From Tubulanus polymorphus (taxonomy: Eukaryota > Animalia > Nemertea), in the NCBI RefSeq assembly GCF_964204645.1, contig NC_134032.1, positions 16,613,572-16,677,571 on the forward strand: a stretch of 64,000 nt of DNA, read 5' to 3'. This document shows positions 1-64,000 of the stretch, one piece after another. Numbering within the stretch: position 1 is the stretch's first letter; each line of letters opens with the position of its first letter. The notes beneath the pieces are model-generated. The model had not been told where the DNA came from and made no database searches. It was given only the letters and a program-made list of their open reading frames with translations. Both the position numbers and the translations under genes were made by a program.

Positions 1-3000
1 TATACACAGAACCAACACCAGCGACATTTCAATGATTCAACCACCACAAAGCTATCGATGGATAGCTGTTTTGAATATTTATACATTTAAAACGTAAAGT
101 CGCAATAAGGACGATCAGGAAACATAATCAGTCCCAATTCACCGACATATATTACAATATATACACAGGACCAACACCAGCGACATTTCAATGATTCAAC
201 CACCACAAAGCTATCGATGGATAGCTGTTTTGAATATTTATACATTTAAAACGTAAAGTCGCAATAAGGACGATCAGGAAACATAATCAGTCCCAATTCA
301 CCGACATATATTACAATATATACACAGAACCAACACCAGCGACATTTCAATGATTCAACCACCACAAAGCTATCGATGGATAGCTGTTTTGAATATTTAT
401 ACATTTAAAACGTAAAGTCGCAATAAGGACGATCAGGAAACATAATCAGTCCCAATTCACCGACATATATTACAATATATACACAGAAGCAACACCAGCG
501 ACATTTCAATGATTCAACCACCACAAAGCTATCGATGGATAGCTGTTTTGAATATTTATACATTTAAAACGTAAAGTCGCAATAAGGACGATCAGGAAAC
601 ATAATCAGTCCCAATTCACCGACATATATTACAATATATACACAGAACCAACACCAGCGACATTTCAATGATTCAACCACCACAAAGCTATCGATGGATA
701 GCTGTTTTGAATATTTATACATTTAAAACGTTAAGTCGCAATAAGGACGATCAGGAAACATAATCAGTCCCAATTCACCGACATATATTACAATATATAC
801 ACAGAACCAACACCAGCGACATTTCAATGATTCAACCACCACAAAGCTATCGATGGATAGCTGTTTTGAATATTTATACATTTAAAACGTAAAGTCGCAA
901 TAAGGACGATCAGGAAACATAATCAGTCCCAATTCACCGACATATATTACAATATATACACAGAACCAACACCAGCGACATTTCAATGATTCAACAACCA
1001 CAAAGCTATCGATGGATAGCTGTTTGAATATTTATACATTTAAAACGTAAAGTCGCAATAAGGACGATCAGGAAACATAATCAATCCCAATTCACCGACA
1101 TATATTACAATATATACACAGAACCAACACCAGCGACATTTCAATGATTCAACCACCACAAAGCTATCGATGGATAGCTGTTTTGAATATTTATACATTT
1201 AAAACGTAAAGTCGCAATAAGGACGATCAGGAAACATAATCAGTCCCAATTAACTAATATATATTACAATATATACACAGAACCAACACCAGCGACATTT
1301 CAATGATTTAACCACCACAAAGCTATCGATGGATAGCTGTTTTGAATATTTATACATTTAAAACGTAAAGTCGTAATGAGGACGATCAGGAAACATAATC
1401 AGTCCCAATTCACCGATATATATTACAATATATACACAGAACCAACACCAGCCACATTTCAATGATTCAACCACCACAAAGCTATCGATGGATAGCTGTT
1501 TTGAATATTTATACATTTAAAACGTTAAGTCGCTATAAGGACGATCAGGAAACATAATCAGTCCCAATTCACCGACATATATTACGATATATACAATGTA
1601 CCAACACCAGCGACGTTTCAATGATTCAACCACCACAAAGCTATCGATGGATAGCTGTTTTGAATATTTATACATTTAAAATGTTAAGTTTTAATGAGGA
1701 CGATCAGGAAGCATAACTCGCCCAAACTCAATATCACCCCATAACAGAGTGTATTAATTAACACGCAGCAGCAAGCTGCAGTATTAAAGGAGCCCATCAG
1801 TGTTGTAACACACTGACAATTCAGTTTGTTTGTCACGTTTCTACATGACAATTGAAGAAGGAAGGAGGAGACTCCTGCACTCAATATCACTCCAAAACAG
1901 AGTGTATTAATTAACACCCAGCACCAAGCAGCAGTATTAAAGGAGGTCATCAGTTTTGTAACACACTGAAAATTCAGTTTGTTTGTCACGTTTCGACTTG
2001 ACAGTTGAAGAAGAAAGAGGAGACTCCTGATTTCAATATCACCCCAAAACAGAGCCAGCAGCAAGCAGCAGTATTAAAGCAGGTCATCAGTGTTGTAACA
2101 CACTGACAATTCAGTTTGTCACGTTTCTACATGACAGTTGAAGAAGGAAGGAGGAGACTCCTGAACTCAATATCATCCCAAAACAGAGCCAGCAGCAAGC
2201 GGCAGTATTTAAGGAGGATGATTTATGATGTTATAATGTTTAATGTAATTAGTCTTTTTGTAATAATGTTTAATGTAATAATTCAAGAAGTTCAGGGAAA
2301 GAGGTAAGAATTAACACGCACCAGCAACGTGCAGTATTGAAGGAGGCCATCAGTGTTGTACCAAACTGACAATTCAGTTTGTTTGTCACGTTTCTACGTG
2401 ACAACTGAAGAAGGAAGGAGGAGACTCCTGCACTCAATATTACCCCTGGACAGAATGTATTAATTAACAACCAGCACCAAGCAGCAGTATTAAAGGAGGC
2501 CATCAGTGTTGTAACAAACTGACAATTCAGTTTGTTTGTCACGTTTCTACATGACAGTTGAAGAAGGAAGGAGGAGACTCCTGAACTCAATATTACCCCA
2601 AAACAGAGTGTATTAATTAACACCCAGCAGCAAGCAGCAGTATTAAAGCAGGTCATCAGTGTTGTAACACACTGACAATTCAGTTTGTTTGTCACGTTTC
2701 TACATGACAATTGAAGGAAGGAGGAGACTCCTGCACTCAATATCACCCCTGAACAGAATGTATCAATTAACACGCAGCAGCAAGCAGCAGTATTAAAGGA
2801 GGTCATCAGTGTTGTAACACACTGACAATTCAGTTTGTTTGTCACGTTTCTACATGACAGTTGAAGAAGGAAGGAGGAGACTCCTGAACTCAATATTACC
2901 CCAAAACAGAGTGTATTAATTAACACCCAGCAGCAAGCAGCAGTATTAAAGGAGGTCATCAGTGTTGTACCACACTGACAATTTAGTTTGTTTGTCACGT

Positions 3001-6000
3001 TTCTACATGACAGTTAATAACCTCCAAGTGCAAGGAACCAAAGTGAAGCTATCAAACAATAGCATCTTTGAGTATAACACCTTTAAAATCCGTAATATAA
3101 TAATAATTTGCTGCTACAATATATACACAGAACCAACACCAGCGACATTTCAATGATTCAACCACCACAAAGCTATCGATGGATAGCTGTTTTGAATATT
3201 TATACATTTAAAACGTAAAGTCGTTATGAGGACGATCAGGAAACATAATCAATCCCAATTCACCGACATATATTACAATATATACACAGAACCAACACCA
3301 GCGACATTTCAATGATTCAACCACCACAAAGCTATCGATGGATAGCTATTTTGAATATTTATACATTTAAAATTGTAAAGTCGTAATAAGGACGATCAGG
3401 AAACAAAATCAATCCCAATTCACCGACATATATTACAATATATACACAGAACCAACACCAGCGACATTTCAATGATTCAACCACCACAAAGCTATCGATG
3501 GATAGCTGTTTTGAATATTTATACATTTAAAACGTAAAGTCGCAAAAAGGACGATCAGGAAACTAGTCAATCCCAAGTCACCGACATATATTACAATATA
3601 TACACAGGACCAACACCAGCGACATTTCAATGATTCAACCACCACAAAGCTATCGATGGATAGCTGTTTTGAATATTTATACATTTAAAACGTAAAGTCG
3701 CAATAAGGACGATCAGGAAACATAATCAGTCCCAATTAACTGATATATATTACAATATATACACTGAACCAACACCAGCGACATTTCAATGATTCAACCA
3801 CCACAAAGCTATCGATGGATAGCTGTTTTGAATATTTATACATTTAAAACGTAAAGTCGCAATAAGGACGATCAGGAAACATAATCAGTCCCAATTAACT
3901 GATATATATTACAATATATACACTGAACCAACACCAGCGACATTTCAATGATTCAACCACCACAAAGCTATCGATGGATAGCTGTTTTGAATATTTATAC
4001 ATTTAAAATGTTAAGTTGTAATGAGGACGTTCAGGAAGCATAACTCGCCCAAACTCAATATCACCCCATAACAGAGTGTATTAATTAACACGCAGCAGCA
4101 AGCTGCAGTATTAAAGGAGGTCATCAGTGTTGTAACACACTGACAATTCAGTTTGTTTGTCACGTTTCTACATGACAGTTGAAGAAGGAAGGAGGAGACT
4201 CCTGCACTCAATATCACCCCAAAACAGAGTGTATCAATTAACACGCAGCAGCAAGCTGCAGTATTAAAGGAGGTCATCAGTGTTGTAACACACTGACAAT
4301 TCAGTTTGTTTGTCACGTTTCTACATGACAGTTGAAGAAGGAAGGAGGAGACTCCTGCACTCAATATCACCCCTGAACGGAATGTATCAATTAACACACA
4401 GCAGCAAGCAGCAGTATTAAAGGAGGTCATCAGTATTGTAACACACTGACAATTCAGTTTGTTTGTCACGTTTCTACATGACAGTTGAAGATGGAAGGAG
4501 GAGACTCCTGCACTCAATATCACCCAGGAACAGAATGTATCAATTAACACGCAGCAGCAAGCAGCAGTATTAAAGGAGGTCATCAGTGTTGTAACACACT
4601 GACAATTCAGTTTGTTTGTCACGTTTCTACATGACAGTTGAAGAAGGAAGGAGGAGACTCCTGAACTCAATAGTACCCCAAAACAGAGTGTATTAATTAA
4701 CACCCAGCAGCAAGCAGCAGTATTAAAGGAGGTCATCAGTGTTGTACCACACTGACAATTTAGTTTGTTTGTCACGTTTCTACATGACAGTTAATAACCT
4801 CCAAGTGCAAGAAACCAAAGTGAAGCTATCAAACAATAGCATCTTTGAGTATAACACCTTTAAAATCCGTAATATAATAATAATTTGCTGCTACAATATA
4901 TACGCAGAACCAACACCAGCGACATTTCAATGATTCAACCACCACAAAGCTATCGATGGATAGCTGTTTTGAATATTTATACATTTAAAACGTAAAGTCG
5001 TTATGAGGACGATCAGGAAACATAATCAATCCCAATTCACCGACATATATTACAATATATACACAGAACCAACACCAGCGACATTTCAATGATTCAACCA
5101 CCACAAAGCTATCGATGGATAGCTGTTTTGAATATTTATACATTAAAAATTGTAAAGTCGTAATAAGGACGATCAGGAAACATAATCAATCCCAATTCAC
5201 CGACATATATTACAATATATACACAGAACCAACACCAGCGACATTTCAATGATTCAACCACCACAAAGCTATCGATGGATAGCTGTTTTGAATATTTATA
5301 CATTTAAAACGTAAAGTCGTTATGAGGACGATCAGGAAACATAATCAATCCCAATTCACCGACATATATTACAATATATACACAGAACCAACACCAGCGA
5401 CATTTCAATGATTCAACCACCACAAAGCTATCGATGGATAGCTGTTTTGAATATTTATACATTTAAAACGTAAAGTCGTAAAAAGGACGATCAGGAAACA
5501 TAATCAATCCCAATTCACCAACATATATTACAATATATACACATAACCAACACCAGCGACATTTCAATGATTCAACCACCACAAAGCTATCGATGGATAG
5601 CTGTTTTGAATATTTATACATTTAAAACGTAAAGTCGCAAAAAGGACGATCAGGAAACATAATCGATCCCAATTCACCGACATATATTACAATATATACA
5701 CAGGACCAACACCAGCGACATTTCAATGATTCAACCACCACAAAGCTATCGATGGACAGCTGTTTTGAATATTTATACATTTAAAACGTAAAGTCGCAAT
5801 AAGGACGATCAGGAAACATAATCAGTCCCAATTAACTGATCTATATTACAATATATACACTGAACCAACACCAGCGACATTTCAATGATTCAACCACCAC
5901 AAAGCTATCGATGGATAGCTGTTTTGAATATTTATACATTTAAAATGTTAAGTTGTAATGAGGACGATCAGGAAGCATAACTCGCCCAAACTCAATATCA

Positions 6001-9000
6001 CCCCATAACAGAGTGTAGTAATTAACACGCAGCAGCAAGCTGCAGTATTAAAGGAGGTCATCAGTGTTGTAACACACTGATAATTCAGTTTGTTTGTCAC
6101 GTTTCTACATGACAATTGAAGGAAGGAGGAGACTCCTGCACTCAATATCACCCCAAAACAGAGTGTACCAATTAACACGCAGCAGCAAGCTGCAGTATTA
6201 AAGGAGGTCATCAGTGTTGTAACACACTGGCAATTCAGTTTGTTTGTCACGTTTCTACATGACAATTGAAGAAGGAAGGAGGAGACTCCTGCACTCAATA
6301 TCACCCCAAAACAGAGTGTATTAGTTAACACCAAGCAGCAAGCAGCAGTATTAAAGGAGGTCATCAGTGTTGTAACACACTGACAATTCAGTTTGCTTGT
6401 CACGTTTCTACATGACAATTGAAGAAGGAAGGAGGAGACTCCTGCACTCAATATCACTCCAAAACAGAGTGTATTAATTAACACCCAGCAGCAAGCAGCA
6501 GTATTAAAGGAGGTCATCAGTGTTGTAACACACTGACAATTCAGTTTGTTTGTCACGTTTCGACATGACAATTGATGAAGGAAGGAGGAGACTCCTGCAC
6601 TCAATATCACTCCAGAACAGAGTGTATTAATTAACACCCAGCACCAAGCAGCAGTATTAAAGGAGGTCATCAGTGTTGTAACACACTGACAATTCAGTTT
6701 GTTTGTCACGTTTCGACATGATAGTTGAAGAAGGAACGAGGAGACTCCTGATTTCAATATCACCCCAAAAACAAAGCCAGCAGCAAGCAGCAGTATTAAA
6801 GCAGGTCATCAGTGTTGTAACACACTGACAATTCAGTTTGTTTGTCACGTTTCTACATGACAGTTGAAGAAGGAAGGAGGAGACTCCTGCACTCAATATC
6901 ACCCCTGAACAGAATGTATCAATTAACACGCAGCAGCAAGCAGCAGTATTAAAGGAGGTCATCAGTGTTGTAACACACTGACAATTCAGTTTGTTTGTCA
7001 CGTTTCGACATGACAGTTGAAGAAGGAAGGAGGAGACTCCTGATTTCAATATCACTCCAAAAACAAAGCCAGCAGCAAGCAGCAGTATCAAAGGAGGTCA
7101 TCAGTGTTGGAACACACTGACAATTCAGTTTGTTTGTCACGTTTCTACATGGCAATTGAAGCAGGAAAGAGGAGACTCCTGAATTCAATATCACCCCAAA
7201 ACAGAGCCAGCAGCAAGCAGCAGTATTTAAGGAGGATGATTTATGATGTTATAATGTTTAATGTAATTAGTCTTATTGTAATAATGTTTAATGTAATAAT
7301 TCAAGAAGTTCAGGGAAGGAGGTAAGAATTAACACGCACCAGCAACGTGCAGTATTGAAGGAGGCCATCAGTGTTGTACCAAACTGATAATTCAGTTTTT
7401 TTGTCACGTTTCTACGTGATAACTGAAGAAGGAAGGAGGAGACTCCTGCACTCAATATCACCCCTGAACAGAATGTATCAATTAACAACCAGCACCAAGC
7501 AGCAGTATTAAAGGAGGCCATCAGTGTTGTAACAAACTGACAATTCAGTTTGTTTGTCACGTTTCTACATGACAGTTGAAGAAGGAAGGAGGAGACTCCT
7601 GAACTCAATATTACCCCAAAACAGAGTGTATTAATTAACACCCAGCAGCAAACAGCAGTATTAAAGGAGGTCATCAGTGTTGTAACACACTGACAATTTA
7701 GTTTGTTTGTCACGTTTCTACATGACAGTTAATAACCTCCAAGTGCAAGGAACCAAAGTGAAGCTATCAAACAATAGCATCTTTGAGTATAACACCTTTA
7801 AAATCCGTAATATAATAATAATTTGCTGCTACAATATATACACAGAACCAACACCAGCGACATTTCAATGATTCAACCACCACAAAGCTATCGATGGATA
7901 GCTGTTTTGAATATTTATACATTTAAAATGTTAAGTTGTAAAGAGGACGATCAGGAAGCATAACTCGCCCAAACTCAATATCACCCCATAACAGAGTGTA
8001 TTAATTAACACGCAGCAGCAAGCAGCAGTATTAAAGGAGGTCATCAGTGTTGTAACACACTGACAATTCAGTTTGTTTGTCACGTTTCTACGTGACAGTT
8101 GAAGAAGGAAGGAGGAGACTCCTGAACTCAATATTACCCCAAAACAGAGTGTATTAATTAACACCCAGCAGCAAGCAGCAGTATTAAAGGAGGTCATCAG
8201 TGTTGTACCACACTGACAATTTAGTTTGTTTGTCACGTTTCTACATGACAGTTAATAACCTCCAAGTGCAAGGAACCAAAGTGAAGCTATCAAACAATAG
8301 CATCTTAGAGTATAACACCTTTAAAATCCGTAATATTATAATAATTTGCTGCTACAATATATACGCAGAACCAACACCAGCGACATTTCAATGATTCAAC
8401 CACCACAAAGCTATCGATCGATAGCTGTTTTGAATATTTATACATTTAAAACGTAAAGTCGTAATGAGGACGATCAGGAAACATAATCAATCCCAATTCA
8501 CCGACATATATTACAATATATACACAGAACCAACACCAGCGACATTTCAATGATTCAACCACCACAAAGCTATCGATGGATAGCTGTTTTGAATATTTAT
8601 ACATTTAAAACGTAAAGTCGCAAAAAGGATGATCAGGAAACATAATCAGTCCCAAATCACCGACATATATTACAATATATACACTGAACCAACACCAGCG
8701 ACATTTCAATGATTCAACCACCACAAAGCTATCGATGGATAGCTGTTTTGAATATTTATACATTTAAAACGTAAAGTCGCAATAAGGACGATCAGGAAAC
8801 ATAATCAATCCCAATTCACCGACATATATTACAATATATACACAGAACCAACACCAGCGACATTTCAATGATTCAACCACCACAAAGCTATCGATAGATA
8901 GCTGTTTTGAATATTTATACATTTAAAACGTAAAGTCGCAAAAAGGACGATCAGGAAACATAATCAATCCCAATTCACCGACATATATTACAATATATAC

Positions 9001-11368
9001 ACAGGACCAACACCAGCGACATTTCAATGATTCAACCACCACAAAGCTATCGATGGATAGCTGTTTTGAATATTTATACATTTAAAACGTTAAGTCGCTA
9101 TAAGGACGATCAGGAAACATAATCAGTCCCAATTCACCGACATATATTACGATATATACAATGTACCAACACCAGCGACGTTTCAATGATTCAACCACCA
9201 CAAAGCTATCGATGGATAGCTGTTTTGAATATTTATACATTTAAAACGTTAAGTCGCAATAAGGACGATCAGGAAACATAATCAATCCCAATTCACCGAC
9301 ATATATTACAATATATACACAGGACCAACACCAGCGACATTTCAATGATTCAACCACCACAAAGCTATCGATGGATAGCTGTTTTGAATACTTATACATT
9401 TAAAACGTAAAGTCGCGATGAGGACGATCAGGAAACATAATCAATCCCAATTCACCGATACATATTACAATATATATATATACACAGAACCAACACCAGC
9501 GACATTTCAAAGATTCAACCACCACAAAGCTATCGATGGATAGCTGTTTTGAATATTTATACATTTAAAACGTAAAGTCGCAATAAGGACGATCAGGAAA
9601 CATAATCAGTCCCAATTAACTGATATATATTACAATATATACACTGAACCAACACCAGCGACATTTCAATGATTCAACCACCACAAAGCTATCGATGGAT
9701 AGCTGTTTTGAATATTTATACATTTAAAATGTTAAGTTGTAATGAGGACGATCAGGAAGCATAACTCGCCCAAACTCAGTATCACCCCATAACAGAGTGT
9801 ATTAATTAACACGCAGCAGCAAGCTGCAGTATTAAAGGAGGTCATCAGTGTTGTAACACACTGACAATTCAGTTTGTTTGTCACGTTTCTACATGACAAT
9901 TGAAGGAAGGAGGAGACTCCTGCACTCAATATCACCCCAAAACAGAGTGTATCAATTAACACGCAGCAGCAAGCTGCAGTATTAAAGGAGGTCATCAGTG
10001 TTGTAACACACTGATAATTCAGTTTGTTTGTCACGTTTCTACATGACAATTGAAGGAAGGAGGAGACTCCTGCACTCAATATCACCCCAAAACAGAGTGT
10101 ATCAATTAACACTCAGCAGCAAGCTGCAGTATTAAAGGAGGTCATCAGTGTTGTAACACACTGGCAATTCAGTTTTTTGTCACGTTTCTCATGACAATTG
10201 AAGAAGGAAGGAGGAGACTCCTGCACTCAATATCACCCCTGAACAGAGTGTATTAATTAACAACCAGCACCAAGCAGCAGTATTAAAGGAGGTCATCAGT
10301 GTTGTAACACACTGACAATTCAGTTTGTTTGTCACGTTTCTACATGACAGTTGAAGAAGGAAGGAGGAGACTCCTGCACTCAATAGCACCCCAAAACAGA
10401 GTGTATTAATTAACACCCAGCAGCAAGCAGCAGGATTATAGGAGGTCATCAGTGTTGTAACACACTGACAATTCAGTTTGTTTGTCACGTTTCTACATGA
10501 CAGTTGAAGAAGGAAGGAGACTCCTGCACTCAATATCACTCCAAAACAGAGTGTATTAATTAACACCCAGCAGCAAGCAGCAGTATTAAAGGAGGTCATC
10601 AGTGTTGTAACACACTGACAATTCAGTTTGTTTGTCACGTTTCTACATGACAGTTGAAGAAGGAAGGAGGAGACTTCTGCACTCAATATCACCCCTGAAC
10701 AGAATGTATCAATTAACATCCAGCAGCAAGCAGCAGTATTTAAGGAGGTCATCAGTGTTGTAACACACTGACAATTCAGTTTGTTTGTCACGTTTCTACA
10801 TGACAGTTGAAGAAGGAAGGAGGAGACTTCTGCACTCAATATCACCCCTGAACAGAATGTATCAATTAACATCCAGCAGCAAGCAGCAGTATTTAAGGAG
10901 GTCATCAGTGTTGTAACACACTGACAATTCAGATTGTTTGTCACGTTTCTACATGACAGTTGAAGAAGGAAGGAGGAGACTCTTGCACTCAATAGCACCC
11001 CAAAACAGAGTGTATTAATTAACACCCAGCAGCAAGCAGCAGGATTATAGGAGGTCATCAGTGTTGTAACACACTGACAATTCAGTTTGTTTGTCACGTT
11101 TCTACATGACAGTTGAAGAAGGAAGGAGGAGACTTCTGCACTCAATATCACCCCTGAACAGAATGTATCAATTAACATCCAGCAGCAAGCAGCAGTATTT
11201 AAGGAGGTCATCAGTGTTGTAACACACTGATAATTCAGTTTGTTAGTCACGTTTCTACATGACAGTTGAAGAAGGCAGGAGGAGACTCCTGAACTCAATA
11301 TCACCCCAAAACAGAGTGTATTAATTAACACCCAGCACCAAGCAGCAGGATTAAAGGAGGTCATCAGT
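1..11368. repeat. Compound macro-satellite: blocks of 159-bp monomer A and 153-bp monomer B, with a ~110-bp linker, five A/B cycles with variable copy number
   Basis: A period is 159 (tatacacag at 1, 160, 319); A blocks at ~1-1680, 3115-4010, 4893-5945, 7830-7930, 8353-9730. B blocks at ~1725-3010, 4050-4790, 5990-7730, 7970-8250, 9770-11368. The A-to-B junction (aaaatgttaagtt...gcataactcgcccaaactca) and the B-to-A linker (aataacctccaagtgcaag...gctgctacaat) recur nearly identically. Confidence 0.97.
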
Positions 11369-13058
11369 TATGATTTAGCAGTTATTTACCCATCGTGTTC
11401 TGTAGCACTTAACTTTCATCACTACCGATTGATTTAGCAGTGATTTACCCACAGTGTTTTGTAACACTTTACTTTCATCACCACCAATTGATTTAGCAGT
11501 AATTGATCCATAGTTTGAAATGCGCTGCATTCAATAAGCAATTTCAAACTTTTCTATTGAGGAAACCACAGCAAAGAACTAAATGTATACAAACAATACG
11601 TGTCTTATTTAATTGTTGATGAGAGAGGAGAGAGAGAGGAGAGGAGGCATGTACACCTAACACAACGTTTAAAACTCAATATCACAACCAAAACAGAGTT
11701 GAATGATAGCAAGCATCAGCGACATGTAGTTTTTCAAATAAGGAAGTAATCAGTATTGTAAGTCACATCTATTTGACAATTCAAGAAGGCAAGGGAGGGA
11801 GAAGAGACTCCAAAACTCAATATCACCCCTTAAACAGAGTGTAATGAGCAACATGCAGTAGCAAACAACAGTATTTGCCGCAGTAGCAAACAGCAGTATT
11901 TGCCGTTTTTAAAGGAGAAGAAAGGAGTATCTTCTGTATTTGATACTCATTTGATGTCATAGCAAGGCCATTACCGGGAGTTATAGAGAACAAAAGGAGA
12001 AGCCATGCCACCACAAGATTTTAATTGTCTATGATTTTGATATTGTATATAAAAATGGCACGATATATCACCTCGTAGCAGAGGAAGGAGGTATAACAAC
12101 CGCAAGATCAGTACATCTATCAATGTTTCATTATATTTATCATTGTTTCAAGACACCAACTTTCAGTGTTTTGTAACACTTTAACTTTCATTACCACCAA
12201 TTGATTTAGCAAAAATTCATCCACAGTGTTTTTATAACTCTTAACTTTCAGATTTGTGTCTTACTTTTTTCGTGATGAGAGAGGAGAGAGAGAAGTCTTG
12301 TAGGAAATGTAGCGATACACCTATCAAAGCTTTTTTACAAATGCAAATCAGTCTATTCTAGACTATGGACGTTTGTTGCTGGAGGAGACAAACTGTATTC
12401 CAATCGAAACCCTTTTAGCTTTTTCTTAGAGAGATCGAACCCACAAGACGTCTGGCAAAGGCTTCAAACATTTTGATAACTGTTAGCGCAGAGCCAATGA
12501 TAAAATCAGCATTTATCATCATGAAAACCAAAGCTGAAAACTGCAAACCAGTGAAGGGAAGTATGCACAATCGATGAGATGATTGTTAATTTAATGTAAT
12601 GGTATCAATGCTACGAATGTATGTAAAAAGTGAACGTAATAGTTTGAAACCAAGATTGAATGCATTCATTTTGTTGTATTGAATAAAGTGTGTTCCGATG
12701 AAAATGATTAAAATCGCCTCTAAAATAGTTTCAATTAAAAAATATTCCGGAATGTAATATACAGAAAAAATTAAAATCATAAATATATATATATATACAC
12801 TAATAAAAAGAAATGGATTACTATTTACAAATCTACAATATCTACAAGAAAAATAAAAACTACTATTTACAAATTTACAATATCTACAAGAAAAATAAAA
12901 ACTACTATTTACATATTTACAATATTTACAAGATAGAAATAAAAACTGCTATTTACAAATTTACAATATTTACAAGAGAAATAAAAACTACTATTTACAA
13001 ATTTACAATATTTACAAGAGAAATAAATAATACTATCTACATATTTACAATATTTACA

Positions 13059-13093
<35 letters not shown>

Positions 13094-13391
13094 GGAGAGA
13101 GAAAGAGAGAGAGAGAGGAGAGTGTTGAGAGAGAGAGAAGGGAGAGAGAAGGGAGGAAGGAGAGCGGTGAGAGGAAGAAAGGAGAGGAGAGAGTTAGTGG
13201 GTTAGAGAAAGAGGAAGAGAGTTAGTGGGTTAGAGACAAAGGGAAAGAACATAGAGTGGGAAAGGATAGAGACAGAGAGGGAAAGGATAGAGACAGAAAG
13301 GGAAAGGATAGAGACAGAAAGGGAAAGGATAGAGACAGAAAGGGAAAGGATAGAGGTAGAAAGGGAAAGGATAGAGGTAGAAAAAGAAGGG

Positions 13392-13908
13392 GTTAAAAAG
13401 AGGCAGTTTAACGTCATACCACAGGACAAATAGATAAAAATCACTGATAAAATGTATGGATAAAACGTATTGTTAAAAAGAGGCAGTTTAACGTCGTACC
13501 ACAGGACAAATAGATAAAAATCACTGATAAAATGTATGGATAAAACGTATTGTTAAAAAGAGGCAGTTTAACGTCGTACCACAGGACAAATAGATAAAAA
13601 TCACTGATAAAATGTATGGATAAAACGTATTGTTAAAAAGAGGCAGTTTAACGTCGTACCACAGGACAAATAGATAAAAATCACTGATAAAATGTATGGA
13701 TAAAACGTATTGTTAAAAAGAGGCAGTTTAACGTCGTACCACAGGACAAATAGATAAAAATCACTGATAAAATGTATGGATAAAACGTATTGTTAAAAAG
13801 AGGCAGTTTAACGTCGTACCACAGGACAAATAGATAAAAATCACTGATAAAATGTATGGATAAAACGTATTGTTAAAAAGAGGCAGTTTAACGTTGTACT
13901 ACAGGACA
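13392..13908. repeat. 80-bp tandem repeat, ~6.5 copies
   Basis: gttaaaaagaggcagtttaacgtc at 13392, 13472, 13552 and onward; only ~1.5 copies in the paralogous block near 16551. Confidence 0.96.
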
Positions 13909-14719
13909 ACTTGTAAACAGAGGAACACTAGCTATACTACTTATATGTTACTAGGTATTTTAGACAATTCTATAAAATTCTATAATTATTTCAACCTCTG
14001 CAATTTTAATTCTACAAGTCATCTTTGAAAACGTTTATATGAGATAAACTAACAAAACATAACGTAGCATTGAATTAATATTAATGTAATCAGGAGCTGT
14101 AAATCTGAAATCAACCATCATCCATAAATGAGGAGGCGGGACTAATGCAATGAAATAATATCAATGCTCCAAGGTTAAAATGTCGTTAAAACAATAGATG
14201 CAACAAGTGATATCCGGATCAAACTAAGATTGGATGTTGTTTTGAATACTAAAATTATTCGATAGAATTAAAAATATTAATTATCAATTAAATCTATATC
14301 AAAATTTGAGCAAACGTGATGAAGTAATTTGCCAGCATCTGTATACATGGAACCACCACCCGAAGATTGATATATTTATGTAGCTATCACAGGACAGCAC
14401 GTTTAAAACGGAAAATCGCAATTATGCAAACATGATTGAGTATCACGATTTGCCAGTATACATGGAATCACCAACTGAAGATTTAAGATATATCACAGGG
14501 TGACTGTATATTCAAATATAATGATGAAAATGTGAATGTTTTACATTTTCACATACACCAAAGGAGAGATGTAGTTTATGGCAGTTATCAGCGACGCCAA
14601 TGAGATGCAGTCAGTAATCACCCGTAATCAACTAAAGCAGCAATCAGTGTTGTTTGTCACCAACAATTCAGTAAATGTCACATTTATTTACACTTGAAGA
14701 AGGTAAAGGCAGGAGTGAG

Positions 14720-15510
14720 AGGAAAGTATGCACAATCAATGAGATGATTGTTCATAGCTGCAACCAATGGAGTGAACTGTAACCAGTAAGGGAAAGTATG
14801 CACATTCAATGAGATGATTGTTCATAGCTGCAAACCATGGAGTGAACTGTAACCAGTAAGAGAAAGTATGCACAATCAATGAGATGATTGTTCATAGCTG
14901 CAAACAATGGAGTGAACTGTAACCAGTAAGGGAAAGTATGCACAATCAATGAGATGATTGTTCATAGCTGCAACCAATGGAGTGAACTGTAACCAGTAAG
15001 GGAAAGTATGCACAATCAATGAGATGATTGTTCATAGCTGCAAACAATGGAGTGAACTGTAACCAGTAAGGGAAAGTATGCACAATCAATGAGATGATTG
15101 TTCATAGCTGCAACCAATGGAGTGAACTGCAACCAGTGAGGGGGAATTATATCGCAAACCAGTGAGGGGAAAGTATGCACAATCAATGAGATGATTGTTC
15201 ATAGCTGCAACCAATGGAGTGAACTGTAACCAGTAAGGGAAAGTATGCACAATCAATGAGATGATTGTTCATAGCTGCAACCAATGGAGTGAACAGCAAC
15301 CAGTGAGGGGGAATTATATCGCAAACCAGTGAGGGGAAAGTATGCACAATCAATGAGATGATTGTTCATAGCTGCAACCAATGGAGTAAACTTCAACCAG
15401 TGAGGGGGAATTATATCGCAAACCAGTGAGGGGAAAGTATGCACAATCAATGAGATGATTGTTCATAGCTGCAACCAATGAAGTGAACAGCGAACAGTGA
15501 GGGGAAAATT
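14720..15510. repeat. 70-bp tandem repeat with longer variant units
   Basis: gaaagtatgcacaatcaatgagatgattgttcatagctgcaa every 70 bp from ~14721; later units carry a gggggaattatatcgcaaaccagtga insertion. Confidence 0.95.
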
Positions 15511-17550
15511 TGCACAGTCATTTACAAACAAGTGATGGTTAAATACACTTGCAAGCTAACAGATCAGAGATCACAGGAAGCAACATCAATCCAATCCTTA
15601 TTTCTTGACATATGATATAAAATGCTCTTCAGCCTGTGACAAAATGTCTTCGATGTAATACGCTTATTACTATATGCTTAACTAGAATCTTCTTTCAAAT
15701 ATTAAATCAAAAGGAGGAGGGACTAATTTAATGTTACGAATGTATGTAAAAAGTGAACGTAATAGTTTTAAACCAAGATTGAATGCATTCATTTTGTTGT
15801 ATTGAATAAAGTGTGTTCCGATGGAAATGATTAAAATCGCCTCTTAAATAGTTTCAATTAAAAAATAAATATTTTAAGTTTGAAAATTTTAAACGTTTTC
15901 TTTAAAATGTACAAATAATTGTTTAAAAAAGAAAATATTCCGGAATGTAATATACAGAAAAAATTAAAATCATAAATATATATATATATATATATACACT
16001 AATAAAAAGAAATTGATTACTATTTACAAATTTACAATATCTACAAGAAAAATAAAAACTACTATTTACATATTTACAATATTTACAAGAGAAATAAAAA
16101 CTACTATTTACATATTTACAATATTTACAAGAGAGAAATAAAAACTACTATTTACAAATTTACAATATTTACAAGAGAAATAAAAACTACTATCTACATA
16201 TTTACAATATTTACAAGACAGAGAGAAAGAGAGAAAAGAGAGAGAGAGGAGAGAGAAAGAGAGAGAGAGAGGAGAGTGTGGAGAGAGAGAGAAGGGAGAG
16301 AGAAGGGATGAAGGAGAGCGGTGAGAGGAAGAAAGGAGAGGAGAGAGTTAGTGGGTTAGAGAGAGAGGAAGAGAGAGTTAGTAGGTTAGAAAAAGAGGGA
16401 GAGAGTTAGTGGGTTAGAGACAAAGGGAAAGAACATAGAGAGGGAAAGGATAGAGAGAGGAAAAGGATAGAGACAGAGAGGGAAAGGATAGAGACAGAAA
16501 GGGAAAGGATAGAGGTAGAAAGGGAAAGGATAGAGGTAGAAAAAGAAGGGGTTAAAAAGAGGCAGTTTAACGTCATACCACAGGACAAACAGATAAAAAT
16601 CACTGATAAAATGTATGGATAAAACGTATTGTTAAAAAGAGGCAGTTTAACGTTGTACTACAGGACAACTTGTAAACAGAGGAACACTAGCTATACTACT
16701 TATATCTTACTAGGTATTTTAGACAATTCTATAAAATTCTATAATTATTTCAACCTCTGCAATTTTAATTCTACAAGTCATCTTTGAAAACGTTTATATG
16801 AGATAAACTAACAAAACATAACGTAGCATTGAATTAATATTAATGTAATCAGGAGCTGTAAATCTGAAATCAACCATCAGCCATAAATGAGGAGGCGGGA
16901 CTAATGCAATGAAATAATATCAATGCTCCAAACTTATAGGTTCAAATCTCGTTAAAACAATAGATGCAACAAGTGATATCCGGATCAAACTAAGATTGAA
17001 TGCATTCATTCTGTTGTTTTGAATATTAAAATTATTCGATAGAATTAAAAATATTAATTATCAATTAAATCTATATCAAAATTTGCACTAAAATAGTTCG
17101 ATTTGATGTATAGATATTATGAAGTTTAGAAAATTAAAAAGGTTTTTAAAAGATCATATTTGAAATAATCATTAAAATCCAAAGTTTGACAGATATCTAA
17201 AAAATATAAACAAATAGAACTCAAAATCAATGAAAAATCTAAAAAGAAATATTATATATACAAATAAAAAGCTATTCAAAAAGTTACATTACGTACAAGT
17301 ATAGTGTTAGTCCAGATAAAATGTGTCGATCATTTTGATGAAATATCATATATATCAATCATAATGGGAACCCAAGTGATTTCAGATTGGAATAACTGGG
17401 CCAGGCCAATCACTCACTCGATGATCACCAATTACTGGTACTACACAACCACAGAAAGAGTGGTTTTTACCGCGCGGTATATTAGGCCAGGTGCACCTCC
17501 CACCAATAATGCTGCCTATTATGTTTGGCTTTTTGTGTGTTGATATGTAC

Positions 17551-17914
17551 ATCGATACATCCTCAATCACCAGGGTTTTATTGTCGCCCACCGGCACTCA
17601 CGCTTACACAAACCCTGGTTACAAACCCTTCATTGGTCTCTGACATTGTCCAAGATATCTCGGGTCGACAGGTTGCTGCTAAGCGGCCACCAATCTTTAT
17701 ATCTAGTCAATCAGATGTGTAGCGAAACTGCCGGCGAAAAACAACGCATCTGATTGACTAGATATAAAGACTGGTGGCCGCTCAGTGGTAACCAGTCTAC
17801 CCAAGATATCTTGAGCAATGTAATAGACCAATGAAGAGTTGGCAGCCGGGGTTTATGTTGGCATGAGCTTCGGCAGACAACAATTAAAACCTGGCAAGTG
17901 AGGATGATATTGAT
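17551..17914. repeat. Long imperfect inverted repeat, ~170-bp arms and ~23-nt loop
   Basis: Inner arm tctttatatctagtcaatcagatg pairs perfectly with catctgattgactagatataaaga; complementarity continues with mismatches out to catcctca/tgaggatg. Confidence 0.92.
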
Positions 17915-18208
17915 ATTGAATGAAAAAGCTGCATGAAATGTGTACGAGAACCTTGATAGCAGTGAAAAAAGATAAAAACAAGGGGTGCAGGAAGACCATG
18001 CCCTAGATCCTTAAAATTAAGCTAACATTAAAGATTATATATCAATGACTTGAGAGTTAATTCATTACTAATTAATCTAATTAAGACAGTGCAAGTTCAT
18101 CTAACAATAAAAATTAAATCATCTATTCTATAACTCCTGATGTAATTATCAATAACAAGAAAACAGGGGGTAATTGAAACTGGTGTTAACGCTAAAATAT
18201 TTTAAACA

Positions 18209-18766
18209 TTCATTGTTTTAATGATGATCCTGAGAGTGATTTCAACAATGATGAATTTACCCTCAGTTCATTCATTGTTTTAATGATGATCCTGAGAGTG
18301 ATTTCAACAATGATGAATTTACCCTCAGTTCATTCATTGTTTTAATGATGATCCTGAGAGTAATTTCAACAATGATGAATTAACCCTCAGTTCATTCATT
18401 GTTTTAATGATGATCCTGAGAGTAATTTCAACAATGATGAATTTACCCTCAGTTCATTCATTGTTTTAATGATGATCCTGAGAGTGATTTCAACAATGAT
18501 GAATTTACCCTCAGTTCATTCATTGTTTTAATGATGATCCTGAGAGTGATTTCAACACTGATGAATTTACCCTCAGTTCATTCATTGTTTTAATGATGAT
18601 CCTGAGAGTAATTTCAACAATGATGAATTTACCCTCAGTTCAGTCATTGTTTTAATGATGATCCTGAGAGTAATTTCAACAATGATGAATTCACCCTCAG
18701 TTCATTCATTGTTTTAATGATGATCCTGAGAGTAATTTCAACAATGATGAATTTACCCTCAGTTCA
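18209..18766. repeat. 62-bp tandem repeat, ~9 copies
   Basis: cattgttttaatgatgatcctgagag at 18211, 18273 and onward. Confidence 0.96.
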
Positions 18767-20199
18767 TCACATTCTAAGATGTTACTATTTTATTCAGTGA
18801 AAATCTCTGAACTGCATAAAATAATGAGATCTTAAACGGGATTATTGATTAATAACCTGAGTGTAACTTATCATATCATAAGATAAATTGACGCTCAGTT
18901 TATCAGAGGTTTATACGTACTTTAAGTTAATATCAATAGTTACAACTTGATCAACTTGACCTAAACGAACTTAAACTTAAACTAAACTAGAGTTAAATCA
19001 ACTGGAACAAATTAAATCTAAAACAGCGAAAATTAATAAAATGACTTCACAAAAACCAACTAATCTAAACTAAGGCTAACTTAACACTAGTGATTAATTA
19101 TAAACGTGTCGTGCTCACAATTTAACAAATCCCAGTTCAACAGTTGTGCAATTGTATGTATTTAAATTCTTGTATCCAAATCAAACTGTGGAACTGAGCA
19201 CGGTTTTGTATGGAACGAAATAAATAAAATAAGAAAATCCGAGTGTATTTTTCATATGATGTTTTCAGCGACATATTTTGTTATGATGACAACAAATTAG
19301 CTTTGATTTATTTCATTTCTAAAAATACTATAGATTATCATTACGTTCAAAGACTAGTTTTGAAAAAGCCGAGATGACGTCCAATAAAAATAATAACATG
19401 ACTGCTAGCATTTAGGCTAGAGGAAGTTCTAATTCAAAGATAGTATTGGACTTTACTACTATTTGTATATTGTGCAGGAAAATAAAGTTTGTCTGTTGTA
19501 CTACAAGTGGTTATATTATTATATTTATCTGATGTCATTGAAAAATAATCTGACACGCCACCTAGTAGTGATTTTGTGAATCTACGCTTCAATAATCTAT
19601 GTCAATTTCATACGTCGAGATGCTGAAAATATCATATGAAAAATACACTTGGACCGTTTTTTTTTATTTATCGCATTCCATTATTGTGAAACGCCGACTG
19701 AAAATGAGTGGATTTTCTGTAGCTAATAGAAAATTGAAAAAAAGCTATAAGAAAAAAGGTAAAGAAAGTATGAGAAAAAGTTCTCAATCACATTTCATAT
19801 TTACTAAGCCTATATCAACTACGAGTAAAAGCTCTTTATGCGCGCACTATATACAGCATGGGCCTTTTATATAACCACTATTTATATCTGTGTTGTGGAC
19901 CACGTAATTGTGTCAAAGAGTATTGGTGATAAAACCTGGACCTTCAGTTATTCCATTCTCATAAAATCACTGGGGTTCGAATATACACAGTGATTGTCAA
20001 ATATAAAATATTTCATCAAATTGATCTTTTAGTTAGTATTGAAATACAAATAAATCATTGTTCTAAAAGGAATATATACAAATAAAATAGTTTTTAAATA
20101 TATACAAATAAAATAGTTTAAAATGATACTTTGAGATAAAATATATACAAATGAAATAGTATAAAATTCGGATTAGATAGTTTTTAGATATCATAGGTA

Positions 20200-20460
20200 C
20201 TTAAAATTCAGATATGAAATAGTTTCTTTAATAGATTAAAATTCAGATAAAACAGTTTTTTGATATCACAGGTATTTTTAAATTCAGATATAAAATAGTT
20301 TCTTTAATAGATTAAAATTCAGATAAAACAGTTTTTAGATATCACAGGTATTTTTAAATTCAGATATAAAATAGTTTCTTTAATAGATTAAAATTCAGAT
20401 AAAACAGTTTTTAGATATCACAGGTATTTTTGAATTCAGATATAAAATAGTTTTTTCAAT
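20200..20460. repeat. 76-bp AT-rich tandem repeat
   Basis: attcagataaaacagttt at 20241, 20317, 20393. Confidence 0.9.
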
Positions 20461-21549
20461 CTTTTTAAAATTGAGATAAAATAGTTTTACATATTATGGA
20501 TACTTTGAAATTGAGATAATTTAAAATACTTTCTAGAATTGTCTTAAAAATGCGGGTAAAATAGTTTTTAGAGTGTTTTCAGAATTACTAGTTTAGAAGT
20601 ATCAATGAAATGTTTGCAGATATGAATAATTCATAATTTATACCAATGAAATAGATTTAGATGGATCACCTTGATCAATCATAATATCAAACCAAAACAT
20701 CATTGAAAGAATCCAATAATAGCGATAATAATTCACATAAAATATGATTTTGGGCAATAGTAAAAAATGAAACCAGGAAAATAATTAATCATATTTTGCA
20801 GATATTCAAAAACCGTAATTAATTTTGAGAACTGGACTGAAATCTTCACCAAGAGATATATTAGGAAAAATTCAAACTTTTGGAAAGTTAAGATTAGGAA
20901 ACTCGTAGTAAATTGGAATTTCAATTGAAATCGGGAAATAGGAAATTTGTAGTAAATTGGAATTTCAGCACTGAAGGACTCAAAGTTTGGGAATTTTGTT
21001 CTATCTTGGAACATGAGAAACTGGAACCACAAAAATACAACAAACTGTTCGACATGAGCAGTATGACCGGGTCTCAGTCAGTAGAAATCTATTAATGATG
21101 CTGGTTTTAGTTTGGATTTTGTGACCTCTTCACAACAATAATTGCAAAATGGCTGAGAAACTACAAATAGCCTCTTTTCATGTAATCAATTAGTAGGTTA
21201 TATCACATACTTTGATACAACTTATGCCATTTTTGGGGACGAAGGAAGCACCTGAGAACCTGATCTGATTAACTGCAATATGAGTAACCGACCTCTTGAA
21301 AACAACTTCAGCGTAGATTTCTTAAATCTATTGATAATTCACTCTCAACAGCCATTTATCTGACGTGTGTTTTATGCATTGCTCGCCTACATGGAAACAA
21401 TTCCACGCTCTATCAACCATATTTCCATGGCTAAATGCAATTCCTGCAAGTTAGACCCCAATCGAGGACTATGAGTTACTTTATCAGAGCGGTGTCTATT
21501 ACTGAATTGCTCGATTGTTATGAACTTAACAATTTTCCTTTTAGACCAT

Positions 21550-21745
21550 CTCCTCTATCATATCTCTCTAAACTCCACTATCATATCTCTCTAAACTCCT
21601 CTATCATATCTCTCTAAACTCCTCTATCATATCTCCATAAACTCCTCTATCATATCTCCATAAACTCCTCTCTCATATCTCCATAAACTCCTCTCTCATA
21701 TTCCCCGAACCTCCTCTCTCGTATCTCAGACCTCCTCTCTCATAT
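21550..21745. repeat. 23-bp pyrimidine-rich minisatellite
   Basis: ctcctctatcatatctctctaaa repeated ~8 times. Confidence 0.9.
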
Positions 21746-21944
21746 ACCTTATTGTTTTCAACAAGAGATTAATGAAGACTATCTATTAACAAGAATGTTG
21801 AACTCAACCGGGAACCCTTGATCCTGGTGATCGTTAGAATCAGTAGAGATCAATATCAATCCATAAAACCTGATCACTGATGTGATAACAACAAACTTTC
21901 CAATCCAAGATCTTTATTTTCTTTATCAGCGATTCTCAATCATT

Positions 21945-22441
21945 GCATTTTTGCAGATTTTTGCATTTTTCTATTCTATCCTTTGTTCAATTATGAACTC
22001 ATAAATTCATGCATTGATCACCGATCCAGATGGTGATGGTTTCACACCTTAGAAATGAAATGAAATTGATTACCGTAGTCTTTGCAGTGGTTTCCTTTCT
22101 CGCGCAATTTTTTCCTTTCTTGCGCTCGACAGCGGGGAAGGTGGTGGCCCCGCTGGAGCGCCCGATGTCGATGCCTGGGCGGGCGTCTGAAGGCGTCTGA
22201 AGCTGTGGCGCCTCTGCCGGGGTCACCACTGCAGGGGCGACCTCCTGCTCCACATTTACGGGAGAAGCAGGGTCCACCTTCTGCAAAGGAACCAACTCAA
22301 AAGGTGGAACGATTTCTGGAGGAGTTGGTTCCTTAGGCGCACAGATAGATGCTAACCTTTTATAAGTATCTCGTAATGCTGGAAGTGCTCTGCGGGCTGA
22401 TTCAGACTGGTCGTTTTGGATGTTTTCAATGATGTCTAAAT
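21945..22441 (-). pseudogene. GC-rich exon-like segment (Pro/Ala-rich linker) ending in a decayed PHD-finger-like motif; probable TE-gene or pseudogene relic
   Basis: Strong acceptor (ttttttttttcattccag) before an open frame DLDIIENIQ...ERKKGKNC; downstream reads WIGDQCMNL*VHN*TK...KCKN, resembling WIxCDxCxxWxHxxC with stops. Confidence 0.35.
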
Positions 22442-24029
22442 CTGGAATGAAAAAAAAAAACATTAAGGATCATGCATATTACACATAAATGACATAATGA
22501 CATGTTCGCATATAATTATCATATTTCTAGATATTAACCTATAAAATGATGCAGTTATCCAATAGGTGAATGTGACGTGATGGAAGAACGAACAAAGTAG
22601 GGTAAGAAGGGTCATTTGAATGTTTGGAAGCAATCGTAAGCTTATTTTGTGAGAAGTGATCATGTCACTGGTTGTACGATACGGTTGTACGACTAACGCT
22701 GTTGTAACTACACTTTTTACCGCTCTCATAATTTGCATCACCCATTACATAATAACGATAAGTCGACAGTATATCATCAGTGAGGCTGATGATTGAATCT
22801 TTCAATACAATTTTTAATAATGGTATTTCTATGTCTTATATACTTATATGTTTCAGAACCAACGCTGTATGTGGACGGGTACTTTGCTAGTTGCTGGCGA
22901 CTAACACTTTTGTTAATTCATTACTGGAACTACTGATTGTAATAAATTACATCCTACAATTACCGACAATCAATTTTGGTAGCAAATCATGAATCAAAAA
23001 TACACTTGATTTTTGTCTGGGGGGTGATGACGTACCAGGTTCCAGGTGACAAAAACTATACATTATGATGAATAATCAATGGAATTGTTACCCATGACCC
23101 TTGTTTTCAAAATCTGGGAACCTCTTTGGAATAACACGCATGATAACTTTTCATTTATCAACCAATTGAAATGGAAACTTTGCAACGATAAAAGATCTAA
23201 TTTAACACAGATGTCGCGCTGTAAACAAAAAATTGATCGATAATCCCTTTTATTCAGTAATTACTTTTCAATTGGAGGAGTGAAAAATTTGTCCACACTT
23301 CAGAAATCTATTCAATTATTTTGTAGAACACTTTTTGATTGCATACAGGGCCACACTCCATCCACGATAAGTGGGAGAATTTGCATTTTATTTCCTCTGA
23401 ACATGAGGCAAGTGTGTATAACATATTATATTTTGTCAAAAATGAAGATAAAATTATGACTGATTTTTTAACATTTTATTGTTTAAACTATTTGCAGCAT
23501 GAATTAAAACAGAAAAACGACAAATAATTTCACTTCGCTGAATCTAAAACCAGTAAAAACCATTTCACACAACATTGCCCACTACTGCACCTTCAGAAAC
23601 AACACTCACTACAAATATAATACATTCATTTTGAAGAACAATATTTCACTATCAACACAAATGGCTGTAATTCATTATTCCCAATAGAATATTCATTGTC
23701 AGCAATAGGCCTATCGGTACTCCACATATTCATTACATAACTTACCTAGAATGTACAATTCATCTTACACCAACGATTGATTTATTCAGATCAACAAAAT
23801 TCCATGCACAGCCATTTTAAAGTGGTATTCATTATGCAGTAGACTCCGCCTAATAGGCTACAGTTTGGCACCTTCATTTTCATACCTAATCAGGCAGTTA
23901 CCGGTTTTTAAGAATTGCAAAAATCAATTGATGAAAAGATTTATTGAGCCTAATAGCGGTCAAAATGATCAATTTCTTTGTATTGTATACAATCTGACCA
24001 TGTAGTGAATCCCCAAATTCCTTCTATAA

Positions 24030-24672
24030 CTCTTTCAGTGCCCAGTCAACTTTCGTCTACAGATTATTTCAGGTCGTACAGTGCCCTGTCGACTTTCATC
24101 GACATTTCTTATAGCAGTTTAGTCGCATAGAATTCAGCGGAGAAACCTGCCGCTAGATGGCTTGATTAAATGATAGTAAGTTTTTATGATGCGTTTTTGT
24201 GGTGTTGCTATTCAAAATATTTGAGTTTTTTGCGTTTGAAAGTAGCGGGTACTTATCCGGAGGTCGTGTGATTTACTTATTAGCTCATTTACTAATTATA
24301 ATTACCAAAAAAATGTATATTTGTGACCGTAGACATAGAATATTCCATTGTCAGCTTTTAGCTGAGGCTTCATAACCGATTTGTTCATTTTGATACATGA
24401 AACTTAGGGGGTTATCAAATAAATAAGTCACCCATTATAATTCATGCAAATTAGCTCATTTGCATAGGACGTCACTTTCAGTAAGAAAAATTACCACCAA
24501 AATTATCCAAGGGTCATTCATACCCTACAAACTTTTCAATTACCATAAAGCTCTATCTCTTACAGTTTTCACTCTACGGAGCTCCAAAGTTTCTATTGAT
24601 TTTCCTACTTTTTAGGTAACAATGATGGGCACTCTGAGGGTTTTCTCTTATTACACATGGGCACTGAAAGAG
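24030..24672. mobile_element. piggyBac-like non-autonomous element (MITE), 643 bp
   Basis: Perfect 15-bp TIRs CTCTTTCAGTGCCCA (24030-24044) and TGGGCACTGAAAGAG (24658-24672); 4-bp direct flank ATAA on both sides; subterminal echoes of agtgccc. Confidence 0.8.
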
Positions 24673-25464
24673 ATAATATACTAGACACAAGTCCTTCAAT
24701 AGACTGGACATTTCATGTTTCTTTATCCCGCAACATTTTCCTACGATTCAATTCACTTGTGATGTCCTCTTTGAGTAATGGAAATTATGACCAATTTAAG
24801 TCATGCGTGTGCATTAATAGAACATAAGGCCTAATCACTTACAGCAAAAATAAAGATGTTCTCATGTTTTTATGTATTTTTGCTAACAGAGATAGAAGGT
24901 TGATAGTACATACATGTATTCTAAAATCTGGTCTCAGAACGAAATGAATCACACAGTTACTGACTAAACTGTCATCCGGATACTGAGTAAACCACTGTAT
25001 GGGACCGTATGCTTTGATGCAGCTGAAAAGTAGCTATATTTTTTTCAGAATTTCGCTATATTTATTTTGATTGAATATTTCAGAATTTTGGATAGATCGA
25101 TCTGTATATACAGTACTTATGGTATATTACATGTTGATTTTCCTACACAAAGTTGGTGCGACCTATTTAAAATCAGACGAATATAAAGAAGAAAGTTAAA
25201 AGATAAAGTGAATGTTGACGTTCTGACAAAAAGAGGAAGCATAAATCAAAAATAGCGATTTTGTGAATGATTCTCTCAGTACAGAGATTAGAGTGTTACT
25301 GGCACTTATCCGATCCAGTGGCAACATCTGTGCTAATCGCAACTTCCACTCACACCGTCCGATCGCACACCGTCCGATCGCACACCGTCCATGAGATGAT
25401 AAGCTGATACTTGTGTAGTTTTTAATATAGAAATAAAGCAGCAATTCAGTTTAGTAAAGAATCA

Positions 25465-27480
25465 ATGGATTGCATATCGTCACTTAGTCAGCTCTCTGCA
25501 AAACTTCATTCCTTGTCACAACCAACAGTAGTATTATTTTCATGGATGGGTGAGCCCTCTGAAGGTGAAGCCATTCGGGCAGAACTGAAGAAACAACCAC
25601 AACAAAGTTTATCATCGACATCTGAAAAAATGTTGAGAAAAATGGAGCACTCCTCAAAGAAGATATCGACGAAAAACAAGTTACAGTTCTTGAATCGTTG
25701 TTGGAGGAATTTAAAGAACCGTACAAGAAAATTCTAGTGATAATCGAGAGAATTGAAGCAACTTTAGTCTAGAATCCGCAAGCGGTGAGGATTATGAAAA
25801 AGAATCGACAGAAATTGTTGACCACCGAACCACCACAAGAACAGTGCTACTTGATTTATCGATCAACAGGATGCTGAACCTATCAAAAAGAAATGGAAAG
25901 TAATATCATGATTCACACATGTAAAAAAGATATGACGATTGAGGACAAAGTAACGAAAGGAAACGTTCTGTCAAAATGATCATCGATATTTGATCCTTTG
26001 GAGCTTAGTAGGATCGTTGCACCATGAAAGCCCTTATGATTAAGCAATGGACAGAGAACATTGAAAGGGACGAAGAGTCAAAACGGGCGAATGGACAAAG
26101 ATCAGAAATTCCTTCAAACGTAGTAACGAAATAGTGATGGGGAATAGCAGTGTTTCCAATAAGAGCCAGGTCACAGGTCTCAGACCCGTCAGTCGTTTTT
26201 TTAAGGACTCGCCTGTTTTTTCAAACCAGCTTTCGTTTCAGGTACTGTGACATATTATGGGACCCTCCTGTTTTTCGAAGGGACCTGGCTTGTTAATTTC
26301 TTACTAAAAACACTGGATAGACGATTTGTTTTTGACCCACAACGAGAAGCGGAAATTGTGATCTTCACTGACGCATGTCCTGAAGTTGTAATCGGCCGCA
26401 TCAACTACAAACTACAGATTCGAAATATAAAAAGTAAATGTGACGGTACCTAGGAAAGAATAACAAGCAATGTTAAGGCATAGAATATAGCGAGCTAATT
26501 ACCGACACATATGGATCTATATATCCAAACATGAATGTTGGATTTGGTTCAGAAATATTGAAAACATTCGTACACAATAGAATGGAAAAGATAAAAGCGT
26601 TAACAAATGTTTCTGATTGGAATTCGCAGTCCAAAGGAGACTATCATGGCTGCTGGTAGTTAATGTCACTCGCAGTCCAAAGGAGACTATCATGGCTGCT
26701 GGTAGTTAATGTCACTTGCAGTCCAAAGGAGACTATCATGGCTGCTGGTAGTTAATGTCACTCGCAGTGTAAAAGGAAACCGTCATGGCTGCTGGTAGTT
26801 AATGTCACTCGCAGTCCAAAGGAGACCGTCATGGCTGCTGGTAGTTAATGTCACTTGCAGTCCAAAGGAGACCGTCATGGCTGCTGGTAGTTGATGTCAC
26901 TCGCAGTCCAAAGGAGACCGTCATGGCTGCTGGTAGTTGATGTCACTCGCAGTCCAAAGGAGACTATCATGGCTGCTGGTTGTTAATGTCACTCGCAGTC
27001 CAAAGGAGACTATCATGGCTGCTCATAGTTAACATCACTCGCAGGGTAAAAGGAAACCATCATGGCGTAAGGATGATTGAAACTGAACCAGTGATGTTGC
27101 AGACGATTCATTGATGAATACGTGTCATGGCTGCTGGTAGTTAATGTCACTCGCAGTCCAGAAGGAAACAAGGAATCTTGGGCGTTTGTAAAAACTCACA
27201 GATACACCATTGAAGAATTCTATGGCAGCTGGGCGTTATTATGGCAACAAATGTAGGCACAGACGGGATGATCTGCTCAGCTAAAGTAAGAACCACGTCC
27301 TGCGGAAGGTCACAACTAGAGTGACTCAGTACGAGGCGCCAACCATTGACCGTAATAATGAATCCGTTAGAAATAAATCGTGTGTAAACTCTATTTACCG
27401 CAAGGCCACAATATCTAGGATTCGCCAACAATTAGACGATGAAGATTCAGACTATGAGCCGAACTAGTGTACGACATTCC
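25465..27480 (+). mobile_element. Degenerate Ty3/Gypsy-like LTR retrotransposon internal region
   Basis: ORF 26247-26453 contains FDPQREAEIVIFTDAC, matching the RT-RNaseH (F/Y)DP..+.+.TDAS motif; broken integrase zinc-finger-like pieces (LGVCK, ICSAKVR, PAEGH) at ~27175-27315; many stops and frameshifts; LTRs not identified, so ends are approximate. Confidence 0.6.
26625..27065. repeat. 46-bp tandem repeat inside the retroelement relic
   Basis: gcagtccaaaggagactatcatggctgctggtagttaatgtcact at 26626, 26672 and onward, plus a detached copy near 27125. Confidence 0.95.
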
Positions 27481-27859
27481 TATCAAACATCTTATCCGTA
27501 GTTCAGATCTAGTATAAACATTGAGTGGGTGCGGCTTGAGACTAGTTCGCAGATAAGCTCATGATAACAGTCGTGAGATATACCTCCTTCCTGCCATAAT
27601 CTCGGGATCTCAAAATGTTGTGAGCAACTACCTAGAGATATGAAAAACGAAGTTTAACCAATAAATTAAAATAGTGATCCTGAATTTCCTGACGATTGAT
27701 CAATGATTAATAAAGAGAAAATCACATGTTGTCGAATCCTGGAGTCGTACAGAAAAACGAAAGTACCGTAAATACTAGTGCTACATTTCAGCGGTATCTA
27801 AAAAGTTGGTCCCATAATGTGATGGGTATCTGGATACGGACTAAACAGCTGTCCGGTTC

Positions 27860-28070
27860 CTGACTAAACTATCAGCTAAACTGCAGTCCAGTTATTGACT
27901 AAACGATGGACTACAGCGCAGTCCAGTTATTGACTAAAATATGGACTACAGCGCAGTCCAGTTATTGACTAAAATATGGACTACACCGCAGTCCAGTTAC
28001 TGATTAAAATATGGACTAAACTGCAGTCTGCTTACTGACTAAATGGACTGAACCGCGCAGTCCAGTTACT
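27860..28070. repeat. 35-bp minisatellite
   Basis: gcagtccagttattgactaaa at 27883, 27918, 27953. Confidence 0.9.
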
Positions 28071-29486
28071 TGATTTATTAAACATAAATCAGGATTTTCC
28101 ATCAAGTGCATTGGTCTGGAGGCCTAGACAGTTTAAACTGTTTATGTTGTAACTTATCTCTATTGACTGGATACAGCATTGCATATGAAAAAACATGATG
28201 AATATTTCAAAATTTCGGTGCAATTTCGACGATATTTGAAAACCAGAAACCAGGAAATGAAGTTACTTCCTCAAGTTCATTCACATCCACCAGAACCTCT
28301 ACTCACTATTCAATTCAATTCAAACTTTATTCACCATTAGAATTAATAGCAAATTAAATTGAGTTTAAGTTGAGTAATTTAGAATAGAATAAAAGACTAG
28401 AAACATAAAATGATATTTTCAAAATAAATTGAAATGAAATCAGTGTGAGACATAAATTGAGTTTTCCGAAATTAAAAAGAGGATTGGAATAAATTGACAT
28501 TTGATGATAGAAGATTGAGACAATTTGAAATTTAGTATCCAATAATGCGGAGATTTGAGATAAAATAATTGTGAATTTGAGATCAAATAATTTCAGATGT
28601 TGGAAATCAAATAATTTTAGATGCTTGTCACTAGAAATAATCGAGAATTTGATGAAGTAGAGTTTGTACTTACTCAAATCACAAAACGCGCCGAGGGATA
28701 AAGGATTGTGTCAGGACCTCGGCGATATTGATATTCAAAGTTGAATTTCCAATGTAGTTTTACTGCTACTGTCACGTAGTTGGTCTGCTGCTGTCTCGTA
28801 GTTGGTCTGCTGCTGTCTCGTAGTTGGTCTGCTGCTGTCTCGTAGTTGGTCTGCTGTGCTGCTGTAATGTAAAAACAATGTTATACAAATCAAGAAAATC
28901 GAAAATTATTGATTCTAAGAAATAGCTAACTCGAGTTTCTATTAAATAATAATAATAATAATTAACATTAAATAATTGGGTATCATTATTTTCTAAATAT
29001 TAAATATAGAAGCCACCAGAATTAAGTTGAACGACGCTTCGAATGAAAGGTTTCTATGGATTCGAGTCATGGTTGAATAGACTGAGCTGTCTGTGTATTA
29101 CACCTAGGCATGTCAACTAGCCGCTTTAGCGGTAGAATTGAACAGCAGAAAAACTGGTTCCGAAAACTTGATAAACGGATTTAATAAATGTCCTCAATAA
29201 AATCGCAATAGCGTCCTCGTTATTACCAGAGCGAAATTGAAAATCAAATGTTGTAATTAACTTAAAAATAAAAACACAATTTGGACAATTTTGAGCAAAA
29301 AGAACGTCACAATGGAAATGTCATAATTAAACACCTATATAATATAATCCGAACTTTCGGAACTTAGGAAATTGTCTTACATAAAGCCGTATGCGAAACC
29401 TAAGGTCTATGTATACAATTTACAAGTAAGATTAATAAATAAATTTCATCCAAAGAAATAAAATAAAACGGATGACGTTTGCTTAC

Positions 29487-29582
29487 CTGAAAAATGGCCG
29501 AACTGGAAGGAGGGATCAGCTGACCTGAGTTTTTATACTGACATTGTGACGTCACTGATCCTGACCAATGAAAAGTACCAAT
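29487..29582 (-). promoter_or_regulatory. Compact Pol II promoter with ~18-nt first exon
   Basis: On minus, in order: two ATTGG (CCAAT) boxes, CRE palindrome GTGACGTCAC (29546-29555), TATAAAAA (29537-29530), Inr-like CCAGTT ~33 nt later, YY1-like GCCATTTT, donor CAG|GTAAGC at 29487/29486. Confidence 0.65.
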
Positions 29583-29835
29583 ATTACCGCCAAGTTTAGA
29601 AAATAATTTTCTGATGGGATTCGAACCTGATCAACGCCACAAAAAAGTCCATTTTGTTCGAATCCACGCAAATTCAATTAATATCACACTGGTGTGTCCT
29701 CAGTTTACCCCAGTTATCTGTTTAATTTAATCCGTTTGACAAAATGTTTAAGATTCATTCTGAAAATCGATTTTAAGCAAACTGAACACATACGAAATCA
29801 CATACGAGACAAACTGACACACCCGAGTTATTACC

Positions 29836-29910
29836 ACCGATCTATGGTCTAGCGGTTAGAATTCCCGCCTGGTAAACCGGAGACCACAGTTTCGAGTCCT
29901 GCCGGCACAC
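29836..29910 (+). mobile_element. tRNA-derived SINE head or tRNA pseudogene
   Basis: A box TGGTCTAGCGG and B box TTTCGAGTCC with tRNA spacing; stems imperfect. Confidence 0.6.
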
Positions 29911-30380
29911 ACGCTTCTTTATTTCACGGGACTTTGTAAGTTGCCCCAAGTCTTTTTCTTTTTTTGATATTTCAGATTGTGATGAGGGGTTGGCCTATTC
30001 GGTGATATTGATTTGAAGATGAAATAATTTAGTGGATAATGAATTTAGGAAAAAAGGTTACAGCACCACTGACCCATGTTTAAAACCTACAGAAATATTT
30101 CAGATGATGGATGTAATTTCAGAGGGTATAATTTGAAACGCCAATAAGAGCAGCCCCAAATTGTGATCAGTAGTGTGAGTGAGTGAACTCTGTGATGGCT
30201 CTCACTCTTAATTACGAATCTATTCAATTCTTATTCAATTCTTTTTATTCGTTTTTCTTGGTTTCAGTTGGTTTTCCTTTTAATCAGTATACATCTCTCC
30301 TCGGAATAAAACTATATTCTAGTCGCTGTCGCTGTTTAATTTTAAAATTTTCGTGTACAGAACTGAGCCCAAAAGATAAC

Positions 30381-30536
30381 ATGGAGACCTTTTGTCGTAC
30401 ACGCTACAAACAAATCTATCAGAGACCAGAGTCACATAAAATGGTTTTTCTTTATGACAGATATGATGAAGAGGGGGATGGAGATGACTCGTTCCAACGG
30501 GTGACCATTGACGAAAACAATTCTCAGCTCGTTTGA
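30381..30536 (+). CDS. Candidate 51-aa acidic micro-ORF (METFCRTRY...SQLV)
   Basis: Acceptor ttttcgtgtacag at 30360, AAC-ATG-G context, possible donor GTGAGT at 30175 or 30179; no recognisable homology. Confidence 0.25.
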   Translation: METFCRTRYKQIYQRPESHKMVFLYDRYDEEGDGDDSFQRVTIDENNSQLV

Positions 30537-30567
30537 GAAATAGATTTCATTAAGAATTGGTGTTTTC

Positions 30568-31430
30568 GTTTAATCTAGAGATGACTGACTGTTTCTGGGA
30601 CATTGAGGTTGGCTCTTAAAAGTGCCGTTTAACAATCGAGTTGAATCGTGTTTTGATTCAGATGCGTGATTCTGGTCATGATCAGTAACTAGTAATTATT
30701 TAATTACAACCCTTTGATCAAATAGTGAGCACCATCACCTTAACTAATTAACAATTGATCACTTGACTCTCCTTTGATCTTCACTAATTACTAATTAATT
30801 ACTGATCACAAATTTTCCCTTAATCTTTTTCTAAAACAATAGAATAAAAGATTAAAGATTCTTTGATGTTTTCAAATAAAAGTATTTAATTAATGAGTTC
30901 AGTAATTAGTGTTTGAGGTTGATGTATAAATATCCGTGATTTCTGAATATTTTCAACATTGTAAAATGGAACGTCAAACCGTTAACGACAAGAGCAGCTC
31001 CTCCATCTTCCTACAACAGAATTCTATAGACCAGATGAATGTCGATGATACAGTTATGAGTTTACAACGAGTTGAAATGAAGTTTCTTCGAGCAGCTCGT
31101 CAAATAGCGATACTGGAGAGGAAAGTTCATCAGTTCAGTGAACGTTATGAACGTATGAAGGAATTGAACACCGGGTACTCGGCGAGGATTCAATGGTTGT
31201 CACTCGCCAGTACGAAAGATGCTTTCTATTTGTACGCGCAGAATAAAACTACAGAAATTCACATGTTAAAACGACATCTCGGCGAAATACTCATCAATGA
31301 ATCTACTGATTCACCTCATATCAGTGAATCACGCATCTGAATCGAAACACGATTCAACTCGATTCTTAAACGGCACTTTTAAGAGCCAACCTCAATGTCC
31401 CAGAAACAGTCAGTCATCTCTAGATTAAAC
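30568..31430. repeat. 105-bp inverted repeat pair (30568-30672 and 31326-31430) enclosing the 124-aa ORF
   Basis: 103/105 identity by eye; a third, more diverged direct copy lies at ~33638-33830. Confidence 0.93.
30966..31340 (+). CDS. Uncharacterised 124-aa helical/coiled-coil protein, intronless
   Basis: TATAAAT at ~30925, AAA-ATG-G at 30966, amphipathic heptad pattern LQRVEMKFLRAARQIAILERKVHQFSERYERM followed by FYLYAQNK. Confidence 0.65.
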   Translation: MERQTVNDKSSSSIFLQQNSIDQMNVDDTVMSLQRVEMKFLRAARQIAILERKVHQFSERYERMKELNTGYSARIQWLSLASTKDAFYLYAQNKTTEIHMLKRHLGEILINESTDSPHISESRI

Positions 31431-31450
31431 CCAATCTGTTTATATCTCTG

Positions 31451-31557
31451 GGTCCAGTTCCACAGTTCCGAGTTAAGATTTCACTCTGAGATAACTCATT
31501 GAAAATGAACTAACTTAAACTCATGTGAACTCTAACTCACAACTGTGGAACTGGGCT
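31451..31557. mobile_element. PIF/Harbinger-like MITE with CCAGTTCCACAGTT termini
   Basis: TIRs ggtccagttccacagtt and aactgtggaactgggc. The paralogous sequence at ~33730 (tttctg|atatgaagag) shows the empty site. An opposite-orientation copy at ~56788-56895 has CTG flanks; relatives at ~19130-19199, 35411-35526, 40261-40392. Confidence 0.75.
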
Positions 31558-31746
31558 TGATATGAAGAGAAAACCTCCTTAAACCAAAGCAATCTTAATC
31601 TTTGGTGAGATCTAGAAGGGAGTTTCGATCTATTGGGCTAATAGCAGCGTCTAGTTGTAGAATCCACAATCACGAGATCAAACTTATATAATCGGGGAAA
31701 TCCCACAATTTGAATTTTTTACACGATGTAATTTATTGAAACGAAA

Positions 31747-31788
31747 CCACAACGTTTCGGCTGTTGACTAACAGCCATCATCAGGTAG
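31747..31788 (-). ncRNA. Minimal type I hammerhead ribozyme of Penelope-like element type
   Basis: Minus strand CUAC-CUGAUGA-U-GGCUGUU(AGUC)AACAGCC-GAAA-CG-UU|GUGG, followed by AAUAAA; lies within an inverted partial duplication spanning 31689-31873. Confidence 0.7.
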
Positions 31789-32490
31789 AATGTTAGTCAA
31801 CAGCCGAAACGTCGTGGTTTCGTTTTAACGAATCATTTCATATATAATTCGAATTGTGGAACTTCTTCGATTATCTGCAGTGTACACGGATTAGAGTTTT
31901 TCATTCGAACTCAAACTTATATATAAAATTTCCAATTGTTTCAAAAGGATTTTTTTTTTGAAATAAATCCTCTTAAGACGGGCAATACACTTTTGGCCAG
32001 AAATATTAGAAAATATATAAGTTTTGATTTTGTCTAAACTGGTTTCAATGGATAATTTCTTTATCAAAGTCAACAGTCGATGAGTTTGAAGAATTATAGA
32101 GAAAGAAGTCATGAAACGCGCATAGTTTAGCTTAAGCTTTACCACTACAAACCGTGACTTGAAGTCGCACAGTTTTGATATCAATAGATCAGGCGAACGC
32201 GAGATTTGTAAAATGTTTTATCAATCCTGTACAGCATGATTCCCTAGAATGTACACCCCTGTGAATATGCCTGTAACGCATGTTTTAGAAAATAAATTAC
32301 AGGCTTTGTTGCACGGTAAACTGTGACGTAGCCGGGTAGAGAAAATTACAGGCATCATTTACAGTGCAAAATATGATTACATACTTCAGACCTTAATGTA
32401 GAAACTACTCTCAAGTCTTACATCAGAGTTCAACATTCACAGCTGACACGAGAGAGTATCGGCTTTAGTTGAATCGCAACGACAAAAACG

Positions 32491-33522
32491 ATGATAGTAA
32501 ATGAAACAGCCGCAGATCCTGCGCTGATTTGTTGCGGTAAATTCTGTGACGGTTCGGGCACGCTCTTAACATACAAGACGATCATGACATTAACTCGTGG
32601 CATATTTTATACAATCGGTATCATCTCAAACTGTCTCGCGTTTATCGTTATTCATCTGATGAAACTTAGAGGTAGCAGTATTCTATATTTGGAGATGTTG
32701 GCTGTAGCTGATTGTGTAAACTGTCTGACCGGTTTGTTCGGACGCGAGTTGATGATCGTTTCTTCCTCGTTGGAATTTATTCGCTACAATCACATTTATC
32801 AACAATACTTTCGTCATATTTATCTTTACGTGGACGCCATCTTCCAAATGACGACGACCACCAGTTCGTGGTTACTGTTCGCGTTGAGTTTAGACCGTTA
32901 TGTAGCTATTAGATTCCCACTGTCTGCTAGGAATATTTGCACGATTCGAAATGCATTTCGTGTTTCTGTTGCAATTTGGATTCTAACTTTTATTTCCGAT
33001 TTACCGACAATTTGGGATCTAGAAACATACTTTACGATGCCCGATCAGCCTTGTAAATATGTTGTACAAAGGAAATTCTTGCTTCAGAATAAAGAATACG
33101 CTTTGTATTACGATTTTGTATTCGGTAAAGTAGTGTTGAAGTTTATTCCGGGTTTGATTGTTTTAGGTTGTAATCTACATATGGCGATATTAGTTCGGTT
33201 GGCGGCTCGTCTGAGACACAAACTTCAACAAATCGACGTCAAAGATGAAGCTTCGACAAATAGTAAACAAGGACGACAAATAACTCTGACAATATTGGCT
33301 TTAAATATAGTATTTATGGTTGAATATGGAATGTCTTTAATAAACACATTTATACCGGCGATTTTACCCGATGGATACACATATCGCCCGTATCATTCGG
33401 GGCAGTTGTTACACGCTATTAATGCTATGATAAATTTATTCGTTTATTTAGGAATTCGAAGAGGTTTTGGAGAAACTTTAGTTTGGTTTTTGAGTTGTCA
33501 ACGTTTAGGAAACCGAGTGTAG
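32491..33522 (+). CDS. Intronless class A GPCR, FMRFamide-receptor-like / peptide-receptor-like, 343 aa
   Basis: Seven hydrophobic segments; TM1 GIISN, TM2 LAVAD, TM3 SLDRY.AIRFPL, TM4 Trp, ECL2 Cys, TM7 INLFVY, N-terminal NET sequon. Confidence 0.92.
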   Translation: MIVNETAADPALICCGKFCDGSGTLLTYKTIMTLTRGIFYTIGIISNCLAFIVIHLMKLRGSSILYLEMLAVADCVNCLTGLFGRELMIVSSSLEFIRYNHIYQQYFRHIYLYVDAIFQMTTTTSSWLLFALSLDRYVAIRFPLSARNICTIRNAFRVSVAIWILTFISDLPTIWDLETYFTMPDQPCKYVVQRKFLLQNKEYALYYDFVFGKVVLKFIPGLIVLGCNLHMAILVRLAARLRHKLQQIDVKDEASTNSKQGRQITLTILALNIVFMVEYGMSLINTFIPAILPDGYTYRPYHSGQLLHAINAMINLFVYLGIRRGFGETLVWFLSCQRLGNRV

Positions 33523-34206
33523 TTGATAAACAGGATAAAAGATCACAATACAAAAACTGAAATTGGTAGGTCGAACCCAGGACACCCCTGTACGTCATCT
33601 ATGCTGAGACTCCTGGAAAAAAAATTCAGCATTGACTTCAACTCGATTGTTAAACATCACTTTTAAGAGCCAACCTCAGGGTCCCAGAAACAGTCAGTCA
33701 TCGCTAGATTAAACCCAATCTGTTTATATTTCTGATATGAAGAGAAAATCTCCTTAAATCATAACCATTTTAGGTCAGGTCTGATAAAGAGATTTTGTCT
33801 AAATAAAGCTGTCTTTAGTTGTAGAACCCATGATCCTATGCTTACAAATCCAATATTTCCAGTTGTTTCAAGAGAATTGATTTGAAATCTGAATTCTCTG
33901 ACAATGGGCCCATATATATTGCGCCCAAAATGTTAGAAAATATGAAAGTTTTGATTCTGTCTGTCTGCAGGGGAAGCAAGAATGTCGATTTTACACATTT
34001 GATCATTGATAGCAAATAGACAAATATATGCTATATATAAAAGCTTATGTTGGTCACTAGGTATTAGTATCAAATAGACCGGATTCGAATCCGGGACAAT
34101 CCTGTCTCTATTCAACATCAGGAGCACTCAGAATCACAATCTCAGTAGTACAAGACCGGAGATTGCATTCGACGAATTAGATGATGACAAAAAAAGATAT
34201 ATCGAA

Positions 34207-34283
34207 TGCAACCCTCACGGGACTTGAACCTACGACCCATTACATGCCAGACGTACGTGCTAACCACTAGACCGTATATCCCG
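34207..34283 (-). mobile_element. tRNA-derived SINE head or tRNA pseudogene
   Basis: Minus strand CGGTCTAGTGGTTAGCACG...GTAGGTTCAAGTCCCG (A and B boxes); acceptor stem does not pair well. Confidence 0.6.
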
Positions 34284-34319
34284 ATTGGGTGTGTGAAAGG
34301 TTGGGTAGTCCTTATAGTC

Positions 34320-34500
34320 AGTGGTGACCAGCAAGCTGCGTGGTGACTGGTGACCAGTCGAGTGTGGTGACTGGTGACCGGCAAGCTGCGTGGCGACTGG
34401 TGACCAGTCGAGTGTGGTGACTGGTGACCGGCAAGCTGCGTGGCGACTGGTGACCAGTCGAGTGTAATGACTGGTGACCGGCAAGCTGCGTGGCGACTGG
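34320..34500. repeat. 50-bp tandem repeat (24+26 subunits)
   Basis: gcaagctgcg at 34331, 34381, 34431, 34481. Confidence 0.93.
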
Positions 34501-35084
34501 TTGACAATACACCATCATTCAAGTTAATAGTCCAACCATGGAAATACAAACTAAACTAATGTTGTTTACGCCCATGATCCAACCATAGACAACGAAGTCT
34601 ATAGCCCAACCATGGACTCTTAAACGTGGGAGTCCATGGCTCCTGCACTTAATACGTATCACTTTGGGGACTTGTCATCGCATAGTAGATTATTTTCGAG
34701 CGCCCTCCAACATCAATAATCACACTCATTACGATATCAATTTGTTTTGAGTTAATTGTTTGCCAGTTGACGAGATTTTGACAATGGGATAAAATCCAGG
34801 ATCGAATTACTGTTTTTATGACGTTGTAAGAGTTTCTACCTCAAGAACTATTTCACCAGATAATAGAGTTAAACCAAACACAGATAATTATCCGATAAAA
34901 ATATTGTATATTTTTTTCATATAAGATAAAATACAATGTAAATCGATACAATGGCTGGGATTGAGAACGAGATTATTATAAAACATATCACTGATTACTG
35001 GAGGAATATTCGTTATAACAGTCACCACTTTCTTTTCATATCAAATCGATGATTTGAATCAACAGGTGGATCAGTGGATAGTAA

Positions 35085-38000
35085 CTAGGTGGATAGGTGG
35101 ATAATATCTTCCTCTTGTATATCCCATTGAGTTAAATCCGAACCTGCACGAAAAGAAAATATAGATTAAAATGAAAGTTTATTCAAATATTTGACAGTTA
35201 TTTCCATAATAACGAGGAAAATATTTTAACGGTTGTTATTGTTGTTACCTGTACTGTATCTGTTACTAAGCGTTTGAGATGATAATGTATTCTGAAAGGT
35301 TGTCATTGTGTCATTAAAATGCTGACGATCTCGCGCCTGAAATTACAATCACAGATTTATGAGGGTCTTACGTTTGATTTAGACCGAGCTGAGCTTTAAA
35401 ATCTGTCCAGGGGCCGGTTTCATGAAATAGTATAAGCTTATCGGTTAAGTTTGAATTGTTGAATTGAAGTAACCAATAGCAATTACACCAAAAATTTTAG
35501 TTTAAATTTGTCCTGAAACTGGGCCCTGGGGTTAAAATTTTTACCTTTTTTGAACTGAGTTCATTAATTGCTGACAAAATCTGTTTTCGTGGTTCGCGTT
35601 TTGAAATACCAAGTTCTTTCAGATCGTTATCAGTTAACGTCAGGAACGCTTCCATATCAACCTTCAAACAATAACAAACAAACAAAACATTAAATCAATT
35701 TGCCGAGATTCACCGGATCTCGTCACCTAGACAGTGGAACCTCATCACAATCAACTTTAATAGACTTTATCTGTTCATTATAACCGATAGTTTGTTTGTA
35801 TCCAGTATGAAATCACTAAAATTCTCCTATATGGGACAAAATTTTAGGTTTGTAATAACCAATGATTTGTTAAACCGATATCATTATAACAAGTTTACGC
35901 TGTTTCAGTTCAAAGAGTTGGAGGTCGAAAAATCTACATGAATTTTAACATGATTATTTGCTCGGACATACTGACTGACCTCTTGTTCCTCAAATATAGG
36001 CTGGTATTTCTCTAGAGACAGTTGTTTTAGAATTCCACCGAGATCATCTACAAATAATCAATATACGGCAAACACAAGAGTCAAATATAGTAAATATTCC
36101 CTATTAGAGGGAGAGAGGGGAGATAGGGGGAGATAGAGGGAGAGAGGTCGACCAGAGGCAGACGCAGGAAAACTCTGTTAGCCTAACCGTGGTTAGTGCT
36201 TATGTAACAGGAAGAAATATCTGTCCTTCCTGAGATTGGAACTCTCGATGCCTGGCGTCCAAGGCAGACGCTCTACCGCTGAGCCAAAGGGAATATTCCC
36301 GCTAGCTGGGCTAGTAGGAACGTTGTTATACAGCCTGTCACACTTATCCATGGTTAGGCTAACCAGCTTGATATAGAGGCCACACGAAGACAATGGTTGG
36401 GTAACAGCGTTTTCCTGACCCATTTATGCCTAACCACAGTGCACTAACCACGGTTAGCACTAACAGGGTTTTCCTTCGCCAGCCTCAGGTTTACGGTAGA
36501 CCCACTGTTTACCCTGGATGGATTATCACTTGCCCCGGCTGGGCATGGATTATCACTTGCCCCGGCTGGGCATGGATTAACACTTGCCCCGGCTGGGCAT
36601 GGATTTTCACTTGCCCCGGCTGGGCATGGATTATCACTTGCCCCGGCTGGGCATGGATTATCACTTGCCCCGGCTGGGCATGGATTATCACTTGCCCCGG
36701 CTGGGCATGGATTATCACTTGCCCCAGCTGGGCAAACGAGGAGTCTACTGTATTCACATACAATACATTCATTCAGTCCTTACCATCAGTTTGTTCAGTA
36801 GAATTTTCAACCGATTCTAATAACACAGAATCCTCTGTAGCCTGAAAATTATGTAAAATGTACAATAAATGAAATTCATATTCACAGAAAATGTTTTTTT
36901 CTCCATTGGCGCCTTTTCAAGGCTTTACTTTTCAAAAGCAGGCTTCAATTAACTGCAGACCCAGATCCACAGTCCACAGTTGCAGAGTCTAATGTTTGAT
37001 AGTGAGGTTATTCTGGACTACAGCAGGTCACAGTTCATTTTTCTCGATTATGTTCTTGTATTCCAATGAAATTTTAACAATTTAATGATTTTCATTAACG
37101 TATCCTTTCTTTCGTAAAGAGCTATTGATTATTTTGCAGTATAGCGCTACATAAACAAATCAATCATTACTATTACAACTATCAATACTCAGGGCTGCCA
37201 ACCTCTGAAAAGTGCTATCAGTAACAAATTGAATTTATTTCAGTAACATTTCATTGAAATATGAACGAAAATGTTCAAATTAATCAGTAATCAACAGTAA
37301 GACCCTCAGTAACATGTTTCATATTTCTGTTCAAATTAATCAGTAATCAACAGTAAGACCCTCAGTAACATCTTTCATATTTCTGTTCAAATTAATCAGT
37401 AATCAACAGTAAGACCCTCAGTCACATCTTTCACATTTCTGTTCAAATTAATCAGTAATCAACAGTAAGACCCTCAGTAACATCTTTCATATTCCGTATG
37501 CATCAAACAAATCAAATCAGTATAAATCACTATAAAAGAGTAACAAATACTGAAAATCAGTAACAGTTGGCAGCACTGAGTAACTCAGATCTGTGAAATC
37601 AGGTTTAGAAGAAAGGGAACTCTGTACGTCGAACAAACCTTTGGTGTTGGAGAAGGTGAAGGGGTTAATGTAGAAGCAGTTGATCCTATAGATGAATGAT
37701 GAGCTCGTGAATGAATACGAGGTGTAATTGAAGAACTTCCACTCGTTGAACCGTTCGGAGACGTCGTTAAACTCGACCGCGTCGTTAACCTTGACATTCT
37801 AGAAAAATATTCAACGCTATTCAATTCATGAGTTTTAGGGAACAATAACATCCCCTATAACATCACCAATTACCACAAGACCAGTTCCACAAATTTCCAC
37901 AATTCATGAGTTTTAGGAACAATAACATCCCCTATAACATCACCAATTACCACAAGACCAGTTCCACAAATTTCCACAATTCACGAGTTTTAGGAACAAT

Positions 38001-41000
38001 AACATCCCCTATAACATCACCAATTCCCACAAGACCAGTTCCACAAATTTCCACAATTCACGAGTTTTAGGAACAATAACATCCCCTATAACATCACCAA
38101 TTACCACAAGACCAGTTCCACAAATTTCCACAATTCATGAGTTTTAGGAACAATATCATCCCCTATAACATCACCAATTACCACAAGACCAGTTCCACAA
38201 ATTTCCACAATTCATGAGTTTTAGGAACAATATCATCCCCTATAACATCACCAATTACCACAAGACCAGTTCCACAAATTTCCACAATTCATGAGTTTTA
38301 GGAACAATAACATCCCCTATAACATCACCAATTATCACAAGACCAGTTCCACAAATTTCCACAATTCATGAGTTTTAGGAACAATATCATCCCCTATGAC
38401 ATCACCAATTACTACCAGACCAGTTTTAAATGTCCACAATTGATTTTAATTTCAGTAAAACAGGTCTATTAAATCAGGATGTTATATATAATTCACAGAA
38501 TCCTCTGCTGTATAGTCTATAGAGGGATTGGTTATGGAACCAAGATGGTGTTTGTCACAACTGGTCGTCACACTCACCTGAGTTGATGAGTCAGATAGTT
38601 GTGATGTTGCGGACGGATTGAAGGCTGCTGATTGGTCGAATGAATCGGTTCCGAGTATGTACTCAGAGGATACGACGACGATATTGATTTTTTTCTGTAT
38701 GGTTCGCTGTGTATGTTCGTAGGTAACGTGCGAGCGGTAAGACTACTAGCGCCACCTGATGAGCCGGGACTCGAATTATTGTAATTATTCGAGTTCGAAG
38801 GACTGGTGTTTGTACCGATGAACTTCAACGGACGGACGGCTGTTCTCTGCTGTAACAGATACAAACAGTTTTACAATCAGTTTCTAACTGACCGGAAAAC
38901 TTTAATCATTAGTTCCAATTTCACAAACAATGCGTTTTAATACTTACCCCTAGAGAACTGTCGTCACGGCAACCCGAAGGTCCCTTCCTCAATGCACCGG
39001 GCATTTTGCGACTAGATTCGGTGAGGTCAAATGAGGGTAACGGGTGAAATGGAGGAATCACTGGTTTCAACGTGTCACTCATTAAACTACTATTCATTGT
39101 AGTATTCATATCCTAAATATCAGAATTATATCATATCAGAAAAACTTTTAATATCAGATATACCCTAAATATCAGATATAACCTAAATATCATAAATACC
39201 GGGGTACCCTAAATATCAAAATAACTTAAATAATACAAATATCTTAAATATCAGATATACCCTACATATCACAAAAATACCTTTAATATCACATCAGAAT
39301 TGCGATCACTATCAGACCTTACCAGGGTAAATACTGGCGTAGTTTCCTTCGCTTGTTCAAAGTTGACTTTTTCATACGAATTTGAAGATTTTAAACTCGA
39401 CTTTGTTTCGGTCGTCAGTTCTTCAACTGGTGTTGTGTTGATACCTTCAATATCCTATCAAATACATATCACGCATCGATTAAACTGGATACAAATTCAA
39501 ACATCTCACAGCAAACTCTCTCACTTAAACCCTTTAGTCGAAGAACTGTGTTAACTGAGTTATATTTGAGTTAAAACTTCAGAATCGGGTTCAGTTTTTC
39601 TGTTAAATAAATAAATTACCCGTGCACTGATTTTTGTAGATTTGGTCAAGGTCACCTGGTCATCGTCGCTAGCAGCAGCAGACGGAGTTAATCGATTCGT
39701 TTGCATCGTAAACGTTTTACCGAGTTTTAAATATCGGAATCTATTTGACATTCGACTCCACCAAGCCTGTTCACGCCGTGCGCGCGCAAGTTTGAAAATA
39801 GAACAATCAATACACGTTTGAGAAATCAAATCTTTCATTTTAGTTGCTTTATTAGTTACATACAACATTCGAACTTACTTTCAAACCACTTTTAGGCTGA
39901 TTTTCGATTCTGAAATAAAACAAATATACATGAAACAAATCTATGAAATAATTCGAAACAACCTATAATATGAATACATACATTTCGGTAGAAGTCGAAT
40001 TAGTGTTTCCATTTTTAGGATGTTTTGAAGTTGTCCAACCAGATTTTGGTTTATCCTGACCTTTCACTGGCATCACTTTAGAAGCTAAAATCCTCAATAA
40101 TTCGGTATCTACATCATCTAAAACACCAGAGATTATAATTCGGATTAACTTCAAACAAGTTCGAGCGGAACTGTGCATTATCGATTCAAACTCCAAACAG
40201 CCACACATGATTTTGAGAGAAAAGTCTCTTATTTTTCTTTAGCGGTTTTAGAGCCTCTGAGGGCCCAGTTCCATAGTCATGGCTTAGACCAATTTAAGAC
40301 CATCTTAGTTCTATAACCAATACAACAATTTAAGACCAGTCTCAAAAGTTAAGACCATTTTTGGAGTTAAGTCTCAACTGAGGAACCAGCCCGTGAGGCT
40401 CAGCGGATATTGGCGGTACTTACCGATAAGATAAGCCAAGTCAAATGCAGTACATCTATTTTTAGCTTGTATCGTCACATCAGCGCCGATAGTTATCAGA
40501 TATTTCGCTACATTCTTTTTCCTGAAAAAAAAAATATCAACTTCAAATTTTCTAAGAATATCATCCCCTTGCACTTAAGACACCAGATAAGATGAATTTG
40601 ACCTTTAAAGTGCAAAAATGGATGACATTTGAATGCAGTTGAAGGTAATGGATGACAACCTTTTATATCTTGGTTATTTGTTGACTTACCCGTGGTAAGT
40701 AGCCTGCATTAACGCAGTCCAACTACTTATCATATCCTGTCTGTTAATATCGCATCCTTTTTCTACGAGTAACTGAGCCATGTCTAAACGACCGTTCATT
40801 GCCGCGAACATCAGCGGGGTGGCTCCGTTGTGTGAGCAGGCGTCTCTTTGAGTTATATCAGCTTCTAGAATCTCTTTCATACGTTCCATATCACCTGATA
40901 TTAAATCATAAATATCAAATATAGTAGACACTGTTTGCGCACGTAAATAATAGACGACGGTTGACAATGAAATTTCTAAAGATGAAAATAAACTGACCAT

Positions 41001-41984
41001 TTGTCGCTGCTTCAATGATATCCAACTTCACCTCTTCAGGTTCTGAAAAATAAACACAATTAATAAGTAATAAAGTAAGATGGAGAGCTCCTGTGGCGAG
41101 TGAGTGAATGGAGTACTCCTGTGGCGAGTGAGTAAATGGAGTACTCCTGTGGCGAGTGAGTAAATGGAGTACTCCCGTGAGAGTGAGTGAACGGAGTACT
41201 CCTGTGGCGAGTGAGTGAATGGAGTACTCCCGTGAGAGTGAGTGAACGGAGTACTCCTGTGGCGAGTGAGTTTACCTGTTTTTCTACGTTTCGTTGTTTT
41301 CCGTTCGAGATACGCGACTAAATCTTTACGATTTCTCGTCGCCGTGGCGATATCTAACGCCGTCCAATCGCTGGCGTTCGTTAGATTGACGTCTGCTCCC
41401 GATTCGACGAGCGTCTGAACGGTGGTCACATGACCGTTTAAAGCGGCTAACATCAACGCGTTGAGTCCGGCGGACGGAGTGCGATAATTAACGTCCGAGC
41501 CGCGGTCCGAGAGGAACCGTACGATCGTATCGTGTCCGTATTGAGCGGCGGCCATTAACGGAGTGAATTCACACCACGTTCCGGAGCTGTTCATATCGAC
41601 CCCGTTCTCTACGAGGTATCTAACGGTTTGTAGATGCCCCCCGCGAGCCGCCACGGTCAACGCCGACGAATTCAATCGATTCCTCGCGTGAATATCGGCG
41701 TTATTCTGCAACAATAGAGAAACTACGTTAAAATGTCCGTATCGAGCGGCTTGCATGAGCGCCGTCCAACCGAACGTGTTCTGTACGTCTAACGCCGCTC
41801 CTTTCATCAGTAATAACCGTACAACTCGTTCCTGTCCGTTCGCCGCCGCCATTTGTAACGCGGTATTCTCATCGGAATCGCGAGAATCGACCGGTAAACC
41901 TCGGTCCAGGATTCCTTCGACTGTTGATTCATTACCGCGGGAACAAGCTTCCAGTAATTGTTGTAATAGTTGACGGTGATCCAT
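35085..41984 (-). CDS. ANKS6: Ankyrin repeat and SAM domain-containing protein 6, 16 coding exons, 829 aa
   Basis: Exons 41984-41276, 41042-40998, 40894-40690, 40521-40424, 40117-39982, 39909-39879, 39766-39620, 39454-39323, 39112-38948, 38849-38578, 37798-37639, 36841-36784, 36047-35980, 35661-35545, 35336-35249, 35143-35085. All GT-AG and phase-consistent, 2490 nt in total. N-terminal ankyrin array; ANKS6-type motifs [18 protein letters not shown] and LKPVIPPF; SAM domain [40 protein letters not shown]. Confidence 0.95.
36156..36485. mobile_element. Harbinger-like MITE (330 bp) in an ANKS6 intron, carrying an internal tRNA-like segment
   Basis: ~45-bp imperfect TIRs (aggcagacgcaggaaaactctgttag... 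and ...ctaacagggttttccttcgccagcct); CAG flank at 36153-55 and 36486-88; minus-strand TGGCTCAGCGGTAGAGCG...GAGTTCCAATC at ~36228-36295. Confidence 0.75.
36517..36733. repeat. 27-bp intronic minisatellite
   Basis: atggattatcacttgccccggctgggc x8. Confidence 0.95.
37822..38410. repeat. 77-bp intronic tandem repeat
   Basis: aattcaYgagttttaggaacaat at 37901, 37978 and onward; each unit contains ccagttccaca. Confidence 0.95.
41086..41271. repeat. 28-bp minisatellite filling the first ANKS6 coding intron
   Basis: gagtactcctgtggcgagtgagt at 41111, 41139 and onward. Confidence 0.93.
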
Positions 41985-42009
41985 TATTTCCCGGCCTTAA
42001 CCCATTACT

Positions 42010-42139
42010 GGGTAATCCTGTGGTAATCCTCTAATTGTGGTAATCCTCTAATTGCGGTAATCCTCTAATTGTGGTAATCCTCTAATTAATTGTGGTAATC
42101 ATCTAATTGTGGTAATCCTCTAATTGTGGTAATCATCTA
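42010..42139. repeat. 17-bp repeat in the probable ANKS6 5' UTR
   Basis: ttgtggtaatcctctaa x7 between the ATG (41984) and an acceptor-like site near 42184. Confidence 0.85.
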
Positions 42140-43797
42140 CACGTGTGGTTCATTCATATCACTTCCTATCAATATGATCACCCTGAAGATAAATAAATTC
42201 CTGTAAAATTTCAAACAAGGAACTTCTTCAAAACTTCAGACCAACATTTTACAAGTAAGAAACTTTTTTGCCAAGAAGTTCAAAAAGTTTTTTATCGATC
42301 TGCTCAAACTTTGTAACGATTAAAAAAATTGCCACCAACACAAAAATGATGAAGAAGTTAGGATAAATACGCACCATTATCTCTCTGAGCGTCTTACTGG
42401 ACAGATTAACAGTTAAATTACCCTGCCTTTTTTTCGGGCCAAAAAATGACATTTTCAAGATTTTTCCAAAATTGACCGGGAGGTGCTGCCATCTGGCCAG
42501 CTGTCATGGAGCGTCTCACAATTTTAAAATAATTTTAAATTAGCTCGCCGGCGTCATTAAAAATACATATTGTATCACCAGATTTATTATAACATCCATA
42601 ACAACCCCTCAGAAGAACAATTTATGACTGTCACGCTTGTCTATGCGGTACTTAAATAGCGTTTCAAATATCCGAACCATTGAGATGGTCCCTGAGATGG
42701 CGGTTGGGATGAAAAAGATGCGCGAGGATGGGCGGATGCAGTCGCAGCCGTTTCGTGATATAAATACCAATGATCACACTGTATGGTATTGCTATTGCAT
42801 GTAAAGTTCGGTTGTTCATGTTTGCTTTTATTTCATAAGCTTGTAAAAATGATGTTAAACGGGAGGCTGATCTTCACGTGCCGCAGTATACTTCCGAGAT
42901 ATTGTAGGTGGAAGCAGTGCGCGGTTAGTCTAATAATTTAATGTCCCAGCGGGCCGGGTACCTTAATATATCATATCATCTCACCAAAGAAGGCCATTCA
43001 TTCTCTAATATTGGTGTCTTGAATGATATAGATACTCAAAGTACCTTTAGATATTATAACTCAATATTTTAATGATTCCAAAATCCAAGTGGATATCTGT
43101 TCAAGCAAAAAAGCATTAATTAGAAACATATAGGAAATGAATTAAGTGGACAAATTTATCTGATTTCTAAGATTTAGAAATATTACCTATTCAAGATTGC
43201 CTTCACTGTAAATTGAGTTCAAATTGGATTCAATTCTGTTGCAATAATTTGTAAATCTTATTAACGCATGAGAATTTAAATGAGTTTGTTTCCATGCCAA
43301 CAAATGAATTATGTATTGAACGATTAATAGTGTTAGGTATCGTCTAATTTTGAATTTCAAATTTTCATTTATTCAATTTTTGATAGCGCTTTGTAGTTTC
43401 ATTGTAACCATCCTTTGCCTGATATTGGTCATGATTTGAATCTAAGATCATTTTTAACCAATCTCATTAATTGAGACCAAATTGAATGTTTCAAGGTCAT
43501 GAATTAAAAAGCTTTGAGTATAAAGAAATGTGGAAATATCCAATATTTAGAGACATTATAAGCTCTCAACTATTTTGTTATGAATTTTGATTTTCTGATA
43601 TCCTTACGTTTTCAAGATAACTGATTACTAGAAACCTGACCTCAAAATAAACGTTCTTAGCTATTTATAAATATCGTCGCCGCGGTGATGCGTCTGCACT
43701 AATGCATCGTGGGTAAAGTCTAGAGTCGTCTGCTCTAACGACGACGAATAATTTATTGATTTATATTATTGATTTTTGTTTTGTATGTTCCAAACAG

Positions 43798-43827
43798 GGA
43801 GTTGTACGCGCTGGCTGTGTACGGAAC

Positions 43828-43860
<33 letters not shown>

Positions 43861-43975
43861 ACATTGTTACCACGTTAACACATCACAGACCGTGTTCACT
43901 GCATCCTCCGCTGCTGGTCGTCATCGGTAACCTCCTCCTCCTCCTCCTGCTAAATTCATCTCACCCCGTTTCGAG
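43798..43975 (+). other. Probable non-coding 5' exon of synapsin
   Basis: GC-rich segment with (GCT)n and (CCT)n, ending in donor GAG|GTAGG at 43975; the coding exon has an acceptor at 47612 that needs an upstream exon. Confidence 0.45.
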
Positions 43976-45054
43976 GTAGGAATGTGATTCACGCGAAATC
44001 GGAATTAGATTAAAATTCTACTCGGATTTTAATGCTGCGAAAATCTCAATTCTACGTAAGTTCAAATTTAGGTGGATCGAATTTAGTTGAATTTTGTAAA
44101 AATTAAAGAGTAACATTTTCTCTGAATTATGAACTATGCTCCCGGTATACTGAGTTAGGAGTTATACAGAGTTAGTTCTGTTTTTGTTTAATTGAGCAGT
44201 TCTAGGGTTGTGAAGTCATTTGTTTTAATTAAACTCAAAAATTAGAATTAGTTCAACTTAAATTAGAAGCTTATTTTATAATCAACGACTCGCGAATAGC
44301 TTTATTAATAATTAAACTATTTGGTGCAGAAATTTTCTCGGAAGATTGAGGTATTTTTAGTATAGATGATAGTGACCGGTGCTGCTGCTGCTGCTGCTGC
44401 GTGCCAGGTTGTCGGGGGTGGGGTGAATTTATTAGCACTGATCAATAGTCACGCACGCGCTATGCCTTTGATTTGCTGGGCTAATAAGCGTGAGTGAAGA
44501 TATCGCTACGGTAACTGGGCACAACAATAGCGGTTGTTGAATTCGAATGAATCATTGCGTCTCGCACACCTTTACTCATCTCACGATCAATTGATTTTTT
44601 CGAGCTTCCGCATCTTTTAAATAATGTAACACCTCATCGTTCACACGATTCACTGAATCGTGATTCGTAACGCGTTGATTCGTGAATCGGTCCCCCGGCG
44701 ACGATGGTATTCTCGCAAACAAATCAACAAACAAATCGGTTAAATTCAAACACGCTTGAATCTAGCACCAAGAAAACCTTTCACATCAGAACTCTTCGGG
44801 TGCAAAACAATTTTGGATCTTGTTTTAAAAGCTTTAGAGAAAGCATTGATGACTCCATCACAGTACTACTGGTACTCGGGGAATCGGTTCTACATTGTGT
44901 GTTACATCTCTGACTATTTGACTCTCTAAAGTCCACAGTTCCACTCAGTTTTGAACTCAGACTTGGTTAAGTTGTGGTAGTTATCATCATTTTGATGACT
45001 TATCCAAATGTTAACTTAATATGATTACAAATGGATTTTCTGGGAAGATTCCTC

Positions 45055-45450
45055 TAATGCTAGTGCTGCTGCTGGTGCTGGTGCTTCCAGTGCTGCTGCT
45101 GGTACTGCTTGTGCTGCTGCTGCTGCTGCTGCAAGTGTTGCTGCTGCTGCTGCTGCTGGTGCTGGAGCTGGTGCTGCTGCAAGTGTTGCTGCTGCTGGTG
45201 CTACCAGTGCTGGTGCTACCAGTGCTGGTGCTGCTGCTGCTGCTGCCGCCGCTCCTGCTGGTGCTAGTGTTGCTGGTGCTACCAGTGCTGGTGCTGCTGC
45301 TGGTGGTGGTGGTGCTGCTGCTGGTGGTGGTGGTGCTGCTGCTGCTGCTGCTAGTGTTGCTGGTGCTGCCAGTGCTGGTGCTGCTGCTGGTGGTGGTGGT
45401 GCTGCTGCTGCTGCTGCTAGTGTTGCTGGTGCTACCAGTGCTGGTGGTGG
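45055..45450. repeat. Cryptic (TGC/TGG)n trinucleotide repeat
   Basis: Low-complexity tract giving poly-Leu/Val and poly-Ala/Pro pseudo-ORFs. Confidence 0.9.
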
Positions 45451-46451
45451 TATTGTATCATCCTCCAATAGTAGTACATTCAGTAATCTAGTCAGAGATT
45501 AAGAGGCTGCAGAAATTGATTGCATCTGGGAATTGAATACTCGTTGTTGCAGCAGTTCTCTTCGCTGGACATAAATAACTAACATTGCTGCATGCTGGCC
45601 ATTTTATAGTCACTAGTAAAATAAGACATTAAGGGTAACCTTCACAAAACCGACTGCACAGTTTCACATCCATGATTACAAACTTTAATTTCCAAAGTTA
45701 TCCCTAAGGATAAATCCTTAACCTCGGCCCGGTTAAAAGACTTGGTATGAAAATTATTCCTAGGATCTGAGTCGGCTTTCATGGAAGTTATCTAAAGGGA
45801 TATAGATGTTTTATCAATACTGCTACATTAGCGATGATGAACTATATTGAAAATGTGAATAAATTATTCACAAAATTTTGCAATGTTGCCTTGTGTTTGA
45901 ACTGCTGTATAAACATTGGTTCCTTAGTTATTGATATCAACTATATATAATACACCTGCTGTAGAAGAGTTGGAGTTTTCAAACATGTTTGTTTGCATTG
46001 AACCCTGTTAAAACGCTGCTTCAATTCAAACATGCCTGATTTAATCAACATAGAAAATCTTGCGAGAGGCTTTCAATTAAACATGAAATGTTACTTCAAG
46101 CTCTCAATGATTATTTTGTGTTCAGTTTTGTTTGTTGCGAACGGTAAAATTTATTTGAAAATCTCAGAGTCTTCGAAAAGAACGCTCTGAAAATTGAATA
46201 AGGTTAAAAGTGACAGTCTTCCTTCCTGCTTCACCTGAGACATTTCTAATTGTAAATGAACTACAAACACCAGACATTAGACATTTCACTTCAGCTCACT
46301 TTCACAAACTGATCATCCACACTTCACAATAGTGAATGATAGAAGGAGGTTCAAGTTGCAGGAAATCTCCAGTATCATAAAAATGAAGCGCTGAAAAGGT
46401 TTCCAAGGTGAAAAAATCCTGATGATGAAAGGAGTATTTAAGTGGGTGTTA

Positions 46452-46743
46452 AGAGGGAATCACTGAGGTTGACGTACATGGTTCGTTGTATGTTGTACCG
46501 GTTTCATTTCAACCTCACAGTTTTAGAGGGAATCACTGAGGTTGACGTACATGGTTCGTTGTATGTTGTACCGGTTTCATTTCAACCTCACAGTTTTAGA
46601 GGGAATCACTGAGGTTGACGTACATGGTTTGTTGTATGTTCTACCGGTTTCATTTCAACCTCACAGTTTTAGAGGGAATCACTGAGGTTGACGTACATGG
46701 TTTGTTGTATGTTCTACCGGTTTCATTTCAACCTCACAGTTTT
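46452..46743. repeat. 73-bp tandem repeat x4
   Basis: agagggaatcactgaggttgacg at 46452, 46525, 46598, 46671. Confidence 0.95.
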
Positions 46744-47790
46744 AGTTTTATATCATTCGCAACCGAAACAGAATTGATTATATTTCCATTGCTAATGTTC
46801 GTCGTCGTCGGCGACCAGGCCATTCGTTATTCCGTATCGCCGAGTTGTCATGGTGATACGTTTCATGGTCCATTTCCTCGCGGGACTTTCAGGAATGTAG
46901 TTTCGATGATGATCGCGTAGTGTTACGTATATTGAATCATCTGTAACAGTTCTGCCTCAGTGAATATTGATACTGCTGTTGTTGTGGGGGTCACGTTATG
47001 GGCGCTATGAAGTACCCTCAAACTCCGTTCAGAAAACTCCACAACCACCGTTTACAATATTTCCATAGTTTTTTTAATCGTGGTACGTAGTTACCATGGT
47101 AATTGGCTGTTTGATTTATTTCTAGGGCTGATGTACTCTACGGTCTATCGAGTCCCTGGATTCTGTTGGAACCGAGGATATATTTTACAAATTTATCAAT
47201 TTGATAATCGAATTCGAAAAACAAACTTTTTTTTCATGCTTTTTGAAAGCTTTGTCTTAAACAGGGTAGGGCCAGTTATCTGGAAATCAGAGTATTTTCT
47301 TTTCTTGAAAAAAGTAATAATCATGAAATTATGTAAAAAAGCTAAGAATTAGGGATAAGTCAGGGAAAAATGTTGAGATTGCGCGGTATAAAATCAAACA
47401 GTTTCTGTCAATGTGTTATGTATTTGACTGTGTGAGTATATCAGATTCTTAGCAGATCAAGTCAGGGAAAACAATGTACATGTCAGGGAATAATCAGGGA
47501 TAAAGCGAGTCAAATATTAGAAGACGCCCCGTTGAAGCTGAATGGTTCAAATGAAATTTTTTTAAAGAATATTAGCTTTTTAAAAAATGTCTCTTTTTGA
47601 ATTTCGTTGCAGGTTTCCAATTGATCGGTGTGTAATGATTCAACAACCGGACACCAGTCTCTAGCGCGGCAACCAGTCCAAGATTGATCTATCAGACGGA
47701 TATAACGTATTTATTAATTTCTGTGGCTCCACGTTTCAAACCGCCAAAATTTCGTTCTCAAATTTCCGCGACAGTTTTCAAACGAAGACC

Positions 47791-48245
47791 ATGAACTATT
47801 TACGTCGGCGATTCAGCTCGTCCGATCTCCAGGGCGACTTGAAAGACGAAGAGGAGACGTCGATTTTGAGTTTCGCGACGAGGAAAGGTCCGTCGCCGAG
47901 CGCTCCGAGTTCTCCGTCTAAAAGTAGCGCCGCCGGCATTACTAGGGGACTATTTTCTTCAGCGACGGCACAAATACGTAGTAGTACGCAACCTGCTTAT
48001 AATAAAGATAGATGTAAATCATTATTGGTTATAGACGATCCACACACAGATTGGTGAGTACCCCCCTCCCCCCTTACCCCCCCAAATAGCTCACAGATTG
48101 TTGAGTCCCCCCTCCCCCCTTACCCTCTCCCTGTAGTTCACTGATCGGTAAGTAATCCCGCAGCAGCGGCGGCGGCGGCGGCGGCGGCGGCTGCTGCTGC
48201 GGCGGCGGCTGCTGCTGCTGCTGCGGCTGCTGCTGCTGCTGCTGC

Positions 48246-48290
<45 letters not shown>

Positions 48291-51200
48291 GGCTGCGGCT
48301 GCTGCTGCTGCTGCGGCTGCGGCTGCTGCTGCTGACGTTATCAGTTATCATAGTTGTGATGATCTTTATGTTGACTACTTATTCAAATGAAAACTTACAC
48401 TTAGTAAATTGTAAGTAATTGAATCAGAAATTGACAAATTGGGACTAAACAATATAGTAACGACTTGTGTGATAATATATAATCACATCGTTAACCTTGA
48501 AAGAATATCTTCAGCAATATCACTTTGCTGCAGTCAGGTGGAAGGGGACAGCAATAGAAATATTTTTGAATACAATCATTAAAATCCTCGGAATCTCAAA
48601 ATGAAATGAGAATCTCGAGTCTTATTAACCCAGATCATCTTGAAACGGTTGATATAGTAAATCAAGCACTATTCATTTTTATATTCACATCTGTTATTGT
48701 TATTATTCAATCTCACACAACGTCTCAAACTTCATACCGTAAATATTCACTCTATTCACTTCTCGCTATTAATTAATGATTTTCTGATGCAGATGAAAAA
48801 AGTTCTACAAATACAATGAAAACACACACGAGATATAGAGATATTGTCAGTCGTCACATATGTTCGAATATTAATTGCCTGTGTATGAGAACCTGATATA
48901 GATATAACTCATTACTCAGTCACCAGATACAGATACTTCAGTCTCATCTGATACTACAGTCAATCTCGTAAATAAATAATATCAGTTGACATCGCTTTAT
49001 AAAACGTGCACTTGAAATTACGTGTGTCTTTTATTGCGTCATCAAGTACAACCATTTTCAGGGTTGGAAAAACCTGGCTCCAGTTTTATAGACCGGGTAT
49101 CAAAGTTATCCCTAAGGGTAAATCCTTAACCTAGGCCAGGTTTTATAGACCGGGTATCAAAGTTATCCCTAGGGGTAAATCCTTAACCTAGGCCAGGTTT
49201 TATAGACCGGGTATCAAAGTTACTCTTAGGGGTAAATCCTCAACCTGGCTCCAGTTTTATAGACCGGGTATCAAAGTTATCCCTAGGGGTAAATCCTTAA
49301 CCTGGCTCCAGTTTTATAGACCGGGTATCAAAGTTATCCCTAGGGGTAAATCCTTAACCTGGGCCAGGTTTTATAGACTGGGTATCAAAGTTACTCCTAG
49401 GGGTAAATCCTTAACCTAGGCCAGGTTTTATAGACTGGGTATCACAGTTACCCCTAGGAGTAAATCCTTAACCTGGGCCAGGTTTTAAAGATTGGGTATC
49501 AAAGTTATCCTTAGTGGTAAATCCTCAAACCAGGCCCGGTTTTGTAGACTGGGTATCAAAGTTATTCCTAGGCGTAAATCCTTAACCTGGGCCCTGTTTT
49601 ATAGACCAGGTATCAAAGTTATCCCTAGGGGTAAATCCTTAACCTAGGCCAGGTTTTATAGACTGGGTATCAAAGTTACTCCTAGGGGTAAATCCTTAAC
49701 CTGGGGGACATCTACCACAATGAGAAACTATGATCCAGTTCCGCAGCTGTGAGTTAGAAATTTGAAACTGCGGCGAACGTGGTTCAGGTGATGAATCTGC
49801 AGCCTGCAATCTCCATCATCCGGACTTGAAAATTACTCTTGTGTCACTGAAGCCGAGCGCGAGAGCAATGATCAAAAAACACTAAGCTCCGTTACAAATC
49901 CATTTGATCTGATACAAATTTGATTGAGTCGAGTCTAGAGACTGAATTCAAACTGTAATCATTAGTTACACGACTGAACCAAGTCAACCACCACTGAACA
50001 TAGCACTGAATTAGTGTAATACTGAACATAGCACTGAGTGTGCAGGGAACTGAAATATCCATATCAGTTTGAAACCTTTATAGATACATTTCAATGAAAG
50101 TAGAAATAGATTTTGTTTCAATAAGAGGGTTTTTTTAGAACCCTCTTGGCCAGTTCCACGTCACGGTGGATTTTCTCTCGTGAGATGAAATGACCTATCC
50201 TGTATATCCTGCAAACAAAACTAACTGGAACCAGTTGCTTACACATCAGTTAACTGGATAAAAATACCATAGTTGTAGTGAATTTATTTGGCCAAGTATG
50301 TCAAGTTGTCAATGAAAAAAGAACGACCACTTTTTGAGTTTGAATGGTTTATTTCCAATTGAATTTACTAAACGCAAGTCATCACAACTTCAGCAGCAAG
50401 TTTAACTGGGTGACGCTGAAATCATTAAGCTTGTCCAAAATTTGTGTTGTTTCTAGTTTTTGTCTCGAGTCTTTTCACCTTTTGATACTGAGTTTTCGTC
50501 GGCCTCAGGAGAACTGCGAAAACAACCGACTTATCTTAGGATAATCCCAGGGTCCACCAGTGAACTGCTGTCAGATCAGCTTTACTGAAACTAGATGCAA
50601 GGTTTCAGGATTCTATCCGAGTCCCTCAAGAGGAAATCCTTGATTCTCTGAGAAACCAGACATCAGTCGAAGCGTCACGTGATCAATGATCAATATTTTA
50701 TTACTCTTAACAATCGGTTCGGTTACGCGTCTCCGAAGCAGTTGCTATAGCAACGTAGATGCGTAGTGGATTGTGCACTTTGAAGTGTTTGCGATAGATA
50801 GAAAGTTTATTAGCCTTGATTTAATGAACGCTTGAATTATTGATTGAATTATGTTCCGTGTTCAGTTCATGATTTGTTTTGAATTTGTAGTAATTTCGAG
50901 AAAAAAAATTCAGGACAACTTAAAACCACGTTAATTCTATAGTCAGTGAGATATCACTATCTTACTGATACAGATATCACAATCTCACAATCACTATTCT
51001 AACTCTAGCTCACAATCACTATTTTAACTCTAGCTCAGGGAAGTATCGCTATCTTACAGATACAGATATGAGTAGTTGTGTATGTTAATGCTATTCATAC
51101 CTCATAAAACCAATGAATTGGTCCCGTCTGATGCCTTTTAGTCATTTGTAATAAACTCTGATTTTTATGTTTTATGTGTACAGTATGAAGCTAACTGCGG

Positions 51201-54200
51201 CAGGTAAGATAACGACTGGTTATTGCCGCGGCTCCGTCGTTTTATAGACCGTGTTGACTTTCATTGGCTAATAAATACCCGTATCATAATAACACCAAAC
51301 AATGTATTATTGTCGCTATAACGATATCGGGAATATTTCTAGCGTTGATTGTTTGAAAAATTATCGACAACATGACATTCTCCAAGATTCAGTTCCACAG
51401 TTCTGAGGTTCCACAGTTCACCACAGTTCTTTCTCCAGTTCCACAGTTCTGCAGTTCACCAGTTCCACAGTTCACCAGTTCCACAGTTCTTTCTCTAGTT
51501 CCACAGTTCACGAGTTCTTCCTGCAGTTCCACAATTCTGCAGTTTTTGGGTTTGATAGAGTTGAACCAGTTTCAATAAGTCGCTGCCTTATGAATAAATC
51601 TGAACCGAGGGCTTCAGCATTAGATTCAATCGTCATTTTGTGTTTAATTACCAAACCCTGGAGTCAACTGAAAAACTGGATCCACGATCCACTTGCATCC
51701 ACAGTACTCTGTTAGCAATTAGTTTTTAGAGTTAAATTAGTTAATTATAATGTTTCGACCGTGGGCCATTCAGTTTCACGAAAATCTCCTAAATCAGTTT
51801 AAGATGACTGGAATTAATGGAGAGATTAGCTCGGTTTAAGAGTTACACATTATTGTGACTTCAAATCAAAAAACTGGGAAACCGTGAAACCGGGTAACCT
51901 GGGAACCTGGAGATTGTTGTCCTTCAGGTAAATCTATCTCGTGATAAGTCTAATGAAAGTTGAATGAAGCTGACAATACTGTACGCTCTGTTATAATGTA
52001 AAGCCTCTCAGCGATCGGACCCTAGATGACGGATTACTACGTGACGTGTCACATTTCACGCTATTATTCAGTGCTGTCTGCATCGACAAACTGCTGCAGC
52101 AACAGTTTTAACAAACGAAACAGTTACTGATCAAATTTTGAATATGAAGTGACACAATAATAACGTGTATTTAGGATATGATGAAATATCTTTTGGTTTC
52201 CGCCAATGAAAAATCAGTTATTCAAAGAAAAAACTGATGATTCAAAATGTCTGATCCTAGTAAGACTTGGATTAGAATCCTAAATGGCACATTGAAGTGA
52301 TGGCTGATCAAAATCTAATTTGAACTGTAGCGCACTAGTTGGTATAAGAGAGACATAATCCAGTAGTTCTTACTACTTTGAAAGGGGGAAACTTGTTAGG
52401 ATTCAACTGGTTTCAAAATACCTAAGTCACCATGTAGTTTAACACAGTCAGTCGCACCCATAAAAGATTAAATATTTTGCCCATAAATAGCCAATCATGC
52501 ACGGTTAGTGTTTAAGGCGTATTTGAAGTGTTTTGTAAGATTGGTAGGGGACACTCTGAGGAAGCTGAAGAAGGCCATTGGATCATAGATATTCCTGTTA
52601 CTAACTACTTATCCATTGTGGCACATTGCTGTGCGCTGCCACGTAGTAAGAGGGAGAGAGAGAGAGAGGGAGAGAGAGAGTGTGATGTAGTGTCATTATT
52701 TGTATTCTAATCAGTAGGAGACAAAATATCCGAGTGGAAAATCTATCAGTTACTCATGGGTCTAATTTCCGAACTACTTGATGTATCGATTCACCCAGAG
52801 ATGCTCTCATAGCTACTGCTACAATAGCTGCTGCTGCTGCTGATGTAGCTGGTGCTGGTGCTGTGGCTGGTGCTGGTGCTGTGGCTGCTGCTGCTGCTGC
52901 TTGTGCTGGTTACGGTGCTGGTGCTAGCACTGCTGCTGGTGATGCTACTTGGTACCCAGGCACTCATGGAGAGCGTGACACCAGCTACTACTGACTAACA
53001 GTCATTTCAATCCCACTAGTAAAATATATCTAACTCCCGGCAAAAAACAGTATCAGTATTGAGAGGTTGTTGAAATGTTGATAGGTTCCTGGGTCCTCGG
53101 TTGTGATATCTGTTTTGGTTTTCTAAGAATCTAAAAGGATCATCGTTATTGTGCTCTGGGAGGTTTCTAGAAATTAAATTCCATAGAACATTCTGATCTT
53201 CCAATTAGAATTCTATAAAGATTCCAAAAGGCCTGGTTTTTTGGTGTCAGATATATAATGGAATATTTCATGTACAGCTGCCCTCTAGGTGTACCCCCAC
53301 TGCACCAAGAATTCCCTCTAGGTGTACCCCCACTGCACCAAGTATTCCCTCTAGGGGTACCCCCACTGTGACAAGTACATTACACTAGTAAGGTACTTTA
53401 AAGTCTGGTATATGTCTCTAAATCTTATCATTTCCTTTTTTCAGGTCAAAATATTTCAGAGGTCGAAAAATATTTGGTGATTGGGACATAAGAGTGGAAC
53501 AGGTAGGTTAGTAACCACGGAAACACATGCTATAACCATGGCGATGATTTGAAAATATGTAATAGCGGTAACGATTGTTGTAGAAATGAGATACGAACGT
53601 GAAACTTTATTTTTGTATCGAGGCAAAGGAGTCGTGTTCATGGAATATATGAATGTTTTAGTAGAGATGAGGTGGGGTTAGTCTATTACAATAAATCTGT
53701 CGACAAAACATTGAGAATATTATCCCTTGGGAAATGTATTTGTTATTAGATGATGAAAAATTGCCTTCTGTTTTATGATGTTTTCATATTAATTTTACCC
53801 TGCGGATATCATTTCAAATACTCCTTAAAAATGATTATCTAAAATCAATGATTTTTGGTTTACCTTTGTCAGCGATATGAAGTTGGCATTGAGCCAATTC
53901 ATGTAAAATCGCGGTACGTTTTTTTATGTGAGCATTTGTTTCATTGGTTCTCGGTTTAAACGACGTATAATCGATGCGATTGAAGACATGGCGAACCTCC
54001 GTCGATGACATGGTCAACTTTGTTAAAATTCTACGAAAAACTGTTTTTGGCGGGAAAATTCTTAGCTCTCGCGTATAAAATTGCAATGACCTCGATTGGG
54101 GGGCGTTGTCTCTACGAGCGAATGTGATTGGCTGTTTTTGGGATATACGGGGATTCCGGCGCTACTAAAATAATTATGGGAAAGCCGGAATGGCGAACGT

Positions 54201-57200
54201 TTCATTGGACTAGGTGCCGTATACATGCAAATTTCAAATGCTCATTGCTGATGAGAATGTAATTATTATCCACCATAGGTAATGTTTCATTTTAATACCC
54301 GGAGATTGATTTGATTGACACTGAAGTACAAGCGAACATTCACTTACACAAGGCCTCCACGTGCGCGCGGAGTGCTATAGACTGTTGCATACACAAACAG
54401 ACGCTCGTACAGTATACACTACTATAGTGATACTGTAAACGCTGCTTGCTGGCGCGTCTGACATTTCATCAACAGAAGATGAGCGCTATGTTTTCTGTTT
54501 GATATAATTTATAATAAATTGTAATTTCTTGTGACCTGAAAATATTAAGCAGAAAACTACAAGTATAGGTCGAGGTCTGAATATTGTAGTAGTAAATTCC
54601 AGGATTTAAAACGATCTAATACGCCAATTTCTTACTGCGCCGGTTTAGATTCCGCGGCCATACATTGCAAGAGGTTTCCAAGACTAAATATTCAGCCACC
54701 CTCTGATATGTGACACCATGTGAATTTTGTTTGAATATTTTTTCATATTTTGAAAAATATTTCTTTGAACATATAAAATAGTTTCCGTGCCGCGCCTACC
54801 TGTACCCTACGAAATGTATCTTTTTGGTCTTATTTGACAACAAAATAATTCTTTGAGAAAGATGAAATACAACATAGAACTTTGAAGTCACGAATTAAAA
54901 AGATTTTTCAAGCAATGCCATTACCCCAAACAACCTCTAGCTTTCAAGGTAAACCACACTTTGCCCATGGGCAATTTATTATCATATGTTATTGATTTTT
55001 TTATAGATTTTTGTCATTTAACTTGAATGTAAAAAGACCCGAGACTTAAAGCGTGTTTTACAAACAATTCCTTTTAGGTTTTAGTGATTTAGATAAAAAC
55101 TATCGTTAATCATTAAGTGAGGATGTTTTGTTTCTTGAATATTTCAGGCTGAATTTAAAGAAATTAATCTAGCTGCTTACTCAGATTCAGGGACCATGGT
55201 AGACATACAAGTCAACAGAAATGGTACTAAAGTAGTCAGGTATGTAAATCAAACCCCCTTCCCCCCCCCTTCCGGATGTTGACTCCCTCAATAGGAACAG
55301 ATACACTGGCTGATTGTGTCCACTGGTTTAGGTACCAGTTGCTCAAAATTTGGTTCATGTTGCTTAGCCTTAGGTGGACAGAGGATAACAGATTATACAA
55401 AACCCGAATCTAAGAATAATCACAGCCTGAAATGTTTCCTCGAGGCAAAAATGATTTATTCAATATTTCGACTGTATCCTAATAGTTACCTTCAGGAATT
55501 CTGGCTCAAGTTGCGCAGTCATTAGATACTGTAAACTCCTACACTTATGATTAAAACAGTCCAGAATGTTTCCTTGAGCTAATGGTTTTTTTGACATTAT
55601 GAACATATCCTTATAGCAAGATGACTATTACGATAAAGGCGTCAAATAGATATTAGTAGTTCAAGGAAAAGTTTTAGACACTTTTCATCTTAGTATAGGA
55701 TTTTGTATTATGTTTAAAGAGTGTTTCATCCTGATGGTTATACAGGTTTATACAGATTGTCATCTATGTAGGTAAAGGACTGATTGGTTTCTAGCTGTGG
55801 TCTAGATTCTGAGATATAGACTGTGGGGGTTCTGACTGCGACAGTCGGAGAAAGAATAATGTGTTTCCTGTATTAACGCGTGTCAATTAGTTTTATTACC
55901 TGCGCACGTTGGGGGTGGGATACAGAAATATCTTCAGTTGCAGCCACAGCCGTGTGCGTGGAGCGAGAGAGTGAGTGTGATATCAATCGATAGATCAATC
56001 AATATATCTGAGAGAATACAATGAAATATCACCACACACACATATATATATATATAAATCAATGATATCAACTCAATTCTCGAATATATCCAGCACTAAT
56101 TGAATATCGAGTCAATTCAGAGAATTCTCAACGGAGACATTTTGAATATATTCCACATAAATGATTTCTTATATTTCATCTATTGTATAAACACTGCTGC
56201 TTCAGAAATGGCTGTAGAAGTTGGATATGGTAAAAATAAATTGATTCAATTCGGTCTCTAAAATCTTCAACTGAGTTTAGAAATGGGGTTAAATATAACT
56301 GTAGAACACTAGACAACAGGGGGTTGGTTTCACAATCTAAAGAAACATGACCCAAATCGTAACTGAAAACTGTGGAACCGGGTTCTGGGTTCCACAGATT
56401 CATTTCTTTCATTCGTTAATTCCAGTTGTTTTTTTTTCTTGTGAATATTTTCAGGTCGTTTAAGCCTGATTTAGTATTAATTCGTCAACATGTCCGAGAC
56501 GCCAACGAGGACTGGAGAAATATCATTTTAGGATTAAAATATGGAGGAATTCCTAGCGTTAATTCTCTACATTCCATGTATCAATTTCTAGATAAACCCT
56601 GGGTGGTAAGTATTTCACTTTTACAACTAGAAACAAAAATATTTTGAATATCGGATTTGAGTAGAAAAAGTGTTTGCAGTTCCACTTCACTTGCATGTGG
56701 ACCTGCACCAGTTCCAGACTCACAACTGTGGAACTGGGTCCAGAGTTCAGAGTTAACTCTAACTCGCAACAGTGGAACTGGATCCTGGATCCAGTTCCAC
56801 AGTCGTGAGTTAGAGTTAACTCTGAGTTAAAGTTAGTTCATTTTCGATGTTTTAACCCAGGGTCAAATCTTAACTCAGAACTGTGGAACTGGGCCCTGGA
56901 GTCAAAATCAATCAAGAACTGTAAAACTGAGTTAAAAAATATTCTGTTTTTCTGATAATATCTTCCCGTGCTACATGGCTGTCGGGATATTGGATTCACC
57001 TCGAGTAGAAGAAAACCGGCAGTGACACTTAACTCTCACGTCGACCTGGAACAGCTTAGAATTATTGAGCTCGAACGATTTAGTCTTAGCTGGCTGGTGA
57101 AGGTGCTGGTTGCTGGAGGTGCTGGCTGATGAAGAGATTGCTATTGACTGCTGGCTGATGAAGGTGCTGGCTGATGAGGGTGCTGGCTGATGAAGGTGCT

Positions 57201-60200
57201 GGCTGGTGGAGGTGCTGGTTGCTGGAGGTGCTGGCTGAGGAAGAGATTGCTATTGACTGCTGGCTGATGAAGGTGCTGGCTGATGAGGGTGCTGGCTGGT
57301 GAAGGTGCTGGCTGGTGGAGGTGCTGGTTGCTGGAGGTGCTGGCTGATGAAGAGATTGCTATTGACTGCTGATGAGGGTGCTGGCTGATGAAGGGCTGGT
57401 GGTGCTTGCTGATGTAGTTGCGATGTTGCTGGCTGATGAAGGTGCTGGCTGATGTAGGGATTGTTGCTATTGACTGCTGGCTGATGAAGGCACTGGCTGA
57501 TGAAGAGATTGCTATTGACTGCTGGCTGATGAAGGGCTGGTGGTGCTGGCTGGTGAAGGGGTTGGCTGATGACGTTGCTAGCTGATGAAGAGATTGCTAT
57601 TGACTGCTGGCTGATGAAGGGCTGGTGGTGCTGGCTGGTGGAGGTGCTGGCTGGTGGTGCTGGCTGATGAAGGGCTGGTGGAGGTGCTGGCTGATGGTGC
57701 TGGCTGGTGAAGGTGCTGGCTGATGGTGCTGGCTGATGAAGGGCTGGTGGTGCTGGCTGGTGAAGGTGCTGGCTGATGGTGCTGGCTTGTGGTGCTGGCT
57801 GATGAAGGGCTGGAGGTGCTGGCTGGTGAAGGGGTTGGCTGATGACGTTGCTAGCTGATGAAGAGATTGCTATTGACTGCTGGCTGATGAAGGGCTGGTT
57901 GTGCTGGCTGGTGGAGGTGCTGGCTGGTGAAGGGGTTGGCTGATGACGTTGCTAGCTGATGAAGGGATTGCTATTGACTGCTGGCTGATGAAGGGCTGGT
58001 GGTGCTGGCTGGTGGAGGTGCTGGCTGATGAAGGGCTGGTGGAGGTGCTGGCTGGTGGAGGTGCTGGCTGATGGTGCTGGCTGGTGGTGCTGGCTGATGA
58101 AGGCACTGGCTGATGAAGGGATTGCTATTGACTGCTGGCTGTGTGTGAATCAGGAGTGTTAATATAGATCGGGGATTTAAGTCACTTTCATCTGCTCTCC
58201 ACTCGGTTCTCTCGGCTCGGTTCTCTCGGCTCGGCTCTCTTCGCTCGGCGCGAGTCTCAATATCTAATTACCCGGAAGCGACGTACAAGAATTTGTATCT
58301 GATAACGGTGTAAAGCTTCACGCAGGAGTCAATATGGCTTCCATTGTCTACATCAGTACAGTGACCTTCAGTGGAGGAATCTTGTGAAAAATGAGGTAAT
58401 TAGAGTATCCCACGCGGTTCCACAGTTAAGAGTCAATTAAAATGAAAAGATTTTTCCCTTTGCCCCGTCTGAAACGTGAGACTAGTTACAGCTAGTAGAA
58501 TTACACATCAGTTCAATGTGTGTCTCTAGATTTAGGTATTCCTCCTCTTTCCATTATCTCTTTTTCCAGTTTTTAAAATTGCATCCTCCACCATTAATTA
58601 TTTGAAAAGTTTGAATTCATGAAACATTATTGTGGACTTCATGGGCTGCTTGCATTTACACTAACGCTATCGGAACTATATATCGAGCGCTCCCTTGGTC
58701 TAATATATATCATAGATATTTTGAAGCTTTTGCCTATATTCACACAGATCACAACCTTTGTGCTTGAAGACATTTCGATTTCTTTGATCTTATGGAGCTA
58801 TAATGAACTGATGCTGAACATATACATGGTCCAACATCTCGGAGAGATGTTTTGAAACTCGTCTTTGGTCACAGATCAAGTCTTTAGTGCTTAAAGAAGC
58901 TGTATATTCTTTGGTCGTTTATCATAGATGTCATGGAGCTTTAAGAAAATATTGCTGAGCACTTGCTCCAATAGGTCGCTGTTTTGAAACTGTAAGGAGC
59001 TGTTTTGAAGCTGTAAGGAGCTGTTTTGAAGCTGTAAGGAGCTGTTTTGAAGCTGTAAGGAGCTGTTTTGAAGCTGTAAGGAGCTGTTTTGAAGCTGTAA
59101 GGAGCTGTTTTGAAGCTGTAAGGAGCTGTTTTGAAGCTGTAAGGAGCTGTTTTGAAGCTGTAAGGAGCTGTTTTGAAGCTGTAAGGAGCTGTTTTGAAGC
59201 TGTAAGGAGCTGTTTTGAAGCTGTAAGGAGCTGTTTTGAAGCTGTAAAGAGCTGTTTTGAAGCTGTAAGGAGCTGTTTTGAAGCTGTAAGGAGCTGTTTT
59301 GAAGCTGTAAGGAGCTGTTTTGAAGCTGTAAGGAGCTGTTTTGAAGCTGTAAGGAGCTGTTTTGAAGCTGTAAGGAGCTGTTTTGAAGCTGTAAGGAGCT
59401 GTTTTGAAGCTGTAAGGAGCTGTTTTGAAGCTGTAAGGAGCTGTTTTGAAGCTGTAAGGAGCTGTTTTGAAGCTGTAAGGAGCTGTTTTGAAGCTGTAAG
59501 GAGCTGTTGCTGCCCGATCTCTGGGATCCATCTCTACTTCATTATGAGCGGTGGAGACTGATTTCTGAATGTATCGACATGTCGTCTCCTATAATAGAAT
59601 GTGTGTATAATCATGAGGATCATTAAGTAGGTTTTCGATGCTGATTAATATTCCCGTCCCGAAGAAGACGTTGATGTTCTCCCGATCTCGTTTGATGAAC
59701 TGTTGATGAAATTCCGTCGTCGTCGTGGTTATATCAAAAGATTCTGCTCAGTGTCTGTCAACTCGTCGTTGATTGTCTATTTCTTTATGAGACCCGACGA
59801 CTGATGTTCTTGTTACCAACATCTGTTTTTTGTACTCTTTGTGAAACTGGTTGTTTGATCGCCGAAACGGCCCTCATTCGTTCGGGGTTACCTGTCTCTG
59901 GTCTATACTTGTGGTTCCACGGTTATGTGGCTTTAATTTGACTCTGGATCCAGTTCCGCAGTTACGTAGGGGTTACCTGTCGCTGGTCTATACTTGTGGT
60001 TCCACGGTTATGTGGCTTTGATTTGACTCTGGATCCAGTTCCGCAGTTACGTAGGGGTTACCTGTCTCTGGTCTATACTTGTGGTTCCACAGTTACATAG
60101 GGGTTACCTGTCGCTGGTCTATACTTGTGGTTCCACGGTTATGTGGCTTTGATTTGACTCTGGATCCAGTTCCACAGTTACGTAGGAGTTACCTGTCTCT

Positions 60201-61445
60201 GGTCTATACTTGTGGTTCCACAGTTACATAGGGGTTACCTGTCTCTGGTCTATACTTGTGGTTCCACGGTTATGTGGCTTTGATTTGACTCTGGATCCAG
60301 TTCCGCAGTTACGTAGGGGTTACCTGTCTCTGGTCTATACTTGTGGTTCCACAGTTACATAGGGGTTACCTGTCGCTGGTCTATACTTGTGGTTCCACGG
60401 TTATGTGGCTTTGATTTGACTCTGGATCCAGTTCCACAGTTACGTAGGAGTTACCTGTCTCTGGTCTATACTTGTGGTTCCACGGTTATGTGGCTTTGAT
60501 TTGACTCTGGATCCAGTTCCACAGTTACATAGGGGTTACCTGTCGCTGGTCTATACTTGTGGTTCCACAGTTACATAGGGGTTACCTGTCTCTGGTCTAT
60601 ACTTGTGGTTCCACGGTTATGTGGCTTTGATTTGACTCTAGATCCAGTTCCACAGTTACGTAGTTTACCTGTTAGAAATGAATTTGAATGTCTAAAGCTA
60701 TGATAAACTCAAAACTGTGAGGCTTTAGCCGGTTTAGTTCCAGTTCGTCGCTTGCTATCAGCTGGTTTTTTTTCTGATGTCAGTAATTGAAGTGGTTTTG
60801 GATTTGTTGAACAAACGCCAGTCTCAGGCTCATCATCATTTACACTCGAGTCCTCAATTTATCACGTTAATCAGTGAAATCACCTCCCGTAGGCACATTA
60901 AACATTCTCATCGGTTTACCTTTCAATTCGATGCTCTCTAAATATCTAGTTGTTCAAACTTGAGATGTGGCTGCTGCTAACATGGGCGCGGGCGCGGGCA
61001 TGGACCTCACTTTTCAGTATTTATTGTGTTTGTGTAATACTGGATTCAGTACCAGCAGCATACTGGGTTGAATATGACAGATATATTTGAGCGTTACTGT
61101 GGGTCTTACCCCCATTGATACACATTAATTTACATGTAAATGTGAATGGTGTTACTGAAGGTCTTCGGTTAAGTTGAAGCCCAGTCACTCTCGATATACT
61201 AACTTTCTTTATTTTTCAAATTGAACGTTAATACTAGCTTTCTTTATTTTCTAAATTGAATGTTAATACTAGCTTTCTTTATTTTTCAAATTGAATGTTA
61301 ATACTCTCTGCGAAGATATTTATTTAACTCCTGAAATAATCTGTATATATTTCAGTTTTCTCATCTGATACAAATACAGCGACGACTCGGTAAAGATCAC
61401 TTCCCGTTGATTGAACAGGCGTATTACCCGAACCATAGGGAAATG
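47791..61445 (+). CDS. SYN: Synapsin, coding exons 1-5 (gene continues beyond window)
   Basis: Exons 47791-48053 ([13 protein letters not shown] domain A; SAPSSP; [11 protein letters not shown]), 53445-53502 ([19 protein letters not shown]), 55148-55239 (AEFKEINL...NGTKVVR), 56455-56605 ([12 protein letters not shown]...DKPWV), 61356-61445 ([30 protein letters not shown]). GT-AG and phase-consistent, with the same intron positions as vertebrate synapsins. Confidence 0.97.
48161..48333. repeat. (CGG)/(CTG) microsatellite at the start of synapsin intron 1
   Basis: Continuous cgg/ctg triplets. Confidence 0.95.
49070..49703. repeat. 57-bp tandem repeat x11
   Basis: ttttatagaccgggtatcaaagttatccctagggg at 49084, 49141 and onward; related monomer at ~45690-45790. 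Confidence 0.95.
50741..50754. promoter_or_regulatory. RFX X-box (perfect palindrome); further X-boxes at 44502, 46844, 47090, 62228, 62901
   Basis: GTTGCTATAGCAAC fits the GTNRCY-AT-RGYAAC consensus. Confidence 0.6.
53686..54011 (-). CDS. Candidate nested antisense micro-gene (52 aa) in synapsin intron 2
   Basis: ACC-ATG at 54011, exon to donor AAG|GTAAA at 53864, acceptor ttttgtcgacag before 53696, stop at 53686, AATAAA at 53611-53606; upstream E2F and CCAAT motifs. Confidence 0.4.
57088..58140. repeat. Low-complexity compound repeat (gctggctgatgaagg / gattgctattgact)
   Basis: Shuffled short modules over ~1 kb in synapsin intron 4. Confidence 0.92.
58980..59507. repeat. 21-bp near-perfect minisatellite x25
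   Basis: gctgttttgaagctgtaagga. Confidence 0.98.
59884..60672. repeat. Two-subunit compound minisatellite
   Basis: Irregular alternation of ggggttacctgtctctggtctatacttgtggttccac and tgtggctttgatttgactctggatccagttccacagttac. Confidence 0.94.
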
Positions 61446-61719
61446 GTGAGTAATTTATGGGTGAGTTTACTTCATTGCTTTTTAGTCTTTTGGCTTCATG
61501 TCCTGTGCACACATTCATCAAACTTGATCTCATCATTATTTATCAATCAATATATACGATCTTCTTATGATCTTTTGATTAGTTAATTAGCACGCTAATT
61601 AGTAATTGTTGAAACTTAATCGTTGACAGTACTCGTCAATCGACTTGATATTTCACGTATTGATATATTCTTAGTTCTTTGAGAATTTGGTAACAGTTCT
61701 TATTTAGATTCAACTTTTA

Positions 61720-62070
61720 ATCCAGTTCCACAATTTGACTCTGGATCCAGTTCCACAGTCGTGTGGGTTCAATTTGACTCTGGATCCAGTGGATCCAGTT
61801 CCACAGTTGTTTGGGCTCAATTTGACTGTGAACCAAGTTCCACAGTCGTGTGGGTTCAATTTGACTGTGAACCCAGTTCCACAGTTGTGTGGTTTGAATT
61901 TGACTCTGGACCCAGTTCCTCAATTTCGTGGGTTCAATTTGACTGTGAACCCAGTTCCACAATTTTGTGGGTTTAATTTGACTGTGGATCCAGTTCCACA
62001 GTTGTGTGGGTTTAATTTGACTGTGGATCCAGTTCCACAGTTGTGTGGGTTTAATTGACCCAGTTCCACA
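61720..62070. repeat. ~39-bp minisatellite built on the MITE terminal motif
   Basis: aatttgactgtggatccagttccacagttgtgtgggt repeated ~8 times. Confidence 0.92.
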
Positions 62071-64000
62071 TTTATCATTTGATCAATTAATGCTTTGAGT
62101 CTCGTGTGAAAAATATCTCTCTTATTCCATTGCGTTATTAGCTGCAATTTTCTGCGCGTCGAGACAAAAATGAGAAAAAAGAAAAAATTGATTAGTTCAT
62201 CTCGCGATTAGGGTTTTTATTCTGTGCGTTACCATAGCGACTTTAAATAGGCAGAAACGATCTTATTCTTTATTGTTTAATTTCAAAAAGATCTTTTGCA
62301 ATGTTTAGAATTTCGTTAAAAATATATATTTGATGAAAAAGATATCAGATATTTTGAAAAAAAGCTCAGAAAATTAAAATGCTTTCCTCTGTTTTTCGAT
62401 TTGTTATTTTTAAAAGTTTATATTTTAATCATTTCAACGATTGAAAAAAGTATTCCAAACATTTTTATCATTGAAACTCAATTTGTAGAGTGATATCTGA
62501 GTTGGATGGTACAGCAGTCTCAATTCAGATGTGGCAAATGTATGTCTGATTTGACAGTGATATCTGTGAGTTGGTCAGATCCAACTCGAGTCAACTGTAT
62601 GTACAAAGAGAGAGAGACTGCAGGTACATGTTGTGTGTGGCAGAGATTGTGTGCGACATGTTGATAAATGCAGCTGCTGCTGCAGCTGCTGCTGCTGCTG
62701 CTGCTGCTGCTATGAGCTTACAGTATATAATAACATCACGACTGTATTTGAAGTGTTTATACTGTTGTAATCTACTGCTATGATTGATGTGTTGTTTAAT
62801 CCCGGACTAACTCTACCGCTGCCACTGTTGTCGCGCGTGTATGAATTTATTCCGGAGATAAACTCAAAATTTTCGCCATCGAGGTTGATAATAATCTGAT
62901 GTTGCTATGGTAACGGTTCCTCGGATCGCTTTGTTTCTTCGGAAAGTTGTAAATCTTTTACTATGTAAATTGTTGCGTCGTCGAGGAGTGCGATTTAAGA
63001 TTGAAATCATTCCCGTAAATATTCAACATTTCTTTGAAAATGATGAGAAAAGAAGTAGCAGTTAATCTGCATATGACACTTCATTAGCATATGTAAATTA
63101 AGTGGATTTATTTCAAAATGTTACATGTGTTTCTTTCAAAGAACAGACTTTGATATTGTTTTTGTAACAGGATGGCTGTCTATAAACGTCATCATGATTT
63201 CACCAGTTAAACCTAGTAGGAGTAAATTCTTCTTGAGATGTTTATGTCGGTTTGTCGATGTTCGTTTTAGTTTTGAGTTTAGATTTAAATCGATCAAGTT
63301 GAATGTGTTCACAGGTCATTGCATGTATCACTCACAATTGATTAAAACAGTAATGAACTCAGCCCTCGCAAATTAACACGAGAATTCGCTTCCAGAAATT
63401 ACGGTCAAGCTTCCACAAACGTGTCCTCAAATGTTTTAACGGGTGCTCCTGTCGACGAGAATCTTTTGATATGGATTTTTGATTTCTAATTTCAATTCTT
63501 ACTTTCACTGGAATCAAAATTGTTTTCGGGACAAAAAGATTTTGATTCGTATAAAAACTGTTAATTACTGGAAGGATAAAATGTAGTGTATGTATTTATC
63601 AGATAGCATCCTCTCGCACAAACAGCAAATATATTACACTGATCACACGTTCCCCCCGGTAAATATATGAATTTTGTTTTCATCAAAATGATGTAAAGTA
63701 GCTGAAAACTACAGTTATAGTGTAATCTAGTTATTCAATCTTCCGCTAGAGGTCAGCGTGTGATGGTTACATCAGTAGTCCCCTATATGTCGATAATCGT
63801 TGAGATGTAGAGATAGTTTATAGATCGACTGATTGATTGGAATTAAAAAACATACAGTAGACAGTAGAAACTAAATGAGACCAGAGAAGTTGAATGATAG
63901 GGACTTGATAGGGACTGGAGTGGAGAGGGTTAATATGGACTGGAGTGGATAGGGCTGGAGTGGAGAGGGTTAATATGGACTGGAGTGGAGAGGGTTAATA

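Follow-up and report, generated by a model that had tools for sequence, protein, structure and literature searches.

A probable AUU start codon in the synapsin gene of Tubulanus polymorphus, with its context recurring across protostome groups

Introduction

Domain A of synapsin is a kinase switch that has been studied in Aplysia, Helix, squid and Drosophila. In the synapsin gene of the nemertean Tubulanus polymorphus the reading frame stays open upstream of the annotated AUG, and this raises the question of where ribosomes begin the protein. The initial annotation of this DNA had proposed that an in-frame AUU acts as a near-cognate start and adds a conserved leader of 14 residues. To our knowledge, few non-AUG starts are kept across phyla.

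All coordinates given below are positions in the window, that is, the whole 64,000-nt stretch of T. polymorphus contig NC_134032.1 that was analysed, and the gene lies on its + strand. Judged by comparative sequence evidence, ribosomes probably start part of the synapsin at AUU 47749, which makes it 14 residues longer, and the rest at AUG 47791. We put the probability of this reading at about 0.84.

Results

The synapsin gene and its first coding exon

The gene around 47749 is a synapsin by its sequence. A domain A with an RRxS site is followed by domain C, and from ATG 47791 onward a protein comparison gave 100% identity to the NCBI synapsin-like model of T. polymorphus. The Pfam Synapsin_N and Synapsin matches were weak and both below the curated cut-off, because the query covered one exon only, and a structure database search with the first coding exon gave nothing useful.

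The first four to five synapsin coding exons fall inside the window. The first of them (47613..48053, +) holds the rest of the 5′ UTR, the leader, domains A and B and the start of domain C. Mapping of the NCBI model placed the next coding exon at 53445..53502 (+) and further exons, approximately, near 55145-55240, 56450-56600 and 61356-61460 (+). The NCBI model begins at the domain-A Met, whose AUG (47791..47793, +) has A at −3 and would start a short form; the leader is left out, as the initial annotation had expected. The Ser of the RRFS kinase motif in domain A (47806..47817, +) is residue 9 when counted from this AUG and residue 23 when counted from the AUU. The motif is assigned by homology as PKA/CaMK site 1, following the part of PMC1660579 covered here.

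The introns flanking the first coding exon carry GCT/GCG-type low-complexity tracts (45058-45451 and 48153-48342). Upstream of synapsin there are stop-free frames of 349 codons (32473-33522, +) and 322 codons (41028-41996, −), the latter overlapping a 28-bp repeat. At positions 1-11370 of the window, satellite blocks of 159 bp and 153 bp alternate, and the long ORFs there sit inside repeats.

The AUU codon, its context and the leader

The synapsin frame was found open from a TAG at 47662-64 onward, with no ATG between this TAG and 47791, which agrees with the initial annotation. An ATT at 47749..47751 (+), likely the start codon of a long form, is in frame with ATG 47791 and directly follows ACCGCCAAA (47740..47748, +), the putative initiation context recognised by its conservation among 12 divergent representatives. 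The base at +4 is U, not G. The leader, 14 codons with a periodic Phe pattern (47749..47790, +), is one residue longer than in most orthologues; its three Phe positions are kept, and its end has diverged to QTKT in T. polymorphus.

A leader profile was built from 19 homologous leaders, with the window's own excluded. When it was run over all six frames of the window, which hold 61,632 stop-free 12-mers, the window's own leader came first with 22.6 bits and the runner-up scored 8.7 bits. Because of this top score, the match of the leader to its homologues is not due to chance.

Stimulatory hairpins downstream of non-AUG starts are common but not required. When folding was compared with that of shuffled sequences, the downstream hairpin was not exceptional in the window (z −0.62). 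In the orthologues, three of five folded better than shuffles (z −2.4 to −3.1) and two did not.

Orthologous loci from metagenomes

One metagenome scan returned 74 loci, three of them without the exon, leaving 71 usable loci, which are not independent and mostly represent two annelid-like paralogues. The codon homologous to 47749 was ATT in 39 loci (37 found by pattern and two, with one extra residue, added by hand) and ATG in 14, and the leader was absent from 18. Neither ATC nor ATA was found at this codon in any of the 71 loci. Among the internal Ile codons of the ATT-type exons, ATT accounted for only 10 of 69. Group labels are loose, because loci were placed only by their nearest stored protein: L001 and L002 are bivalve-like, L067 and L071 arthropod-like, many others annelid-like, and the rest unplaced, including the ATT loci L062, L066, L068, L072 and L074.

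In the 12 divergent representatives, which were picked by hand and include the window, C at −4, A at −3, A at −2 and the ATT itself were invariant (12/12), G at −6 was found in 10, and base conservation faded upstream of −11. The C at −4 is a third codon position, and the residue encoded there is A, F, V or G. Since it is fixed under four different residues, the constraint acts on the bases. An FQTAK shared with squid was also considered as the start of an upstream protein; it was rejected, as C-A-A is fixed at the base level despite changes in residues −2 and −1.

The window equals the consensus of one annelid-like paralogue over all of −9..+3. In 21 distinct exons of this paralogue, the 13 leader codons after the ATT showed two amino-acid differences, both in L010, together with synonymous variation at most leader sites, and codon −4 was a stop in 13 exons. 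The leader is under coding-type constraint, and conservation begins at the near-cognate codon, except in insects and in the two bivalve-like loci, where it continues upstream of the codon. The proposed conserved leader of 14 residues was borne out: where an orthologue has retained the ATT, its leader is open and varies mostly synonymously.

After duplicates were collapsed and two loci with fewer than 30 upstream bases were dropped, 26 distinct ATT variants remained, and 21 of these lack a Met before RRFS. An in-frame stop was found 3-6 codons upstream of the ATT in 17 of the 26, and all 17 are without a Met before RRFS, so that domain A needs a near-cognate start in those variants. Between the stop and the ATT, 15 of the 17 contain no other near-cognate codon and 12 contain no AG. 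Where the upstream stop lies differs between groups. In all 20 listed distinct variants without a domain-A Met the next AUG is out of frame, which may simply follow from Asp codons. Relatives without this Met would depend entirely on the near-cognate start for protein that includes the kinase site. The 39 ATT loci, the fixed context and this obligatory role in many relatives support near-cognate initiation at the AUU.

In the second annelid-like type, whose nearest named protein is from Helobdella, this codon is ATG (14 loci). Among L003-L046, ATG and ATT types of synapsin were seen on contigs sharing assembly prefixes, for which reason they are likely paralogues in one animal. The leader-less loci fall into two types, a Watersipora-like one (four loci) and an MMNYLK one that is unplaced (14 loci), and these loci (L040, L044, L047-L061 and L073) mostly have stops a few codons before the Met. 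The suggestion that the mechanism is shared across protostomes thus holds in so far as ATT and its context recur across groups, but it is not universal, as 18 of the 71 loci are without the leader.

Protein records across invertebrates

Among the 39 records from the first homologue search, the domain-A Met is the first residue in 16. Another 15 have Met at leader position 1 or beside it, four have Ile at position 1, and the last four fit none of these types. The NCBI models of both nemerteans begin at the domain-A Met. Ile was found at leader position 1 in Elysia crispata and likewise in Patella. Two proteins were found in a homologue search with the first 45 residues of Aplysia synapsin.

In a search with an insect query, the best 120 of 455 matches were examined, and a leader with an intact domain A was recognised by pattern in 68; the remaining 52 were without domain A or had it spliced differently. 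Among these 68 arthropod leader records from the best 120 of 455 matches, position 1 was Ile in 38, Leu in 27, another residue in three and Met in none. Position 14 was Val in all 68 and none had the domain-A Met. Residue −1 was T, N or K, whose codons start with A, in 63 of the 68. Many insect records have domain A missing or unrelated sequence upstream. Deuterostome synapsins begin at or near the domain-A Met, according to the protein sequences in the part of the PMC2825198 supplement covered.

One protein record, P0087, has Thr at leader position 1, again preceded by A-K; an ACG start would fit this. In the lepidopteran models P0189, P0207, P0209-P0211, P0214-P0217 and P0220, NYLKR-SS.EALR stands instead of NYLKR-RFSS; this replacement of the kinase motif at the junction is either alternative splicing or a model error.

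The initial annotation had also suggested that leaky scanning makes a long and a short form. This fits species with a domain-A Met, but not the 21 of 26 ATT variants and the 68 of 68 arthropod records that are without it.

Published synapsin starts in Drosophila, Octopus and Aplysia

For Drosophila Syn, the FlyBase annotation gives CUG as the start codon (PMC4528330, Table S3). In the part of the PMC2825198 supplement covered, the long Drosophila isoform begins MNFSSF at the homologous residue, and the Drosophila palustris model has Leu there. This agrees with the numbering of the Drosophila kinase Ser as S22, equated with S6, in the covered part of PMC4749839. The annotated CUG is apparently at the same position as the window AUU. 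Edman sequencing of Drosophila synapsin, in the part of PMC1660579 covered, gave a CTG-encoded Leu first, with the peptide LKRRFS (LKR(G)FS). This Leu lies 16 residues downstream of leader position 1 and points against a start at position 1; the result might reflect a second CUG start, or a full-length form whose N-terminus was blocked. The Drosophila CUG that the initial annotation reported at about this position agrees with FlyBase and the homologous residue but not with the Edman result. Drosophila Synapsin resembles the window in having the same gene, the same leader, a long isoform at the homologous residue and no AUG ahead of domain A. It differs in its CUG instead of AUU, in being without the domain-A Met and in having two start positions in print, and the portions of the cited texts covered do not present the CUG as common with lophotrochozoans.

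For Octopus vulgaris and O. bimaculoides, a non-AUG Ile start of synapsin has been proposed, and in the parts of the paper covered the trait is called mollusc-only (Maiole et al. 2019, PMC6817820). The Octopus cDNA in its supplement has an in-frame stop upstream and no Met, and 20 of the 22 bases around its ATT, counted by eye, are those of the window. Octopus is thus like the window in its gene, its upstream in-frame stop, its Ile codon and the near-identical bases at the homologous ATT, and unlike it in the absence of the domain-A Met. The ATC named as the initiator is the first codon after the stop in the supplement and has T at −3. Relative to the conserved ATT, the published ATC is apparently misplaced by 8 codons in the upstream direction. 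An analysis of context or across phyla is absent from the parts of the paper covered.

In Aplysia, leader-bearing and domain-A-Met forms are both recorded as isoforms 2.1/8.2 (long) and 11.1/7.1 (short) in the covered part of the PMC2825198 supplement. The long ones, which are protein records, begin with Met, unlike the Ile of the window.

5′ UTR, splicing and upstream ORFs

A contig of run X2 (depth 4.4, run type unrecorded) covers 47613-47768 with zero differing letters and carries 77 loose letters before 47613. The 30 of these that are shown equal 44026-44055 exactly and occur nowhere else in the window. This points to the 3′ part of an upstream non-coding exon at 43979..44055 (+), with 43979-44025 deduced from length, which ends at a GTAAGT donor and is followed by a GT...AG intron of 3.6 kb in the 5′ UTR (44056..47612, +). 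On the acceptor side, a pyrimidine tract and CAG lead up to 47613. The spliced contig includes both TAG 47662 and the ATT. Since this TAG sits in the downstream exon, the upstream exon cannot supply an in-frame AUG, and the synapsin mRNA isoform of the X2 contig has none upstream of the AUU; the splice joint is that of a single contig and the statement covers that isoform. The in-frame ATG spliced on from another exon, of which the initial annotation had warned, was thus looked for and not found in this one spliced contig, where a TAG precedes the ATT.

A contig of run X3 is unbroken over 47686-47827. Two loose ends of the same run were rejected as splice evidence, as one hits 34 places in the satellite that opens the window and the other matches nothing. 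Of the four runs compared with the window, three are of unrecorded type, and X4, presumed to be RNA, gave no contig over the exon, which is neutral evidence.

It is very improbable that another exon brings in an in-frame AUG through an acceptor within 47665-47790. Five AG dinucleotides do lie between the stop and the AUG, and only one spliced contig was observed. However, both the X2 contig (47613-47768) and the X3 contig (47686-47827) run unbroken through this region, in 12 orthologous variants the stretch from stop to ATT offers no AG, and the Octopus cDNA contains the upstream stop.

The modelled 5′ leader holds three AUG uORFs of 1, 11 and 9 codons: a start-stop ATG TGA (43982-43987, +), an 11-codon uORF that spans the splice junction out of the synapsin frame (44032..47624, +), and a 9-codon uORF inside the X2 contig and in the synapsin frame (47635..47664, +), whose TAG at 47662-64 closes the frame before the leader. 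One contig of run X1 has the variant G47623A, which changes the TGA of the junction uORF (47622-47624) to TAA and so keeps the stop.

Two further routes to a long form can be considered. One is RNA editing to AUG, and the other is readthrough of TAG 47662 from the uORF AUG 47635. The in-frame uORF gives some basis for them, as do the editing within domain A and the readthrough of a C-terminal UAG that the covered parts of the literature describe for Drosophila synapsin. We consider both scarcely credible. A-to-I editing would require AUA, but all 39 Ile loci have ATT, and over 47613-47768 the X2 contig agrees with the window letter for letter. Readthrough is opposed by the lack of conservation of the upstream stop position across groups.

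The AUU start in T. polymorphus itself

It might be argued that T. polymorphus uses only its annotated AUG and that its leader is the decaying remnant of a start important elsewhere. The good context of AUG 47791, the one-residue insertion and diverged end of the leader, the loss of the leader in 18 of 71 loci and the Met starts of both nemertean NCBI models all fit this. But the context and first codons equal those of Octopus at 20 of 22 bases, −9..+3 fully equals the annelid-like paralogue consensus, the three Phe positions are kept, and the leader is the top profile match by 14 bits. We therefore regard a relic as unlikely and favour continued use of AUU 47749. The good-context domain-A AUG, the insertion and the QTKT end are nevertheless points against the long form here, which means that it could be a minor product in T. 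polymorphus. U at +4 and the unexceptional hairpin score of the window also count against the AUU start.

Possible second start further upstream

Another in-frame ATT, in C-AAG-ATT-G, lies 22 codons upstream of the AUU (47683..47685, +) and is a candidate additional start. This site was spotted after the fact, and CAAR-ATT occurs 37 times in 128 kb (both strands).

Upstream sequence of coding type was also seen in other groups. In the bivalve-like loci, L001:1423-1500 and L002:1088-1162 share 25 codons of coding-like sequence ahead of the ATT. Counted by eye, 15 of the 25 residues are identical, 7 of those via synonymous change, and the stretch begins at a GTG with A at −3 and G at +4. Of 78 arthropod leader records, 64 carry a CxxxC ahead of leader position 1. 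In 63 of these 64, K/N/T-Ile stands at most 8 residues before it and 15-23 residues upstream of position 1, and control windows further upstream, where conservation stops, had K/N/T-Ile in 6 of 42 and 2 of 23. K/N/T-Ile with CxxxC (P0134-P0248) is common to Hymenoptera, Lepidoptera, Coleoptera, a caddisfly, a flea and Drosophila palustris, as read from protein models, and no shared Met upstream of the CxxxC was found among the arthropod records. The insect K/N/T-Ile site is possibly a second near-cognate start giving a longer, Cys-bearing form, or else an exon boundary. Because conserved sequence continues upstream in holometabolous insects, the Ile or Leu at position 1 may be internal to a longer form there.

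The insect, L001/L002 and window sites suggest added upstream starts. That ATT 47683 is such an additional start, rather than the only one, is doubtful. In the stronger version, ATT 47683 would be the near-cognate start and Ile 47749 would be internal to a 36-residue extension. It has the same C-AAR-ATT context plus G at +4, and it would accord with the coding-like conservation upstream of position 1 in insects and the two bivalve-like loci. It is nonetheless highly unlikely, as the 22 upstream codons of the window align to no insect record and give no convincing bivalve-like match, an internal Ile would not require an invariant ATT and context, and the stops 3-6 codons upstream exclude an upstream start in 17 variants.

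Predicted properties of the leader

ALPS-like amphipathic helices combine a high helical hydrophobic moment with a polar face rich in Ser, Thr and Gly. The initial annotation had described the leader as amphipathic and Phe-rich. The three conserved Phe positions uphold the second part, but amphipathy depended on the scale and was not significant in the window, with p values for the helical moment of 0.52 and 0.68 on the Eisenberg scale and 0.19 and 0.08 on the Fauchere-Pliska scale. For 18-mers of related sequences, the Fauchere-Pliska moment had p<0.05 in 19 of 22 and the Eisenberg moment in 3 of 22, the former scale having been applied after the latter was mostly non-significant. The extra leader residue of the window shifts the helix register. 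A fold prediction with 30 sequences gave, at low confidence (pLDDT about 60), one helix over residues 3-22 that ends at the Phe before the kinase Ser. These models make it conceivable, at somewhat less than even odds, that the leader lengthens domain A into a single membrane-binding helix ending at the kinase site. A vesicle-binding helix in the leader is a guess.

Discussion

We infer the following course of events from the comparison. A share of the scanning ribosomes would initiate at AUU 47749, held by the conserved ACCGCCAAA context, and those passing it would initiate at AUG 47791 by leaky scanning and make the short form. The efficiency at the AUU would be sensitive to the stringency of initiation (eIF1, eIF5 and 5MP) and to uORFs. 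The AUU start probably dates to an early protostome; it would later have become AUG in some lineages and paralogues and been lost in others, and in Drosophila it is annotated as CUG.

Other near-cognate starts offer partial parallels. The GUG start of NAT1/eIF4G2 has, like the window, a near-cognate codon, a GCC-rich context and a purine at −3, according to the covered parts of PMC5714202 and PMC13754004. The window, ACCGCC-A-AA-ATT-T, departs from the NAT1 motif GCCGCCRNN-XXX-G by a mismatch at −9 and U at +4, and its context may still work in the same way. In those parts the NAT1 motif is described as reinforced in mammals, whereas the synapsin context is kept in invertebrates with a fixed core C-A-A at −4..−2. 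Human non-AUG extensions, including AUU-initiated PTEN, share with the window a coding-constrained leader, a near-cognate start and a downstream AUG (PMC3105428, PMC4892431). The covered parts of these papers describe them from mammal or vertebrate alignments, while that of synapsin spans several invertebrate phyla and appears obligatory in many.

Non-AUG starts of synapsin were already in print for Drosophila (CUG) and Octopus (Ile). Our literature search, conducted mostly without subscription papers, which may affect the novelty, found no synapsin start described as conserved across protostome phyla. What is new here is the exact AUU codon with its context across phyla, the switching between AUG and AUU, the losses and the hints of a second upstream near-cognate start.

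A broader reading, which we offer tentatively and as likelier wrong than right, is that protostome synapsin has been kept on a weak AUU for more than 500 million years, with its amount and N-terminus set by initiation stringency. Second near-cognate starts would have been added later in several lineages, such as the K-I before CxxxC in holometabolous insects, the bivalve-like GUG and perhaps AUU 47683; a single exon would then yield a ladder of N-termini that differ in their membrane anchors.

If the AUU start is true, many database models and constructs start in the wrong place (16 of the 39 records begin at the domain-A Met), the Octopus start in print shifts by 8 codons, and the two numberings of the Drosophila kinase Ser, S6 and S22, gain a testable cause. 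The AUU and AUG paralogues and the leader-less lineages are natural comparisons. An AUU start in a protein of presynaptic plasticity would link start-codon stringency to vesicle-pool control.
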